64,000 bases of DNA from an uncultured Gammaproteobacteria bacterium (GTDB lineage: Bacteria > Patescibacteriota > Microgenomatia > Daviesbacterales > UBA10151). Where the stretch lies: the NCBI GenBank assembly GCA_964415615.1, contig CAYQAW010000002.1:1897-65896 (forward strand). The letters are read 5' to 3'. Made by a program: the position numbers and the translations under genes. A model generated the notes under the pieces. That model searched no databases. It saw only the letters and a program-made list of their open reading frames with translations, and was not told where the DNA came from. Shown piece after piece: positions 1 to 64,000 of this stretch (position 1 is the first letter of the stretch; each line of letters starts with the position of its first letter).

Positions 1-417
1 ACTAACAACATTAGTGGTTTGATTATTTGCAAAGAATTTTTGATCAACCAATGGCCCTGTAGGGCTTGAAATCTGGATTTCATAACCATTTTTATTATTG
101 TTAATAACAGGAGTTATGCTATCTATTACTCCTGATAAAAGATAGACAGCATATAAAGATTTAACAGCTGAAGATGAAGTTTCAATTGGTAGACTGATAT
201 TCAAAGCAGTCGCTACTGCTGGTATTGATGGATTGGATTTATTTGGTATAGTTGCAGATTGATTCCTGGAATTGTTGAATTTGGACAAAAAGTATCCTGC
301 CAGGAAACTTAACAATATAGTTACCAAGAAAACAGTAATCAAAATTGGTCGGGACGAGAGAGAAGGATGGATAAGTGGTTTAGAAGCAACTGGTGGGGGT
401 TGGACAGACGGATCCAT
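1..417 (-). CDS. Partial CDS (N-terminal part of a membrane-anchored protein). The start is at the minus-strand ATG at 417-415; the rest lies beyond the window edge.
   Basis: Hand translation of the minus strand from 417 gives MDPSVQPPPVASKPLIHPSLSSRPILITVFLVTILLSFLAGYFLSKFNNS..., open to position 1. It has one N-terminal TM helix. It is absent from the ORF track because it is truncated. Confidence 0.4.
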   Translation of the reverse strand, partial: MDPSVQPPPVASKPLIHPSLSSRPILITVFLVTILLSFLAGYFLSKFNNSRNQSATIPNKSNPSIPAVATALNISLPIETSSSAVKSLYAVYLLSGVIDSITPVINNNKNGYEIQISSPTGPLVDQKFFANNQTTNVVS

Positions 418-456
418 GTTGTAAATATAGAATAAATAAAGGAGAATTACAAGCTA

Positions 457-1527
457 TTAACGAACCATTTTTAAGCTAAAATTCATTTTACCGCTGTTAT
501 ATGGATCAAGGGCGTGCTGACGTAGGATAGCTGAAAAATCAGGCCCCCAGGTTTTATTCGGCTCATCTCTAGTATAAATAAAATGTAGTGTATTAGAGGT
601 TATATATCTATTCAGTTTATTTCCACCTTCAGTGTTGAGATTGGAAGAAGGTAGGCTGAAATGTTTTTGCCATACACCAGCTGAGGTTTTGATGACGTAT
701 AATCTGAGTATTTCTCTCAGACTGGGAATTTGAGTTGATAGATCTTGTCTAGGATCATACCATGTTTTATCTTTAGGCCAAGGTACATCATCTGGATTAT
801 CATAGAAGAAAAACTCAAACTTGTCTCCAGGAGCATATTTTTTGGCAACAGCCACTATTGCTGCCCAGTTATTTTGTGGATCTTCTCTGTTATCAATTAC
901 TCCTACTCTGGAACCCATATTATGAATCATTACTCCATCTCTTTCTAAACTTCCAATTTCTTTTGGAAAAGCAGTAGCAGGAGCTTCAGGTTTAGGTTCC
1001 TGTTTTGGAGGGGGAGCTGGTTCAGGTGCTGGAACAGGTGTTGGCTGTTCCGCTGGAACAGGGGTAGGTGATGGTTTTGGGGTAGGAATTTTGGTAGGTT
1101 CAGGTTTTGCAGGAGGAACTTCTGTGGGTTTAATAGTAGCTGTGGCTGGTATTTTGGTAGGAGGCACTTCTGTTGCTGTTGCAGTAATTGTTGCAGTACT
1201 TGCTGGTCTAGTTGCTGTTGCTGTTCCTGTTGGTGTATTTGAAGCAGTAGGTTCTGTAGTGTTGGTAACAGTGCTGGTAGAAGTAACAGTTGAAGTTTCT
1301 GTAACTGTTGGTGGAGCTGGGAAAGGAGTTTGAGTGACTAGCTCGTTAAAGGTTTTTAAAGAAGGCATAATACCTCCTTCTTGATTTTCACTGGCACTGA
1401 CTGGTTGCCTGGAAGTTCCCTCCAAAATTGCTTTTCCTGCAAGCACTGCACCTGCTGTGCCTGAGAATCCTAAAGCAGCAGCCAGAGCCACACGTAATCC
1501 TGTATGTCTTCTCTCCGGATTAGCCAT
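457..1527 (-). CDS. Secreted protein: signal peptide, long Thr/Pro/Ala-rich linker, conserved C-terminal globular domain of unknown function.
   Basis: N-terminal hydrophobic signal (LRVALAAALGFSGTAGAVLAG). A linker of about 150 aa of TxTxT and PxP repeats. A C-terminal domain of about 170 aa that is not low-complexity. Confidence 0.55.
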   Translation of the reverse strand: MANPERRHTGLRVALAAALGFSGTAGAVLAGKAILEGTSRQPVSASENQEGGIMPSLKTFNELVTQTPFPAPPTVTETSTVTSTSTVTNTTEPTASNTPTGTATATRPASTATITATATEVPPTKIPATATIKPTEVPPAKPEPTKIPTPKPSPTPVPAEQPTPVPAPEPAPPPKQEPKPEAPATAFPKEIGSLERDGVMIHNMGSRVGVIDNREDPQNNWAAIVAVAKKYAPGDKFEFFFYDNPDDVPWPKDKTWYDPRQDLSTQIPSLREILRLYVIKTSAGVWQKHFSLPSSNLNTEGGNKLNRYITSNTLHFIYTRDEPNKTWGPDFSAILRQHALDPYNSGKMNFSLKMVR

Positions 1528-1858
1528 TAAGCATCCTTCCTATTAATTCTGTGGCTGTTTGTGTCAATGTTTTTATTAGTGAAGGTGTTTGTGGATTAGA
1601 TAAGGAAACAACCGCAATAGAGGTTCCAGCGCCAACTGCTGCAGTAGTAGTAAGAACTAATGGGCGGTACCATTTATCCTGAGGTTGTCTGCCACCTGAG
1701 AAAATCTCTTTTACAGAAGTGGGGAATTCTCTAAAATTTACCCCTTGACTGAAAGCCAATTTTAAGGTACCGTTAATAGATAACGGTGTCTCTGTGGAAG
1801 GAGCGCTGTTTCTTTTTTGGTTTGAAACGGATCCGTCCAAACCTTCTTTAATATTCAT
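1520..1858 (-). CDS. Small hypothetical protein with one predicted TM segment.
   Basis: ORF of 112 aa. Hydrophobic stretch LVLTTTAAVGAGTSIAVV. Start overlaps the stop of the downstream gene (operon-like). Confidence 0.35.
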   Translation of the reverse strand: MNIKEGLDGSVSNQKRNSAPSTETPLSINGTLKLAFSQGVNFREFPTSVKEIFSGGRQPQDKWYRPLVLTTTAAVGAGTSIAVVSLSNPQTPSLIKTLTQTATELIGRMLNG

Positions 1859-1975
1859 AGGTTATCCTATAGAATAAAATACAATAACTGGATTATACCA
1901 TACCTCTACAAAATAGAGCAATTTGTTGTGGGAAAATTTGACAAAGCATACTATCAAGAAACATAATAACTTAGT

Positions 1976-2470
1976 ATGGATATTCAGGTAATTTGTGGGG
2001 TAGGCAGTGGCAGGACCACACTGTCTGCTTTTGATGCTGCTTTAAAAGATGCTGGAGTTTACAACTATAATTTAATTACCCTGTCTTCTATTATTCCTCC
2101 TGGATCTATTGTTTCCAAGATGAAAAGATATAATTCCCCTCATGCTGAATATGGTCATAAATTATATGTCATCAAAGCAGAGATCAGGAGTGAAGAAGCA
2201 GGCAAATTTATAGCTGCAGGGTTGGGTTGGTACCAAATAGAAGACGGCAGGGGTATGTTTGTAGAACATGAGATTAAAGGGGAGACCAGGCTGGCAGTAG
2301 AGTCTGAAATTGAAAGCAGAATCAGTAGATCTTTAAAGGATTTATGCAGGTTTAGACACATTAAGTTTGATCCTCAAAAGGCTAAATCAGCTACTTCCAT
2401 TACCCAAATCAAGGATCACCCTACCTCTGTTTTAGTTTTAGCTGTTTATCAATCAGAAGGCTGGGAATAA
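1976..2470 (+). CDS. pdaD: Pyruvoyl-dependent arginine decarboxylase (PdaD family).
   Basis: About 165 aa with an N-terminal GxGxG-like motif. It has the family's self-cleavage Ser-Ser site in the context NLITLSSIIPPG and the pattern typical of the PvlArgDC family. Confidence 0.7.
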   Translation: MDIQVICGVGSGRTTLSAFDAALKDAGVYNYNLITLSSIIPPGSIVSKMKRYNSPHAEYGHKLYVIKAEIRSEEAGKFIAAGLGWYQIEDGRGMFVEHEIKGETRLAVESEIESRISRSLKDLCRFRHIKFDPQKAKSATSITQIKDHPTSVLVLAVYQSEGWE

Positions 2471-2529
2471 TTTTATTAAAATCTATCAGCTTGTTTTAGC
2501 TTTTAAAGTTGGAGTATAATTGATGTGTT

Positions 2530-2739
2530 ATGCAGGCAATTGATTGGAGTGGAATATATAAAAATTATAAGGGTCTATGGGTAGCTTTGGCTAAAGATGA
2601 GCAAACTGTTCTGGCCTCAGGAAAAACTGCTAAAGAAGCATGGGATCGGGCTTTGAAAAAAGGTTTTAAGAAGCCGATTTTAACCCGTATGCCTACAAAG
2701 CTTATCACTTATGTAGGGTTCACAGTTAATGAAATTTAA
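2530..2739 (+). CDS. Small hypothetical protein (DUF5678-like), translationally coupled to the downstream aspartic protease.
   Basis: ORF of 69 aa whose stop overlaps the next start. Similar small proteins are commonly paired with retropepsin-like proteases. Confidence 0.4.
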   Translation: MQAIDWSGIYKNYKGLWVALAKDEQTVLASGKTAKEAWDRALKKGFKKPILTRMPTKLITYVGFTVNEI

Positions 2740-3121
2740 ATATAAAAGCTACGGATCAGATATCTTAAGACCAGTCATTCCTATAGAGATTAAGTACAAT
2801 AATTTAGAAGTTCCTTATGAAGTACTAGTTGATTCAGGTGCGGATATATGTATTTTTGATGCAGGTCTTGCTGAGATTTTGGATATTGATCTTGTAAAAG
2901 GGGTCAAGAAACAAATTATAGGTGCTACTGGATTTCCAGAGGATGTATATCTTCATACGGTTTATATTGTGGTTAATAGTTTTGAATTTAAAATTGAAGT
3001 TGGGTTTATGGATATTCGTTCCAATTCATATGGAATTGTTGGACAGAAAGGCTTTTTTGATATTTTTATAGTCAAATTTGATCTACCCAAGAAGATAATA
3101 GAATTAAAATCAGGGAACTAG
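2729..3121 (+). CDS. Retropepsin-like (clan AA) aspartic protease.
   Basis: Catalytic motif in the context VLVDSGADICIF (D-S/T-G-A), followed by a hydrophobic flap region. Length 130 aa is typical for single-domain retropepsins. Confidence 0.55.
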   Translation: MKFKYKSYGSDILRPVIPIEIKYNNLEVPYEVLVDSGADICIFDAGLAEILDIDLVKGVKKQIIGATGFPEDVYLHTVYIVVNSFEFKIEVGFMDIRSNSYGIVGQKGFFDIFIVKFDLPKKIIELKSGN

Positions 3122-3148
3122 ATTAGAATATGATGGGTATAAATTTTA

Positions 3149-3682
3149 TCACCTGGGTAATTTATTAATATTTAATAACTCCATAAATAAAAGCACTTTT
3201 ATTACTGGTGATGTGGGATGGTAGTTATATGCTGAGTGGGGTTTAATAGGAACAACATCAAAAGGTTTTACCGAAAGTCCTCTGATAAATTGTTTTGCTT
3301 CTTCTAGTACTTGTCCAATTTCAAGGTTAGTAGAATCATTTTTAATTACTCCTACACCTGAGTACAAACAGGGTTTTACCTCACCTGTATATATAACACG
3401 AGGATATCTAATTCCTTCGCCACACTGACCTAACCTGAAGCGATTACAACATCCACCCCCATATAGCATATTTAAGACGTGTATCTTTGTAATACCCATG
3501 ATGAATTGTTCGTAACCATAATTTACTCCATCTCCTGTACTAGAAGCAGTATGTTGTGCACCATTTTTTAATACTTTGTTCCCTTCAGAAATAAAAAGCG
3601 GTCTGTTTTTATTAAAATATTCTTTTTGCAGGTCAATACATAAAAGAGCTAAATTTTGCTTCATAAAAGATTTAATACGCAC
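3149..3682 (-). CDS. Hypothetical Cys-containing protein (GGGCCNRF...C...C), co-directional with the ArgG-like gene.
   Basis: ORF of 177 aa with a cluster of five Cys residues. Its start overlaps the end of the upstream ArgG-like ORF. I recognise no family. Confidence 0.4.
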   Translation of the reverse strand: MRIKSFMKQNLALLCIDLQKEYFNKNRPLFISEGNKVLKNGAQHTASSTGDGVNYGYEQFIMGITKIHVLNMLYGGGCCNRFRLGQCGEGIRYPRVIYTGEVKPCLYSGVGVIKNDSTNLEIGQVLEEAKQFIRGLSVKPFDVVPIKPHSAYNYHPTSPVIKVLLFMELLNINKLPR

Positions 3683-4800
3683 CTAGAGAATGGTCCTGTT
3701 TTATTAATCTGTTTTCTGGAATATTTGAAGAACCAATTATAACGTGTCCTTTAAACAATTTTCCAACAACTCTACCTTGAACTCTGGTTTGAAAAGCTAT
3801 GGCTAGCTCGGATAATTCTCTTCTATTGGCATCGAACCAACCTCCACGGTAGACTATTTCACCCCACTCTTGATCCATATTTCTTTTTATCCTTCTTTCT
3901 GTTTGGATTAATACTGCCGATTCGATAAATCTATGCAAAGTATATATTAATTCACTAGCTGGAGATTCGTAAATTCCCATTTCCTTGTGTCCTAACTCCG
4001 GAATAGTATCCTCAAAACCAATAATTCTTCCTATACCATGAGCTGCTCCAAGCTGACTACAACGTATAACAATTTGATAAAGTGGCATTTCCTGTCCATC
4101 TATTGCTATAGGAATACCATTTATAAAATCTAAAGAGAAATTTTGAGCTATATCAGGAGTTTCACTTAATGGTTTAGTTAAAGTAAAAACATTTTTTTCT
4201 TCAATGTCACTTAAGTCATTTAGAGGATCTCCTTCTATAGGCTCTGCCCCAAATATTTTGATCTTCAGCAAATAAGGCACCTTTACCTGATGTAATGCCA
4301 AATCTTTCAAGAAATTGAATCTTTTCTATCCTACTTTGAGGGTTTGTGACAAAAGGACCAATAGGCACCATATTTGGATATAGCGAGCAAGCTTTCTCGA
4401 TTCTATATCTGGTGTTTTGTTTGGCTGTGCAGCCATGAATTACATATGCAGGTCTGTCGTCTGGTAAAAACCTGGCTGCAACTTCCATAATATATGCTCT
4501 CGAAAGAGGAGTGATTAAGGGATATCCCCAATAATTACCATTCATCCGGATAGCTTCAGATAGGTAATTGGTTGCAAACGATTCTTTACCGTCAGTTGTT
4601 TTAAAATCCATACCCAACATTAGAGCTCGTTTGGCTGCCCGTTCAATACTATCTTGAGATTCACCAAGGTCTATCATCAGAAGAAGTATTGGGCAATGAA
4701 GTCTTTCTTTAGCAAGTAAAGGAGCTGCTGTTGAATCTACTCCTCCAGAGTAAAGAGCTACAGCACCATAATTTAGAGCTATTTCTTGAGTTGCTGGCAT
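3672..4800 (-). pseudogene. Argininosuccinate-synthase-family PP-loop ATPase split into two overlapping ORFs (4216..4800 and 3672..4310) by an apparent frameshift.
   Basis: N-terminal ORF has the PP-loop YSGGVDST and the ArgG-like HGCTAKQNTRYRIE motif. C-terminal ORF has GIYESPASELIY, resembling the ArgG C-terminal region. The two ORFs are in different frames, overlap by 95 nt and together reach about ArgG length (roughly 380 aa). Confidence 0.5.
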
Positions 4801-4801
4801 G

Positions 4802-4942
4802 TTATTGAATTTCTAATATGACTACTTTTTGAATTTTTTTATTTACTCTAAATTCAATTTCATCGCCTACTCTGTGTCCAAGAAGAGCTTGTGCGAGTGG
4901 GGTTTTAGCATCTAGTAACTTTATTTTCCGATTTCGTTTCAT
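4802..4942 (-). CDS. 46-aa ORF matching the C-terminal FKBP-like domain of GreA/GreB; it has no N-terminal coiled-coil, so it is either a gene remnant or a stand-alone mini-protein.
   Basis: Hand translation: MKRNRKIKLLDAKTPLAQALLGHRVGDEIEFRVNKKIQKVVILEIQ*. It matches the GreA C-terminal pattern (SP-A-ALLG--VGD--E). It is below the length cut-off of the ORF track. Confidence 0.35.
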   Translation of the reverse strand: MKRNRKIKLLDAKTPLAQALLGHRVGDEIEFRVNKKIQKVVILEIQ

Positions 4943-4991
4943 ATTTACAAGACGACTATCCCATTTTTATGATGCCTAGGCCATGACAAGT

Positions 4992-5010
4992 TTGTCAGGA
5001 AAGCTGACAA
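4992..5010. promoter_or_regulatory. 7-bp inverted repeat TTGTCAG-N5-CTGACAA plus a direct TGACAAG repeat immediately upstream of the HTH-STAND gene; candidate operator.
   Basis: Seen directly at 4984-5011 (TGACAAG TTTGTCAG GAAAG CTGACAAG). A TAGAAT -10-like hexamer sits at 5020-5025. The downstream gene starts with an HTH-like domain. Confidence 0.3.
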
Positions 5011-5032
5011 GCTTTGTGGTAGAATCGCCCTA

Positions 5033-7087
5033 ATGATTGGAGCAGCAGATAGGTTTAGAGTGCTTTTTAAAAAGTATCGATTAAAATCTGAAATTTCTAC
5101 CCTTTCGCAGTTGGGCCGTTTGCTTGCTGAAAAAGGGTTTGTCTACGAAGATAGTATTTTTTCCCACTGGCAAAAGGGGACCAGGATTCCTCAAAACCGC
5201 ACAGTTATCTTGAAACTTCTTGAAATTTTCGTTGAACGGAAAGCTATTGATTCACTTAGTCAAGCTAATGAGCTTCTAGCATCAGCAAATCAAGGATATT
5301 TATCTGAAAAAGAGTTACAGAAAATTCCAATAAAACTTAGTAACCCAATATTTCAAGTTCCTAATGAGATTACTGATTTTCAAGGAAGAGAAAAAATTAT
5401 AGATGAACTTATTAATAAAAAGAACATTGAAGGAAAAATTATACTCATTCATGGCGCTGCCGGAGTGGGGAAGACAGCATTGGCAATAAAACTAGGTCAT
5501 CTTTTGAAAGATAGGTTTAAGGACGGGGTTTTATGGTACAAGGTTGAAGAAGATAATATCATGGATATTCTTCTTTCAATAGCGCATTTATTTGGTGAAG
5601 ATATAAGTAATATCAATAATTTACAAGTTAGAGCAACTATTGTTAGATCGTTGCTTGCTGCTAAAAATGTCTTACTCTTCCTTGATAGTGGTGAATTATA
5701 TGATGATATCCATTTACTGATACCTAATTCTCCAGTTTGTACAACTATTATTACATCTCAAAAAGGTCATTTGAAAACCCCGATTCGTTTTATAGATATT
5801 CAGTTAAATCCCTTTACTGACAGTGAGGTTTTATCTCTTTTTAAGGATATTTTAAAAGATAAATTTAAAAAAAATAGTCCAAATGATCTTCTTAAAGTTA
5901 CCAAGAAGGTGGAGAACCTGCCACTGGCTGTTCATATTTTGGCTAGACAGTTATTACATTCAAAACTTAGCGCTATTCAGTTTCCCAGTTTGCTTAGTAA
6001 TGAAAAGTCTGTTTTTCAAGATTTGTATTATGAAGATAAAAATTTATATGCAGCTATTGCTGCCAGTTATAACAAACTTGATAGTATAATGAAATCAGTT
6101 CTAGTATCTGCTTCTATATTTAAAGGAAAAGATTTTTCCCTCAAAACCATAGGGTATATAAATGGTCTTTCAATACCAGCTACAACCAAAACTCTACAAG
6201 ATCTGGTTGATCTTTCTCTTATTGAACATTCATTAAAAAATAGATACAGAATACATCCGGCAATAAAAGATTTTGTCCGAAACAAATTGGATTACCCTCG
6301 ATCATCATATTTAATGATTATTGCTATCTTCATATTTTCCTTTTTCGTCACATGGTGGGTTTTTCTTCAGCTGTTTATTGATAAAAATAACTTCATGTAC
6401 CATATTTTTTCAGCAACCTATGGTCTGATGGCGGTTTTTGGAGGAATCTGGGGAATCCATACCTCATTGAATTGGGGAGGTTTTAAAACACTTATTGGCA
6501 AAGCTATTTTTATGTTTTCATTGGGGTTTTTTGCACAAGTGTTTGGACAAATTGTTTATTCTTATTATTCTATTTTCCATCAGATAAAAGCACCGTATCC
6601 TTCTATTGGAGATATTGGTTATTTCGGTACAATCCCTTTTTACATATATGGAGTAATTTTGCTGGCAAAATCTTCAGGCATCAAGATTAATATTCAATCC
6701 TTCAAGAAGAAAATGATTGCTTTGGTAATTCCAATTATTATACTGACAATAGGTTATATTCTTTTCTTACGAAATTACACTTTTGATTGGAGTAATCCTT
6801 TGAAAGTTTTCCTGGATTTTGGGTATCCTTTCGGTGAAGCAATTTATATCTCTATTGCCATAATAACATTTATTTTTTCAAGAAATATCATGGATGGTAT
6901 TTTGAGGTCAAAAGCATTATTAGTATTGGTTGCGCTTGTTTTCCAATTTCTTGCTGACTATGTCTTTCTATATAACTCGAGCAGTTTTTATTCTGGAAAT
7001 TATATGGATTTTATTTATCTTACTGCTTATTTCGTAATGACAGTAGCACTCTTAAGTTTAAGGTCGCTTCATGTCAAGGTGTATTAA
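5033..7087 (+). CDS. Multidomain protein: N-terminal HTH-like region, NB-ARC/STAND-type P-loop NTPase, and a C-terminal polytopic membrane domain (about 250 aa, 6-7 TM).
   Basis: Walker A in the context ILIHGAAGVGKTALA. A hhhhD Walker B-like LLFLDSGE. A TTR-like ITSQK. The C-terminal domain is clearly paralogous to the stand-alone ORF 8341..9141; shared blocks are WGG(F/W), Y(Y/S)SI, PYPS(I/F)(G/A)D(I/A)GYF, VFLDFGYP(F/L)GE and FQFL(A/T)(D/E)Y. Confidence 0.7.
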   Translation: MIGAADRFRVLFKKYRLKSEISTLSQLGRLLAEKGFVYEDSIFSHWQKGTRIPQNRTVILKLLEIFVERKAIDSLSQANELLASANQGYLSEKELQKIPIKLSNPIFQVPNEITDFQGREKIIDELINKKNIEGKIILIHGAAGVGKTALAIKLGHLLKDRFKDGVLWYKVEEDNIMDILLSIAHLFGEDISNINNLQVRATIVRSLLAAKNVLLFLDSGELYDDIHLLIPNSPVCTTIITSQKGHLKTPIRFIDIQLNPFTDSEVLSLFKDILKDKFKKNSPNDLLKVTKKVENLPLAVHILARQLLHSKLSAIQFPSLLSNEKSVFQDLYYEDKNLYAAIAASYNKLDSIMKSVLVSASIFKGKDFSLKTIGYINGLSIPATTKTLQDLVDLSLIEHSLKNRYRIHPAIKDFVRNKLDYPRSSYLMIIAIFIFSFFVTWWVFLQLFIDKNNFMYHIFSATYGLMAVFGGIWGIHTSLNWGGFKTLIGKAIFMFSLGFFAQVFGQIVYSYYSIFHQIKAPYPSIGDIGYFGTIPFYIYGVILLAKSSGIKINIQSFKKKMIALVIPIIILTIGYILFLRNYTFDWSNPLKVFLDFGYPFGEAIYISIAIITFIFSRNIMDGILRSKALLVLVALVFQFLADYVFLYNSSSFYSGNYMDFIYLTAYFVMTVALLSLRSLHVKVY

Positions 7088-7121
7088 ACACAAGATTATT
7101 ATGTGATAATATTTATATCAA

Positions 7122-7502
7122 ATGGATGTTGTAATAAATTTTTTCTCCAAAACTTGGGGATTATTCTGGTCTATCTGGCCCAAAAGTTTTTGGTTTTTGG
7201 TACTTGGATCAGCGGTAGCTGAAGCTATTTCTGTAACTGTTTTTAGGGTAGTGGGCAATAGAGGGTGGTTTGCTATTTTAGGTTATGTTTTGGGTTTTCT
7301 AACAGTTGCTTTTTATGCAGAAAGTCAGAAATATTCAACTTTATCTGCGTCATATCCTATATGGTTAGCAGCGGTGGCAGTATTGGTTAGTTTCAGCGCT
7401 TTTTTTATCTTTCGTGAGCAAGTCTCTCTAAAATGGGTCATAGGGTTTATACTAACAATAGTAGGAATACTGCTTATACAAACTTCGATTCCCGAAAAAT
7501 AG
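7122..7502 (+). CDS. Small 4-TM membrane protein, DMT/EamA/SMR-like.
   Basis: 126 aa with four hydrophobic helices. It sits between the STAND-membrane fusion and the methyltransferase. Confidence 0.45.
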   Translation: MDVVINFFSKTWGLFWSIWPKSFWFLVLGSAVAEAISVTVFRVVGNRGWFAILGYVLGFLTVAFYAESQKYSTLSASYPIWLAAVAVLVSFSAFFIFREQVSLKWVIGFILTIVGILLIQTSIPEK

Positions 7503-7506
7503 TATT

Positions 7507-8295
7507 ATGCACAAAGTTGTAATTGAACCGGAATTCGAAAGCTTTGAGCCAAAACATTACTTGAAAGCTTATTATTCTAAAGTTGGTTCTGAAAATCTTA
7601 GTCTTTTGGAATTTTTCTCAAAGATTTATCAAGATATACCAAAAGGTTCAATTTTGCTTGAATTTGGAGGTGGGCCGACAATATATCCCTTAATAACTGC
7701 AGCTTCAAAAGTTAAAGCTATTCATTTTGCAGATTATTTAGATACAAATTTGGATGAAATTAGATTATGGAAGAATAATTCTGAAGAAGCTTTCAATTGG
7801 CGCAAATATTTCAAAAAAGCTCTATTCCTAGAAGGAAATAAAAGGGTGACAAAAAAACAGATTATTGCCAGAGAAAAATTGGTAAGAAAGAAAATTACGA
7901 GATTTTTACATTGTGATGCATTTAAAAAAGATCCAATAGATAAAAAATACCGGAATTTCTATGATATTATAAATACAAATTTTGTCACAGAGTCTATTAC
8001 AGATAATAAATATATTTGGGAAAGTCTGATTGCTAATGTTTGTTCAATGCTAACAAAAGATGGAATACTTATTATGACAGCAATTAAAGATGCAAAATAT
8101 TACCACGTTGGTAAAAAAACTTTTCCTGCTACCAGGATTATAGAAGAGGATATAATCCAAGTTTTAACAAAGCTGGGATTTGAGGAGACGAGTTTTTCTT
8201 CATACTCTATACCAGCTGAAGTTGAGGATGAACAGTTAGTCGGTTATACAGGATATAAAGGGATAATTTTCTTAAAGGCAAAAAATAGAGGTTAA
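7507..8295 (+). CDS. NNMT/PNMT/TEMT-family SAM-dependent small-molecule N-methyltransferase homolog.
   Basis: N-terminal FEPKHYLKAYYS parallels the family signature F-P-DYL--YY. It is followed by the SAM motif I in the context LLEFGGGPTIYPL (compare animal NNMT D-G-SGPTIYQL) and an acidic motif II context HFADYLDTNLDEI. Confidence 0.6.
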   Translation: MHKVVIEPEFESFEPKHYLKAYYSKVGSENLSLLEFFSKIYQDIPKGSILLEFGGGPTIYPLITAASKVKAIHFADYLDTNLDEIRLWKNNSEEAFNWRKYFKKALFLEGNKRVTKKQIIAREKLVRKKITRFLHCDAFKKDPIDKKYRNFYDIINTNFVTESITDNKYIWESLIANVCSMLTKDGILIMTAIKDAKYYHVGKKTFPATRIIEEDIIQVLTKLGFEETSFSSYSIPAEVEDEQLVGYTGYKGIIFLKAKNRG

Positions 8296-8340
8296 TCTAT
8301 CGCTTGCTTTTTAAAAAACTTTAATCTATTCTAAATTTAG

Positions 8341-9141
8341 ATGTTAAAAACAATAATAGAATCAAAATTTACTTATTGGATTGTTTTTCTTTATCTTCTG
8401 ACGTTCGCTTGGTGGGTATATCTTCAATTAGGTAATTTAACCAATACCATGCAAGCTTACCTATTCGATTGGTTTTATGGTCTAATCGGTTTTAGTGGTG
8501 CATTGTATGGTCTTTATATTTCTTTTAAAAAATGGGGTGGTTGGAATAGTATTTTAGGAAGGGGGTTAATTTTATTACCTTTTGGATTGCTCGGTCAATG
8601 GTTTGGTTTGCAGGTTTGGACATATTATAATGTGATAGCAAAAGTTGAAACACCTTATCCTTCTTTTGCAGATGCTGGTTATTTTGCACTTATACCAGCG
8701 TATACTTTAGGCGCCTTAATGTTTGCCTGGGCAGCAGGGGCAAAATTTTCACTTAAAACTAAAAGAGGAAAAATAGGAGCGTTATTTATTCCTTTAATTG
8801 CACTTGCTTTTGCTTACGTTCTTTTTCTAAAAGATATAGGTTTTGATACTTCTGATCTGGTAAAAACATTTTTAGATTTTGGGTATCCTTTAGGAGAAAT
8901 CTTGCCAGTTTCAATAGCCTTATTCACCTTGACGTTGTCGAGAAGCCTTTTGGGTGGCACCATGAGAAGTAGGATTTTATATTTGATAGGCGCTTTTTTC
9001 TTCCAATTTTTAACTGAGTATGGTTTTTTATACGCTGCAGGAGCAGGTACATATGTTAATGGTGGATGGAATGACTTAATGTATTTTACTTCCTATGCAA
9101 TTATGAGTATTGGTTTAATTTCATTTAAATCATACGATTAA
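8341..9141 (+). CDS. Polytopic membrane protein; stand-alone paralog of the C-terminal membrane domain of ORF 5033..7087.
   Basis: Colinear similarity over about 250 aa to residues roughly 430-680 of the fusion protein (blocks listed for that feature). Confidence 0.6.
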   Translation: MLKTIIESKFTYWIVFLYLLTFAWWVYLQLGNLTNTMQAYLFDWFYGLIGFSGALYGLYISFKKWGGWNSILGRGLILLPFGLLGQWFGLQVWTYYNVIAKVETPYPSFADAGYFALIPAYTLGALMFAWAAGAKFSLKTKRGKIGALFIPLIALAFAYVLFLKDIGFDTSDLVKTFLDFGYPLGEILPVSIALFTLTLSRSLLGGTMRSRILYLIGAFFFQFLTEYGFLYAAGAGTYVNGGWNDLMYFTSYAIMSIGLISFKSYD

Positions 9142-9146
9142 AACTT

Positions 9147-9425
9147 ATGGATCCGTATGTTTTGGCAGTCAGCAGGATAATAAAGGAGCAGCAATCGATC
9201 ATTGGACCGATTGCTCTAGATCAGGCCAAAAAAGTGGCTGGGCTGGAATTTAGTGGAGTAGATGATGTTAAAATTACTGGTAATAAAAAGGAAGTCCTAA
9301 CAAATCTGGTTAATCAGTTTGCCAAACTTTTTGGACAAGCCTCAGTTGAAGTATGCAAAGAAGCTTTTTCTCAAGTTTCAGATAAAATTAATCCCTTAGA
9401 AGTACCTGATATTCTCAAAAACTGA
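9147..9425 (+). CDS. Hypothetical protein (92 aa).
   Basis: ORF with good coding look. Tightly spaced after the preceding gene. No recognisable motif. Confidence 0.35.
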   Translation: MDPYVLAVSRIIKEQQSIIGPIALDQAKKVAGLEFSGVDDVKITGNKKEVLTNLVNQFAKLFGQASVEVCKEAFSQVSDKINPLEVPDILKN

Positions 9426-9449
9426 TAATTTGTGTTACCATAGTTTTGC

Positions 9450-10793
9450 ATGGTCTCTGAAGATAAAATATCTGCTTTTTTAAAGCTTCAACAACTTGTT
9501 TTAGATATAGAAGATAGCTCTAAATTATTAGAACAAGTTTTGCCACAAGTATTTGTAGCGCTTCAGTCAATTGGTTGCCCCTATATCTTTTTATCCGCCA
9601 TGTTTACTGATGAGAGCGGGCAAGTTAAGCAATCATTTTTTGTTGATTCATCCGGAAATAAGTCTCCTATAAACCAAAACGGTATATTTCAAAAAGGCAG
9701 CGAGTGGGAAATGAAGGTGATGTATGGTGAAGCAGCTGTTGTTTCTGATGTAGCTTATTTTATTAATTCTTCTTACCCAAAGTTTCATGAAATATATTCT
9801 TTACTAGTTTTACCAATACAACATGCCCGTGATCTCAGAGGTATTTTGGTATTAGGAAGCTCTAAAAATGCTTCTCAAATTGATTCAGAAGAAATTGAGT
9901 TTGGAGAAATGTTAACAAAGCTTGTTGATCTTTCCTTTAGGCTACAAGATACAGAAAGTTCTCTGCTTAATATCACTCAACAGGTTTACGAAATGAATGC
10001 TAAATTGCATCAGCTGGATAAACTAAAAGATGATTTTGTCTCAGTTGCCTCACACGAACTCCGGACTCCTATGACTGCGATCCGTTCTTATGCCTGGATG
10101 GCTTTGCACAAATCAGATGTTCCTCTGTCAGAGAAACTGGAGAAATATTTGATCAGAGTACTGATTTCTACAGAACGTTTGATTAATCTGGTCAACGACA
10201 TGTTGAATGTTTCCAGAATTGAATCAGGCAGTATTGAGATAAGTCCAGAGCCGGTGGATCTTTTGTTGCTTATCAAAGATATTGTTGATGAAGTTTACTA
10301 CTCAAAAGCGCGGGAGAAAGTTATCCAATTTGTAGTGCTGGAGAAAAAGATTCCTAAGGTGTTTGCTGATCCTGAAAAACTCCGACAGGTCCTCCTTAAT
10401 TTAGTAGGAAATTCATTAAAGTTTACGCCTGATGGAGGAAAAATTGTTTTTGATTTTTTTAGTGATGGGAAGCTAGTAGAAACTTCTGTTTCAGATACTG
10501 GAGTAGGTATATCAAAAGAGGATATGAGTCAGTTATTCCATAAATTTGGCAGGCTGGATAATTCTTATACAGCATCTGCAACTTCTGGTGGAACAGGTTT
10601 GGGTCTTTTTATATCCAAAAACCTGGTAGAACTCATGCATGGCAGGATCTGGGTTGTCTCAGAAGGATTAGGGAAAGGATCAACTTTTAATGTGTCTTTG
10701 CCTGTTGCTGCTCCTGAGGTTTTGAAAGAAGCAGAAAAATATAAAGTAAGGGCGCAGGGCGAAGCAAAGGGGCTGGAACCAGTAGCAATATGA
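9450..10793 (+). CDS. Sensor histidine kinase with a soluble N-terminal (GAF-like) sensor region, HisKA and HATPase_c.
   Basis: H-box in the context SHELRTPMTAI. N-box NLVGNSLKFT. G-boxes DTGVGI and GGTGLGL. No obvious TM segments. Confidence 0.8.
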   Translation: MVSEDKISAFLKLQQLVLDIEDSSKLLEQVLPQVFVALQSIGCPYIFLSAMFTDESGQVKQSFFVDSSGNKSPINQNGIFQKGSEWEMKVMYGEAAVVSDVAYFINSSYPKFHEIYSLLVLPIQHARDLRGILVLGSSKNASQIDSEEIEFGEMLTKLVDLSFRLQDTESSLLNITQQVYEMNAKLHQLDKLKDDFVSVASHELRTPMTAIRSYAWMALHKSDVPLSEKLEKYLIRVLISTERLINLVNDMLNVSRIESGSIEISPEPVDLLLLIKDIVDEVYYSKAREKVIQFVVLEKKIPKVFADPEKLRQVLLNLVGNSLKFTPDGGKIVFDFFSDGKLVETSVSDTGVGISKEDMSQLFHKFGRLDNSYTASATSGGTGLGLFISKNLVELMHGRIWVVSEGLGKGSTFNVSLPVAAPEVLKEAEKYKVRAQGEAKGLEPVAI

Positions 10794-10805
10794 TACAATC
10801 AAATT

Positions 10806-11201
10806 ATGGATAATCAGCAAAAAAAGATCCTTATAGTTGAAGATGATCAATTCTTGAGAGAGTTTTATCAGGAACTTCTGCAGGGAGAACAATATCTGGT
10901 AGAAGTGGCAGCTGATGGGGAAGTGGGTTTAGCAAAGCTTAGAGAAGGCGGTTATAGTCTGGTCATGCTGGATATTATGTTACCCAAAAAGGATGGTTTG
11001 CAAATACTGCGTGAATTAAAAGCTCAACCATCAAGCAATAAAAATGATTCTATTGTGATACTTACCAATCTAGGCCAGGATGCAATCATTAAGGAATGTT
11101 TTAATTTAGGCGCAGATGGGTATTTAATAAAATCTGCCTTAAATCCTGATCAGGTTTTAACAGAGGTTAGAAGTTATTTAGAAAAAAATAATGCCTCTTA
11201 A
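10806..11201 (+). CDS. Single-domain response regulator (CheY-like receiver only).
   Basis: ILIVEDD. The phospho-acceptor Asp is in the context LDIMLPKKDG. A conserved downstream Lys in the context LIKS. 131 aa with no output domain. Confidence 0.8.
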   Translation: MDNQQKKILIVEDDQFLREFYQELLQGEQYLVEVAADGEVGLAKLREGGYSLVMLDIMLPKKDGLQILRELKAQPSSNKNDSIVILTNLGQDAIIKECFNLGADGYLIKSALNPDQVLTEVRSYLEKNNAS

Positions 11202-11257
11202 GATTGTTTTCCAAGATGACCATCTACTGGTGGTGCTTAGTAGTATACTATTAAATA

Positions 11258-12361
11258 TTGAATACACTTCTTAGAAGAATTGGGGATATAAGTAATATAA
11301 AGCCTTTTCTAAATTGTGTTCATGGGGGTAAAAATGCGCTTAACTCACTAAATAAAGATAGAATTCTCGATTTTAGTGTTAGCATTAATCCATATGGGCC
11401 ACCGGCTGAGATACAGTTAGGCCTTAATTTAAGCGATGTTAGAGAATACCCAGATCCTCAAAGTAACGAATTAACGAAATTGCTTGCATGTATCAATAAT
11501 CTAGATGAGGAAAATCTTTTTATCGGGAATGGCTCAGCTGAAATCATCACACTACTCTTTTTCTGTTTTGTACGGAAGAAAGATGTTGTTGTTTCTCTGT
11601 GGCCGAGTTTTGGAGAGTATTTCCATTATGCACAAATTACACAATCGAAATTTGTACCTATAAAACTTAATCTACCTGATTTTAGGTTAGATTTAGATAC
11701 AATTAGCAAGATAATAAAAAAGCAACAGCCGAAACTTTTTTTCTTCTGTAATCCGAATAACCCTACGGGTAATTATTATAGTGAGAAAGAAGTTATACAA
11801 ATTCTAGAACAATTATCGCAGAATACATTATTTATTTTGGATGAAGCCTACGTAAATCTAGTGTTATCTAAATGGAGTTCAGTGAATTTATTAAAACAGT
11901 TTAAAAATATGATTATTCTGCGTTCGTTAACAAAAGATTATGCATTAACTGCACTACGTTTAGGTTATAGTATGGCTGCAAAAGAGATAATATCTTTATT
12001 AAGAAGTGCGTGCCCTTCGTGGAATATTAATACCCTAGCTCAACGTAATGGTATACATATTTTTAAGAATGGAACCTTTTTAAAAAACAGTGCATTGCTT
12101 CTCCATAAGGAAAAAAATAGAATTGAGAAAATTTTAAAAAAACTTGGCTACAGTATATTACCATCCTCGGTGAATTTTTTTCTTTTAAAAGTGAAGAATG
12201 CTAAGGAAGCAACTGACATATTATTATCGAATAATATCTATGTTCGTGATTGTACGGATTATGATTTACCTCAATATCTGAGGATAAGTGTTAGGTTAGC
12301 TCAGGAGAATAATTATCTGTTGAAAGTTTTAAGTGATTTAGTATATAAGATTAGAATATGA
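11258..12361 (+). CDS. Class I/II PLP aminotransferase, HisC/CobD-like (histidinol-phosphate aminotransferase family).
   Basis: Conserved blocks: NPYGPP, NPNNPTGNYY, and the PLP lysine in the context SLTKDYALTALRLGY. Confidence 0.65.
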   Translation: MNTLLRRIGDISNIKPFLNCVHGGKNALNSLNKDRILDFSVSINPYGPPAEIQLGLNLSDVREYPDPQSNELTKLLACINNLDEENLFIGNGSAEIITLLFFCFVRKKDVVVSLWPSFGEYFHYAQITQSKFVPIKLNLPDFRLDLDTISKIIKKQQPKLFFFCNPNNPTGNYYSEKEVIQILEQLSQNTLFILDEAYVNLVLSKWSSVNLLKQFKNMIILRSLTKDYALTALRLGYSMAAKEIISLLRSACPSWNINTLAQRNGIHIFKNGTFLKNSALLLHKEKNRIEKILKKLGYSILPSSVNFFLLKVKNAKEATDILLSNNIYVRDCTDYDLPQYLRISVRLAQENNYLLKVLSDLVYKIRI

Positions 12362-13010
12362 ATAAAATATACAAGGATTGGGTAGAATATTATCAAATTA
12401 AAGGGTTGAAGGGTGGTGATATTAATGAAGTGAGCGGTTACGCTCATGGTTTAGCACAACTTACTGAAAAAGGTTTAGAATCTATTGTTGCTGTTGCAAG
12501 AACTGTTTTAGATCTTAGTTCGAAGGATAGGTTACTTGTGACGTGGGTTGCGGAGCAGGATTAATTACCGACCAATTAGTAAGCAAAGCCAGCATCGTAG
12601 TTGGTATAGATGCAAGCTCCAATATGATTGGGAATGCCGATAAAGAAAGTAAATTTGTCAAAGTGGTAGCAATGGCAGATTGTTTGCCGTTTCCTGACAA
12701 GTCGTTTGATAAAATATTTTGTCATTCAATATTTCAGTATTTTCCTAATTATAAATATGCTGCTCGAGTTATTAAAGAAATGCTGAGAGTGCTTTGTAAT
12801 GGAGGCAAATGTCTGATTATGGATGTACCGGATATCGAGAAGAAAGAATCATATTTTAAAGTTAAAACTCCAGATTCGCATAACCTAAAGAGAAGATTTT
12901 ATAATAAAGAGTGGTTTATTAATTTAGTCCCAAATACTCGAATCCTTAGGCACAGAATACCCAATTATAAAAATTCCCATTTTAGATTTAATGTATTAAT
13001 TCAGAAATAA
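12358..13010 (+). pseudogene. Class I SAM-dependent methyltransferase (Methyltransf_11-like) apparently split by a frameshift near 12535-12545 into ORFs 12358..12564 and 12543..13010.
   Basis: The upstream 68-aa ORF ends ...DLSSKDRLLVTWVAEQD*. Shifting frame at the same place reads ...DVGCGAGLITD, the canonical SAM motif I of the downstream ORF. Together they make a methyltransferase of about 220 aa. Confidence 0.45.
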
Positions 13011-13563
13011 CATTTGAATTTTCAAGAAGGTAATTTATTTCATCAAGACCCCAAGGCGAAAATTTTATACGATTATTTCTTGTTAATTCGCGAAGTTTTT
13101 TAAAAGAGATAAATTTACCTTCTATAACTTCGTCATAGTCAATCTCAATCTTACCATTATAAACCGCACCATACAGTTCCACGAGCTCATACTCTACTAG
13201 ACGATTTTTTTCTGTCACATACTCATTTCTTTGAATATGTTTATCACGTAAAAGTTTTAGAGGAGCGTTGATTGATAATTCTTCTTTCAATCCTCTTATG
13301 GCTGCCGATTTATAACTTTCCTCAGATTTTACATGTTCGGAAGCGCTGATATCCCAATATAAAGGAAGAATTTTTTTTAGGCTTCTTCTTTGGATAAATA
13401 TTTGTCCCTTTTTATTAATTACTAGAATATTGACTGCTGGATGCAAAAGTCCCTCTTTATACACTTGGCTTCTGGTTGCTTTACCGGTTGTCTTACCGGT
13501 TTTATCTACAACATCTATCTCTTCCTGATCTTTTAAATTTTTACTCAAATAATTTGTAGCCAT
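12988..13563 (-). CDS. Nudix-family hydrolase (IDI-like fold).
   Basis: Nudix box in the context GLKEELSI. An N-terminal region resembling type-1 IPP isomerase but lacking the catalytic Cys. Confidence 0.6.
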   Translation of the reverse strand: MATNYLSKNLKDQEEIDVVDKTGKTTGKATRSQVYKEGLLHPAVNILVINKKGQIFIQRRSLKKILPLYWDISASEHVKSEESYKSAAIRGLKEELSINAPLKLLRDKHIQRNEYVTEKNRLVEYELVELYGAVYNGKIEIDYDEVIEGKFISFKKLRELTRNNRIKFSPWGLDEINYLLENSNVISELIH

Positions 13564-14497
13564 CTAATTTATGAACAAATCCCTGTGTAATAGGAGTAAT
13601 ACACTTCCCATTTGTTAATTCAACCCGTATACCTGGATTATTCGTTACATGACCGATCCAATAAAGAGGAAGACCATTTTTGTTGAGGGATTTTTCAATA
13701 CCTTTTTTGTAGTTTGGCGATGCAGTGAATAAAAGTTCTATATCTTCGGCAGGATGCGATGCAGAGATATAATTTGGTTGATTGTCTACTTGATTAAGAT
13801 TTTCTATAGGAATATCACTATCTCTTATGAAAAATCCAAGGCCTGGAGTTATAGTATCATTCAGTGCTTTAATTAAACCGTCAGGTAAATCGATACAACT
13901 TGTAATACCTTGCAGCTGTGATAAAATTCTTCCAGCTCTGATAGAAGCTGGTTGCCTAAATGCTTTTTGGTAGTCTATAGGTTTGCCATGGATATATTGG
14001 TGATAGCAAAAATTAAATCGATCCAAAATCCCAGTTACACCAACAAGATCACCAGCTCTAGATTGATGTCTTCTCAGTACAGATTCAGGTTTTGTAATAC
14101 CGATACTGACTATGGATAAACTCAATTCTCCGGCGGAGTTTGTATCGCCACCCAGAAGAAAAGTTTCAGCATCGTTTACCGCTTGGTGCACACCTTCGTA
14201 GATGGTAGCTACTTTGCTGGCGAAATAAGGAGGAATAGAGCAAGAAACCAAAACTCCAAGAGGATTACCACCGCAAGCTGCTATATCAGAAAGGCTTAAT
14301 GCTGTTGAAAAATAGCCAATTTCTTCTGGAGGTGTTTCAGAAGGAAAATCAGCTTTTTCTGAAGAAGTATCCACAGATACTAACAAAGCTTTGTTTCTTA
14401 AATCTATTATTTCACAATCATCATCTAGCCAGGTTTGTAAATGAGGCGGTTTTGCAAAACGATTACGTAGATAAGTAATTAATTCCCGTTCGTCCAC
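13541..14497 (-). CDS. AIR-synthase-related (PurM-like) protein, thiamine-monophosphate kinase ThiL-like.
   Basis: PurM-like N-terminal context ALLVSVDT. A GGDTN loop. Size and domain order match ThiL/HypE/SelD-type proteins. I cannot assign the exact member. Confidence 0.5.
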   Translation of the reverse strand: MDERELITYLRNRFAKPPHLQTWLDDDCEIIDLRNKALLVSVDTSSEKADFPSETPPEEIGYFSTALSLSDIAACGGNPLGVLVSCSIPPYFASKVATIYEGVHQAVNDAETFLLGGDTNSAGELSLSIVSIGITKPESVLRRHQSRAGDLVGVTGILDRFNFCYHQYIHGKPIDYQKAFRQPASIRAGRILSQLQGITSCIDLPDGLIKALNDTITPGLGFFIRDSDIPIENLNQVDNQPNYISASHPAEDIELLFTASPNYKKGIEKSLNKNGLPLYWIGHVTNNPGIRVELTNGKCITPITQGFVHKLDGYKLFE

Positions 14498-14567
14498 TGA
14501 AGGAGATTATAACATATGGATTTGAGAAGGATTACGTCTTTTTCTGAAGAAGTATATAATAATCTTT

Positions 14568-15290
14568 GTGGAATTTTCTTATTCTGTCCGGAAAATATAT
14601 GAAGATGATTTTCTTCTTGTAATTGATAAACCTCCTGGTTTGGTGGTAGACCCTGCCCAGATAGATTTTAATATAAATTTACCCAGAGGGGGGATAGTTC
14701 ACAGGTTAGACAAGGATACCTCAGGAATACTGCTTTTAGCCAAGACCCAGCAAGCCTTAGACTCTCTGCAGCATCAATTCAAGGAAAGACTGATTAAAAA
14801 AGAATATCTGGCTTTAGTTCATGGGACTATTACAAAAAGTGGCGAAGTGGTCGGTAGTATTGGTAGGAATCCAGGTGATAGGGAAAAGTTCATAGTTCTT
14901 CCAGGTGGAAAAGAGGCTATAACAGAATATCAGCCAGAAGGAAATTTACAATTTTCAATTTTAAATTTTAAATCAATTTTCAATGAATTAAATAAAATAC
15001 AAATGAGAAAGTTGGAGAGAATGCATTACAATCAGTTTACTTTACTTAGATGTTTGCCTAAGACTGGACGGACACATCAAATTAGGGTACATTTAAAGCA
15101 TATAAACCATCCAATAGTTGCTGATGAAAAGTATGGAGGCAGAAAGGTCTGCAGACTGGATAAAAGATGGTGTCCTAGGATGTTTTTGCATGCTGCAAAA
15201 ATTGGTTTTAATCATCCAGCAACAGGAGAATGGATGGAGCTGGAGAGTAAGTTGCCTGAGGATCTGAGAAATGTATTGAGAGTGTTTTAA
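14568..15290 (+). CDS. RluA-family pseudouridine synthase.
   Basis: Catalytic motif in the context HRLDKDTSGILLLAKT. Conserved context VIDKPPG. Confidence 0.8.
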   Translation: MEFSYSVRKIYEDDFLLVIDKPPGLVVDPAQIDFNINLPRGGIVHRLDKDTSGILLLAKTQQALDSLQHQFKERLIKKEYLALVHGTITKSGEVVGSIGRNPGDREKFIVLPGGKEAITEYQPEGNLQFSILNFKSIFNELNKIQMRKLERMHYNQFTLLRCLPKTGRTHQIRVHLKHINHPIVADEKYGGRKVCRLDKRWCPRMFLHAAKIGFNHPATGEWMELESKLPEDLRNVLRVF

Positions 15291-15375
15291 GATAAGAGGA
15301 ACTAGGATACTAGTGATGAGTCTTTAATATTTTGATTCATCATTCTGATACTCTAATCTTCTTATCCTAAATTAT

Positions 15376-17079
15376 ATGAATAATATCTTTGTACAACTTG
15401 CTATTATACTAGGGCTCTCGTCTGTTTTAGGTTTTATTACTTATAAACTGAAATTGCCCCTGGTAATTGCTTATTTAATAGGTGGATTGCTGATATCGTT
15501 GGTAGGTTTTTTTAATGTTGGAGGTTCTATTGTTTTGGAATTTTTACCGGAGATAGGGATTGCCTTTGTGCTTTTTTTAGTAGGGATGGAACTGGATTTG
15601 CGGGAGATTAGAAGCTTTGGCAGGCAAATACTTTTGGCTGGAATACTGCAAATTCTTATTACTACTACTTTAGGCACCTTTATTGTGCAAAGCTTTGGAT
15701 TTTCCCTTGCAGAGTCTATATATTTAGGTATTGGGTTGTCTTTTTCATCTACTATTGTGGTAATTAAACTACTGATTGAGAAAAAAGATTTAAAGTCTTT
15801 GTATGGAAAATTATCAATAGGAATATTGCTTTTGGAGGATTTGCTGGCAGTTGTGCTGCTTTTGGGACTTACCTCAACCACTTCTTTGTTAGGAACAGGT
15901 TTAACCCAGGCTTTTCCAATACTGGCTTTTATGGGCAAGGTGTTAGTGCTTTTTTCTATTGCTTTGATATTAAACCACTATATTTTAGGCGCTTTGTTTA
16001 AGGCTGTTTCTGAATCAACAGAACTGCTATTTTTAACTGCGCTTGCTTGGTGCTTTGTTTTTATATCACTGGCTATTTTCATGGGTTTTTCTGTGGTGAT
16101 TGGGGCATTTTTAGCAGGAGTAGCTTTGGCCTCCTCTCCATATCATTTTCAAATTCAGGGAAAAGTTAAACCTATGAGGGACTTTTTTGTGGCCCTCTTT
16201 TTTGTATACCTGGGAACCAAAGTAAACTTTGATTATATTGCTCAAACATACTGGTTAATTCTGATCTTTACAGCCTATGCAGTGGTGGTAAAACCTGCAA
16301 TTTTTATTTTACTTTTAGGAACCTTAGGATTTAGAAAACATACTATGTTTCATGTTGCTATAAATTTGTCTCATATCTCAGAATTTTCCTTAATTATTCT
16401 TTTGGTAGGATTGGATATTGGTGTTGTTAGCCCCCAGACTTTGACTATTATTGCCTCCAGTGGAGTTTTGTCTTTGATTATATCTTCTGTGAGTATTTCT
16501 AAGGCAAGCCAAATATATAGGATTGTGACCAATTGGATAGGATTTTTTGAAAGAAAAAATCTCTATAGAGTTGATAATATAAAATCTTATGAGCTTGAGG
16601 ATCATGTAGTAGTGATTGGGGCACACAGAGTAGGAGGAGAGATAGTTAAATTTCTTAGAAAAGAAAAACATCCTTTGGTAGTTTTGGATTTCAATCCTCA
16701 TCAAGTAGAGTCTCTACTGGGGGAGCAGGTACAGGTAATTTATGGGGATATGGGTGATCCAGAGATTTTGGATATTCTAAACTTAGATAAAGCTAAGATG
16801 ATTATTTCCACTGCCCAGGATGTTAGTGATAATAAAACCTTACTGGAAGATCTAAAACTTAGGCATTCAGCTGCTAAGGTAATTGTCAGGGCAGAAACAA
16901 TAAAGGATGCTCAAGGTTTATATAAAGCAGGGGCAGATTTTGTCATAATTCCAGAAGTAATGGCAGGGGATTTATTGGCAGAAACTTTAAAGGCCCATTT
17001 AAACGATGGTGATTACTTCAAAGACAGGCCCAGGATTGAAATGGAAAAACTCTCCCGCAAAACCCTCGCCTGGGGTTAA
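15376..17079 (+). CDS. CPA2 (Kef-type) monovalent cation:proton antiporter with C-terminal RCK/TrkA-N domain.
   Basis: About 370 aa of 12-13 TM helices, followed by a Rossmann GxGxxG in the context VVVIGAHRVGGEI. Confidence 0.8.
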   Translation: MNNIFVQLAIILGLSSVLGFITYKLKLPLVIAYLIGGLLISLVGFFNVGGSIVLEFLPEIGIAFVLFLVGMELDLREIRSFGRQILLAGILQILITTTLGTFIVQSFGFSLAESIYLGIGLSFSSTIVVIKLLIEKKDLKSLYGKLSIGILLLEDLLAVVLLLGLTSTTSLLGTGLTQAFPILAFMGKVLVLFSIALILNHYILGALFKAVSESTELLFLTALAWCFVFISLAIFMGFSVVIGAFLAGVALASSPYHFQIQGKVKPMRDFFVALFFVYLGTKVNFDYIAQTYWLILIFTAYAVVVKPAIFILLLGTLGFRKHTMFHVAINLSHISEFSLIILLVGLDIGVVSPQTLTIIASSGVLSLIISSVSISKASQIYRIVTNWIGFFERKNLYRVDNIKSYELEDHVVVIGAHRVGGEIVKFLRKEKHPLVVLDFNPHQVESLLGEQVQVIYGDMGDPEILDILNLDKAKMIISTAQDVSDNKTLLEDLKLRHSAAKVIVRAETIKDAQGLYKAGADFVIIPEVMAGDLLAETLKAHLNDGDYFKDRPRIEMEKLSRKTLAWG

Positions 17080-17097
17080 AGTGAGTTTACTCACTTT
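17078..17097 (+). terminator. Perfect 8-bp stem hairpin (AAAGTGAG-TTTA-CTCACTTT) directly after the kef-like stop; a T-run follows about 20 nt downstream.
   Basis: Seen in sequence. The T tract is not immediately adjacent, so this is tentative. Confidence 0.35.
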
Positions 17098-17133
17098 AAC
17101 GGGATAACAACTCTTGATTTTTTTGTAACCATT

Positions 17134-17427
17134 GTGTATACTTTGGTTACTATGCAAACCGTAATTCATATCAAAGCAGATAGAGAAGTTAAAAAGAATG
17201 CTCAGAAGGCAGCTAAAGACTTGGGGTTAACCCTGTCCGATGTAATTAATGCTGCTTTAAGGAATTTTATCAGAACCAGAGAGGTAATTTTCTCTGATAT
17301 TCCACAGATGACTCCCTGGTTAGAAAAAAGAATTGCTAAGGTGGAGGAAGACATAAAGCACAATCGTAATATGTCTCCTAAATTTAAGTCAGCTAAAGAG
17401 TTTACGAAGTATCTGGATTCCTTATGA
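17134..17427 (+). CDS. Type II antitoxin, RelB/DinJ-like.
   Basis: Small protein upstream of, and overlapping, a RelE/YafQ-like toxin. N-terminal ribbon-helix-helix-like region. Confidence 0.6.
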   Translation: MYTLVTMQTVIHIKADREVKKNAQKAAKDLGLTLSDVINAALRNFIRTREVIFSDIPQMTPWLEKRIAKVEEDIKHNRNMSPKFKSAKEFTKYLDSL

Positions 17428-17681
17428 TCATATCCTCAAATAAGGATTTTGACAAGGATTATAAAAAATTGCCTAAAAATATTCAGGAAAGATTTAAAGA
17501 AAGAATTCTACTTTTCCAGAAAGATCAATATAATCCCATCTTGAATAACCATTCTCTGAGAGGGGGATACACAGGTTGCAGAAGTATTAATGTAACAGGA
17601 GATGTGCGAGCCATCTTTATAAAGAATAATAGTGAAATTATTTTTGTAGCCATAGGTTCCCACAGTAAGCTATATGGTTAA
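17424..17681 (+). CDS. Type II toxin, RelE/ParE superfamily (YafQ-like).
   Basis: 85 aa with a 4-nt start overlap. A C-terminal pattern resembling YafQ. Paralogous to ORF 45768..46034. Confidence 0.65.
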   Translation: MIISSNKDFDKDYKKLPKNIQERFKERILLFQKDQYNPILNNHSLRGGYTGCRSINVTGDVRAIFIKNNSEIIFVAIGSHSKLYG

Positions 17682-18843
17682 ATTTAGAATTCTACATAAA
17701 GATGGGAAGGCTAGGGTGGGAAAATTAGAAACCCCGCATGGGATAATAGAAACCCCTAGTTTTAATCCTGTTGGTACTCAGGCTACAGTAAAAGCTTTAT
17801 CTCCCAGGGATTTGAAAGAAATTGGTGTCCAGATAGTTTTGGCAAATACTTATCATTTGATGTTAAGACCTGGAGTAGATTTAATAGCAAAATTTGGAGG
17901 CCTGCATAAATTTATGGGTTGGGATGGTCCTATTATGACAGATTCTGGAGGTTTTCAGGTATTTTCTTTGGGAATAGCTTTGGAGCATGGAGCCAGTAAA
18001 GTATTGAAAGCAATTGACAATGGACAATGGACAATTGACAATGAAAAACAGAGACCCCGTTTAAACAAAATCACAGAAGAAGGGGTAACTTTTCAATCCC
18101 ATTTGGATGGCTCAAAACATATTCTAACTCCAGAAAATTCTATAGAAATTCAACACAAATTAGGGGCAGATTTGATTGTGGCTTTTGATGATCATGAATC
18201 TTCAAAACATACTAAAGCAGAGATGCAAAAATCTTTGGATTTAACAGAAAAATGGGGTTTAAAAAGCCTGCAAGAGTTGAAAAAATTAAAAAGCAAACAA
18301 CTGATGTATGGGGTAATCCATGGTGGTACTCATAAAGATTTAAGAATAAAATCTGCCAGATTTACTGATGATAATTTTGATGCTATAGCCATAGGAGGTA
18401 TTTATGGAGACAAAAAAACTCTTTGTCAGATTATTGATTGGAGTTTGGAAGAAGTTTCAGAGGATAAACCAAGGCATTTGTTGGGTATTGGAGAGGTGGA
18501 AGATTTGTTTAACGGAGTAGAAAGAGGGATAGACTTTTTTGATTGTGTAGCGCCCACCAGGCGGGCCAGAAACGGCTCGTTATATATTTCGCCTTTCTCA
18601 ATACTTAGTATCAGCCAAAGCAGATTTATTTCAGATAAAAAACCCATTGACCCAAGGTGTTCTTGTTATACTTGCGCAAATTTTTCCAGAAGCTATCTGC
18701 GTCATCTTTATATGGCAAAAGAGATTTTGTATCACAATTTAGCAACTTATCACAATATTTATTTTATAACCAATTTAATGAAAAAAATGAGAGAGGCAAT
18801 TAAAGAGGGAAGACTGAATAAATTTAAATCTTCCCTCTTTTAA
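17674..18843 (+). CDS. tgt: Queuine tRNA-ribosyltransferase (tRNA-guanine transglycosylase).
   Basis: N-terminal context ETPHGIIETP. A conserved context DSGGFQ. C-terminal zinc site CSCYTC-X-H. Confidence 0.9.
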   Translation: MVKFRILHKDGKARVGKLETPHGIIETPSFNPVGTQATVKALSPRDLKEIGVQIVLANTYHLMLRPGVDLIAKFGGLHKFMGWDGPIMTDSGGFQVFSLGIALEHGASKVLKAIDNGQWTIDNEKQRPRLNKITEEGVTFQSHLDGSKHILTPENSIEIQHKLGADLIVAFDDHESSKHTKAEMQKSLDLTEKWGLKSLQELKKLKSKQLMYGVIHGGTHKDLRIKSARFTDDNFDAIAIGGIYGDKKTLCQIIDWSLEEVSEDKPRHLLGIGEVEDLFNGVERGIDFFDCVAPTRRARNGSLYISPFSILSISQSRFISDKKPIDPRCSCYTCANFSRSYLRHLYMAKEILYHNLATYHNIYFITNLMKKMREAIKEGRLNKFKSSLF

Positions 18844-18852
18844 TTAATCTTC

Positions 18853-19071
18853 TTAAACTACTGGCGCACCACCTGCTGGATTTTGCCCGCTTTGGTCTGG
18901 TGTTACAGGAGCTTCTGGTGTGGCAGGAGCCTCTGGCATTACAGGAGCTACAGGAGCTTCTGGTGCAGGTTGTCCTGCATTTGGATCTGCAACTGGAGCT
19001 GATTGTCCTCCCTGATTTGGATCAGCAGGCATTCCACCTTGATTTGGATCTGTTGGATTCATTAAATTCAC
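18853..19071 (-). CDS. Small Pro/Ala-rich low-complexity protein with repeated DPNQGG and EAPV motifs.
   Basis: ORF of 72 aa. It could be a real small secreted or IDP-like protein or a spurious ORF. The antisense ORF 18900..19214 is the likely artefact. Confidence 0.3.
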   Translation of the reverse strand: MNLMNPTDPNQGGMPADPNQGGQSAPVADPNAGQPAPEAPVAPVMPEAPATPEAPVTPDQSGQNPAGGAPVV

Positions 19072-19153
19072 CTCCCTCCGATTTTAGTGTATCCTGTAAT
19101 GAACTAAATGGCAAGTATTTACTTGTAAGATGCGATCTTGATACACTGGAAAT

Positions 19154-20134
19154 ATGCCCAAGAAACGAGTTAGGTCTAAGATTTCAAGAGGAAGGAGAAC
19201 TAAACTTGCCTTAGGGGTATTGGGTCTTTTGTTTATTTTGCTGGTTATATCCTGGTCAATACGTTTTGCTCAAAATTTTTTCGGTTCCAAAAATTATAGC
19301 TGGGAGGGGAAATTTAATATTAATCTTCTGGTGCGTTCCTCAGACATCTCTTTGCTTTCATATAATCCTAAAGATAATAAAGTAATAATCATTAATGTTC
19401 CTGATGAAACTTTTTTGCAAGCGCCTAGTGGATTTGGATCTTGGCAGGTTCGTAGTGTTTATGGGCTCGGAGGGGATAAGTTATTAAAAGAAACATTAAC
19501 CAATTTTTTTGCTATTCCGATAGATGGTTTTGTTGATTTGAGTGTTCTAAAACCTCCTCAATCTGCTGCTCGATTGGTTGACACATTGAGGAAAAATCCT
19601 CTCTCGGGAGTCAATTTGCTAACTTCTGTCCAGACTGATTTGACTATGTGGGAATTACTGCAATTAAAACAAGGCATAAGCTCAGTTAGGTTTGACAAGA
19701 TAAAAACCTTAGATCTTTTAAAGTTTAATGTATTGGATAAGGAAAATTTGGCAGACGGCACACCCATTTTTACCACTGATCCAGTTAAGCTGGATAGCGT
19801 TTTATCAGATTTACAAGATCCTGTAATTGTTTCAGAACACAAAAGTATAGCTGTGTTTAATGCAACAAATCATCCACAGCTTGCCCAAAAATGGGCAAGG
19901 CTGATTACTAATTTAGGAGGCAATGTCATTATTACTTCAAACGCTAAATCAGCTCTTCAAAAAACGCAGGTACTGGGAGAGCAGTCATCAACTTTAACAA
20001 GGCTGCAGCAGATATTTGATTCGGATTGTTCAAACAGTCCAAAGTGTGATAAAATTAGCGCCATGGATGAAGACATAGTTTCCTCCAGGGCACAGATAAA
20101 TTTGTTTTTAGGAGAAGACTATGCTAACAGATAA
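19154..20134 (+). CDS. LytR-CpsA-Psr (LCP) family cell-envelope polymer transferase.
   Basis: N-terminal basic tail and a TM helix. Spacing and patterns typical of LCP, including NINLLVRSSD, VPDET and a context GLGGDKLLKETL-FFAIPIDGFVDL. Confidence 0.55.
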   Translation: MPKKRVRSKISRGRRTKLALGVLGLLFILLVISWSIRFAQNFFGSKNYSWEGKFNINLLVRSSDISLLSYNPKDNKVIIINVPDETFLQAPSGFGSWQVRSVYGLGGDKLLKETLTNFFAIPIDGFVDLSVLKPPQSAARLVDTLRKNPLSGVNLLTSVQTDLTMWELLQLKQGISSVRFDKIKTLDLLKFNVLDKENLADGTPIFTTDPVKLDSVLSDLQDPVIVSEHKSIAVFNATNHPQLAQKWARLITNLGGNVIITSNAKSALQKTQVLGEQSSTLTRLQQIFDSDCSNSPKCDKISAMDEDIVSSRAQINLFLGEDYANR

Positions 20135-20137
20135 TTT

Positions 20138-20824
20138 ATGATTCTTTGGATAATACTTTTTTTACTGGTTGTTGGGATTTCATTTCTTCTGGCCTTGCGA
20201 TCAATGAGAGACTATCAGGAGATTCCTCAAACTAAAACTACAGAGTATGGTTTATTTCTGATACGCCAAATAGAAAATTTTAATGAAAATATTTTAAATT
20301 CTCTGAGAGAACATATCAATGCTGAAAGTTTAATACTTAGCATAGAAAGACTTTTTAAAGGCAAACAGACTGCGCTGGCTGTATTTGGTCCTAAAAAAGT
20401 TCTGGGTAATTTTGCTGACAGATTAAACCTATTGGAGCTTGAAGATTATGCAGCTGATTTAAATCATGAGGACACTTCTACTTGGGAAATAGGTATGAAG
20501 AATAGCAAAAATATCAGCTCTGAGAATCTAAATAATATTTTTAGAAATATGCCTGAGTTTGCAGATGAAGATCAATTTTTTTGGCAGGTAGTTCTTGGCA
20601 AAAATCGAACTCAAATCCGAGCTGCTTTTTTTAACAAGGACCTTCAAAGAAGAGAAGTACTTATCCCGTTACTGCAAAATTTAGGCGCTGGTGAACTGGT
20701 TAAAATTCCAAGACCTTTTTCTAAAGAACAAATGATGGGTTTTTATCAACTGCGGAGTGTAAGCAACGATAGCGGGATATCTGTTTTAACTTCTTCTGAA
20801 ATCACTCAGCTAATTAAGATTTAA
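20138..20824 (+). CDS. Hypothetical membrane-anchored protein.
   Basis: N-terminal TM helix. 228 aa with no recognised motif. Confidence 0.4.
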   Translation: MILWIILFLLVVGISFLLALRSMRDYQEIPQTKTTEYGLFLIRQIENFNENILNSLREHINAESLILSIERLFKGKQTALAVFGPKKVLGNFADRLNLLELEDYAADLNHEDTSTWEIGMKNSKNISSENLNNIFRNMPEFADEDQFFWQVVLGKNRTQIRAAFFNKDLQRREVLIPLLQNLGAGELVKIPRPFSKEQMMGFYQLRSVSNDSGISVLTSSEITQLIKI

Positions 20825-21549
20825 AGATTTTGTTCTTCTTCAGGTTCTTCTGTTTCTTCTTCATTTCTTATTCCTTCCAAAGAGGTGATGATGTTTGTTG
20901 TATTACTGGAAGGTGAATAATCCAAAAATGAGGACTGATTTTTAAACCGTTTGCTTCTGAAAGTTTCCTTAATTAAAACTGATAAACTATTTACACTAAT
21001 TGATTTAATAAATAATTCATATTTATTACCACCTTTGGTAAGCCTGAGTAAATGATGACTGATATCATCTGGCAGGACTCCAAGGTAATTGCCATTCGTA
21101 TCAACAATAGTGACCCTCCTGTTTTTAATAGCCATTGTCACTTTCATTCCACAATAAGCCTGGGATAGTTTTTGAGGCTCAGCCACATTTAAAAGATTGA
21201 CCATCTTGGTTTTACCAGGTTCTTGCAAAAATAATGAAGGAGATAATCTGTCTTTGCAATTCCAATTGGAAATTTGACCATTTGATTTAAAGGATCTCAT
21301 TATCTTGAGATTTTTTTGGGCAATAGGGTTATAAGGATCATATTTTAAGGCCTGCGAGTAATACTTTTTTGCTAAATTAGCTTTGCCAAGTTCCATATAG
21401 GCCCTGGCCTGACGGTTTAGGGCATCAACATTTTGTGGGTCTAGTTTGATTATTTTTTTGTTGATGGTTAAGGCTTCTTTCCATCTTTGATCTAAGGCTG
21501 CGTCGATTGCTTGTTGGGTGGTATTTGCAGAAATGGGGATAGAGTTCAT
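20821..21549 (-). CDS. TPR-repeat protein with a C-terminal domain of unknown function.
   Basis: Two or three TPR-like units in the first 90 aa. Confidence 0.5.
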   Translation of the reverse strand: MNSIPISANTTQQAIDAALDQRWKEALTINKKIIKLDPQNVDALNRQARAYMELGKANLAKKYYSQALKYDPYNPIAQKNLKIMRSFKSNGQISNWNCKDRLSPSLFLQEPGKTKMVNLLNVAEPQKLSQAYCGMKVTMAIKNRRVTIVDTNGNYLGVLPDDISHHLLRLTKGGNKYELFIKSISVNSLSVLIKETFRSKRFKNQSSFLDYSPSSNTTNIITSLEGIRNEEETEEPEEEQNL

Positions 21550-21612
21550 CTAAAAAAGAAAGTATAGAAGGTAAGAATTACCTTGTCAATTACTTCGCAG
21601 ATTATTCGGATC

Positions 21613-21646
21613 TCACACTAGGGGTGAAAGTATATTGACACCCCAG
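21613..21646. repeat. REP-like palindromic element (CTAGGGGTG-N11-ACACCCCAGG) flanking the IS200-like gene; an inverted copy lies at 22359-22396.
   Basis: The reverse complement of 22359-22396 (CTTTCACCCTAGGGGTGGATTTAGGTTTACACACCAGG) matches 21613-21646 in the blocks CTAGGGGTG and ACAC(CC)CAGG with the same 11-nt spacing. Confidence 0.5.
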
Positions 21647-21673
21647 GAATATTAGTTTAATCTCTATATTAAG

Positions 21674-22345
21674 ATGCCTCACAGGTTTGTGGTTTTAGCC
21701 AATGATGAAATCTATCATGTATTTAACCGCTCTATTGCTGGGACAAACATATTTGCCCAAAATCAGAAGGTAAATTTAAATAAGGCTATAGAAATAGTAA
21801 ATTACTATCGATTTCCTCAAAAAATTAGATTATCTAGATTTAAAAGCCTTCCTGAGCAATTGAAGAAGCAATATTTAGATGCTCTAGGAGGTGTTATGCC
21901 CTTGGTTGAGATTTATGCTTTTGCTTTTATGTCAAACCATTTTCATTTTCTACTCAAACAGATTCGAGACAAAGGAGTTGCTATATTCCTTGCAAATTTC
22001 CAAAATAGCTTTGCTAAGGTATTTAATCTAAAAAATGATCGGAGTGGTGCTTTATTCCAAAATGCTTTTAAAGCCAAAAGAATTGTAACTGAGGAACAAT
22101 TTATCCATGTCTCGCGCTACATTCATTTAAACCCAGTCACTGCATATATCATTGAATTTGATAAGCTAGCAAGTTTTGAGTGGACTTCATATTCTGTATA
22201 TGCTGCAGATAAACAAATTCCTTTTATCAGTTCCATTTTCTTGCTAAAAATGTTTGGGACAAAGGAAAAGTATATTAAATTTGTTGCTGATCAGGTAGAT
22301 TATCAGAGAAAGTTGGCTTATATTAAAGATTTAATAATGGAATAA
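21674..22345 (+). mobile_element. IS200/IS605-family Y1 (HUH) transposase homolog of the RAYT type, flanked by REP-like hairpins.
   Basis: HUH motif in the context SNHFHFLLKQ. The catalytic Tyr region is near the C-terminus. Paralogous to ORF 58811..59458. Confidence 0.7.
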
Positions 22346-22358
22346 TCATTGATCCTGG

Positions 22359-22396
22359 TGTGTAAACCTAAATCCACCCCTAGGGTGAAAGAATGA
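22359..22396. repeat. REP-like palindrome CACCCCTAGGGTG plus the inverted partner of 21613-21646.
   Basis: See feature 21613-21646. Confidence 0.5.
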
Positions 22397-22590
22397 TTAC
22401 TGGTGGAGATATTAAAAAACTAACTAAAAAATTTGCTACAAAGATAGATTTAGCAAGGTTAGAAATGAACCCCTCCCCGCTGCAAGCTGACGGGGTATTC
22501 TGGTTCAAAAATAAAAATGAATTTGGAGTTTGAAAGAGTAAGGGAAGAGATGGTAACTAAAGAACTCCTCGGTGTGTTAAAATATCTTTC

Positions 22591-23352
22591 ATGTCCGGGC
22601 ATTCTAAATGGTCAACAATAAAGCGACAAAAAGGTGTAGCAGATATCAAACGTGGGCAAACCTTCACTAAGCTTGCTAATGCTATTACTATTGCCACTAA
22701 ACTTGGTTCCTCAGGGGATCCAGAAGCAAATCCCAGGCTCAGGGCAGTTTTAGAAGAAGCCAAAACTGTTAATGTGCCCAAAGAAAATGTTCAGAGAGCA
22801 ATTGATAGAGGTTTAGGTAAACTGCCTGGACAGACTTTAGAAGAGGTAATTTATGAAGGTTTTGGTCCTGCAAAGGTTGCCTTTCTGATAGAAGGAGTGA
22901 CAGATAATAAAATGAGAACTACTCAGGAAATTAAAAATATTTTTGAAAGGGACGGAGGGCACATGGCAGGACAGGGAAGTGTAGCTTATATGTTTGAGAG
23001 ATGTGGGGAAATCAAAGTTCAAAGTGCAAAGTTAAAAGTTAAAAGTGAAGAAGAAGAAACCTTAGAATTAATTGATTTAGGAGCAAAAGATATAGAGAGT
23101 TTTGAAGAAGATGGCATACGAAAATATTTAGTATATACAGAAAGCTCAGAATTGAGTACTATGGGTAATAAAATTACTCAGGCTGGTTTTGGAGTGGAGT
23201 CGCAAGAGTTGATGTTTAAACCAAACATATTAGTTTCTATAAATGATTCAGAGTCAGCTAAAAAAGTGTTGGAGTTTGCTAGAAGATTAGAGGATTTGGA
23301 CGATGTGCAAAAAGTGTATGCCAATTTTGATATAGATGAGAAATTAATATAG
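22591..23352 (+). CDS. yebC: YebC/PmpR-family transcriptional regulator.
   Basis: Canonical N-terminus MSGHSKWSTIKRQKG. Confidence 0.9.
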   Translation: MSGHSKWSTIKRQKGVADIKRGQTFTKLANAITIATKLGSSGDPEANPRLRAVLEEAKTVNVPKENVQRAIDRGLGKLPGQTLEEVIYEGFGPAKVAFLIEGVTDNKMRTTQEIKNIFERDGGHMAGQGSVAYMFERCGEIKVQSAKLKVKSEEEETLELIDLGAKDIESFEEDGIRKYLVYTESSELSTMGNKITQAGFGVESQELMFKPNILVSINDSESAKKVLEFARRLEDLDDVQKVYANFDIDEKLI

Positions 23353-23354
23353 CC

Positions 23355-23423
23355 TTCAGTCATCAGTCTTCAGCTTTCAGACTTTTCTGAATTGTCTGAT
23401 GACTGATAGCTGACAGCTGACGA
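23355..23423. repeat. Heptamer-built imperfect inverted repeat (CAGTCAT/CAGTCTT... | ...CTGATGA/CTGATAG/CTGACAG/CTGACGA) forming a long hairpin between yebC and ruvC.
   Basis: The left arm AGTCATCAGTCTTCAGCTTTCAGAC and right arm GTCTGATGACTGATAGCTGACAGCTGACGACT surround the loop TTTTCTGAATT. The same architecture occurs at 57722-57795. Confidence 0.5.
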
Positions 23424-23425
23424 CT

Positions 23426-23959
23426 ATGATTATATTAGGAATTGATCCTGGAACTGCTACTACTGGTTACGGAGTTATCAAAATACCTGATGATATTTTG
23501 GGAAGAGAGTTTGATTATGATATCGAACTGATTACCTATGGAAATATCAGCACACCTAAAGAGAAATTGATGCAGGACAGATTAGGTATGATTTATAGAG
23601 AACTTACTGATGTAATTGGAAAGTATAAGCCTGATCAGATGGTTTGTGAAATGTTATTTTTTGGGGCAAATACCAGAACAGCTATCATGGTGGGTCAGGC
23701 TAGGGGGGTTATAATGTTGACCGCTTCCCAGAACAGGCTTCCATTTCAGGATTATACAGGTTTGCAGGTAAAACTGATGGTGGCTGGATCAGGCAGGGCG
23801 GATAAAAATCAGGTGCATGAAGGAGTCAGGAAGTTTTTAGGCGCTAATGGCAGGAAAAGGAATAAGCTTAAAGTAAATTGGAAAGGTGGGCATCTGGATG
23901 ATGCGACAGATGCCTTAGCTATAGCTATTTGTCATGTGTTAAAATTGGCTGCGAAATAA
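23426..23959 (+). CDS. ruvC: Crossover junction endodeoxyribonuclease RuvC.
   Basis: N-terminal context MIILGIDPGTATTGYGVI. Acidic catalytic residues in conserved positions. Confidence 0.9.
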   Translation: MIILGIDPGTATTGYGVIKIPDDILGREFDYDIELITYGNISTPKEKLMQDRLGMIYRELTDVIGKYKPDQMVCEMLFFGANTRTAIMVGQARGVIMLTASQNRLPFQDYTGLQVKLMVAGSGRADKNQVHEGVRKFLGANGRKRNKLKVNWKGGHLDDATDALAIAICHVLKLAAK

Positions 23960-23963
23960 ACTA

Positions 23964-24746
23964 ATGAACCTAGGTTTGAATAAAAGACAGAAAATAGTCC
24001 TGACCTCGATCCTATTAACTATAGGGTTATTATCAACACAATTAGTTGATTTTAATTTAAGATTCAAATTTCTGGGGGGATTGGCACTTTTAACTTATGC
24101 TCTTTCCGTTTGGTCCCTCCGGGAAGGGTTAAATGTTTCCAAGGCTTTTGTACTGATGATTTTGCCAACTTTTTTTACTGCAGCTGTGGCCAGCTTTTAT
24201 TTTTTACTGCCAGTCAGGTGGCTTACCAGAGTACCGGTTGCATTTGTATTTGGTTTAACTTTCTACCTGTTGCTGCTGGCGCAGAATGTATTTAATGTAG
24301 CCAGTTTGAGAACAATACCTTTATATAGAGCTGCTTCAACAACAAGTTTTCTCTTTACACTGCTGTCAGCTTTTTTTATCTACCATGTAGTTTTTGCCTT
24401 TAACCTTTCATTTATCTGGAATGGGGTAGTGGTATTACTTATTAGTTTTCCCTTAATTTTGCAATTGTTTTGGGCAATTGAAATGGAGGATAAGATTCAA
24501 ACATCAATTATGGTTCAAAGTTTTATACTAAGTTTGGTCTTGGGAGAGTTAGCTTTGAGTTTTTCCTTTTGGCCTTCACCAATTACTATCAGAGCATTGT
24601 CTTTGTCATCAGCAATGTATGTTTTGCTGGGACTTTCCACACAGCATTTAAGAGGCAGGTTAAATAGGAGAGTAGTGTGGGAATATGTGGGAATAGGGGT
24701 AGTCATTTTCTTTGTGAGCTTATTTACTACATCCTGGAGTGGATAG
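23964..24746 (+). CDS. Polytopic membrane protein of unknown function (about 8 TM).
   Basis: Hydrophobicity pattern only. Confidence 0.45.
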   Translation: MNLGLNKRQKIVLTSILLTIGLLSTQLVDFNLRFKFLGGLALLTYALSVWSLREGLNVSKAFVLMILPTFFTAAVASFYFLLPVRWLTRVPVAFVFGLTFYLLLLAQNVFNVASLRTIPLYRAASTTSFLFTLLSAFFIYHVVFAFNLSFIWNGVVVLLISFPLILQLFWAIEMEDKIQTSIMVQSFILSLVLGELALSFSFWPSPITIRALSLSSAMYVLLGLSTQHLRGRLNRRVVWEYVGIGVVIFFVSLFTTSWSG

Positions 24747-25150
24747 CGTGAAAAAGGGGGAATATTTCGTGAAAAGAGTAGATGATATAGTATGGTATAG
24801 TTATAGGCATGAAGATATAAAACTATAGGATTAATTACGCTCAGTATTGGCATACATTGTGGATAAGTGCTAATTCTTCATACAATACCCGAAGGTACGC
24901 ACCGTCTGGTGCATACCAAAGTCACCATAGAGGAGAAGCACGCTGCATTGGCAGCATTTCGAGCTTACAAACTCTCGCTTCTCTTTTAGAAGAATGTTAG
25001 AATTCCCTTATCTGATGTCGCACAATGTTGGAATTTGGAATCTTGGCAGAGGAGACCTCATTTGGCTTGCTGGTTAAAATAATAAATTTAAAGAGCTAGG
25101 GTTAAAAAAGTCTTATGGTATATATTTTTGTGTTATTCCCATCCATAATT

Positions 25151-25235
25151 AGTTTATAGTTTATAGTTTATAGTTTATAGTTTATAGTTTATAGTTTTTA
25201 GTTTATTGTTTATATCTTAGGTTTGGGTTTATAGA
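25151..25235. repeat. Tandem 8-mer repeat (TTTATAGT, about 6 copies) with degenerate copies continuing downstream.
   Basis: Seen directly (agtttatagtttatagtttatag...). Not CRISPR-like: the unit is too short and there are no spacers. Confidence 0.7.
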
Positions 25236-25548
25236 ACAACCTAAACATTGGATGAGGAAATATAGCTCCCATCCCCCTGCAAGCCGTTTTTAGGCCCTTT
25301 ACGGGCTTCGTGCCTAAATAGCCTCAGAAGGTATAACAAGTCCAATTGTGAGTGTTATTTACAGGAAAAAAGAGGCTGGATGAGACTTGCACTCATCATG
25401 CCTAGCAAGAAATGCCTTCATAGTGTTAATAGTTTCACTTCGTAAGGATTCACCCACTGGTAATGATTTAACATTACTTCAACCCCTTAAATATTATATA
25501 GCTTATTGTTAATTTCATGCTTGACAATGTCTGCTTAGCCTTGGTATT

Positions 25549-26559
25549 ATGAGTATAATCAACCTAACGCTCATAATGTTAAGTTCAACCACTTCGTCCA
25601 AAAAGAAAATATCTTTACCTCTGTTTGACGAGTTTATGCTGCACCTGCAGATAAATAACTACTCTACTGAGACAATTTATAATTATGAACGGGATCTTCT
25701 CACATTTACCTATTTTCTTGAAAAAGAAATGCAAAAAGATTTTGATCAAATAGGTAAGTCAGATATAGAACATTATAAAGCTTATCTTCTGTCTACTGAC
25801 CGTAAAACTGCAATTTCAGAGGAGGATGCTTTAATTAAGTTGCAGAGTGGCTCTATGAATAGATTACTCTCCTCTCTTAGGAGTTATCTGAAGTTTCTTA
25901 TCTTTCAAGATTACAAGATTCCTATCCAGCCAGAACATATTAGAATGGTGAGAAAAGAAAATAAACACTACAAAGTAGCTGAGCTTCAAGAATTAACTTC
26001 CCTGATTGAGTCACCATCTGTTTTAGAAAAAGATCCTATTGTGGGGTCTCGGAACCGCGCTATGCTAGAAGTGCTTTTTGCAACAGGTATGAGAATTTCT
26101 GAACTTCTTTCCTTAAACAGAAGAGATATTGATCAAACAGGGAAGATTTTTATTATGGGTAAAGGCAAGAAGGAACGTTTTGTTTATCTTACAGAAAGAG
26201 CCAAGTCGTTGATTGACATGTATCTTTTACTGCGGAAGGATAATTTACCCGCACTATTTGTGCCTCAGAAGGGCAAAAGAATGGGAAAAAAAGATTGTCG
26301 TATCTCCCCTAACTATTTGCAGTTCAAGATTAAAAGTTATAGGGAAAAATTGGGAATTATTGTACCTACAAGCGCTCATTCACTTAGACATGGTTTTGCT
26401 ACATATTTGGCTGAGGAAGGGGCTTCCCCTGCTGCAATTCAGATTCTACTTGGTCATGAATCACTTAATACTACTACCAGATATGTAAATGCTTCAGATA
26501 AATTTGCTCAGGAAAGCCATAGGAAATATCACCCCTTATCTGAAGCAAATGACAAGTGA
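25549..26559 (+). CDS. Tyrosine site-specific recombinase (XerC/XerD/phage-integrase family), with an N-terminal core-binding (SAM-like) domain.
   Basis: The R..H..R...Y catalytic region is in the context HSLRHGFATYLAEEGASPAAIQILLGHESLNTTTRYV. A possible alternative start lies upstream. Confidence 0.8.
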   Translation: MSIINLTLIMLSSTTSSKKKISLPLFDEFMLHLQINNYSTETIYNYERDLLTFTYFLEKEMQKDFDQIGKSDIEHYKAYLLSTDRKTAISEEDALIKLQSGSMNRLLSSLRSYLKFLIFQDYKIPIQPEHIRMVRKENKHYKVAELQELTSLIESPSVLEKDPIVGSRNRAMLEVLFATGMRISELLSLNRRDIDQTGKIFIMGKGKKERFVYLTERAKSLIDMYLLLRKDNLPALFVPQKGKRMGKKDCRISPNYLQFKIKSYREKLGIIVPTSAHSLRHGFATYLAEEGASPAAIQILLGHESLNTTTRYVNASDKFAQESHRKYHPLSEANDK

Positions 26560-27045
26560 TGATTTTGAAAAGTACCTTGCTCTTCCTGCTACTAAGAAGG
26601 TGTTAATTCTACCCTATCCCCATTCAGCAGAAGTGAAAGTTTTTGAGTTTGCTGCCAATCCCCGTTTTTTTGAGTACATTAAACATAAACAAGCCTTTTT
26701 GAATCAGAAAAATGCAAAATTACGTTAATAAACTGCCTTCTATAAATATAAAGTGATTATTCGTTGTCGTACAATATATTTTCTTTTTGATTACTTCTGG
26801 AAACCCATTAAAATTATTTTCTAAAGCTTCTGCTGATCCTATTACCCCTGTTGCTGGACCAAATATAACTAAAAATGGGGATACTTGGAACACTACCAGT
26901 CCTACAGTAGAATTTGAACTTTGGTCTAATTTAGCTCCTGCTGCCCCATAATAAGGGTTGACTCCATTAAATCGGGGTTGACAAAGCTATCCTAAATGGT
27001 TAAGTTTAGATATACAGCCTTTTACATCAAGGGAGAGCTTTTAGA

Positions 27046-28281
27046 ATGAAAAAAAAGTTATTTTTTGTAGTGTTGATAGGATTTATTTTAGGTTCTATTT
27101 TTGTTTTACCATCTGGAGTAAAAGCTGATCCTGATTACAGTAGGTGTAATCAGTATGCTAATGGAGCTCATAATCCATCGCTTCCTAGTAACCAAAATTG
27201 TAATTGGAATTGGCGATATAACAATAGTAATCCTGCTGACGGATGCTATGGTGGTGAATGGTTAGGAGATTGTTCCTCCAGTGCTGCTCCAACAGCTGCT
27301 CCAACAGCTGCTCCAACAGCTGCTCCAACAGCTGTTCCAAGTTGTTCTGTGAGCTGGAATGTCGTCCCTGCAACAGTTGCTGCCAATACTGATTTTACCA
27401 TCAGTTTTACTCAAAGAACCAGTAATGTGGGATGGGATTATGGTAGTTTGTATTTGGATGGCACATATATAGATCATACTAAGGGGAAAATATGCGGGGT
27501 TACTCCCGGGGATACACTTGGCTGTCCTGACGGTGATGTTCAATTTGGAGCCTGGGGAGGCCTTAATTCAGGGGCAGCTGGTACTCATACTTTAACCTGG
27601 AAAGTGCCTAACCGTAATATTCCTGGAGTAACATTTAACAGCTCCCCTGCTACTACGTGTACTCCATCTGCTACTTTTGTTGTTCCAAGTTGTTCTGTTA
27701 CCTGGAATGTCCCTGCAACAGTTGCTGCCAATACTGATTTTACCATCAGTTTTACTCAAAGAACCAGTAATGTGGGATGGGATTATGGTAGTTTGTATTT
27801 GGATGGCACATATATAGATCATACTAAGGGGAAAATATGCGGGGTTACTCCCGGGGATACACTTGGCTGTCCTGACGGTGATGTTCAATTTGGAGCCTGG
27901 GGAGGCCTTAATTCAGGGGCAGCTGGTACTCATACTTTAACCTGGAAAGTGCCTAACCGTGGAGGAACTTGGGGAAGTACGTCTGCTACTACGTGTACTC
28001 CATCTGCTACTTTTGTTGTTCCAACAGCAACTCCAACAGCTGCTCCAACAGCTGCTCCAACAGCTGCTCCAACAGCAACTCCTGTTGCTTCCTGTAGTGT
28101 CAGTGGTGATATTGATGGCAATGGACGTATTGAACAGGCAGACTTTGATAAGTGGAAAAGCGCTTTTATTAATGGGAATTCTATTATAAATGTCCCTCCT
28201 GCTCTTAATAATTGCGCAGATGTGGCAGTAGATCTGGTGCTTTTTAACGCTTGGAGGAGCCAATCTGTAAGACTAAGATAA
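27046..28281 (+). CDS. Secreted repeat protein: signal peptide, (AAPT)n linkers, two near-identical tandem domains of about 115 aa, and a C-terminal dockerin-like calcium-loop module.
   Basis: Signal context VLPSGVKA. Linker APTAAPTAAPTAAPTA. Repeat A (27340-27684) and repeat B (27689-28022) are nearly identical at the nucleotide level. C-terminal motif GDIDGNGRIEQADFDKW fits the dockerin/EF-hand-like D-x-D-x-N-G-x-I-x-x-x-D loop. Confidence 0.6.
   Translation: MKKKLFFVVLIGFILGSIFVLPSGVKADPDYSRCNQYANGAHNPSLPSNQNCNWNWRYNNSNPADGCYGGEWLGDCSSSAAPTAAPTAAPTAAPTAVPSCSVSWNVVPATVAANTDFTISFTQRTSNVGWDYGSLYLDGTYIDHTKGKICGVTPGDTLGCPDGDVQFGAWGGLNSGAAGTHTLTWKVPNRNIPGVTFNSSPATTCTPSATFVVPSCSVTWNVPATVAANTDFTISFTQRTSNVGWDYGSLYLDGTYIDHTKGKICGVTPGDTLGCPDGDVQFGAWGGLNSGAAGTHTLTWKVPNRGGTWGSTSATTCTPSATFVVPTATPTAAPTAAPTAAPTATPVASCSVSGDIDGNGRIEQADFDKWKSAFINGNSIINVPPALNNCADVAVDLVLFNAWRSQSVRLR
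27340..28022 (+). repeat. Two tandem copies of a roughly 345-bp coding repeat, more than 95% identical.
   Basis: The stretches 27370-27600 and 27720-27950 read identically. Confidence 0.8.
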
Positions 28282-29795
28282 TGAATAACATAAAAGAGAG
28301 ATTAATTGATGTTAGGGATTTGCTGCAGGGGCATATCTTAGCCCTGATTATAATTTTAGTGATTGTGATTGGTATACCTATCACCTTTTATCTGGCCAAA
28401 CAACAACAGGATTTGCGGTCAAAAGCAACTGATGCTGGCCGTTTGGTATTTATACCACCTACCCCAACAGGATCTGTGAATATAAACAGCGCCTTTGATC
28501 TGGAGTTTGGCATTAATTTAAATCCGGCGGCGCGGATCACCGGAGCTGATGTAACTATTAGTTATACTAATAACCTGCGGCTGGATACTTTTTTGAAAGA
28601 TACGACTGTTTTACCGGAAGAGATCCTGAATAATAGCAATCCTGCTGTAAATCCTATAACTTTACATTATGTTGCTGTTAGTAAGAGTGGTGATTTGGCT
28701 TCCCGAACTTATGTTCCGTTAGGAAAGCTTACTTTTACAGCCATCAGCGCCGGGTCAGCAACAATTACTGTTATTACCAATCAGATTGTTGCTAAAGATC
28801 AACCAGGTACCCTGGCAATTGGAAATGCAACTACTACTTATACTGTTGCTGCCCGCGTTAATGGTGCCTGGTCTGTTTGGAGCGGAGGTACTTGTACTGT
28901 AACTTGTGATGGAGGTACTTTAACCGGAGAAACCAGGACATGTTATGCGCCTGCTGGTGGCGGAACAGAATGTACCAGGCTTGATAATACTCAGACCAAT
29001 TCTGAGAACTGGACTGATACCAGGTCGGGAGTGACAGCATGCAATACTCAAGCCTGTCCTGTTAATGGTGCCTGGTCTGCTTGGAGCGCTTGTTCAGCAA
29101 CAGCTTGTGGTACTTCTGGAACACAAACTAGAACATGTGATAATCCTTCACCATCAAATGGTGGGAGTGCCTGTACTGGGTCAGCTACCCAAGCTTGTGC
29201 TGCCTCTGCCTGTGCTGTTAATGGTGCCTGGTCTGCTTGGAGCGCTTGTTCAGCAACAGCTTGTGGTACTTCTGGAACACAAACTAGAACATGTGATAAT
29301 CCTTCACCATCAAATGGTGGGAGTGCCTGTACTGGGTCAGCTACCCAAGCTTGTGCTGCCTCTGCCTGTGCTGTTAATGGTGCCTGGTCTGCTTGGAGCG
29401 GAGGTACTTGTACTGTAACTTGTGGTGGAGGTACTCTAACCGGAGAAACCAGGACATGTTCTGCGCCTACTGGTGGCGGAACAGAATGTACCATGCTTGA
29501 TAATAGGACGCTGACTACTCCTACCAACCGGACTGAAACCAGGTCGGCAGTGACAGCATGCAATACTCAAGCCTGTCCCTGTATTAATGGGGATACTATA
29601 GGTGGTAACTCATGTGTGAGCATTGATGACTATAATACCTGGTATAGTGAATTCACAGGAGCAGTTACTACAAAAACAGCTGATTTTTATTCAGTATGTA
29701 ATAGTAGTAACCAAAAAGGAGATGGGGTGATTGATATTAATGATTATAATATTTGGCGCAGGGAATTTGATGCCAACAGTCACCGATGTACGTAA
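28281..29795 (+). CDS. Membrane-anchored surface protein: signal-anchor, cohesin-like domain, five thrombospondin type-1-like (TSP1) repeats, and a C-terminal dockerin-like module.
   Basis: Probable start is the ATG in TAATG overlapping the upstream stop. TM helix ILALIIILVIVIGIPITFYLA. Cohesin-like pattern ITGADVTISYTNNLRLDT...GKLTFTAISAGSATITV. TSP1 repeats of the form WS-WS...CS-TCG-G-Q-R-R-C...GG--C-G...C. C-terminal dockerin-like context DGVIDINDYNIWRREF. Confidence 0.65.
   Translation: MNNIKERLIDVRDLLQGHILALIIILVIVIGIPITFYLAKQQQDLRSKATDAGRLVFIPPTPTGSVNINSAFDLEFGINLNPAARITGADVTISYTNNLRLDTFLKDTTVLPEEILNNSNPAVNPITLHYVAVSKSGDLASRTYVPLGKLTFTAISAGSATITVITNQIVAKDQPGTLAIGNATTTYTVAARVNGAWSVWSGGTCTVTCDGGTLTGETRTCYAPAGGGTECTRLDNTQTNSENWTDTRSGVTACNTQACPVNGAWSAWSACSATACGTSGTQTRTCDNPSPSNGGSACTGSATQACAASACAVNGAWSAWSACSATACGTSGTQTRTCDNPSPSNGGSACTGSATQACAASACAVNGAWSAWSGGTCTVTCGGGTLTGETRTCSAPTGGGTECTMLDNRTLTTPTNRTETRSAVTACNTQACPCINGDTIGGNSCVSIDDYNTWYSEFTGAVTTKTADFYSVCNSSNQKGDGVIDINDYNIWRREFDANSHRCT
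28857..29580 (+). repeat. Five tandem TSP1-like coding repeats; the central two (about 174 bp each, roughly 29044-29391) are nucleotide-identical.
   Basis: Seen in sequence. The antisense ORFs over this span are repeat artefacts. Confidence 0.8.
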
Positions 29796-29798
29796 AAT

Positions 29799-31643
29799 AT
29801 GAAAGAATTTTTAGATTTATTTAGAAACAAAAAACATCTGATTAGTCTTCTCCTTTTGGGGATATTAATTATAGCCCTCCCTTTGGGAATAAAATTAGTC
29901 AGCCAACAAAAGATTATTCAATCCAGAGCTACCAATCCTCCAATTGTATTTAAAGGAAATAATGTAGTTCAAAGAAACGGGCAATGGATAGCTATAAAGC
30001 CTCAAATTTCTTTAGAACTTACTTCTGCTTTAGGCGCTCCGGCATCCACGCCGGTTCCTGGTGCCAGTTCAAGCCCTTCTTCTAGTCCTAGCCTTGCTCC
30101 TAGCCCGAGTTCTAATCCAAATACTGGAGATGTATATTTCCTGTTGGATCCGATCCAAGCTTCTAAAACAACGGGAGATAGTTTTAATGTTACTCTTAAG
30201 CTCAATGCGTCAACTTTTAATATTTCAGCGCTAGATATAACGGTAAATTTTGATAAGGACAAGCTGGAGCTTATAAACTTTGTACCAGCCTCTGATAGCC
30301 ATATTGATTCAGTAATTAATGAAAAAAATAACCTGTCTGGTTATTTCCATTTCGTAGGAGTAAGATCACCAGCTACTAATCGGGTTTCCGGTGAAGTTAA
30401 CTTAGGTACTATTCAACTAAAAGCAAAAAATGTAGAAGGTATTGCTCAGATTACTTTTGGCAATACCCGGATTACATCTTCTGATAGAAGTGATCCTTTA
30501 ACAATTAGCAATAATCAAGGGGGTAGTTATTCTATTTTGAATATTGCTTCCGCTACTTCTTACCGGATTGCTGAAAATCCGACAGATTTAGCTGCGGCTG
30601 CTTGGGAAAATTATAATGCTGAACCAACTTTACGGGACTATGAATTTAGAGATAAAAGTCCGGGAGTAAAGACTATTTTTGTCGAATTTAAAGATTCTCA
30701 CCAAAAAACAGGTGGCTGCGGAGTAAATAACTCTCAGCCATGCCAAGTTCAAATTAGGCTTTTAGGTGATTTTGCGATCGGAAGTTGTGCTTTGAGTTTT
30801 GAAGGAAATAATGCTGTCTTGAATTTAAGAGGACAAAATTTCGGATTAACCAGGGGTGAGATCAAAAGCGGAGATACAGACTTGCAGGTTAGAGAATGGA
30901 AAGATAAGAATATTAAAGCAGTTTGGCAGGATGCGCCAGTTGGGCAAGTATTGCCGGTGTCTGTAACAAATACAGATGGCCAAGTTGCTGAAAGCCAATG
31001 TAGCGCTATCTCGCAGCTTTCAGTTGGGGCTAAATTTTTCTGTGGCCAGTCTTCTTCCAGCGCAGTTAATAATATTGATTTGAGTTTAGCTGGGGTATTT
31101 GAGGGAGGCACAAAGATCAAACAAAAAGTTAGCATTGCCACAGATGGTATTATCCAGGGATTAAATCAAAAATTAGAGGAAGGCAAGAATTATAAAGTAT
31201 CTTTAAAGGGGCCTAAATCGCTCCGCAGGACTGCAGAATTTACAGCAGGCAATGGCACTACCAATGTTACTGATTTTGTTTTACCTGTTGGAGATATTTT
31301 CCCGGTTACCAATGGAGATGGCGTAATTAATAATTTTGACCATTCAGAATTGGTCCGCCAGTGGATTATTTCTGTAGATGCTACTGGGAGATCAGCAGAT
31401 TTTAATGGTGACGGCAGGGTTAATTCCATTGACTGGGCTTGTATGAGGCATGATTTTGGCTCCTCAGATGATTCAGAACCAGCTGCTGGTGGTCCTGCAG
31501 CTGCTCCATCTGCCAGCCCAAGTCCTGTTGCTTCTGACGCTTCCGCTTCTAGTCCAAGTCCTAGTCCAAGTCCTTCTGCTACTCTAAATACTGGAGTTGG
31601 CAGTACAGCAGGCAGTACTGGAATTGGTAGTACAGCCCGTTAA
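29799..31643 (+). CDS. Large surface protein: N-terminal TM anchor, Ser/Pro linker, cohesin-like domain, central beta-rich region, tandem dockerin-like calcium-loop pair, Ser/Pro/Ala-rich tail.
   Basis: TM helix LISLLLLGILIIALPLGIKLV. Cohesin-like pattern FNVTLKLNASTFNISALDITVNFDKDKLELINF...VNLGTIQLKAKNVEGIAQITF. Dockerin-like pair VTNGDGVINNFDHSELVRQWI and DFNGDGRVNSIDWACMRHDF. Confidence 0.6.
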   Translation: MKEFLDLFRNKKHLISLLLLGILIIALPLGIKLVSQQKIIQSRATNPPIVFKGNNVVQRNGQWIAIKPQISLELTSALGAPASTPVPGASSSPSSSPSLAPSPSSNPNTGDVYFLLDPIQASKTTGDSFNVTLKLNASTFNISALDITVNFDKDKLELINFVPASDSHIDSVINEKNNLSGYFHFVGVRSPATNRVSGEVNLGTIQLKAKNVEGIAQITFGNTRITSSDRSDPLTISNNQGGSYSILNIASATSYRIAENPTDLAAAAWENYNAEPTLRDYEFRDKSPGVKTIFVEFKDSHQKTGGCGVNNSQPCQVQIRLLGDFAIGSCALSFEGNNAVLNLRGQNFGLTRGEIKSGDTDLQVREWKDKNIKAVWQDAPVGQVLPVSVTNTDGQVAESQCSAISQLSVGAKFFCGQSSSSAVNNIDLSLAGVFEGGTKIKQKVSIATDGIIQGLNQKLEEGKNYKVSLKGPKSLRRTAEFTAGNGTTNVTDFVLPVGDIFPVTNGDGVINNFDHSELVRQWIISVDATGRSADFNGDGRVNSIDWACMRHDFGSSDDSEPAAGGPAAAPSASPSPVASDASASSPSPSPSPSATLNTGVGSTAGSTGIGSTAR

Positions 31644-31663
31644 GTTTGTGATACACTAAAAAA

Positions 31664-32299
31664 ATGGATAGTTTAAACGTATACGTAAATAATCAAACAA
31701 ATAATCAGACAGGACCGCAGAAAATTAAAAGCTTTTTTACTGTCCCCAAGATTATTTTCGCGGTTTTAGGAATCGTTATTTTGGTAGAAGTGATATTTGT
31801 TGTTAAGTCTTTAACTTCACCTGCTTCTCCTCTGCCTCAGGTTAGTGATCAGGCAGGTGTTATTTCAACTATTTCTAAAATTTCTTTAAGCGCTTCTAAA
31901 ACGAACTTGAATGTTGGGCAGATGATACCAGTTGAGTTAAGAGTAGATACAGGGGGAAAATCCATTTCTGGAGCTGATTTGATAATCCGCTTTGATCCCC
32001 AAGTTTTAGAGGCATCAGGGACTGCAATCATCAAAGGAAAAATATTTGATGAATACCCCCTGGTATCTGTGGATGCAAAAAATGGTTTGATTTCAATTTC
32101 AGGGGTCAGTAGTATAAATAAAAGTTTTAAAGGTTCTGGACAATTTGCTTTGATAAATTTTAAGGCAAAAATCCCTGGCAAAACATCTTTAACAGTTGAT
32201 TTTAAGAAAGGTTCAACAACTGCTTCTAATTTGGTGGAAGCTGCTACTTCAAAAAATATTTTGGATAATGTTGATAATTTAGAGCTTGAAATACAATGA
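31664..32299 (+). CDS. Membrane-anchored single cohesin-like domain protein.
   Basis: N-terminal TM helix. Cohesin-like pattern VELRVDTGGKSISGADLIIRFDPQVLEASG...GSGQFALINFKAKIPGKTSLTVDF. Confidence 0.5.
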   Translation: MDSLNVYVNNQTNNQTGPQKIKSFFTVPKIIFAVLGIVILVEVIFVVKSLTSPASPLPQVSDQAGVISTISKISLSASKTNLNVGQMIPVELRVDTGGKSISGADLIIRFDPQVLEASGTAIIKGKIFDEYPLVSVDAKNGLISISGVSSINKSFKGSGQFALINFKAKIPGKTSLTVDFKKGSTTASNLVEAATSKNILDNVDNLELEIQ

Positions 32300-33042
32300 A
32301 AAGAATTCTGCCATTTATTTTTACTTTTTACTTTTTACTTGTTACTTTACCTTCTGCTGCTTTTGCTGAGTCAGCCACTTTATCTCTAGATCCATCTAGC
32401 GGCACATTTAATTCTGGTTGTACTTTTTCCCTGAACGTTAACCTTGATACTGGTGGAGTTCAAACAGATGGTGCGGATGCTATTTTAGTTTATGATACTG
32501 CTAAGTTTACTGCTACTTCTATAACTAAAGGTACAATTTACCCGGATTATCCTGGGAATAATATTGATGCTGCAAGCGGTAAAATTACTATTTCAGGTTT
32601 GGCTTCTGTCAGTACTCCTTTTTCCGGTAAAGGCATCCTGGCTACAATAAATTTTACAGTTGTTACAGAGGCTCCTGCAGGAGTGACTCAGATGACCTTT
32701 GATTTTGATCCAAATGATAAAGCAAAAACTACAGATTCCAATGTTGTTGAGCGTGGTACAGTAACAGATATATTAAATTCTGTAGTTAATGGCAGCTATA
32801 CAATTGGGACTGGAACATGCGGGCAGAATAATACAGTAGTCTCTACTTCTAGACCCTCTACTTCTAGACCAGTTGGAGCAATAGATATATCTACTCCTTC
32901 AGCTACCCTTGCGCCAACATATATACCTGTTCCTGTCAGGAAAACTTTGCCTGAGGGAGGAACTCAAGAAGTTACTTTTGCCATAGCTATTGTAGGTGGG
33001 ATTTTGACTGTATTGGGAATTTTAGGACTGGCGCTTTTGTAA
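32296..33042 (+). CDS. Secreted cohesin-like domain protein with (STSRP)2 linker and a C-terminal LPEGG motif followed by a hydrophobic anchor.
   Basis: Signal peptide context LPSAAFA. Cohesin-like pattern FSLNVNLDTGGVQTDGADAILVYDTAKFTATSI...GKGILATINFTVV...MTFDF. C-terminus KTLPEGGTQEVTFAIAIVGGILTVLGILGLALL. Confidence 0.5.
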   Translation: MKRILPFIFTFYFLLVTLPSAAFAESATLSLDPSSGTFNSGCTFSLNVNLDTGGVQTDGADAILVYDTAKFTATSITKGTIYPDYPGNNIDAASGKITISGLASVSTPFSGKGILATINFTVVTEAPAGVTQMTFDFDPNDKAKTTDSNVVERGTVTDILNSVVNGSYTIGTGTCGQNNTVVSTSRPSTSRPVGAIDISTPSATLAPTYIPVPVRKTLPEGGTQEVTFAIAIVGGILTVLGILGLALL

Positions 33043-33043
33043 G

Positions 33044-33925
33044 ATGACTCTTTCTGCTCTAATAACTGATTTTCTGGAATACCTTGAACTTGAACGTAAT
33101 GCTGCTCAGCCTACTATTAGAAATTATGATCATTATCTAAAACGCTTCGTAGAATTTGCAACAGATATAAACCCAGAAGATATAGATTTAAATTTAGTGA
33201 GAAAGTACAGGCTTTATTTATCAAGATGGATAGATCCTAAAACTCAAAAATCTTTAAAAAGAGTGACCCAAAATTATTTTATGATAGCTCTGAGGGCATT
33301 TTTAAGATATCTAGCCAAATCAGATATTTCAACTTTGTCTCCTGAAAAAGTTGAGCTTGGAGAAACTGATCCTAAGTCTTTAAAAGTTTTAGAGAAAGAC
33401 AAGCTTCAATTTCTGCTTGAGGCTCCTGATTGTACCACAAAAGATGGGTTGCGTGATAGAGCAATTCTGGAAACTTTATTTTCCACAGGTCTTAGGGTAT
33501 CTGAACTAGCTTCTTTAAATAGGGATACCATTAATTTACAAAGAAAGGAATTTGGGATTGTTGGAAAAGGAGGAAAAGAAAGAATGGTGTTTATTTCAGA
33601 TCCTGCAGCAGATTGTATAGAGATGTATTTAAACGCCCGTAAAGATACTTTTAAACCCCTTTTTATTAGATTCCAAGGTACTGTAAATCCTGAAAATGAA
33701 GGCGAGACAATGAGACTTACTCCCCGCTCGATTGAAAGGACTGTAGAAAAATATGTTAAGGCTTTGGGATTTTCTGTAAAAGCCACTCCGCACACCCTCC
33801 GCCACTGCTTTGCTACAGATTTACTCATAAATGGAGTTGATATCCGTTCAGTTCAAGAGATGCTGGGTCATTCTAATATCTCCACAACTCAAATTTACAC
33901 TCATGTTACCAATACACTAAAGTAA
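33044..33925 (+). CDS. Tyrosine recombinase, XerC/XerD-like.
   Basis: Catalytic region in the context HTLRHCFATDLLINGVDIRSVQEMLGHSNISTTQIYTHV. An N-terminal SAM-like core-binding domain. Confidence 0.8.
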   Translation: MTLSALITDFLEYLELERNAAQPTIRNYDHYLKRFVEFATDINPEDIDLNLVRKYRLYLSRWIDPKTQKSLKRVTQNYFMIALRAFLRYLAKSDISTLSPEKVELGETDPKSLKVLEKDKLQFLLEAPDCTTKDGLRDRAILETLFSTGLRVSELASLNRDTINLQRKEFGIVGKGGKERMVFISDPAADCIEMYLNARKDTFKPLFIRFQGTVNPENEGETMRLTPRSIERTVEKYVKALGFSVKATPHTLRHCFATDLLINGVDIRSVQEMLGHSNISTTQIYTHVTNTLK

Positions 33926-34407
33926 TGGACTACAAGCGAAGGAAATTTATCGTAAAAACAGTGGTTTTTACCTTAAGCTTAATTATTGCTTGGTATTTGA
34001 TTAGAAATGGCTTGCTGGATGGTTTGCCAGCCTCCCCTATTTTAGCAGGGATGTTCTATGCTTCTTTCTTAACCTCCCCTATTTCACTAGCCATGCTGGT
34101 GGTGTTGGCAAAAACTAATAATCCTGTCAGTTTAGCATTGCTTGCAGGAGTAGGAGCAGCTTTGGCAGATCTTTTGATAGTGAAGCTGTTTAGGCAAGCT
34201 GTAGCCTTGAAGATGCGGCCGGAAAAAACTAGTTTTCCCCACATCATCCTGGGCGCAATTATCATTGCCTCTCCCCTGCCAGATGAATTAGGTTTGATGA
34301 TGTTGGGGGTATCTAAGTTGAAATACTATCAAATTGCAATTTTGACTTATGTATTAAATACTGCCGGAATACTTTTGATTATTGTACCTGTTAGTATATT
34401 TATATGA
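33925..34407 (+). CDS. Small polytopic membrane protein.
   Basis: Hydrophobicity pattern. Start and stop overlap the neighbouring genes. Confidence 0.4.
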   Translation: MDYKRRKFIVKTVVFTLSLIIAWYLIRNGLLDGLPASPILAGMFYASFLTSPISLAMLVVLAKTNNPVSLALLAGVGAALADLLIVKLFRQAVALKMRPEKTSFPHIILGAIIIASPLPDELGLMMLGVSKLKYYQIAILTYVLNTAGILLIIVPVSIFI

Positions 34408-36716
34408 TATCAGGACTTAGCTCTTCTCAAGCTCAAGAGATTATAAAAGAATATGGTTTGAACCGCTTGCCACAGAAGAGTGGTATTTCTGCGGTCAAGA
34501 TATTCTTCCGGCAAATACAAAATCCTTTTTCTATTTTACTTTTTGGAGCAGTAATGCTTTCAGCTTTAGTTGGAGATCTTTTGGATGTGTTTTTAATTGC
34601 AGGTATTTTAGTTTTAAACATAATTTTAGGATTTTGGCAAGAATACAAAGCTTCAAAAGAGCTGGAAGCCTTGAAAAAGTTTGAAGTACTTTTTGTGAGA
34701 GTTTTAAGAGACGGCAAGCAGGTTAAGATTGCATCAACAGAAATTGTTCCAGGAGATGTGGTGATTTTAGAATCTGGAGATAAAGTCCCTGCAGACGGTA
34801 AGCTTTTAGAAAGCTACTCATTGCAAGTTAATGAGGCAGTTTTAACTGGTGAATCTTTACCAACTGTAAAGTCAATAAAACAGGATGAAAATCTGGTCTT
34901 TTTTGGAACGACTATTGTATCTGGCCGGGCAAAAGTATTAATTACCCAAACAGGGATAAAAACTAAATTTGGGACTATTGCCCAGGATTTAATTCAAATA
35001 GAAGACGAACAAACCCCCTTGGAAAAATCCCTGGCAAGTTTAAGCCGGTGGATTGGTATTGCAGCAATCAGTATTGCAGCTGTGATTTTTGTTTTAAGAG
35101 TATTACAAGGGTTTGAAGTTGCCCAAGTGCTTTTGGGGAGCATTGCTTTAATGGTAGCCATTGTCCCAGAAGGTTTGCCGGCTGTTTTAACCTTAGTACT
35201 TGCAATAGGGATTAGAAGAATGTATCAGAAAAAAGCTTTGGTGCGGAAAATGATTGCGGTTGAATCTTTAGGAGCAGCAACTGTAATTGTGACAGACAAA
35301 ACAGGCACTTTGACTAAAAATGAGATGAAGGTCAAAGAAGTAAGCGCGGGAGAACACAGAGAAGAAGAGTTGCTGCAATGCGCAGTGTTTTGCAATAGCG
35401 CCAGTTTAGTACTAAAAGAAGATGGAGATGAATACGATATTTTGGGTGATACCACAGAAGGTGCTTTGCTTCTTTGGGTAAAAGAGAAGGGTTTAGATAT
35501 TGATTTGATGAGAGCAGAAGGAAAATTGATTGAGGAGATTCCCTTTAATTTGCAAAGTAGAAAAATGACGGTTGTTTGGCAGGATAATACTCAAAAAGCT
35601 ACTTTTACCAAAGGAGCGCCTGAAGTTTTGATTACTGAGTCTTCTTTGTCTGAAAAGGAAAAAGAGAAATGGGATCTAAAATACAAAGAGATGGCAAAAA
35701 AAGGCCTCCGGGTTTTAGCATTTTCCAAGGATAGAGAATTCTTAGGTTTAATTGGAATTGCAGACGAGGTGCGTCCTGAGGTAACAGATGCAATCGGTGC
35801 AGCAAAGCAAGCAGGAATAAAAGTTGTAATGGTGACAGGTGATAACGAACTGACAGCAAAAGCAATAGGTGAAGAGCTTGGGTTTTTAAAGGAAGGTGAT
35901 GAGATTTTAACTGGAGCACAACTTGAGGAAATGAGCGATGAAGATTTGCAAAAAAGAATAGGCAAAATCAAAATTTTTGCTAGAATCACTCCTCAAGAAA
36001 AATTGAGAATTGTTAGAACTTTCCAAGCTATAGGAGAGGTAGTGGCAGTAACTGGGGACGGGGTAAATGATGTTTTAGCTTTAAAACAGGCTGAAGTGGG
36101 AGTTTCTATGGGCAAAATTGGTACTGATGTATCAAAAGAAGCCTCGGATATAGTGCTTTTGGATGATAACTTTGCAACTTTAGTTGCAGCTATTGAACAA
36201 GGAAGAGTAATTTATAGCAATATCTTAAAAGTCGTAAAGTTTCTACTGACAGGCAACTTATCAGAAACTTTACTGATAGGTTTGGCAGTTGTTTTAGGTT
36301 TCCCTACTCCCCTTTTGCCTACTCATATTTTGTGGATTAATTTTGTAACAGATGGATTGCCAGCTTTAAGTTTAGGGTTTGATAGTCCTTCAAAGCATGT
36401 GATGAAAAATCCTCCCAGAAAAGATTCAAATCTGCTGGGGCCAAATATGATCAGGTATGTAATTGCTGTTGGAGGCATTATTGCAATCCTTTGTTTAGGG
36501 GTTTTTTACTACCTGTTTTCTAATTTTGGATTACAGATTGCCAGAAATGCCACTTTTACTACAATGGTAGTTTCCCAGATGATCCTCCCCTTCTTTATCA
36601 GAAAACATCATACCATTCTTTCCAATAAAAAATTATTTGCATCAGTTGTTATTGTTTTGGTGATGCAGCTTTTGATTCTTACTTATCCTCCGCTGAAGTC
36701 CCTGTTTAAAATCTAA
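34404..36716 (+). CDS. Cation-transporting P-type ATPase (P2-like).
   Basis: Phosphorylation motif DKTGTLT. TGES. Hinge motifs in the contexts MVTGDN and VTGDGVNDVLALKQA. About 8 TM helices. Confidence 0.85.
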   Translation: MISGLSSSQAQEIIKEYGLNRLPQKSGISAVKIFFRQIQNPFSILLFGAVMLSALVGDLLDVFLIAGILVLNIILGFWQEYKASKELEALKKFEVLFVRVLRDGKQVKIASTEIVPGDVVILESGDKVPADGKLLESYSLQVNEAVLTGESLPTVKSIKQDENLVFFGTTIVSGRAKVLITQTGIKTKFGTIAQDLIQIEDEQTPLEKSLASLSRWIGIAAISIAAVIFVLRVLQGFEVAQVLLGSIALMVAIVPEGLPAVLTLVLAIGIRRMYQKKALVRKMIAVESLGAATVIVTDKTGTLTKNEMKVKEVSAGEHREEELLQCAVFCNSASLVLKEDGDEYDILGDTTEGALLLWVKEKGLDIDLMRAEGKLIEEIPFNLQSRKMTVVWQDNTQKATFTKGAPEVLITESSLSEKEKEKWDLKYKEMAKKGLRVLAFSKDREFLGLIGIADEVRPEVTDAIGAAKQAGIKVVMVTGDNELTAKAIGEELGFLKEGDEILTGAQLEEMSDEDLQKRIGKIKIFARITPQEKLRIVRTFQAIGEVVAVTGDGVNDVLALKQAEVGVSMGKIGTDVSKEASDIVLLDDNFATLVAAIEQGRVIYSNILKVVKFLLTGNLSETLLIGLAVVLGFPTPLLPTHILWINFVTDGLPALSLGFDSPSKHVMKNPPRKDSNLLGPNMIRYVIAVGGIIAILCLGVFYYLFSNFGLQIARNATFTTMVVSQMILPFFIRKHHTILSNKKLFASVVIVLVMQLLILTYPPLKSLFKI

Positions 36717-36755
36717 GATTTATGCTATGATTGCTCTCATCCTGCTTAAAGATAA

Positions 36756-37013
36756 ATGTCTGAAATAGTTTTTAATGCGCCCCAATCCTCTTTGCAGGAT
36801 CAAATTGTAAATTTTCAAACTACCTTAGCATCTTTAAATCAACAAGTTATTAGTTTGCAGGAAGCCTTACAGGAGAGAGATCAGGAAATTGCTGAACTTA
36901 CAGCCTCCAGGGCCTCGCCCTGCGAGGCTAAAACAGATGAAACCTTGACAATAGTAGGGCTTTTCATTAACCTATATAAATTCTTAGTTTCTCTCCCCGC
37001 CCAACAAAAATGA
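36756..37013 (+). CDS. Small coiled-coil protein.
   Basis: Heptad-like region. No family recognised. Confidence 0.3.
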   Translation: MSEIVFNAPQSSLQDQIVNFQTTLASLNQQVISLQEALQERDQEIAELTASRASPCEAKTDETLTIVGLFINLYKFLVSLPAQQK

Positions 37014-37285
37014 ATTGGCTTGTAATATTTATCTTTGTAACAATAAATGAGGCTATCATCGAATATTTGCTGGGTAATATAAAGGAGCTAAAACCCTATA
37101 TTCCCCTGCTCTCTTTGGCTGTAGCTATACTTTTAACTTTTGGCTACAAAGTAAGTTTGTTTAATATTTTTTTGAATACAGAAATCCTAAGTCCTTTTTG
37201 GGATTTTTTACTTTCAGCTTTAATCATAGCCAGGCTTTCTAACTTCTTAAATGATGCTGTCCAAAAGTTTCTAGGAAGCAGGTAA
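37010..37285 (+). CDS. Small membrane protein (2-3 TM).
   Basis: Hydrophobicity. 4-nt overlap with the upstream ORF. Confidence 0.3.
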   Translation: MNWLVIFIFVTINEAIIEYLLGNIKELKPYIPLLSLAVAILLTFGYKVSLFNIFLNTEILSPFWDFLLSALIIARLSNFLNDAVQKFLGSR

Positions 37286-37333
37286 AAAATTGACAAAACA
37301 TGCATAAATATCTTATGATCACTCACTAACCAT

Positions 37334-38737
37334 ATGACAAGCTTAAGAACACCGGAAACACCATTAAATGTTTTTGTCTATGGTAGACCACAAGACCCGC
37401 TTCAGGCAGAAGTGATTGGTGGTTTAAAAGAATCCATGCAGGTACGCGGGGCTGTTTTTCAAGATGAGCCCGACAAGCAAACTAAGTTAATAATAGTTCC
37501 AGCACAATTGGGTAAGGATATACCGCTTCTTAAGCTACCGTATCATACGTTAGGTAAAAGAATTGACAGATATCAAGCAAAAATTGTTAGTTTTGCTACT
37601 ACTCCGCATATTCCTACTGATGTTTCAGAGATAGAATTAGGACATTTAGCTAAAGTGCTTGATATGCGGACAGCACTTAATGTGCTTGGTATACGTATAG
37701 AACTAGGGTATTTGGCTACAGCGCTTGATATTCTGAAGGGGCATAGGGATAGAGAGGAATTAGTCCGGTTGGCAAACGGCAGAGGATTATCTGCTGTAGT
37801 TGCAATGGGATATCCACAAATTCCTCATGTTGGTTGTTCCTATTCGCTTGTTGTAGAGGGTGATCAAAATAGCAGATCTCCACGAACGGCCTACCTTATT
37901 GGTCTTGAACAAAGTCACCCACAAATTGGAACTACCGGGACTTTTTATGAAGATCTTGCTGTTAAATTCGAATCTCAGGCCAGAGATCAGTTGATAATAG
38001 CAAATCATACAAGACGCGATGTTGTTTTACCCCGGGCAATTTATGAAAGATCAATACGTCCAGAGGCCATTATTGCAGCTGGAAAAAAGATGAAAGAATG
38101 GAATATGTATCCTCCAGGGTTCCCCTTTCAGAACTTTACCAGTCCAGATAAGGTGTTATATTATAACCGTTTTCTTCAAGTTACTGGTTTAAGCTATGGT
38201 AATATTAGTATGCGTGCTTCAGATGAAGAAGCAGAATTTGGTGGATTCTGGATGAGTAAATCAGGCGCAAAAAAGGATAGATTGCTTCCTACGGAAGTAT
38301 ATCTTGTTACCGGGTTAATAGAAGGAAAAAATGTTATGGGAAGAGCTCAAATTGAGGGAACAAAACAAGACGGGCGTGTGTCTGTTGATGCAATTGAACT
38401 TCAAAAAATCTTTCAGAAATATCTTAAAGTAGGTGCTACTGCGCATGGACACGAAGGACTTATCAATCCTAAAACTGGTAGACCTTTTACATGGTTTCCA
38501 GGTTATGAGGAGGTTGAGGGTACATTTGTAGTTTGTACTGACGAACAGCATCTTTGTGGTAGTATAGAACTTGGTGAAGTAACGGTTGCTTCTATTGCTA
38601 GATCTCCCGATCCTGCAAAGACTATAGTTCTGCAGAGACGTCATGGATTTCAGGCTCTTGGTCAGGATTTTGATGAGTTATTTGGTCGCTTAGGATCCTT
38701 GCGTCATCTCCTGACTTTAGAAATCCCTCAAGATTAA
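37334..38737 (+). CDS. Two-part protein: an unknown N-terminal domain of about 270 aa fused to a C-terminal class II aldolase/adducin-like domain.
   Basis: C-terminal blocks: a context GNISMRASDEE...FWMSKSGAKKDRLLPTEVYLV, then ATAHGHEG (the His-Zn site region), then a context VLQRRHGFQALGQDFDELF. These follow the fuculose-phosphate aldolase / MtnB pattern (GNIS-R, H-H, HG-vGk--eeAF). The gene is visibly GC-richer than its neighbours. Confidence 0.5.
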   Translation: MTSLRTPETPLNVFVYGRPQDPLQAEVIGGLKESMQVRGAVFQDEPDKQTKLIIVPAQLGKDIPLLKLPYHTLGKRIDRYQAKIVSFATTPHIPTDVSEIELGHLAKVLDMRTALNVLGIRIELGYLATALDILKGHRDREELVRLANGRGLSAVVAMGYPQIPHVGCSYSLVVEGDQNSRSPRTAYLIGLEQSHPQIGTTGTFYEDLAVKFESQARDQLIIANHTRRDVVLPRAIYERSIRPEAIIAAGKKMKEWNMYPPGFPFQNFTSPDKVLYYNRFLQVTGLSYGNISMRASDEEAEFGGFWMSKSGAKKDRLLPTEVYLVTGLIEGKNVMGRAQIEGTKQDGRVSVDAIELQKIFQKYLKVGATAHGHEGLINPKTGRPFTWFPGYEEVEGTFVVCTDEQHLCGSIELGEVTVASIARSPDPAKTIVLQRRHGFQALGQDFDELFGRLGSLRHLLTLEIPQD

Positions 38738-38740
38738 GGG

Positions 38741-38950
38741 CTATATAGGTTTTCCGGCGAGGCCGTACATCAGGAAGTCATTTGCAAAGCCAATTAGCTG
38801 GAATGGCCAGGTAAAAATTACACTATAAAATCCCGGTGATAAAAATGAAAGAAATGACCAGCGGTAATATATGGCAAAGGCCACAGCTATTATAAATCCT
38901 ATCATAAAATAGGCAATAGCTATACCAGATAATATTTTTTCTTTAGACAT
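38741..38950 (-). CDS. Small membrane protein (69 aa).
   Basis: Two hydrophobic helices. Immediately upstream of gyrA on the same strand. Confidence 0.3.
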   Translation of the reverse strand: MSKEKILSGIAIAYFMIGFIIAVAFAIYYRWSFLSFLSPGFYSVIFTWPFQLIGFANDFLMYGLAGKPI

Positions 38951-41497
38951 CTATGTTTTTTCTTTTGATGCTACTACTGTTGCTGCTGCTACTTTTTCTC
39001 CGGGTCTCACTCTCATTAAAATTACTCCCTGAGTCTGGCGTTGCAGTGTTGGTACTTCTTCGAGGTTCATTTTGATAAGCTGCCCCTTGGTAGAAGTTAA
39101 TACCAAAGTATCCATAGTTTCATTAATTGCCTGAGCTGTCACAATTGGTCCAGTTTTGGCTGTAACCTGTGCTGCTTTCACACCCTGTCCCCCTCTTCCC
39201 TGCTTATTCCAGGCTGAGAAAGGTGTTTTTTTACCTAACCCATTCTCCATAATTACCAGTAATTTGTCTTCATTGTTTGCAACAAGACTTAAAGAAACTA
39301 CCTCATCACCTTTTCCTAACCTTATCCCTCTAACACCAGAAGTATCACGGTGAGTTGGTTTGACTTGAGATTCTGAAAAACGGATTGATTTACCACTTCT
39401 TGCCACAATAATTAAATCGTCTTTGCCACCCGTTGCAGCCACCCAGCCAAGTTCGTCGTCTGGGTCTAATTTAATTGCCACCAAACCGCTTTTTCTGATA
39501 TTGGCGTATTCTGCAAGAGACGTTTTTTTGACAGTGCCTTTTTTGGTACACATAAAGAAAAACTGAGCGCTTTCACCTTTTTGGCGGGTAGTTAAAACTG
39601 CCGTCACTTTTTCTCCCTGTTCAACATTGATTAAGTTGACAATTGCCTGCCCTTTGGCAGCTCTTTGTGTTTCTGGAATTTCCCAAACTTTAATTTGAAA
39701 GACCCTGCCTTTGTCTGTAAAGAATAGAATGCTGTCATGAGTTTGAGTGTAGAAAATATGAGAGACAGCATCAGTTTCTTTGGTAGAAATACCCATTACT
39801 CCCTTGCCTCCTCTGGCTTGAGTCCTAAAAGACATTGGAGCTTGGCGTTTGACATATCCACCTTCAGTAATGGTGGCAATTGTTACTTCATTTGGTACCA
39901 GATCTTCTTCAGAAAACTCTCCTACTTTTTGTTTATAGACCCGGGTTTTTCTGTCGTCTCCATATCTTTCTTTAATTTTGCTAAGTTCCTCTTTGATAAC
40001 TTTTAAGACTTTTTCAGGATGGGTAAGTAAATCTTCCAAATAAGCAATTGTCTCGCGTATCATTGCCAGTTCATCTTCAATTTTTTGACGTTCTAGAGCT
40101 GCTAGTTTTCGCAGTTGCATATCCAAAATAGCCACAGCTTGAATTTCAGTGAACCTAAATTTAGCCATCAGATTGCTTCTGGCAGCATCTGCATCTTTAC
40201 TCTTTTTAATTGTTTCAATAACTGCATCAATTGTATCAACAGCAATTTTTAAGCCTTCCAGGATATGCTCTCTGGCTTTCGCCTCAGCCAACTCAAATTC
40301 TGATCTTTTCCTAACAACTGTTTGCCTGTGATGAATAAATTCTTCTAAGATCCGTTTTAAAGTGAGTAAGTGTGGAACTCCATCTGATAAAGCCACCAAG
40401 TTAACATTGAAAACAGACTGCATGTAAGTGTGCTTATAAAGGTTGTTTAAAAGTGATTGAGGTTTGGCATCCCGTTTTAAATCAAAAACAATTCTGACCA
40501 TCTGTTTGCGGTCAGATTCATCCCGTAAATCTGCAATTCCTTCAATCTTTTTATCTTTTACTAAATCTGCAATTCTAGCAATAAGGGTAGCTTTATTAAC
40601 TTGGTATGGCAGTTCTGAAACAATAATCTGCATTTTGCCTTGGGGGGTTTCATCAATTTCTGCTTTTGCTCTCATGATTATTCTGCTCTTTCCTGTGGCA
40701 TATGCTGCCAAAATTTCTGTTTGATCATAAATAGAAGCGCCTGTGGGAAAATCCGGGCCTTTAATAAATTGCAGGAGATCTTCTACAGTAGCTTCAGATG
40801 AAAAGCTATCAGTTTTCAGTACCGCTTCGCTCTCAGCTGTCAGACTTTCTTGTTTTTCATCTGACGACTGACGACTGATGACTGATGACTGCTTTGTAGG
40901 GTGATCTATCATGTATACGAGAGCATCACAAACCTCCCCTAAATTATGAGGTGGGATTTGTGTAGCCATACCAACAGCAATACCAGAGGCGCCATTTAAA
41001 AGCAGGTTAGGTATAACTGATGGCAGCAGTATAGGTTCTTGGGTAGTACCAGAATAGTTATCAATGAAGGATACGGTGTCTTTATTTATATCCCGTAGTA
41101 ATTCATCAGCAATAGCTGATAGTCTAGCCTCTGTATAACGCATTGCCGCAGGACTGTCTCCATCTATAGACCCATAGTTACCCTGTCCGTCCACTAACAT
41201 ATATCTCATAGAAAAGTTTTGAGCCATTCTAACCATAGCCTCATATACTGGGGCATCACCATGAGGGTGGAAGTTTTTCAATACTTCTCCAACAACAGCT
41301 GCGCTTTTTTGGTAGCGGGAGGTATGATGTAAACCTTGCTCATGCATGGCAAAGATGATTCTTCGCTGGACTGGTTTCAGACCGTCTCTAACATCAGGTA
41401 AGGCGCGGGAGACAATAACAGACATGGCATAGTCCAAATAGGACTTTTGCATTTCTTCTACAATAGGCGCTGGTTGTACTTTTCCAATGTTTGACAT
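38951..41497 (-). CDS. gyrA: DNA gyrase subunit A.
   Basis: N-terminal context [32 protein letters not shown]. Active-site Tyr region. C-terminal beta-pinwheel repeats. The start is probably the internal Met (MSNIGKV...) rather than the ORF-track start at 41539. It carries an insertion of about 35 aa before the GPDFPTGA context. Confidence 0.9.
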
Positions 41498-41611
41498 AAA
41501 AGTAATTTGGAAGAAAAAACGAGCTTCCGCTCTGTTCAAATTATACCCTTTCTTATGTTTTAAGACAAGGCTTTTGCGTAAGTTTGTGCGTAGTGATATA
41601 ATCCCCTGTAA

Positions 41612-42235
41612 ATGAGAAATAATGAGCGGTGTTTAGTGATCATACCAATTATACATACTGCTGCCGATATGATGAGTTTGAGATCATCAATTCCCCGCGA
41701 CGAAAAAGACGAGAAATTTGCTCTTGCCCAATGGGGAAAGGTTTTTAGATATCTTCGTCATTGGTCACCAGGATTTTTAAAAGGCCTAAAAGTATACCAG
41801 GATGGGTTGCCTGATTCTTCAGAAGATAATTTGAATAAAATTTTAGCTCAAGCTCAGTCGGGAAACTATGATGTTTTACGATGGTTAAGGATTAATAGCG
41901 CAGTAATAATAGGGACTGAAAGCGTACAGCTTCTTGGGGAGGAATATCAGCTTTTAGCTGATAGGTATCATGCGCCTGATGAAGAGTTGTGGGCGCAGGC
42001 GACCTTAAAATACCTTAGTCGAAGAGATCAACTATTGGCAGACCGTGATGCTTATATTGCTCAAAGAATAGACAGTACCCTGATGCCTGGTGAGGCTGGA
42101 TTGCTTTTCATTGGGTTGGGACATAATATTAAACCGTTATTATCAGACAAAATGAGGCTTAGAGAACCAGGAATGTTTAATCCAGGTAGATTATCAGCAG
42201 AATGGGGAAGGGAGTTAGTATGCCAGAACGTTTAG
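41612..42235 (+). CDS. Hypothetical protein (207 aa).
   Basis: Coding look and higher GC than the surroundings. No motif recognised. Confidence 0.35.
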
Positions 42236-42798
42236 CGCCTCTCTCATTAATACAGGTTAATGCAGGGTTTGGCATAGGAGGCATAAGGAGAGAAACTGCA
42301 GGAGGTAATAATGGGTCCGGAAATCCTTGGGAAGAGAGTCCTGGAACAGATTGGGGAAAAACAGTCAAAGGACGTGTTTATGGAGGCTCCGGAAGACCAA
42401 CTGCGGATTATAGGAAAACGGGCACTCCACCATATTTTCCAATAACATGTGAGGAAATGGGTTGGGTGGAAAATGGTAATACTGATGCTGGAAGATTCAG
42501 AGTCTATCTGCAGTTTCATGGTATTGATCTTTCAGAGGCTAGGTTTTTGAAAAGCGGAGAGCATTATCTACGGCCTGCTGGATCTGACAGCGCTGTCTAT
42601 GCCAGGTTGAGAGGTGAGATTCTAGTAATTGCCACATTTGGAGATATCATAGAATGTCAACTGAGAGTTTTAGGACTTCAATCCTATGACAGGTCTTTAG
42701 GGAATTTCCATTTTGGTCAACTATTAAATTATGATCCCAGAAGAATGGGGATTTCGGTAAAGGGTAATTTAGTAGCTGTAGGGTACCCCCGGCCTTAA
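42202..42798 (+). CDS. Hypothetical Gly-rich protein (198 aa).
   Basis: Overlaps the end of the previous ORF. GC-richer than the surroundings. Confidence 0.35.
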   Translation: MGKGVSMPERLAPLSLIQVNAGFGIGGIRRETAGGNNGSGNPWEESPGTDWGKTVKGRVYGGSGRPTADYRKTGTPPYFPITCEEMGWVENGNTDAGRFRVYLQFHGIDLSEARFLKSGEHYLRPAGSDSAVYARLRGEILVIATFGDIIECQLRVLGLQSYDRSLGNFHFGQLLNYDPRRMGISVKGNLVAVGYPRP

Positions 42799-43377
42799 TT
42801 TTCTGGGCCAATTACGCCAAGCTTCCCTGTCTCTGTATAAAGGAAATTCTTCTTTTTCTACACAATGTAGTTTATTTGGATCAGTAATTAAATCTACAAA
42901 TACTTTTCCATCCAAATGATCAATTTCATGCTGAAAAATCCTTGCCACATAGCCAGAGTATTTTCTAAACTCCCGTTTACACCCCAAGGGTGTAAACTTA
43001 AATGATTGGATTTTGATAGAAGTTGATCTGGAGACTATTCCACAAACTTTGCCTGTGGAATAACATCCTTCATACCATTCCCCTTTTTCTTTAGACTTCC
43101 AAACTATTTTAGGGTTTATAAATATTTTTAAGTTTCCCACTTTTCCCTTACCATCTGCTGCTATATCTACTAAAATAATTCTTTTTAAAATTCCTATTTG
43201 TGGTGCAGCAAGCCCAACCATAATAGGTTTATTCTTCTCTTGCTGTTCTCCAAAAGCCACATTTAGCATTGCTTCTATAATCTTTTTAGTGTCTTTTGAA
43301 TTAATTTCTCCTTGAGGAATTTCTTGGGAGATTTGTGTTAAGCGTGGATCATTTGGTTTTAGAAAGTTTTTCCTCAT
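42769..43377 (-). CDS. def: Peptide deformylase.
   Basis: A conserved context GLAAPQIG. An EGCxS-type motif in the context EGCYS. HEIDHLDG. Confidence 0.85.
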   Translation of the reverse strand: MRKNFLKPNDPRLTQISQEIPQGEINSKDTKKIIEAMLNVAFGEQQEKNKPIMVGLAAPQIGILKRIILVDIAADGKGKVGNLKIFINPKIVWKSKEKGEWYEGCYSTGKVCGIVSRSTSIKIQSFKFTPLGCKREFRKYSGYVARIFQHEIDHLDGKVFVDLITDPNKLHCVEKEEFPLYRDREAWRNWPRKLRPGVPYSY

Positions 43378-44260
43378 AAGCCATATTAACTAATTTATCC
43401 ATGAGTTTAGGAAATGGTATCCCGATTGCTTGGGCTGCTTTAGGAAAAAGAGAGGCAGCTGTAAGCCCTGGGATGGTATTGATTTCTAAAACATGGGGTT
43501 TTTCCTGATGGATAATAAAATCAATTCTGGAGTATTGCCCTAATTTAAAAGCCTGATGTACTTTTAAAGCAATTTGCTGGATAGATTTAGTAAGACTTGC
43601 GTTTACAGAAGGCGCATTTGGAATCTCTTGAGTCTTTCCTGAATATTTATTTTTATAATCAAACCATTTACCAGTGGGAGGAATAATCTCTATTAAAGGC
43701 AGAGCTTTATTATTTAATATTGCAGCAGTTATTTCAGTTCCTGGTAGGAATTTTTCTACAAATAAATCTGAGTTTAGTTCTAGTAATTTTTGACAGTTGG
43801 ATCTCTTTAAATCTTCTACTGTTTGCAAGATTATTACTTCTTTTGATGATCCTCCATTTGAAGCTTTCAAAACAGAGGGAAAGCCAAATTTTAAAATATC
43901 CTTTTTGGTTTTAATTTTTTTCCAGGGAGCAGTCAAAATATTATTTTCATCGCAAAATTTTTTAAAGGGAATTTTATACCACCCTTGCTGAAATCCTTTT
44001 GGATCCCCACCTACAAAAGGCTTGCCTAAAGAAGATAAAAACTTTTGTAGTCTTCCTCCCTCTCCTTCCTCACCATGCAGAACTGGAAAAATTACATCAA
44101 AATCTTTGACTAGCTTTTTAAGTTTTTGTTGGCCTTTCTTTAAATCAAAAAGTTTTGCTTGATGCCCACTGTCTTCCAAACCTTTTTTTACCTGCTTAGC
44201 TGATTTTAAAGATACAGGTCTTTCAGATGATGTACCACCAGTGATTATAAATACTTTCAT
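43349..44260 (-). CDS. ddl: D-alanine--D-alanine ligase.
   Basis: N-terminal context MKVFIITGGTSSERPVSLKSA. ATP-grasp architecture. Followed by alr. Confidence 0.85.
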   Translation of the reverse strand: MKVFIITGGTSSERPVSLKSAKQVKKGLEDSGHQAKLFDLKKGQQKLKKLVKDFDVIFPVLHGEEGEGGRLQKFLSSLGKPFVGGDPKGFQQGWYKIPFKKFCDENNILTAPWKKIKTKKDILKFGFPSVLKASNGGSSKEVIILQTVEDLKRSNCQKLLELNSDLFVEKFLPGTEITAAILNNKALPLIEIIPPTGKWFDYKNKYSGKTQEIPNAPSVNASLTKSIQQIALKVHQAFKLGQYSRIDFIIHQEKPHVLEINTIPGLTAASLFPKAAQAIGIPFPKLMDKLVNMAYEEKLSKTK

Positions 44261-45393
44261 AGCAATATCCTTTTTGTGGAAGCAGCCAGAGAAATGAGTA
44301 TATCATATGGAATAGTTTTGCAAGTTTTAGCAACATTTTGAATAGAGTTTGGATCTGACGGACTGTTTGAAAAAACTATTACCTCTTGACCGATTTGAGG
44401 ATTTGGGACTTTAGAAAGATCAATAGAATTAATGTTCATAGAAACTCTGCCCAAAATTTTACAAGAGATATTATTAATGGTTACCCAACCTTTGTTGGAT
44501 AATCTTCTATCTATTCCATCATAATACCCAATTGGTAAAACCCCAACTGTTAAATCTTTTTTAGCAATATAAGTGCCATCATAACCTACTCTATCTCCTT
44601 TTTTAACTTCTTTTATTTGTGCAATTTTAGTTTTTAAGGTTAAAGCTGGTTTTAGTTTTGGATCAAAAGTACTAGAAGAAAATCCATACAAAGCAAGACC
44701 TGCCCTAGCTAAATTAGAAACACTGGCTATAACCGGTCTGGTAGCAGGGTTGATAATAGCTCCTGTAGCAGATATATGAAACCACTTAGGGTTTACTTTT
44801 AATTTTTTGCAAATTTCTTTGGCTTTTTTGAATTGTTTAATTTGGCTTACAAAAATAGGATCTGTTTTACTTTCAGAAGAAGCAAGGTGTGACATCAATC
44901 CTTCCATTTTAATATTTGGTAATTTCTTTAGTTCTTCCAAAAAATGAGGCAAATCTTTAACTGGTACCCCTTCTCTGTGCATGCCAGTATCTACAAAAAT
45001 ATGTATTTTGCAGCCTGGTTGAAATTCATTTAAAACTTTGGCTGAATCCAAATCAAAAACTGCAAAAGAGAAAGGCAGCCTTTTTATTTTCAAATTTTCT
45101 GGATTTGTATATCCCATTACCAAGATTTTGTTTACCACAAAGGTATCTTGTAGTTGGTAAGCTTCATACAAACTATCCACACAAAAGAAAGGGAAATTTA
45201 ATTCATCCAAAACTTTTGCTACATTTTTGGTTCCATGCCCATAACCATTGCTTTTGACCACAGGGGTAATTCTAACTTTCCTGTTGAGGGAAGAAAGGTA
45301 TTTAAAGTTATAAAGCAGATTATTTTTAGAGATCTCAATAACATTGAGTGTTTGATATTCTCTTTTAAAAACTTTAAGTAATCGTTTTAACAT
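44257..45393 (-). CDS. alr: Alanine racemase.
   Basis: PLP-lysine motif in the context VVKSNGYGHG. Size and C-terminal beta domain fit. Confidence 0.85.
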   Translation of the reverse strand: MLKRLLKVFKREYQTLNVIEISKNNLLYNFKYLSSLNRKVRITPVVKSNGYGHGTKNVAKVLDELNFPFFCVDSLYEAYQLQDTFVVNKILVMGYTNPENLKIKRLPFSFAVFDLDSAKVLNEFQPGCKIHIFVDTGMHREGVPVKDLPHFLEELKKLPNIKMEGLMSHLASSESKTDPIFVSQIKQFKKAKEICKKLKVNPKWFHISATGAIINPATRPVIASVSNLARAGLALYGFSSSTFDPKLKPALTLKTKIAQIKEVKKGDRVGYDGTYIAKKDLTVGVLPIGYYDGIDRRLSNKGWVTINNISCKILGRVSMNINSIDLSKVPNPQIGQEVIVFSNSPSDPNSIQNVAKTCKTIPYDILISLAASTKRILL

Positions 45394-45448
45394 CTACATC
45401 AGGCAGGGAGAAGTAATTATACTCTAGATAGCTGTTATTTTCTATATT

Positions 45449-45778
45449 TTGCAACTTGACATTTATTATCAAAACATTATAATAATAATACCGATTATGA
45501 ATACTATTCTACAAATTCCTATTAATAAAAGTTTGCGTGATAAAGCTGCTTCTAAAGCTGCTAAGATGGGTTTTTCTTCTCTTCAAGAAGTTGTTAGGCT
45601 CTTTTTAAATAAAATAGCAGAAGGTGAAGTTAATATAACTTTTCAAGAATCTGTTCAGTTATCACATGAGGCTATTAAGCGTTATAATAAAATGATTGAT
45701 GAAGTGGAGTTAGGTAAAGTAAAGACCAAAACGTTTACAGATGTTACTAGCTTAATGCAGCATCTGAATGAAAATTAA
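45449..45778 (+). CDS. Type II antitoxin (RelB/DinJ-like), partner of the downstream toxin.
   Basis: Small protein overlapping the toxin start. The alternative internal Met (MNTILQIP...) is the likely start. Confidence 0.5.
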   Translation: MQLDIYYQNIIIIIPIMNTILQIPINKSLRDKAASKAAKMGFSSLQEVVRLFLNKIAEGEVNITFQESVQLSHEAIKRYNKMIDEVELGKVKTKTFTDVTSLMQHLNEN

Positions 45779-46034
45779 ACTTCACCCAAGATTTAAAAAG
45801 TCTTACAAAGTTAGAATTTCCACCAATAAGAAATTAGTTATTCAGGTAGAAGCAAGAATGAATTTATTTAAAACTGATCCCAACAATCCCATTTTGAAGA
45901 ATCATCAATTAGTTGGTGCTAAAAGAAAATTATGCTCATTTTCAATTAGTGGTGATATGCGCATAATATATATGGCAGTAGACCGTGATGAAGTCATCTT
46001 TCTTGATATTGGGTCGCATAATCAAGTGTATTAA
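45768..46034 (+). CDS. Type II toxin RelE/YafQ-like; paralog of 17424..17681.
   Basis: Shared C-terminal pattern (VIFLDIGSHNQVY versus IFVAIGSHSKLYG). A context NHQLVGA versus NHSLRGG. Confidence 0.65.
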   Translation: MKIKLHPRFKKSYKVRISTNKKLVIQVEARMNLFKTDPNNPILKNHQLVGAKRKLCSFSISGDMRIIYMAVDRDEVIFLDIGSHNQVY

Positions 46035-46111
46035 TTAGGTTTTTTCTTCCTCATTTATACAATATCTAGTAGATTGACAAATGATCCTCTCTTTCATATT
46101 GTATAGGGGCA

Positions 46112-46639
46112 ATGAATTTGAAATTGACAGCAATCTTGATAGTCTTGGTTGGGGTATTATCAAGGCTTTTACCTCATAATCCAAATATAGTTCCTATTAC
46201 TGCTCTTTGCCTTTTTGGAGGCGCATATTTGCCTAAGAAGTTTGCCTTTTTACCACTTTTGGTGATGTTAATCAGTGATTATTTTATTGGCTTTTATGGT
46301 ACAGATATGTTCTATGTTTATGGCAGTTTTGCTTTAACTGGTTTAATTGGACTTTGGTTAAGAAAGAATAAATCAGCAAAGTTTGTTTTAGGGTCAGCCC
46401 TGCTTTCTTCTATTTTATTTTTCATTATTACCAACTTTGGAGTTTGGGCTCCACCAAATAATTGGTATCCACACACTCTAGATGGTTTGATCCAAAGCTA
46501 TACTATGGCTATTCCCTTTTTCAAAAATAGTTTAATTGGAGATGTAAGTTATTCAGTCCTTTTGTTTGGTGGATATGAACTGCTTCAAAGATTAGCAAAA
46601 AGACATCTTCCAGGAAAATTATTTAATATTACTTTCTGA
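46112..46639 (+). CDS. Polytopic membrane protein (5-6 TM), possibly an ECF-type substrate-capture component.
   Basis: Hydrophobicity only. Confidence 0.4.
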   Translation: MNLKLTAILIVLVGVLSRLLPHNPNIVPITALCLFGGAYLPKKFAFLPLLVMLISDYFIGFYGTDMFYVYGSFALTGLIGLWLRKNKSAKFVLGSALLSSILFFIITNFGVWAPPNNWYPHTLDGLIQSYTMAIPFFKNSLIGDVSYSVLLFGGYELLQRLAKRHLPGKLFNITF

Positions 46640-47110
46640 ATTTCTTTCAATAGGTATAAATTCAGGTGGGTTATCAGATATTACAGGTTTTTTGATCCAT
46701 GGGAATGGAAACATTTGTTTTCCGCAATCTTCTAATTGATACCAGTATTTATTCAGCCCATATTGATTAGTTATATTTAAGCTACTTTTTGGAATAAGAG
46801 GGGCACACAATTCATTAGTATAGGCATATACTTTAAGAAGATAAACAAATGCTAAGAAATAGCCAATAACTAAAGAGATTATTATTAACAAGCTCTTAAA
46901 GAAAAAATTTAATTTTCTTTTTTTTGAAGATACCAATGGTAGGTATTTATTTAAAATAATGTAAGTAGGTATTAAAGTAATTAAAGAAAAAAGAATAGGA
47001 AGTTCGAAATTATTTATTGCATAAGTGTATTCGAGTACCATAATTATTAAGAAAGCCAAGCTAATAGTAACAACAGAATATATTAATGATCTAGTTATAA
47101 ATACTGACAT
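46619..47110 (-). CDS. Membrane protein (4 TM) of unknown function.
   Basis: Hydrophobicity only. Confidence 0.35.
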   Translation of the reverse strand: MSVFITRSLIYSVVTISLAFLIIMVLEYTYAINNFELPILFSLITLIPTYIILNKYLPLVSSKKRKLNFFFKSLLIIISLVIGYFLAFVYLLKVYAYTNELCAPLIPKSSLNITNQYGLNKYWYQLEDCGKQMFPFPWIKKPVISDNPPEFIPIERNSESNIK

Positions 47111-47111
47111 A

Positions 47112-48461
47112 TTAATTTATAAATACTTTTTCGACTGCGCTGTTAAATTTCCTTCCCCTATCAAATTCATTTTGGAACAAATTAAAAGAGGTAGCTGCTG
47201 GAGAAAATAGTATCATATCTTCTGGTTGTGCTATTTGTCTTACATCTGTTAGAAGTTTTTCTAAGTTATTGTAAGTTCCTGCGATTTTGTCTGATAGCTG
47301 ATAGCTGATAGCTGATAGCTTTTTTTTTATTTCTTCTGTAGAATCTCCTTCTAGGAAAAAAACTTTTTTAACTGATTTGCTTATTTTCTTTGCATACTCT
47401 GTATAATCCATTCCTTTATTCATCCCCCCACAAATAAGAATAATATTTAGCTTCCCACTTCCGATGTGGGAACGTAAAGCTTTTATGGCTTGAAGTCCTG
47501 ATTCAGGAGAGGTAGCAGCAGTATCATTGTAGATTTTTACCCCATTCCACTCCTTGATAAGTTCCATTCTGAAAGGTATCCCTTTAAATTCAGAAAGAGA
47601 TTTGAGTAATAGGTCTGAATTAATATCAAAGATTTTTCCTAGATTATAGACTGCAGAAATATTTTCTAAATTATGTTCTCCCAAAAGATTAGGATGAAAA
47701 TCTGTTGGTAAATCATTTTTGGAATAGAAAATTATTTGAGCCTTGAAATCTTTTAGAAAATTAGATTGAGTAGTAATTGGGTCGTCTTTTTTTAAGAACA
47801 AAAAGTCTTCTTCTTTTTGATACTTCCCAATTACCTTTTTTGCTTGAATATATTCATCTATTGATTTGTAGTAATTGAGATGGTCTGGGGTAATATTTGT
47901 TATTACTGCCCAGTGGGGAGAAACTTTATGAGCATCAAAAGCTTCCAGTTGAAAAGAAGAAATTTCTAAAACCACTAAAGTATCATTATTAACAAAGGGA
48001 ATAGTATCTAAAACACTTTTGCCAATATTGCCAGCAAAGACTACCCTTCGACTTCGCTCAGGGCCTTCGGCTTTCAAAACTTCATAAATTAAAGAAGAGG
48101 TTGTTGATTTTCCTTTGGTTCCAGTTACTCCAATAATTTGAGATGGTAAAACAGATTGTAAGAATATACCCATATCTGTTTCAACTTTTTTGTTATTTTT
48201 CAGAGCATATTCAATATAAGAATTTCCTGGTTTTACTGCTGGGTTTTTAATAATTAAATCAGCCCAATTAATATCTTCATTTTTATGTTCTCCTAATGTA
48301 TAGGAAATATTTGGGAAATCTCTGAGTTGATCTAAAGAGGGTTGTAATGCTTCTTTGGTTTTTAAATCAGTAACTTTAACCTGGTCTCCTTTTTGGGCAA
48401 AGAATTTAGCAGAGCCCACCCCTCCTTCATTCAAGCCTAAACCAAAGATTAAAACGTTCAT
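47112..48461 (-). CDS. murD: UDP-N-acetylmuramoylalanine--D-glutamate ligase.
   Basis: MurD-type Rossmann N-terminus. ATP-binding context GVTGTKGKSTTSSLI. Contains an in-frame (CTGATAG)4 repeat encoding LSAISYQLS. Confidence 0.85.
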   Translation of the reverse strand: MNVLIFGLGLNEGGVGSAKFFAQKGDQVKVTDLKTKEALQPSLDQLRDFPNISYTLGEHKNEDINWADLIIKNPAVKPGNSYIEYALKNNKKVETDMGIFLQSVLPSQIIGVTGTKGKSTTSSLIYEVLKAEGPERSRRVVFAGNIGKSVLDTIPFVNNDTLVVLEISSFQLEAFDAHKVSPHWAVITNITPDHLNYYKSIDEYIQAKKVIGKYQKEEDFLFLKKDDPITTQSNFLKDFKAQIIFYSKNDLPTDFHPNLLGEHNLENISAVYNLGKIFDINSDLLLKSLSEFKGIPFRMELIKEWNGVKIYNDTAATSPESGLQAIKALRSHIGSGKLNIILICGGMNKGMDYTEYAKKISKSVKKVFFLEGDSTEEIKKKLSAISYQLSDKIAGTYNNLEKLLTDVRQIAQPEDMILFSPAATSFNLFQNEFDRGRKFNSAVEKVFIN

Positions 48462-48484
48462 AATATGCTATTATAGCCTCTTAT

Positions 48485-49288
48485 ATGAACAACAGTCCAA
48501 TTGGTATATTTGATTCTGGCATTGGCGGTTTAACAGTTACAAAAGAAATTGTTAATAAATTGCCTAATGAAAGTATTATCTATATTGGGGATACAGCCAG
48601 AGTTCCTTATGGAACAAGATCAAAAGAAATAATAACTAAATTTGCCAAACAGTTAACAAAATTTTTATTAAAAAGAAAAGTAAAATTTTTAGTAATAGCT
48701 TGTAATACCATCTCCTCAGTTGCTTTAGATGAAATTAAAAAAATTTCTCCTGTCCCTGTAATTGGAGTAATTATTCCTGCTGCAAAAAAAGCTACTACAG
48801 TAACAAAAAATAAAAAAATTGGGGTAATTGGAACACAGGGAACAATTAGCAGTAACGCTTATGAAGAGGAAATAAAAAAGATAGATCCTAGTATTAAAAT
48901 AGTTTCTAATGCTTGTCCCCTTTTTGTGCCTTTGGCTGAAGAAGGTTTAGGAGATCATCCAGCTGCTAAACTTTTGGCAAAAGACTATTTAGAAGAAATT
49001 GTGTCTACTGGAGTGGATACATTAATTTTAGGATGTACCCACTATCCCCTACTTTTAGAAACTATTTCAAATATAGTTGGACCAAAAGTAAATATTATTG
49101 ATTCAGCAATTCCAACAGCTCAACAATTACAAATTAATTTAGAAACAAATAACTTACTTTCAGATAAAAAGAAATCCACATTAGAATTTTATGTGACTGA
49201 TGTTCCAGATAGAGTTTATCACGTTGCAGGAAGATTTCTTGGCAAAAAACTTAAGAGACTAAAAAAAGTAAAATTAGGATCTGATTAG
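48485..49288 (+). CDS. murI: Glutamate racemase.
   Basis: A conserved context IGIFDSGIGGLTV. The second Cys motif context ILGCTHYP. Confidence 0.9.
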   Translation: MNNSPIGIFDSGIGGLTVTKEIVNKLPNESIIYIGDTARVPYGTRSKEIITKFAKQLTKFLLKRKVKFLVIACNTISSVALDEIKKISPVPVIGVIIPAAKKATTVTKNKKIGVIGTQGTISSNAYEEEIKKIDPSIKIVSNACPLFVPLAEEGLGDHPAAKLLAKDYLEEIVSTGVDTLILGCTHYPLLLETISNIVGPKVNIIDSAIPTAQQLQINLETNNLLSDKKKSTLEFYVTDVPDRVYHVAGRFLGKKLKRLKKVKLGSD

Positions 49289-50560
49289 TTTTTTAGCTAA
49301 TATATCTGTATCTCCAGCGCTCATAAAGAATACAGTATCTCCAGATTTTATATCGGGTTTTAATTTATCTAAAGTTTCTGAAGCAGAACCAATGTATGAA
49401 ACATTAGGTTTGTTGATTGTTTCAACTAGCTGTTTACTGGTAACTAGCCCTGTGTCTATTTCTCTTGAAGGGTAGATATCCATAATAAAAGTTTTATCTG
49501 CTGATACATTTTTTAAAACATCTACAAAATTATCAAATAAAGCCTTTGTTCGGGAGAACATGTGAGGCTGAAAAATTAATAATATTCTATTTTCTGGGAA
49601 TTTTTGTCTGGCAGCTTCTATTGTGACTTTAATTTCTGTTGGATGATGACCAAAGTCAGAATAGACTTGAGCGTTATTATAATTTCCAATATATTCAAAC
49701 CTCCTGCTTGCTCCTGTAAAATTTCCTAAACTTTGTTTTATTACATCTCCCTCAATTCCTAAAATTAAACCTACTTGCATTGCAGCTTTAGCATTTAATC
49801 TATTAAACTCCCCTGGAATTTTTAGTTCTATACTTAAGTCATTTTTTGAATAGTCTAGGTATGTAGCGCCAGAGTGTTTCATAGTATTTTTGGTAACTTC
49901 AGCAATACCTGGGTCAGTTAAATTAACAACAGCTGTTTGTTTAGTTTGCAGTAAAAATTTATAAAAGCTATTTTTAACTGCTTCGTAATCTTTAAAATAT
50001 TCTGGATGATCCATCTCTATATTGGTTACAACAGCAATATTAGGTTTAAGGCTTAAAAAATTATCATTAAATTCATCTGCTTCTATCACAAAATATTTAC
50101 TTTTTCCTATTCTAAAATTAGCTTTCCATCTGGGAATATTTGCTCCCAGTAAAGCAGTGGGGTCAGCTCCTGCATCTTCTAATAATTGGGCAATCATAGC
50201 TGTTGTAGTACTTTTTCCATGAGTGCCTGCTGTAGCAATAACAAATTTTTCTTTTACTAAATACTTTCCTAAAAACTGTTGCCAGGTTAAAATAGGAGCA
50301 CCTCTTTTTCTAGCTTCTAAGAGTTCTGGATTATTTGGATCAAGAGAGAAAATAGCAGGGGTCACAGCCAAGACATCCACGTTCCCACTTGTCAAGTGGG
50401 AAGCTGAATGTCCTTTCAAAAGTTGATTGGGTTTGAATTGGGTTGTAAATTCATTGTGGGGATTTAGGTCGCAGCCTGAAACTTCAAATCCTTGGGCTTG
50501 AGCAATGGCAGCAGCACCAGATGCTCCAGACCCCCCAATTCCCAAAAAATGTACTCTCAT
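49274..50560 (-). CDS. murC: UDP-N-acetylmuramate--L-alanine ligase.
   Basis: N-terminal context HFLGIGGSGASGAA. ATP-binding context GTHGKSTTTAMIAQLL. Confidence 0.85.
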   Translation of the reverse strand: MRVHFLGIGGSGASGAAAIAQAQGFEVSGCDLNPHNEFTTQFKPNQLLKGHSASHLTSGNVDVLAVTPAIFSLDPNNPELLEARKRGAPILTWQQFLGKYLVKEKFVIATAGTHGKSTTTAMIAQLLEDAGADPTALLGANIPRWKANFRIGKSKYFVIEADEFNDNFLSLKPNIAVVTNIEMDHPEYFKDYEAVKNSFYKFLLQTKQTAVVNLTDPGIAEVTKNTMKHSGATYLDYSKNDLSIELKIPGEFNRLNAKAAMQVGLILGIEGDVIKQSLGNFTGASRRFEYIGNYNNAQVYSDFGHHPTEIKVTIEAARQKFPENRILLIFQPHMFSRTKALFDNFVDVLKNVSADKTFIMDIYPSREIDTGLVTSKQLVETINKPNVSYIGSASETLDKLKPDIKSGDTVFFMSAGDTDILAKKLIRS

Positions 50561-50567
50561 AAAGAGA

Positions 50568-52511
<1,944 letters not shown>

Positions 52512-52519
52512 CTATCTTA

Positions 52520-53149
52520 TCATTTCTTAACAGGCATTACCAGCATTAAATATTCTAAAATGGCCCTCATATTTACATTTTGTTTTGCCCATTGCTCTGC
52601 CTGCAGAAGCTTACTAAGAAAATCCGCATTAGCTGGTAATTTTTTATGAAAAAAACTAGTTAAGGAATATAAAAAATCTTCTCTATCTTTTAATTTTTCT
52701 ACATATTCAAATCTTTGTTCAATTGTGGCCTCTAATAACTTTTTTATGTCTTCTTCATGACTTTTCACTTTTAACTTTTCACTTTTAACTTTAATAATCT
52801 GGCATCTTGATAAAATAGTTGGTAGAAGTCTGGTGTCTGAATTGCTGCACATAATAAAAACAGCTTCTCTTGGTAGTTCCTCTAGGGTTTTTAGAAGGGC
52901 ATTTTGAGCTTCCGGGGTTAAATTCCCTGCTTCCTCTATAATTACTATCCTGCCTTTTGCAGAATAGGGTTTTAAGGAAAAATGGTCTATTATTTTCCTG
53001 GCTTCTGCAATTCCTAGTTTACTGTCTTGTTCGAAGTATAAAACATCAGGATGGTTTACATTCCCACTTCCGATGTGGGAAGCTAATAACTTTTTTGTCT
53101 CCTCTACCCTCTTGTTAATATTTGTAGAAATATAGAGCCTTGCAATCAC
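52520..53149 (-). CDS. Short DNA polymerase III delta-prime-like (HolB-type) clamp-loader subunit.
   Basis: A conserved context GRIVIIEEAGNLTPEAQNALLKTLEE. Sensor-1 context TILSRCQII. The N-terminal P-loop region is short or absent. Contains an in-frame (AAAGTTAAAAGTGAA)-type repeat encoding KLKVKSEKLKVKS. Confidence 0.55.
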   Translation of the reverse strand: MIARLYISTNINKRVEETKKLLASHIGSGNVNHPDVLYFEQDSKLGIAEARKIIDHFSLKPYSAKGRIVIIEEAGNLTPEAQNALLKTLEELPREAVFIMCSNSDTRLLPTILSRCQIIKVKSEKLKVKSHEEDIKKLLEATIEQRFEYVEKLKDREDFLYSLTSFFHKKLPANADFLSKLLQAEQWAKQNVNMRAILEYLMLVMPVKK

Positions 53150-53174
53150 AGCGCAATTTTAACATAATGAGTAT

Positions 53175-54866
53175 ATGCCCACTTCAAATAGCACTCTTGA
53201 AGAAATTCTTTTCAATCAAGGCCTGATTACTTCTGATCAGCTTTCAGCAATAAAACTGGAAAGTATTAATTCTGGTCAACCTATTGAGAAAATCATTATT
53301 GCTCATAATTTAGTCCCAAGCGAAAAAATGATCCAAGCTAAAGCTCAGATTATTAATGTACCATTTATTAAACTTGAAGACAAAGCAATTGCAGCAGATG
53401 TACTAAATTTAATTCCAGAACCAGCGGCCCGCCGTTATCATATAATTCCATTTGATGAAAAAGAAGGAGAACTTTGGGTGGCAATGGCAGATCCTTTGGA
53501 TTTTCAGATTATCCAGTTTGTTGAAAAAAGGGCAGGACTTAGGGTTAAACCATTTCTGGCCCCAGGGCAAGATATTTTAAAAGCAATTTCTGATCAATAT
53601 TCTCAAAATTTAACCACGGATGTAACTTCAGCACTAAAAGAAGTTGAATCTGTTAAGCCTGAAGAAGAGGCGCAGGCTGGTCCAGAAATTTTACGCGAGG
53701 CGCCTGTTTCCAACATCATAAACCAGCTTTTAGAATATGCCATCAAATCCAGGGCGTCTGATATTCATATTGAGCCCCAGGATGATAGGACACGTGTTAG
53801 ATATAGAATTGATGGAATTTTACAGGAAAAAGTATTGCTTCCAAAAGGTGTGCATGATGCGCTTGTATCCAGAATTAAAATTCTCTCTGTTTTAAAGATT
53901 GATGAAAAACGTCTGCCTCAGGATGGCAGGTTCAGCTTTACCTACGGGCAAAATACTGTAGATATTAGGGTTTCGACAGTGCCTACTGTTTTTGGAGAAA
54001 AAGTGGTTTTAAGATTGTTGCCTAAATCATCAGGCGCGCCGTCACTGCTGGAATTGGGTTTAAGAGGGACTTCCCTTAAAAGTTTGGAAAGCCAGCTTTT
54101 GCGACCTCATGGAATTATTTTAATATGCGGTCCAACAGGTAGTGGTAAAACTACTACCCTGTACTCAGTTTTAAGTAAAATTTCCACCACAAAAGTTAAT
54201 ATTGTTACCATTGAAGATCCTGTGGAATATCAAATCTCAGGAGTTAATCAGGTTCAGGCTAATACTCAAATCGGTTTGACTTTTGCATCGGCTCTCCGGA
54301 GTTTTTTAAGGCAGGATCCGAATATTATTATGGTAGGTGAAATCAGAGATTCTGAGACTGCTGATTTAGCAATCCAGGCAGCTTTGACTGGGCACCAGGT
54401 TTTTTCTACGGTTCATACAAATTCAGCTGCCGGTGCTCCGCCCAGACTTTTGGATATGGGTGTTGAGCCATTCCTGTTAACTTCTGCTTTAAATGTGGTG
54501 GTTGGACAACGTGTTGTGCGTAAAATTTGTTCTTCCTGCAAAATAGAATTAGGTGTGCCACCTGAAGTGGTAGAGAATATTAAACTTGTTTTAGGCAAAT
54601 TTTTACCTGCATCTTCTTTGAAACTATTTAAAGGAAAAGGCTGCCAGAAATGCGCTGAGACAGGTTATTTAGGAAGGGTTGGTATTTTTGAAGTACTTGT
54701 TATTTCTGAAAAAATAGCTAAGTTAATTCTAGAGCATGCATCTTCCGGCAAGATTGAAGAAGAAGCTGTTTCAGAGGGAATGATTACCATGAAGCAGGAT
54801 GGATATTTAAAGGTTTTAGAAGGTGTGACTACGATGGAAGAAGTGCTGAGAGTAGCGCAGGATTAA
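53175..54866 (+). CDS. pilB: Type IV pilus assembly ATPase PilB (GspE family).
   Basis: N-terminal GspE_N-like domain. Walker A context LICGPTGSGKTTTLY. Tetracysteine motif CSSCK...CQKC. Confidence 0.85.
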   Translation: MPTSNSTLEEILFNQGLITSDQLSAIKLESINSGQPIEKIIIAHNLVPSEKMIQAKAQIINVPFIKLEDKAIAADVLNLIPEPAARRYHIIPFDEKEGELWVAMADPLDFQIIQFVEKRAGLRVKPFLAPGQDILKAISDQYSQNLTTDVTSALKEVESVKPEEEAQAGPEILREAPVSNIINQLLEYAIKSRASDIHIEPQDDRTRVRYRIDGILQEKVLLPKGVHDALVSRIKILSVLKIDEKRLPQDGRFSFTYGQNTVDIRVSTVPTVFGEKVVLRLLPKSSGAPSLLELGLRGTSLKSLESQLLRPHGIILICGPTGSGKTTTLYSVLSKISTTKVNIVTIEDPVEYQISGVNQVQANTQIGLTFASALRSFLRQDPNIIMVGEIRDSETADLAIQAALTGHQVFSTVHTNSAAGAPPRLLDMGVEPFLLTSALNVVVGQRVVRKICSSCKIELGVPPEVVENIKLVLGKFLPASSLKLFKGKGCQKCAETGYLGRVGIFEVLVISEKIAKLILEHASSGKIEEEAVSEGMITMKQDGYLKVLEGVTTMEEVLRVAQD

Positions 54867-54870
54867 TATT

Positions 54871-55923
54871 ATGAATATTACTCAACTTTTAGATTTGACT
54901 GTACAAAAAAATGCTTCAGATTTACATCTGGTTGTAGGGTTTTCTCCTACCATCCGCATCCATGGAGATTTAATACCGGTAACTGGAGAAGAGATTTTAA
55001 CTGAACAACAAATAGAAGCAGTTATTAAAGAGATTACCAATGCTTACCAATTAAACAAATTTAATACTACCTGGGAGTTGGATTTTTCTTTTGATTTTTT
55101 GGGTAAAGCCAGGTTTAGAGGAAATCTATATAAACAAAAAGGTACACCAGCAGCAGATTTTAGGTTAATTCCAAACAAGATTCCTTTGCTGGATGATCTG
55201 GGATTACCACCTGTTTTAAAAAGACTGACAACTTTGCGCCAGGGTTTTATTTTAATTACTGGGCCTACAGGTCATGGTAAGTCTACTACCTTGGCTTCGT
55301 TGATTAACGGGATCAATATTAACCGCGCGGTGAATATTTTAACTATTGAAGATCCTATTGAATATGGTTATCCAAAAGGTAAATCATTAATTTCTCAACG
55401 TGAGCTGGAAAATGACACCCATTCCTGGTCAGCTTCTATGCGGGCTGCGTTGCGTGAAGATCCGGATGTGGTTTTAGTGGGAGAGATGAGAGATTTAGAG
55501 ACCATTTCTTCCGCTATTACAATTGCGGAAACTGGACATTTAGTTTTTGCCACATTGCATACTAATTCTGCAGCGCAAAGTATTGATAGAATTATTGATG
55601 TGTTTCCCCAAAGTCAGCAGCCTCAGATTCGATTGCAACTGGCTGCAACTCTGGAAGCTGTTATATCTCAACGGCTGGTGCCAACTATGATTCCAGGCAG
55701 AATAGCTGTTGCTGAAATATTATTGGTAACGCCAGCAGTGAGGAATATCATCAGAGAGGCTAAAACATATTTAATAGATAATACAATTGAGACATCCAGC
55801 GAATTAGGTATGCAGATTTTTGAAAAATCTTTGGCAGATGCTGTAAAGGCAGGAAAAATTTCTCAGGATATAGCACTAAAGTTTGCTTTAAGACCAGAGT
55901 TGCTAAGTAAACTACTAAGGTAA
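54871..55923 (+). CDS. pilT: Twitching-motility retraction ATPase PilT.
   Basis: Walker A context ILITGPTGHGKSTT. PilT-specific context GHLVFATLHTNSAAQSIDRI. Confidence 0.85.
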   Translation: MNITQLLDLTVQKNASDLHLVVGFSPTIRIHGDLIPVTGEEILTEQQIEAVIKEITNAYQLNKFNTTWELDFSFDFLGKARFRGNLYKQKGTPAADFRLIPNKIPLLDDLGLPPVLKRLTTLRQGFILITGPTGHGKSTTLASLINGININRAVNILTIEDPIEYGYPKGKSLISQRELENDTHSWSASMRAALREDPDVVLVGEMRDLETISSAITIAETGHLVFATLHTNSAAQSIDRIIDVFPQSQQPQIRLQLAATLEAVISQRLVPTMIPGRIAVAEILLVTPAVRNIIREAKTYLIDNTIETSSELGMQIFEKSLADAVKAGKISQDIALKFALRPELLSKLLR

Positions 55924-57125
55924 TGGCTGAATTCCTATACAAGGCTAAGGATTTGCAAGGAAATGATCATAATGGCAGCGTGGAGTCTCCTGATGCTCAT
56001 TCTGCAGTGGCGGTGATACGTAAAAAAAACCTGATTGTGATTTCTTTGACTCCTAAAAATTCCGGGACAAACAATTTTTTGGATAGGTTTTTAAATAAGG
56101 TCAGCTTTTCGGATTTAGTTATTATCACGAGACAGCTGGCAACAATGATTTCAAGTGGTCTGGTTTTGTCAGAAGCCATAGATATTTTGGAAGAGCAACA
56201 AACAAATAAGATCCTAAAAAATGCTTTAGCAGATATTTCCCAGGATGTTAAAGGAGGACTGACTTTAGCGCAGGCCTTGGGTCAGTACCCGCACATTTTC
56301 CCGCATCTTTATGTAAATTTGGTTAAAAGTGGTGAAACTTCAGGTAAGCTCGACAATGTGCTTTTGCAAATGGCTGATGGATTGGAAAAAGATAGGGAAT
56401 TTCAGTCAAAAATTAGAGGCGCAATGATTTACCCTGTCTTGGTTTTATCGATGATGGTTGTTGTCATGATAATAATGATGGTTTTTGTTATCCCCAAGCT
56501 GGTAAATTTATATACCCAATCAACCATAGAACTGCCATTGCCAACAAAAATATTGATCGGCACATCTACCCTGTTTACAAATTACTGGTGGGTTTTAGTA
56601 ATTATTACAGTAGGAGCTATTGTTGGGATAAACCGCTGGAAAAAAACACCTGAAGGTAATCTCTTTTTGGGTAAATTGATTTTAAGAATTCCCATTGTCG
56701 GAAAAATTGTAACTAATGTAACCTTAACTAATTTTAACCGTACTTTTGGGCTTTTAACATCTGCAGGTATCCCTTTACTTGAGTCAATTGGTATTGTTTC
56801 TGATCTGACAGATAATCCTGTTTTTAAAATCGCGCTTAAAGACGCTTACAATGGAGTTGAAAAGGGTTTGCCATTTTCATCACTTCTTTCTGCAACAGTT
56901 TTTCCTAAAATTGTCAGCCAGATGATTAAAGTAGGTGAGGAAACAGGCAAGGTAGATGAAATATTTTTAAAGCTGGCTGATTTTTTTGAATCAGAATCTG
57001 ATCACCTGGTAAAAAATTTGACAGTGGCAATTGAACCAATAGTATTGGTTATTTTAGGAATAGGAGTTGCTTTCTTAGTAATCTCTATAATTTTACCTAT
57101 ATACAAGTTGACAACTAGTTTTTAA
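55923..57125 (+). CDS. pilC: Type IV pilus inner-membrane platform protein PilC (GspF family).
   Basis: Two GspF repeats with three TM helices. 400 aa. Confidence 0.85.
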   Translation: MAEFLYKAKDLQGNDHNGSVESPDAHSAVAVIRKKNLIVISLTPKNSGTNNFLDRFLNKVSFSDLVIITRQLATMISSGLVLSEAIDILEEQQTNKILKNALADISQDVKGGLTLAQALGQYPHIFPHLYVNLVKSGETSGKLDNVLLQMADGLEKDREFQSKIRGAMIYPVLVLSMMVVVMIIMMVFVIPKLVNLYTQSTIELPLPTKILIGTSTLFTNYWWVLVIITVGAIVGINRWKKTPEGNLFLGKLILRIPIVGKIVTNVTLTNFNRTFGLLTSAGIPLLESIGIVSDLTDNPVFKIALKDAYNGVEKGLPFSSLLSATVFPKIVSQMIKVGEETGKVDEIFLKLADFFESESDHLVKNLTVAIEPIVLVILGIGVAFLVISIILPIYKLTTSF

Positions 57126-57149
57126 TGTGTCTACAATAGTTCAAAGGGG

Positions 57150-57722
57150 GTGAGAAAATTGAAAAAATCTGCTCAATCCCGATTTAATCGGGATCAAGTT
57201 CATAAAGGTTTTACCTTAGTTGAACTTTTGGTTGTTATTGCAATTATTGCCATTTTGGCAGCAGTTGTAGTCCTGATAATTAATCCATTAGAACTCACCC
57301 GTAGAGGTAGGGATGCAGCAAGACTTAGTGATCTTGCAAATTTGCAGCAAGCTATTAATGTAGCTGTTCAAGAAGCAACTGCTTCTTCTGTTGCTATATT
57401 GTGTAATTCTGACAGCGCAACATCATGCAATGGTTCAAGTAATGTTGGTTCCCGTTCCTCAGATGGTACAGGCTGGGTGAAAGTTAATCTATCTGCTCAG
57501 AAGAGTGTTTCTGTGCCAACTTTACCTGTTGATCCACTCAATAATGCAGCAAATCACTATACTTATTGTTCAGATGGTGATGCCTGGGAAATTAATACTG
57601 CTTTGGAATCAACCCAGCAATCTGGCAAGATGTTAACAGATGGTGGAGAAGATGACGCTGTTTACGAGGTTGGTTCTAAGTTGAGTCTTATTAAATCGTC
57701 TGGGGGGACTTGTACATATTAA
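57150..57722 (+). CDS. Prepilin-type pilin (N-terminal cleavage/methylation domain).
   Basis: A context KGFTLVELLVVIAIIAILAAV (G/FTLxE class III signal). C-terminal Cys pair. Confidence 0.75.
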   Translation: MRKLKKSAQSRFNRDQVHKGFTLVELLVVIAIIAILAAVVVLIINPLELTRRGRDAARLSDLANLQQAINVAVQEATASSVAILCNSDSATSCNGSSNVGSRSSDGTGWVKVNLSAQKSVSVPTLPVDPLNNAANHYTYCSDGDAWEINTALESTQQSGKMLTDGGEDDAVYEVGSKLSLIKSSGGTCTY

Positions 57723-57795
57723 AGTAGTCGTCAGTCGTCAGCTCTCAGCTGTCAGACTTATTATATAATTGTCTGAAGACTGATGGCTGATAGCT
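57722..57795. repeat. Second copy of the heptamer-built hairpin element: left arm AGTCGTCAGTCGTCAGCTCTCAGCTGTCAGAC, loop TTATTATATAATT, right arm GTCTGAAGACTGATGGCTGATAGCT.
   Basis: Same architecture as 23355-23423. Located between the pilin gene and pilD. Confidence 0.5.
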
Positions 57796-58704
57796 ATGAT
57801 AATAATAGGTTTTGTTTTTGGAATGGTTTTAGGGAGTTTTGCGAAAGCGCTAGCTGATAGAAGTTTAAGTAAAAAGTCTTTTTGGGGAAGGTCGTATTGT
57901 CTGGATTGTAAACACAAGCTGGCATGGTGCGACCTTTTTCCTATTTTCTCCTACATAATCCTTCAAGGTAAATGCAGGTATTGCAGAAAAAAAATTCCTC
58001 TGGAATACCCAATTGCTGAAATTATTCTGGGAATATTGGTGGGATTTCTCTTTTGGCAAAGCTTCAAAAATTTTCAATTTACAATTTTCAATTTTCATTC
58101 AATTTTCAATTTACAATTTTCAATTTTCATTTTTGAATTAGTATATAAAACTTTCTTTATATTAATCTTGGCTGTTTTATTTATAACTGATTTAAAAAAG
58201 ATGTTTATTCCAGACAGGATTATAATTCCTTCTATAATTATTGGAGTCATTGGGATTACAGCTGTTACCATATATAAGATAGGTCATCTTTATTATTATC
58301 TTTCTCAAAGTGCTGTAGGCAGATTATTACTCCCTCCCCATAGTGAATATTTTCAAAGGCATGCTTTGATTACTGCTCAGCCATTTTTGCTATCTATTTT
58401 AATGGGACTAGCAATTGGAGGTTTTTTCTTAAGTTTAATAATTATTACCAGAGGTAAAGGTATGGGAGGTGGAGATGTTAAGTTAGGAGCCTTTATAGGG
58501 CTGATGTTGGGCTTCCCTAATGCTTTAGCTGCTTTGGTGCTGTCATTTTTATCAGGAGCTGTATTTTCAGTAGGTCTGATACTCCTGGGTAAAAAGCATT
58601 TTGGTCAAACAATCCCCTTTGGTCCATTTTTGGTATTAGGAAGTTTAATTGTGCTTTATTGGGGCAATCAGATTATGGACTGGTATTTAAAACTTGGGTC
58701 TTGA
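57796..58704 (+). CDS. pilD: Prepilin peptidase PilD (A24 family).
   Basis: N-terminal zinc-binding CLDC...CRYC. Two catalytic Asp-containing loops. About 8 TM helices. Contains an in-frame CAATTTTCAATTT-type tandem repeat (58075-58135). Confidence 0.85.
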   Translation: MIIIGFVFGMVLGSFAKALADRSLSKKSFWGRSYCLDCKHKLAWCDLFPIFSYIILQGKCRYCRKKIPLEYPIAEIILGILVGFLFWQSFKNFQFTIFNFHSIFNLQFSIFIFELVYKTFFILILAVLFITDLKKMFIPDRIIIPSIIIGVIGITAVTIYKIGHLYYYLSQSAVGRLLLPPHSEYFQRHALITAQPFLLSILMGLAIGGFFLSLIIITRGKGMGGGDVKLGAFIGLMLGFPNALAALVLSFLSGAVFSVGLILLGKKHFGQTIPFGPFLVLGSLIVLYWGNQIMDWYLKLGS

Positions 58705-58782
58705 TCAATCGTCTCAATATGATACGATTAAGGTATATGAGTGAGACGAATTTCTTAGTAATATTTTTTTGAGGTAACCTCC

Positions 58783-58804
58783 GATTACACCCTTGGGGTG
58801 TAAA
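58783..58804. repeat. REP-like hairpin ACACCC-TTGG-GGTGT (left flank of the IS200-like gene).
   Basis: Perfect 6-bp stem with a 4-nt loop, seen directly. Confidence 0.6.
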
Positions 58805-58810
58805 GATGAG

Positions 58811-59458
58811 TTAACTATATTCCTCTACCAGTTGGTGTTTTATAATTTCCAGTTCTCTGCCATAATCTGCCCGATCAGCAACGAATTTCTGATAATCTTT
58901 TGGTAATTTGAACTGATTTAGAATAATTTCTTTAGCACAGATTTTTTGAGTACTTAGCCCAATATATTCCAGATAAGATGACCAGCGGTAATCTTCTAGG
59001 TCTTTTACTAAACCTGAAACTAAGGGATTTAGATGGATATATCTGCTAAGATGTAATAACTGCTCATTACTTTCCACCAATACTGATTTGAACTCTCCTT
59101 GCAGAAGAGGCCCAACTCTACCATGCTTAATGTTGAAATACTTAGTATAACTATTGCTTAATTTACTGATAAATTCAGTTATGCCACCATCAATTAATTG
59201 TTTAATCAGGAAATGGAAATGGTTTGGCATTAAACAAAAGCAGATAATCTCGACTATCTGCTTGCTTGTGTCTAATAGATTATTAGTTGGCGCAAACAGG
59301 GAAAATCTGGGTTTTGGCCCAAGTATTTTGTAATAAAGCATGGTTTTTAAAAATCTTTGATAGTGATATGAGTTTTTAAAGATATTCATTTTGTCCACAC
59401 CCCTGTTGAAAATATGGTAATACTCCCCATTAACTAATGGATGAATTCTTGAAGGCAT
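58811..59458 (-). mobile_element. Second IS200/IS605-like Y1 (RAYT-type) transposase gene, flanked by REP-like hairpins.
   Basis: HUH motif in the context PNHFHFLIKQ. Paralog of 21674..22345. The 22-mer CGATTACACCCTTGGGGTGTAA sits at 58783-58804 and again at 59497-59518, followed by three tandem GTAAGTATGGGGT copies. Confidence 0.7.
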
Positions 59459-59496
59459 ATATTTAGTAGATCACATCCTAGCTAGAATGTAAACCA

Positions 59497-59548
59497 ACGA
59501 TTACACCCTTGGGGTGTAAGTATGGGGTGTAAGTATGGGGTGTAAGTA
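59497..59548. repeat. REP-like hairpin ACACCC-TTGG-GGTGT plus three tandem GTAAGTATGGGGT half-copies (right flank).
   Basis: Seen directly. Confidence 0.6.
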
Positions 59549-59563
59549 CAACTTAGTTAAATC

Positions 59564-59757
59564 CCCTTTGGTCCATTTTTGGTACTAGGAAGTTTAATTG
59601 TGCTTTATTTTTGAACCAGAATACCCCGTCAGTAGGCTTTGGGGATGGAAGGTTTAAAAAGAATTCACCCGAAGGGATACTCCGCAGTTTACTGCGGAGT
59701 AGTTCATTGGGGCAATCAGATTATGGACTGGTATTTAAAACTTGGGTCTTGATCAAT
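59564..59757 (+). repeat. Duplicated 3' end of pilD (copy 2 of 58612-58709), interrupted by a 97-bp insertion (59611-59707) that carries the CTCCGCAG-TTTA-CTGCGGAG hairpin.
   Basis: 59564-59610 and 59708-59757 are nearly identical to 58612-58658 and 58659-58709. The ORF-track ORF 59611..59829 over this region is spurious. Confidence 0.75.
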
Positions 59758-60175
59758 TTTTGTCTAAATATTTCAAAATTTCAGCTCCAAATTGACAAAG
59801 ATCTTTTAAATCTTCCTTGTAATCTTTGAAAAGAAGCTTGAAATCAAAATCATCATAACCATGAACTACCCTGTTTCTAAAGTCTGCTGCCTGACCCATT
59901 TTTAATGATAATTCTTTATCGATGATTCCTTTCTCTCCCAAAAAAATAAAAGCATCTTTGGCTGTTTCTTTCCGGGGTGCGTTTGATGAAGCAATAATAT
60001 GGGTAGCAATATCAATAGAGGTTTCTACAGCTTGCTGGAGGCGGAAGACTATCAAGTCATGAATATCAACGTTTTCTATAAACTCACCAGCGGTAAAATC
60101 CATATTTTCTATCTTATGGATTTGTTCACTTAAAAAATCTAACTTTTTTGCCACTAAATCTTTACTAATTAACAT
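59753..60175 (-). CDS. HEPN-domain toxin, HepT (DUF86)-like.
   Basis: R-x4-H-x-Y motif in the context RNRVVHGY. Overlaps the upstream nucleotidyltransferase gene. Confidence 0.7.
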   Translation of the reverse strand: MLISKDLVAKKLDFLSEQIHKIENMDFTAGEFIENVDIHDLIVFRLQQAVETSIDIATHIIASSNAPRKETAKDAFIFLGEKGIIDKELSLKMGQAADFRNRVVHGYDDFDFKLLFKDYKEDLKDLCQFGAEILKYLDKN

Positions 60176-60626
60176 AAGAGAATTTATCTTTTAAGTAAGA
60201 ATAATAGATTTTTCTGAGATGAGCAGTATCATAATAATTACCTAAAGTGAATGCCTCAAAAGCAATCTTTTCTTTTTCTGATCTTTGATAAATACATTGT
60301 CCTGTACTGACGATTTGAAACAGAAACAAAGGAGAAGAATTTTTATCAACTACGGATAAATCTAGATCCTTAGGAAAATTAATATCTGATATCAAAGTAT
60401 GAATATATTCATAGTCAATTTTGCTAGCATTATCTACAATTATGGCTAAATCAAAATCACTATCGGTTTTTGCTCTGCCACTAATGACTGATCCTAAGAC
60501 ATAAGCCAGTTTTATCTTAGGTTCTTTGGATAATGAGGTGTCTATTTGTGAGATCATTGTTGTGTCTAACATAAGATAAGTATAACATTTGCTTAGGTAG
60601 TTGATCAATCGATAATAACAAACCAT
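60165..60626 (-). CDS. Minimal nucleotidyltransferase (MntA-like) antitoxin.
   Basis: Pattern G-S-x9-13-D-x-D in the context GSVISGRAKTDSDFDLAI. Confidence 0.65.
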   Translation of the reverse strand: MVCYYRLINYLSKCYTYLMLDTTMISQIDTSLSKEPKIKLAYVLGSVISGRAKTDSDFDLAIIVDNASKIDYEYIHTLISDINFPKDLDLSVVDKNSSPLFLFQIVSTGQCIYQRSEKEKIAFEAFTLGNYYDTAHLRKIYYSYLKDKFSYVN

Positions 60627-60713
60627 CCCCTTTGGCCCATAGCTAGTACTAGGTAGTTTAATAATGCTTTTCTGGGGAAATCAAATTATTGATTGGTATT
60701 TAAGACTTGGTCA
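60627..60713 (+). repeat. Third, more diverged copy (about 75% identity) of the pilD 3' end.
   Basis: CCCCTTTGGCCCAT...TTGATTGGTATTTAAGACTTGGTCAATGAG aligns with 58612-58709. Confidence 0.6.
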
Positions 60714-60770
60714 ATGAGTAGTTGACAAATAATAGAGAAAAAGTTGTATTATGGAATATAGATACTGCCT

Positions 60771-61247
60771 ATGAAAAAAACTGCTGGATTTACCTTAGTT
60801 GAGCTTTTAGTTGTTGTGGCTATTATTGGCCTTTTGTCTGCTATAGGTATGGTTGTTTTTGCAGATGCTCAAGCAAAAGGCAGGGATGCTAAAAGAAGAG
60901 CTGATATTGATTCCATAGCTAAAGCTCTGGAGATACACAAAACAGATAATGGTGGGTATCAAGCTTTGGATGCAGCCTGGTTAGGATCTTCTACAGGCCT
61001 TCCTACCACTGATCCAAAAACTAATCCCTACTGTATTTCTACTAATGCTACTGCAAATCCCAGTAATACTGCTGCTTGGACTGTTTGTTCAAGTATTAGT
61101 GGTGGAGGGAGTAGTGCTTCTTGGGTTGCTGTAGCTGGTGGTCAACCCACTGTTTCTTCGGGTACTGTTAACTCTTGGAGAGTTTGTGCATTTTTGGAAA
61201 ATCCCGGTGGTACTGCTCAACCTTATTGTAGATCTAATCTTCAATAA
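60771..61247 (+). CDS. Prepilin-type pilin.
   Basis: N-terminal context MKKTAGFTLVELLVVVAIIGLLSAIG. Cys-rich C-terminus. Confidence 0.75.
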   Translation: MKKTAGFTLVELLVVVAIIGLLSAIGMVVFADAQAKGRDAKRRADIDSIAKALEIHKTDNGGYQALDAAWLGSSTGLPTTDPKTNPYCISTNATANPSNTAAWTVCSSISGGGSSASWVAVAGGQPTVSSGTVNSWRVCAFLENPGGTAQPYCRSNLQ

Positions 61248-61345
61248 ACTGAAACCTAGGTATTGACAAGGCCTTTTAATTATGAAAATAATAGAACGTA
61301 GACTATTTTTTACAAAAAGAGATTAACAAGATAAAAGATTAAAAC

Positions 61346-61900
61346 ATGAAACGTTTACTGCCCACGTTACTAAAGCTACGGGTAACTTCCTACAAATTAC
61401 TTCATGCACGCAAAAAAGGCTTCACATTGATTGAGCTGATGGTAGTGATATCCATAATAGCAATTCTGTCACTAGTATCCTTCAGTCTTTTTACTGGAGC
61501 CCAAGGTTCTGCAAGGGATTCCAGAAGAGCTATTGAAGTTGATGCGCTTGCGAAAAATATTGAATCGACAAAAGATCCTACTGCTAAAACGTACTCTTAT
61601 ACATCTGATCTTTTTAATGCTGATTATAAGACTCTTCCGACGGATCCTAGTTTAAGTACTGGTTATTGTTTTAAGACTGCGAGTAAGGCCATTTCTAATC
61701 CAACAAATTGGGTTCCTACTTCTACTAAGGCATGTCCCCAGGATGTTTGCGCAGGTAATCCTTCTGTATGTAATGATAGTACATGGGTGGAATTAAAAAA
61801 TGCTTTTACAGCTCCATCCGCTGATAAATACTTTATGGTATGTGCAGCATCTGAAAGAGGCTCAACCGCGATTTGCCAGGGTCCATTCCTCACCAAATAA
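61346..61900 (+). CDS. Prepilin-type pilin (long leader).
   Basis: A context KGFTLIELMVVISIIAIL. C-terminal Cys residues. Confidence 0.7.
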   Translation: MKRLLPTLLKLRVTSYKLLHARKKGFTLIELMVVISIIAILSLVSFSLFTGAQGSARDSRRAIEVDALAKNIESTKDPTAKTYSYTSDLFNADYKTLPTDPSLSTGYCFKTASKAISNPTNWVPTSTKACPQDVCAGNPSVCNDSTWVELKNAFTAPSADKYFMVCAASERGSTAICQGPFLTK

Positions 61901-61920
61901 GTTTATAATCACTAGCAGAA

Positions 61921-61947
61921 AACCCCGCCATCTTTTATGGCGGGGAT
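61921..61947. terminator. Hairpin CCCCGCCAT-CTTTT-ATGGCGGGG between convergent genes; a T-tract follows on the minus strand.
   Basis: Seen directly. Confidence 0.5.
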
Positions 61948-62034
61948 GAATGCAGTGATTACAGTCTTCTGCGGAAAGATAGGTGGAAAATTGAGAAAGG
62001 GTTTTCTGTAGTTTCTTGTAAACTTTTCAAAGAA

Positions 62035-62057
62035 AACCGCGGACTTTTAGTCCGCGG
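62035..62057 (-). terminator. Hairpin CCGCGGACT-TTT-AGTCCGCGG followed on the minus strand by TTTTCTTTG; likely terminator of the AbiEii-like gene.
   Basis: Seen directly. Confidence 0.55.
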
Positions 62058-62114
62058 AAGTTTATAAATGGTTAGAGCCGATAGGAAATGGGAAGATATT
62101 TGACAAAGAAAATA

Positions 62115-62747
62115 TCAAATTTTTAATTTGCTTTTGGCAAGAGCAATTGTTTGAGTTTGAAAAAATTTCTTTACCTCTTTCCAGGAAATAGGAATTAACA
62201 TTTTAGGCATGTCATCTATTTCCGCTTCAGCAAAATAGTCCATACTCCTAAGAATTATATAAAAGTGACTTTCTAAAACCCCGTACTTCTGGTCATAGAA
62301 TTTAAGCATCTGTTCTAAAGAAAATTCCTTTGCTAAAAAAAACAGATCAACAAAATCTCTCCTGGTTCCCCTATCTTCTAAGGCATGAATTTTCATAGCA
62401 GCAATATCTTCTTTATCTAATACTTGAACCCCTTCAAAATTAACGGTTTTTTTAATCAGGGGATATTGATAATAAAATAAACTGAATTTTGTTTTTCCGA
62501 TATTACCCCAGACTGTCCTCCAGGCTATGCCATCCTCCTTAAATTCAGGGATCTTTTTTAGGTTTTGAGAAAGCACTTGTTCATCAAACTTTTCCTTGGT
62601 AAAGAAATCCAAATCTACGGAAATTCTATGACCCAGATGCAATGCCAGCGCAGTCCCACCTGCCAGATAGCTTTTTTTAACAATACTTATTTTAGAAACT
62701 AACTTGACAGCCCGAAGGGTATCCGGGAGTAAGGTTTTTGTAAACAT
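62115..62747 (-). CDS. AbiEii/AbiGii-family nucleotidyltransferase (type IV toxin-antitoxin / abortive-infection toxin).
   Basis: Nucleotidyltransferase-fold GG motif and D-x-D in the context AGGTALALHLGHRISVDLDFF. Confidence 0.6.
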   Translation of the reverse strand: MFTKTLLPDTLRAVKLVSKISIVKKSYLAGGTALALHLGHRISVDLDFFTKEKFDEQVLSQNLKKIPEFKEDGIAWRTVWGNIGKTKFSLFYYQYPLIKKTVNFEGVQVLDKEDIAAMKIHALEDRGTRRDFVDLFFLAKEFSLEQMLKFYDQKYGVLESHFYIILRSMDYFAEAEIDDMPKMLIPISWKEVKKFFQTQTIALAKSKLKI

Positions 62748-63004
62748 GGTACCTTTTTGTGGTCTATTTTTAAAATGTCGGCCCAGAAATTGGCTGTTTT
62801 GCGCGAAATGTCACGAGTCATAAGCAATAGCTGTTTGATTTCTTCTTTAGTAAAATTTCGTTCTAACCATTTTAATGCTTTAGTATCGCCCCGGTCTAAA
62901 ACACGTTTTAAGATAAAAGTTCTGGATTTTTCTAATGTCATAGAATCAAAATCCACATCCCAAAAATATTTTTTTAAAAAATTTGGCAGCTTTTGTATTT
63001 TCAC
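62699..63004 (-). CDS. Small protein upstream of, and overlapping, the AbiEii gene; probable cognate antitoxin.
   Basis: 101 aa. Position and overlap only; the fold is not recognised. Confidence 0.4.
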   Translation of the reverse strand: MKIQKLPNFLKKYFWDVDFDSMTLEKSRTFILKRVLDRGDTKALKWLERNFTKEEIKQLLLMTRDISRKTANFWADILKIDHKKVPCLQKPYSRIPFGLSS

Positions 63005-63147
63005 ATTATTATTTTATCATAAATGAAGCTCTACTTGAAGGTACTAGTAGTTTAATGTAATAATTTAAATTAATGCCCATTCCACATTTAACAATTGACA
63101 ATGAACATTTAACAGTTAACAAAAAATTGTTAAATGATAAATGTAAA

Positions 63148-63876
63148 ATGTTCAATGCCTTTGGTTTTACCTTAATTGAGTTAATGGTAACGGTAGCTAT
63201 AATAGCTATTCTATCTGGAATTGGATATAGCACTTATTCTTCAATACAGGCAAATGCCAGGGATGCTAAAAGAAAAGCAGATGTAGATGCTATAGCCAAA
63301 GTTTTAGAGGATAAATATAACTCTAGCACGGGGTTGTATCCTTCGTATAGTGAGGTATCTGATAGAGATTTTACTTCAGGCGCAAAGCCTAAGCAATTTG
63401 ATGGTACAGATTATACTCCCCAGTTTGGATCTGGTAGTCAGGCTTACAAATCTTTTGTAATTTGTACTACTCAATTGGAGAAGTCTACCCAACCCTATTG
63501 CAAATATTCAGCTAATGGTAGTTCTAGTTCTATTGGTAGCTTGCCGACCACCACAAAATGTTCTAAATTTAATAATTTAATAGGCGGTCAATCTCAGTCA
63601 TGCAGTTATTTAACATATGGATCATTCTCAACTAACATAACCCCTGATAGTACAATTAGAATTGACTGTAACGATATTAGAGATAACGATATTGGAGATG
63701 CTGCGAATATAATTTGTTCTTCTAATAAGAGGTGTGCGTATGCGCCTTACCCTTCTCAGCAATTACCCTGGTATAAAGAGGATGGTAGCGAAGGCGGGAC
63801 AGTGGTATTGGCTATCGCGAATTGTTCCATTTATAATAACAATTTTTTTTCATCTGTGAATGTAATTTTGAAATGA
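63148..63876 (+). CDS. Prepilin-type pilin. The ORF-track start at 63073 gives an implausibly long leader, so the probable start is the MFNAFGFTLIEL Met.
   Basis: A context FGFTLIELMVTVAIIAIL. Multiple Cys residues in the C-terminal half. Confidence 0.65.
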   Translation: MFNAFGFTLIELMVTVAIIAILSGIGYSTYSSIQANARDAKRKADVDAIAKVLEDKYNSSTGLYPSYSEVSDRDFTSGAKPKQFDGTDYTPQFGSGSQAYKSFVICTTQLEKSTQPYCKYSANGSSSSIGSLPTTTKCSKFNNLIGGQSQSCSYLTYGSFSTNITPDSTIRIDCNDIRDNDIGDAANIICSSNKRCAYAPYPSQQLPWYKEDGSEGGTVVLAIANCSIYNNNFFSSVNVILK

Positions 63877-63895
63877 AAAATTAAATATAAAATTA

Positions 63896-64000
63896 ATGGT
63901 TAAAAAAAAGATAGTTTCTAAAATAGGTTTTACTTTGATTGAGCTTTTGGTGGTAGTGACTATTTTGGCAGTATTATCTCTTGCGGGGATGGCTGCATTT
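63896..64000 (+). CDS. Partial CDS: N-terminus of a fifth prepilin-type pilin, running off the window end.
   Basis: Hand translation from 63896 gives MVKKKIVSKIGFTLIELLVVVTILAVLSLAGMAAF... Confidence 0.55.
   Translation, partial: MVKKKIVSKIGFTLIELLVVVTILAVLSLAGMAAF

Follow-up and report, generated by a model that had tools for sequence, protein, structure and literature searches.

Two kinds of described system are among those closest to the locus discussed here. ICE, IME and CIME accrete in tandem at the 3' ends of tRNA or protein genes (PMC5704250; see also Pavlovic 2004 and Bellanger 2011 on this accretion, as cited in PMC5704250). The minimal mobile elements of Neisseria are variable cassettes that lie between conserved genes and are exchanged by transformation and homologous recombination (defined in PMC3787668, with citation of Saunders & Snyder 2002 and Snyder 2007). 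The window, by which we mean the whole 64-kb stretch of DNA that was analysed, includes a type IV pilus operon, and between pilD and the first downstream pilin gene it has small modules separated by copies of the pilD 3' end. We conclude that this recombination hotspot of Daviesbacteria is real, though of a fairly ordinary sort, and that nothing in it points to an integrase-driven element.

The pilD gene (57796-58704; features are on the forward strand unless stated otherwise) is intact and encodes a prepilin peptidase of 302 aa (Pfam A24_N_bact 87 bits, Peptidase_A24 44 bits). Its live 3' end, encoding IPFGPF...WYLKLGS with the TGA stop at 58702-58704, makes up copy 1 together with 5 nt past the stop (58612-58709). 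An earlier note on this DNA had claimed three copies of this end, and they are present as claimed, with small corrections to the coordinates. Copy 2 is a fossil in two halves, 59561-59609 with one mismatch to copy 1 and 59709-59757, and agrees with copy 1 in 97 of 98 positions. An insertion does split it, but of 99 nt and not 97 bp, and the copy starts at 59561 and not 59564. Copy 3, the oldest fossil, spans 60619-60717 and not 60627-60713. Over 92 nt it is 82% identical to copy 1, and in the final 55 nt 75%; an in-frame stop (TAG, 60640-60642) precedes its own TGA (60715-60717). Both downstream copies are dead, displaced pilD ends, as had been proposed. Degenerate patterns for each half of the tail match only at the three copies in the 64 kb (shuffles expect 0), and Smith-Waterman comparison of the pilD-tail copies with shuffled tails gave z = 29.

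The source is a metagenome-assembled genome, in which repeats can cause misjoins, and a chimeric or collapsed contig could in principle have produced the repeats, as the earlier note had warned. However two Logan unitigs (SRR4343430) match the window at 100% from 58680 to 59631 and from 59728 to 61928, and rebuild the junctions from copy 1 through spacer, RAYT gene and copy 2 into the MITE-like insert, and from copy 2 through HepT to the pilin gene, so that the copies are real. Both unitigs stop exactly in a 30-nt stretch common to copies 1 and 2, as is expected of a k=31 graph. The closest relative (L081), from a different project, has the same order, and the copies are not identical to one another. 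We give an assembly artefact next to no chance.

Copy 1 is followed by a unique spacer (58710-58775) with a terminator-like inverted repeat, TCGTCTCA...TGAGACGA, and a T-run; the arms of the repeat run from 58709 to 58749, the first beginning on the final base of copy 1. The terminator scan made no call on this inverted repeat, the spacer has no counterpart in any fetched relative, and an Rfam search of 57.7-61.3 kb for known structured RNA gave just two matches, at chance level.

The gene between copies 1 and 2 (58811-59458, reverse strand) is intact and encodes a RAYT-like Y1 (HUH) transposase of 215 aa (Pfam Y1_Tnp PF01797, 26.2 bits, cut-off 23) with an HFH motif within PNHFHFL. NCBIfam REP_Tyr_transpos (NF047646) is its best and only match in that collection, but at 51.3 bits the protein does not pass this curated family model (cut-off 80). 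A REP-like hairpin, TTACACCCTTGGGGTGTAA, lies beside the stop codon (58785-58803; 0.04 expected by chance), and on the other side there is a second (59501-59519) followed by two 13-nt half-hairpin repeats that extend to 59549. The two 19-nt hairpins are identical and in direct orientation; the 64 kb has three in all, the third exact copy being at 42977, inside def. The same hairpin borders Y1 homologues in six other loci (L004, L007, L081, L106, L151 and L176). The gene had been described as IS200-like, and a Y1 HUH domain with subterminal hairpins at both ends is indeed present between copies 1 and 2; however it behaves as a single-copy gene resembling RAYT genes and not as a multicopy insertion sequence. 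There is one copy in the 64 kb plus one 36%-identical paralogue, most of the homologue clusters listed are on one contig with a few on up to 32, and from these data there is no indication of multiple identical copies or of recent transposition. The likeness to RAYT and IS200/IS605 elements lies in a Y1 HUH protein of ~215 aa, the same short hairpin on both sides, a seemingly single copy (one in the 64 kb) and what may be solo hairpins elsewhere, whereas the score of 51 against 80 bits, the direct orientation of the hairpins, their number of three in 64 kb and a subfamily tied to the post-pilD locus set it apart. In six genomes RAYT identity follows pilD identity, a pattern that fits vertical descent, and the tail relics beside RAYT are progressively shorter in different lineages; RAYT would seem to have been resident here for a long time.

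Copy 2 is split by a MITE-like insert of 99 nt with two hairpins (59610-59708; DNA fold z = -4.5), and a 46-nt relative with the same termini is found at 22470-22515 on the reverse strand. Between copies 2 and 3 a HEPN/MNT toxin-antitoxin pair had been recognised, and the two genes, both on the reverse strand, pass the NCBIfam models: HepT, the toxin gene (59753-60175; HepT_toxin 100 bits, cut-off 60, also matched in Pfam), and MntA, the antitoxin gene (60165-60572; MntA_antitoxin 69 bits, cut-off 60). Their ORFs overlap by 11 nt, and as adjacent genes passing curated models they can be assigned to type VII toxin-antitoxin systems. The TGA of copy 2 (59750-59752) abuts the HepT stop, TCA (59753-59755). 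A promoter-like site for MntA/HepT (TTGATC, 18 nt, TATACT; 60579-60608, reverse strand), which is a consensus match only, holds the palindrome TTGATCAA upstream of copy 3. We considered TTGATCAA / TTGATCAAT(CG) as an att core and rejected it, as at copies 1 and 2 it is the pilD TGA abutting the HepT TCA, that is a pair of convergent stops, while beside copy 3 it forms the -35-like box of the putative MntA promoter.

The comparison set consists of 157 related loci with pilD orthologues. A pilin gene follows pilD directly in 98 of them, which are thus empty, and 36 have varied small cargo: RAYT-like Y1 transposase, HepT/MntA, AbiEii with or without DUF6922, HicAB, 23S_rRNA_IVP and Bro-N. This distribution, with different cargo at one site in different relatives, supports the proposal of a recurrent insertion hotspot at the pilD terminus. 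At the 36 occupied sites the cargo is 2.8 kb or less and is wholly accounted for by identified genes. Statistically supported pilD-tail fossils occur at six loci, and most occupied sites have no statistically detectable fossil, so that a long duplication is not required. The duplications flanking cargo range from 14-15 nt (L012) through ~57 nt (L004 and L014) to 93-108 nt (window, L081, L005 and L088), and the left boundaries of the fossils relative to the stop are -108, -99, -98, -97, -93 and -57/-59. The starting points of four long fossils all fall in an interval of 15 nt (-93 to -108), a clustering that fits recombination and erosion only if they arose from one or a few ancestral duplications. 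At other toxin-antitoxin insertions no gene-end duplicates were found, either in four pilin clusters (window, L081, L021 and L005) or elsewhere in the window. For variants within the species an exact-protein look-up of PilD was empty, and the best relative that a metagenome scan gave has a PilD with 78% identity at the amino-acid level.

The nature of the junction with the pilin gene may account for the duplicated tails. The first downstream pilin gene (60771-61247; Pfam N_methyl) is preceded by a promoter-like site (TTGACA ... TATTAT; 60722-60752) that is contiguous with copy 3 and, as read from the sequence, has the same layout across relatives. Of 80 distinct empty junctions, 30 have a TTGACA whose first base precedes the TGA stop by 1 nt, so in the commonest layout the pilD stop would lie inside the pilin -35 box, and the last pilD codons would double as the conserved sequence upstream of it. 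The promoter is a consensus match, and the overlap is a likely constraint. Where the -35 box lies 6 nt or more beyond the live stop (55 distinct junctions), the 10 nt ahead of the box match AAATTGGGGT at a mean of 6.0/10, against 6.4/10 for overlap junctions and 2.9/10 for control positions. The ~10 nt upstream of the -35 box thus appear to stay conserved even when non-coding, and a surviving insertion would have to keep a tail copy on both sides; given the overlap of stop and -35 box, DNA would be tolerated between pilD and the pilin gene on no other terms.

Our best explanation, to which we give about an even chance, is that a compact, dual-use pilD-pilin junction has turned into a recombination hotspot for small selfish modules. 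The upstream tail copy would complete pilD, and the downstream copy would stay with the promoter and decay from its 5' side. The starting point would be an existing tail-cargo-tail allele, which homologous recombination would then carry into other genomes. New cargo would stack beside pilD because the donor fossil pairs with the resident live tail, which becomes the next fossil. Recombination between tail copies would also homogenise the copies within a genome and reshuffle arrays. We infer RecA-type recombination as the agent and DNA uptake as the route, and both are assumed for these organisms. The ~95-nt fossils are far longer than the ~10-nt promoter-proximal element needs, and this counts against the explanation.

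Comparison of the window with L081 and L005 bears on several of these steps. The order RAYT, fossil, HepT/MntA, fossil is common to the window and L081, and the array of the window was inherited from an ancestor of both. Identity between the two is 86.6% over pilC-pilD, 95.5% for RAYT and 90.9% for the HepT/MntA block including its fossil flanks, and copy 3 is the orthologue of a truncated fossil (C) in L081. Copy 2 however is only ~78% identical to its orthologue, fossil B of L081. With the same array order in the closest relative and a 22% difference between orthologous fossils, it follows that gene conversion has replaced copy 2 by copy 1 sequence not long ago; the MITE-like element hit it afterwards. 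The near-identity of copies 1 and 2 is thus no mark of a recent integration.

L081 has the RAYT-fossil-HepT/MntA block in common with the window, and upstream of this block it has an AbiE module, whose position supports the view that the newest cargo sits nearest pilD. The pilD bodies of L005 and L081 are 65-73% identical, but identity is 89-99% over a segment that begins ~170 nt upstream of the stop and reaches into the 5' part of the AbiE module, and after a dip to 77-84% near the DUF6922/AbiEii junction it is 92-98% across AbiEii. Both have the odd tail YLHLGQ*, and in L081 the last ~20 nt of pilD and the AbiE module are L005-like. It appears from these sequences that a block of pilD tail plus AbiE has moved between distant genomes. 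The suggestion that each module brings a replacement pilD end stands for at least one case, the AbiE of L081 with its L005-like tail. Fossil B of L081 equals the L005 fossil for ~60 nt and is of the copy-2 type of the window at its end, and is thus apparently a recombinant mosaic. The phylogeny of the tail was rejected as a test for element-borne ends: outside the L081/L005 case its shortness and its high conservation (81-87% for almost any pair) keep it from being decisive.

The earlier note had compared the locus to the targeting of tRNA genes by integrative elements, and the modules could be decayed, cis-mobilizable (CIME-like) remnants that targeted the pilD 3' end using a recombinase encoded elsewhere and built up in tandem, like the elements at the 3' ends of tRNA genes or of fda. 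Direct repeats of the gene 3' end do flank each module, the newest cargo is nearest the gene, pilD is intact in every array, as it would be if the element restores the 3' end of its target, and the AbiE of L081 came with a replacement tail in one high-identity block shared with L005. The close starts of four fossils are also in favour, and the accretion model is well established for ICE, IME and CIME tandems, which resemble this locus as well in having decayed elements without mobility genes. However no recombinase was found in or beside the cargo in the window or in any of the 36 occupied sites, where the small cargo consists entirely of identified genes. The only tyrosine recombinases in the window are two Xer-like Phage_integrase ORFs at a distance of more than 25 kb (25549-26559, at 25.5 kb, and 33044-33925, at 33 kb). 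The boundaries of the copies vary and have no common att-like core, TTGATCAA being otherwise explained, and the search of IMG/VR viral contigs for a phage or plasmid donor gave 0 matches for the degenerate tail pattern and 0 for the hairpin. The modules here are ~0.8-1 kb, with neither integrase nor fixed att core, and the repeats are mosaics with variable boundaries, for which homologous rather than site-specific recombination would be the process. With the tail + AbiE block transfer added to these points the analogy does not hold, and we regard site-specific integration as improbable.

A role for the Y1 enzyme itself is very doubtful in our view. It could have generated the duplications by taking adjacent pilD sequence along with the element through a pseudo-end inside pilD, or by nicks at the hairpins leading to local rearrangement, with the toxin-antitoxin modules as hitch-hikers. 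The RAYT subfamily (identity at least 78%) is recurrent directly 3' of pilD (window, L081, L004, L007, L106/L107, L151, L161, L176 and L177), the tail relics are 0-41 nt from its right hairpin, and L014 and L021 retain a solo hairpin beside a fossil. The short relics after RAYT in L007, L106 and L151 are plausible by eye but non-significant against shuffles, and are suggestive only. Against such a role, members of the IS200/IS605 family transpose as single-stranded DNA and make no target duplication, the AbiE-linked fossils of L005 and L088 have no RAYT or hairpin, distant RAYT homologues elsewhere (L167 and L171) have hairpins but no obvious duplicate of a neighbouring gene in the flanks inspected, and RAYT identity tracks that of the host. 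The fossil boundaries also have no common target tetranucleotide of the IS608 type, although this was judged by eye and is weak evidence.

It is also conceivable, though we think it unlikely, that duplication came first. Replication slippage would give a small tandem copy of the pilD end that uncouples the stop from the -35 box, leaving a neutral gap into which elements insert later by their own mechanisms, and arrays would come from repeated rounds; this departs from our best explanation only in the origin of the copies. Several cargo-free junctions (L033, L032, L038 and L126 among them) have a live tail, then a short tail relic and then TTGACA, as would be expected, and the spread of duplication lengths from 14 to 108 nt also fits. 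However these tandem relics could equally be scars of cargo loss, and no cargo-free tandem duplication of ~100 nt was seen. Furthermore the gap would make a new duplication needless, but in both the window and L081 a fossil separates RAYT from HepT/MntA.

Under the preferred explanation, that of a dual-use junction open to homologous recombination, there is a parallel with minimal mobile elements. As in Neisseria, different small cassettes without mobility genes lie between the same two genes and would be transferred with their flanks, and the identity jump between L005 and L081 and the mosaic fossil point to recombination in the flank. In contrast, duplicated gene ends do not feature in descriptions of minimal mobile elements. 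Here the overlap with a promoter would be the reason for the duplication of the flank, and cassettes are stacked in arrays.

The locus also has some likeness to integron arrays, in which small self-contained or promoterless cassettes, often toxin-antitoxin, lie downstream of a fixed point with a repeat after each of them. It differs in having no IntI, attI or attC structure and in taking its repeat from a housekeeping gene, and with integron-integrase models both Xer-like ORFs score far below the cut-offs. We tentatively suggest that the duplicated gene end may be a portable, integrase-free attachment site, giving CPR bacteria a RecA-only, integron-like array of toxin-antitoxin and transposase modules, in which ~100-nt tail copies would let host recombination capture, stack, exchange and delete cassettes.

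Homology-facilitated illegitimate recombination, reportedly described by de Vries & Wackernagel in 2002 for naturally transformable bacteria, usually deletes recipient DNA and does not duplicate it. If such a process had homology to pilD as its anchor on one side and an illegitimate join on the other, the first tail-cargo-tail alleles might arise near the anchor.

The locus would be an example of how a very compact genome can tolerate selfish DNA at the overlap of a coding end with a promoter: the shared sequence is present twice, and each copy has its own task. The type IV pilus locus of Daviesbacteria emerges as a hub for toxin-antitoxin and defence-like modules. If stacking truly needs no dedicated recombinase, there would be more ways for small modules to spread where classical mobile elements are few. 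In annotation of genomes, gene-end relics of this kind could mark past insertions, and could also be a source of false "pilD fragment" calls. Look-ups of HepT and RAYT gave only short unitigs of the same arrangement; a protein identical to the RAYT of the window is present in a Logan assembly, and a 135-aa MntA gene is called in a Logan contig (L174).

In the window pilD, encoding a prepilin peptidase, is intact (57796-58704, + strand; Pfam A24_N_bact and Peptidase_A24) and sits in a type IV pilus operon with pilB-like (53175-54866), pilT-like (54871-55923) and pilC-like (55923-57125) genes and an upstream pilin gene (57150-57722). The presence of three copies of its 3' end is confirmed. Copy 1, the live one, is the last 98 nt or so of the gene (58612-58709); copy 2 is in two halves (59561-59609 and 59709-59757) split by a 99-nt insert and has 97 of 98 positions in common with copy 1; copy 3 (60619-60717) has 82% identity to copy 1 across 92 nt. 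A degenerate pattern for each tail half matches at these three copies only in the whole window, where shuffles expect 0, and in local alignment against shuffled tails the extra copies have z = 29. Between copies 1 and 2 there is an intact Y1_Tnp gene (58811-59458, - strand) with a 19-nt hairpin at each side, the two being identical and directly oriented, and between copies 2 and 3 there are HepT and MntA genes, both passing the NCBIfam equivalog cut-offs. Two independent Logan unitigs (SRR4343430) match window positions 58680-59631 and 59728-61928 at 100%, both stopping exactly within 30 nt common to copies 1 and 2. They reproduce the junctions, and the order is therefore not an assembly artefact.

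The PilD relatives are from Candidatus Daviesbacteria (Microgenomates, CPR), the best match being 73% identical in amino acids among genomes and 78% among metagenomes, the latter in L081, the closest of the related loci that we fetched (all with L numbers). The pilD end could be located in 157 of these loci, some of them redundant. In 98 the pilD stop is followed within 120 nt by the start of a pilin gene, in 36 there is something between pilD and pilin, and the other 23 are mostly from distant phyla or on short contigs. What lies at the pilD end varies from genome to genome: a RAYT-like gene (REP-associated tyrosine transposase; the window, L081, L004, L007, L106/L107, L151, L161, L176 and L177), HepT/MntA (the window, L081 and L012), AbiEii with or without DUF6922 (L003, L005, L081 and L088), HicAB (L013), a 23S_rRNA_IVP four-helix-bundle gene (L025 by Pfam, L015 and L084 by N-terminal sequence similarity to L025), a Bro-N protein (L026) or small GC-rich MITE-like pieces (L010 and L056). 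The suggestion that the pilD terminus is a recurrent insertion hotspot was thus correct.

Some related arrangements may be mentioned here. The HepT/MntA-like pair after pilD in L012 (6870-7760) is just 41-42% identical to that of the window, with the TGA|TCA stops abutting as they do there; it may represent an orthologous insertion of some age whose fossil, as we call a displaced, dead tail copy, has eroded. A solo RAYT hairpin, a tail relic with heavy deletions and HepT/MntA (88% and 77% amino-acid identity to the window, respectively) form a block in L021 (2190-3110) and L109 that sits past the first pilin gene instead of right behind pilD; one of the two, the block or the pilin gene, has been relocated as a unit. 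The second half of the L088 fossil (7890-7950) holds a remnant similar to the inverted repeat at the right of the 23S_rRNA_IVP cassette, which suggests that this site had earlier cargo, since deleted. Between two pilin genes of the window (62115-63004, - strand) there is another toxin-antitoxin pair, DUF6922 and AbiEii, and pairs of AbiE type are dispersed over pilin clusters in many relatives (L005, L013, L021, L081, L110 and L129). Within pilD there is an in-frame 32-nt tandem repeat (58069-58131, + strand; AATTTTCAATTTACAATTTTCAATTTTCATT, two copies) encoding a low-complexity loop, and relatives have similar yet different repeats at this position. In L015, L025, L084, L096 and L099 the 23S_rRNA_IVP cassettes of the pilD-pilin junction lie between runs of a similar kind ("caattt/ttcaaaa").

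Extra tail copies are statistically supported in six loci, with two fossils each in the window (z = 29) and L081 (z = 21; fossils B and C), and one each in L005 (z = 29), L088 (z = 16), L014 (z = 13.5) and L004 (z = 8). The downstream copies were rightly read as displaced gene ends, and copy 3 has an in-frame TAG. Most other occupied sites have no extra tail copy at the level of these six, and shorter duplications are found in L012, where the HepT/MntA-like pair lies within a 14-15-nt direct repeat, ACTTGGGGTATTGA, present at both sides, and in L176, L177 and L106, which have degenerate tail relics of 30-40 nt past the RAYT hairpin. Measured from the stop, the left ends of the long fossils are at -108 (L005), -99 (window copy 3), -98 (L081 fossil B), -97 (L088), -93 (window copy 2) and -57/-59 (L004, L014), with no single crossover core among them.

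The earlier note had likened the site to tRNA-targeting integrative elements, and in this respect it was wrong on the likely machinery, as we find neither a recombinase nor an att-like core at the copy boundaries. The only tyrosine recombinases in the window are two Xer-like genes far from the site (25549-26559 and 33044-33925), and the cargo intervals, at most 2.8 kb, are filled by identified genes; an integrase acting at the pilD end in trans is an unlikely alternative. The palindrome TTGATCAA was considered as an att core and rejected: it is formed at copies 1 and 2 by the pilD TGA and the opposite-strand HepT stop that abuts it, and the one upstream of copy 3 is the -35-like hexamer of a predicted MntA/HepT promoter-like site. 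Neither the degenerate tail pattern nor the hairpin has a match in IMG/VR. In the known model an element integrates site-specifically and decays to a CIME, and the next accretes at the att site containing the gene end (PMC5704250); the pilD site shares the outward pattern, but the defining parts were not found here.

The pilD end has another property. In 30 of 80 distinct empty junctions TTGACA starts 1 base before the pilD TGA, and the stop is therefore part of the -35 box of the pilin promoter, as predicted by consensus match. The consensus of the 10 nt that precede the -35 is AAATTGGGGT, which codes in these genomes for the final ...KLGS of PilD. Matches to it average 6.4 of 10 in overlap junctions and 6.0 in the 55 distinct junctions where the live stop precedes the -35 by 6 nt or more (7 or more matches in 22 of the 55), with 2.9 at control positions (7 or more in 0.3%). 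On this sequence evidence the pilD end and the upstream edge of the predicted pilin promoter are one and the same DNA, which is kept with the predicted promoter wherever pilD and pilin are apart. This double role would explain why insertions are flanked by duplicated pilD of very different lengths, and why the predicted promoter always adjoins the last fossil downstream, as it does window copy 3 and the L014 and L088 fossils, which end ...GGGGYCTTGACA. It would also explain why toxin-antitoxin insertions elsewhere in pilin clusters have no gene-end duplicates.

There are several signs of recombination between tail copies. The pilD bodies of L005 and L081 have just 65-73% identity. Identity is 89-99% over a stretch that begins some 170 nt ahead of the stop and reaches into the 5' portion of the AbiE module, falls to 77-84% near the DUF6922/AbiEii junction and returns to 92-98% across AbiEii. 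The two share an unusual tail, ...DWYLHLGQ*, and the intergenic sequence after it, and L081 diverges from the window, its close relative, about 20 nt before the stop. As the high-identity block spans tail and AbiE, the module came with a replacement tail, so that for this module in L081 an incoming element did bring a gene end, as proposed. Fossil B of L081 is near perfect to the L005 fossil over about 60 nt, including the distinctive ...WGDKLMEW..., and its last 20 nt or so, contiguous with HepT, are of window copy-2 type; the switch marks a recombination joint inside the fossil. The order RAYT, fossil, HepT/MntA, fossil is common to the window and L081, with identities of 95.5% for RAYT, 90.9% for the HepT/MntA block including fossil flanks and 86.6% for pilC-pilD, and by eye the stretch from right hairpin to fossil start seems homologous (about 11 of 17 matches). 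The array is therefore older than their split. Yet the identity of copy 2 to copy 1 is 99%, and to its L081 orthologue just 78% or so. This is most simply read as a recent gene conversion that involved copies 1 and 2 in the lineage of the window, after which a MITE-like element inserted into copy 2. That copies 1 and 2 are nearly identical is thus not a mark of recent integration.

The block transfer, the mosaic fossil and the gene conversion fit ordinary recombination that uses the tail copies as its homology. A tail-cargo-fossil allele that came in would pair leftward with pilD and rightward with the resident live tail, which would become the next fossil, and new cargo could stack beside pilD without a dedicated enzyme. 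For the first duplication one candidate is a small tandem duplication uncoupling the stop from the -35 before cargo arrives, which is supported by cargo-free junctions with a live tail and then a short relic (for example L033 and L038); the other candidate is anchor-dependent illegitimate recombination. Four long fossils cluster at left ends of -93 to -108, a pattern that would be explained only by descent from a single ancestral event or from a few. Among known systems the nearest are accretion of the CIME type at the 3' ends of genes (PMC5704250) and the minimal mobile elements of Neisseria (PMC3787668), and the pilD site is a variant mixing features of both, tied to the overlapping stop codon and predicted promoter.

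The element called IS200-like does encode a Y1 HUH-type transposase (Pfam, 26 bits; best NCBIfam match REP-associated tyrosine transposase, 51 bits, under the cut-off of 80), but its behaviour is unlike that of an active multicopy IS. The family is very large in Microgenomates (over 7,800 matches, most clusters listed being on a single contig). Homologues at 74% and 67% identity lie elsewhere, between pheT and a PBP gene and beside tRNA genes, with the same hairpin motif at both sides of the gene, in L171 inside direct repeats of about 35 nt. All homologues of at least 78% identity with context examined are directly after pilD, and in six genomes RAYT nucleotide identity tracks that of pilD (96/80, 85/69 and 75/64%, for example). 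This fits an old vertically inherited resident, lost in many lineages. The tail relics by the right hairpin are about 93, 57, 40, 30 and possibly 20 nt in different lineages, which looks like erosion of one old fossil from the 5' side; L014 and L021 have kept a solo hairpin alone.

An exact copy of the 19-nt hairpin is present at 42977-42995 (- strand), in frame in a peptide deformylase gene (ORF 42769-43377, - strand; residues 128-134, FTPLGCK), with a chance expectation of 0.04 in the window. A second RAYT-like Y1 gene (21674-22345, + strand; 223 aa), 36% identical to that beside pilD, is flanked at about 21610 and about 22377 by another hairpin, which is CACCCCTAGGGTG-like. The insert in copy 2 (59610-59708, + strand; 99 nt) and a 46-nt element (22470-22515, - strand) are MITE-like; both begin TTTGAACCAGAATACCCCGTCAG, finish GTTCATT and are preceded by TTTATT. 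The 99-nt copy has a two-hairpin fold (z = -4.5), and the element has no Rfam match. Finally, at 27258-29600 and 30079-31599 large ORFs, which probably encode surface proteins, have within them long perfect or near-perfect repeats (252, 156 and 133 nt) and 12-nt PT-type repeats.
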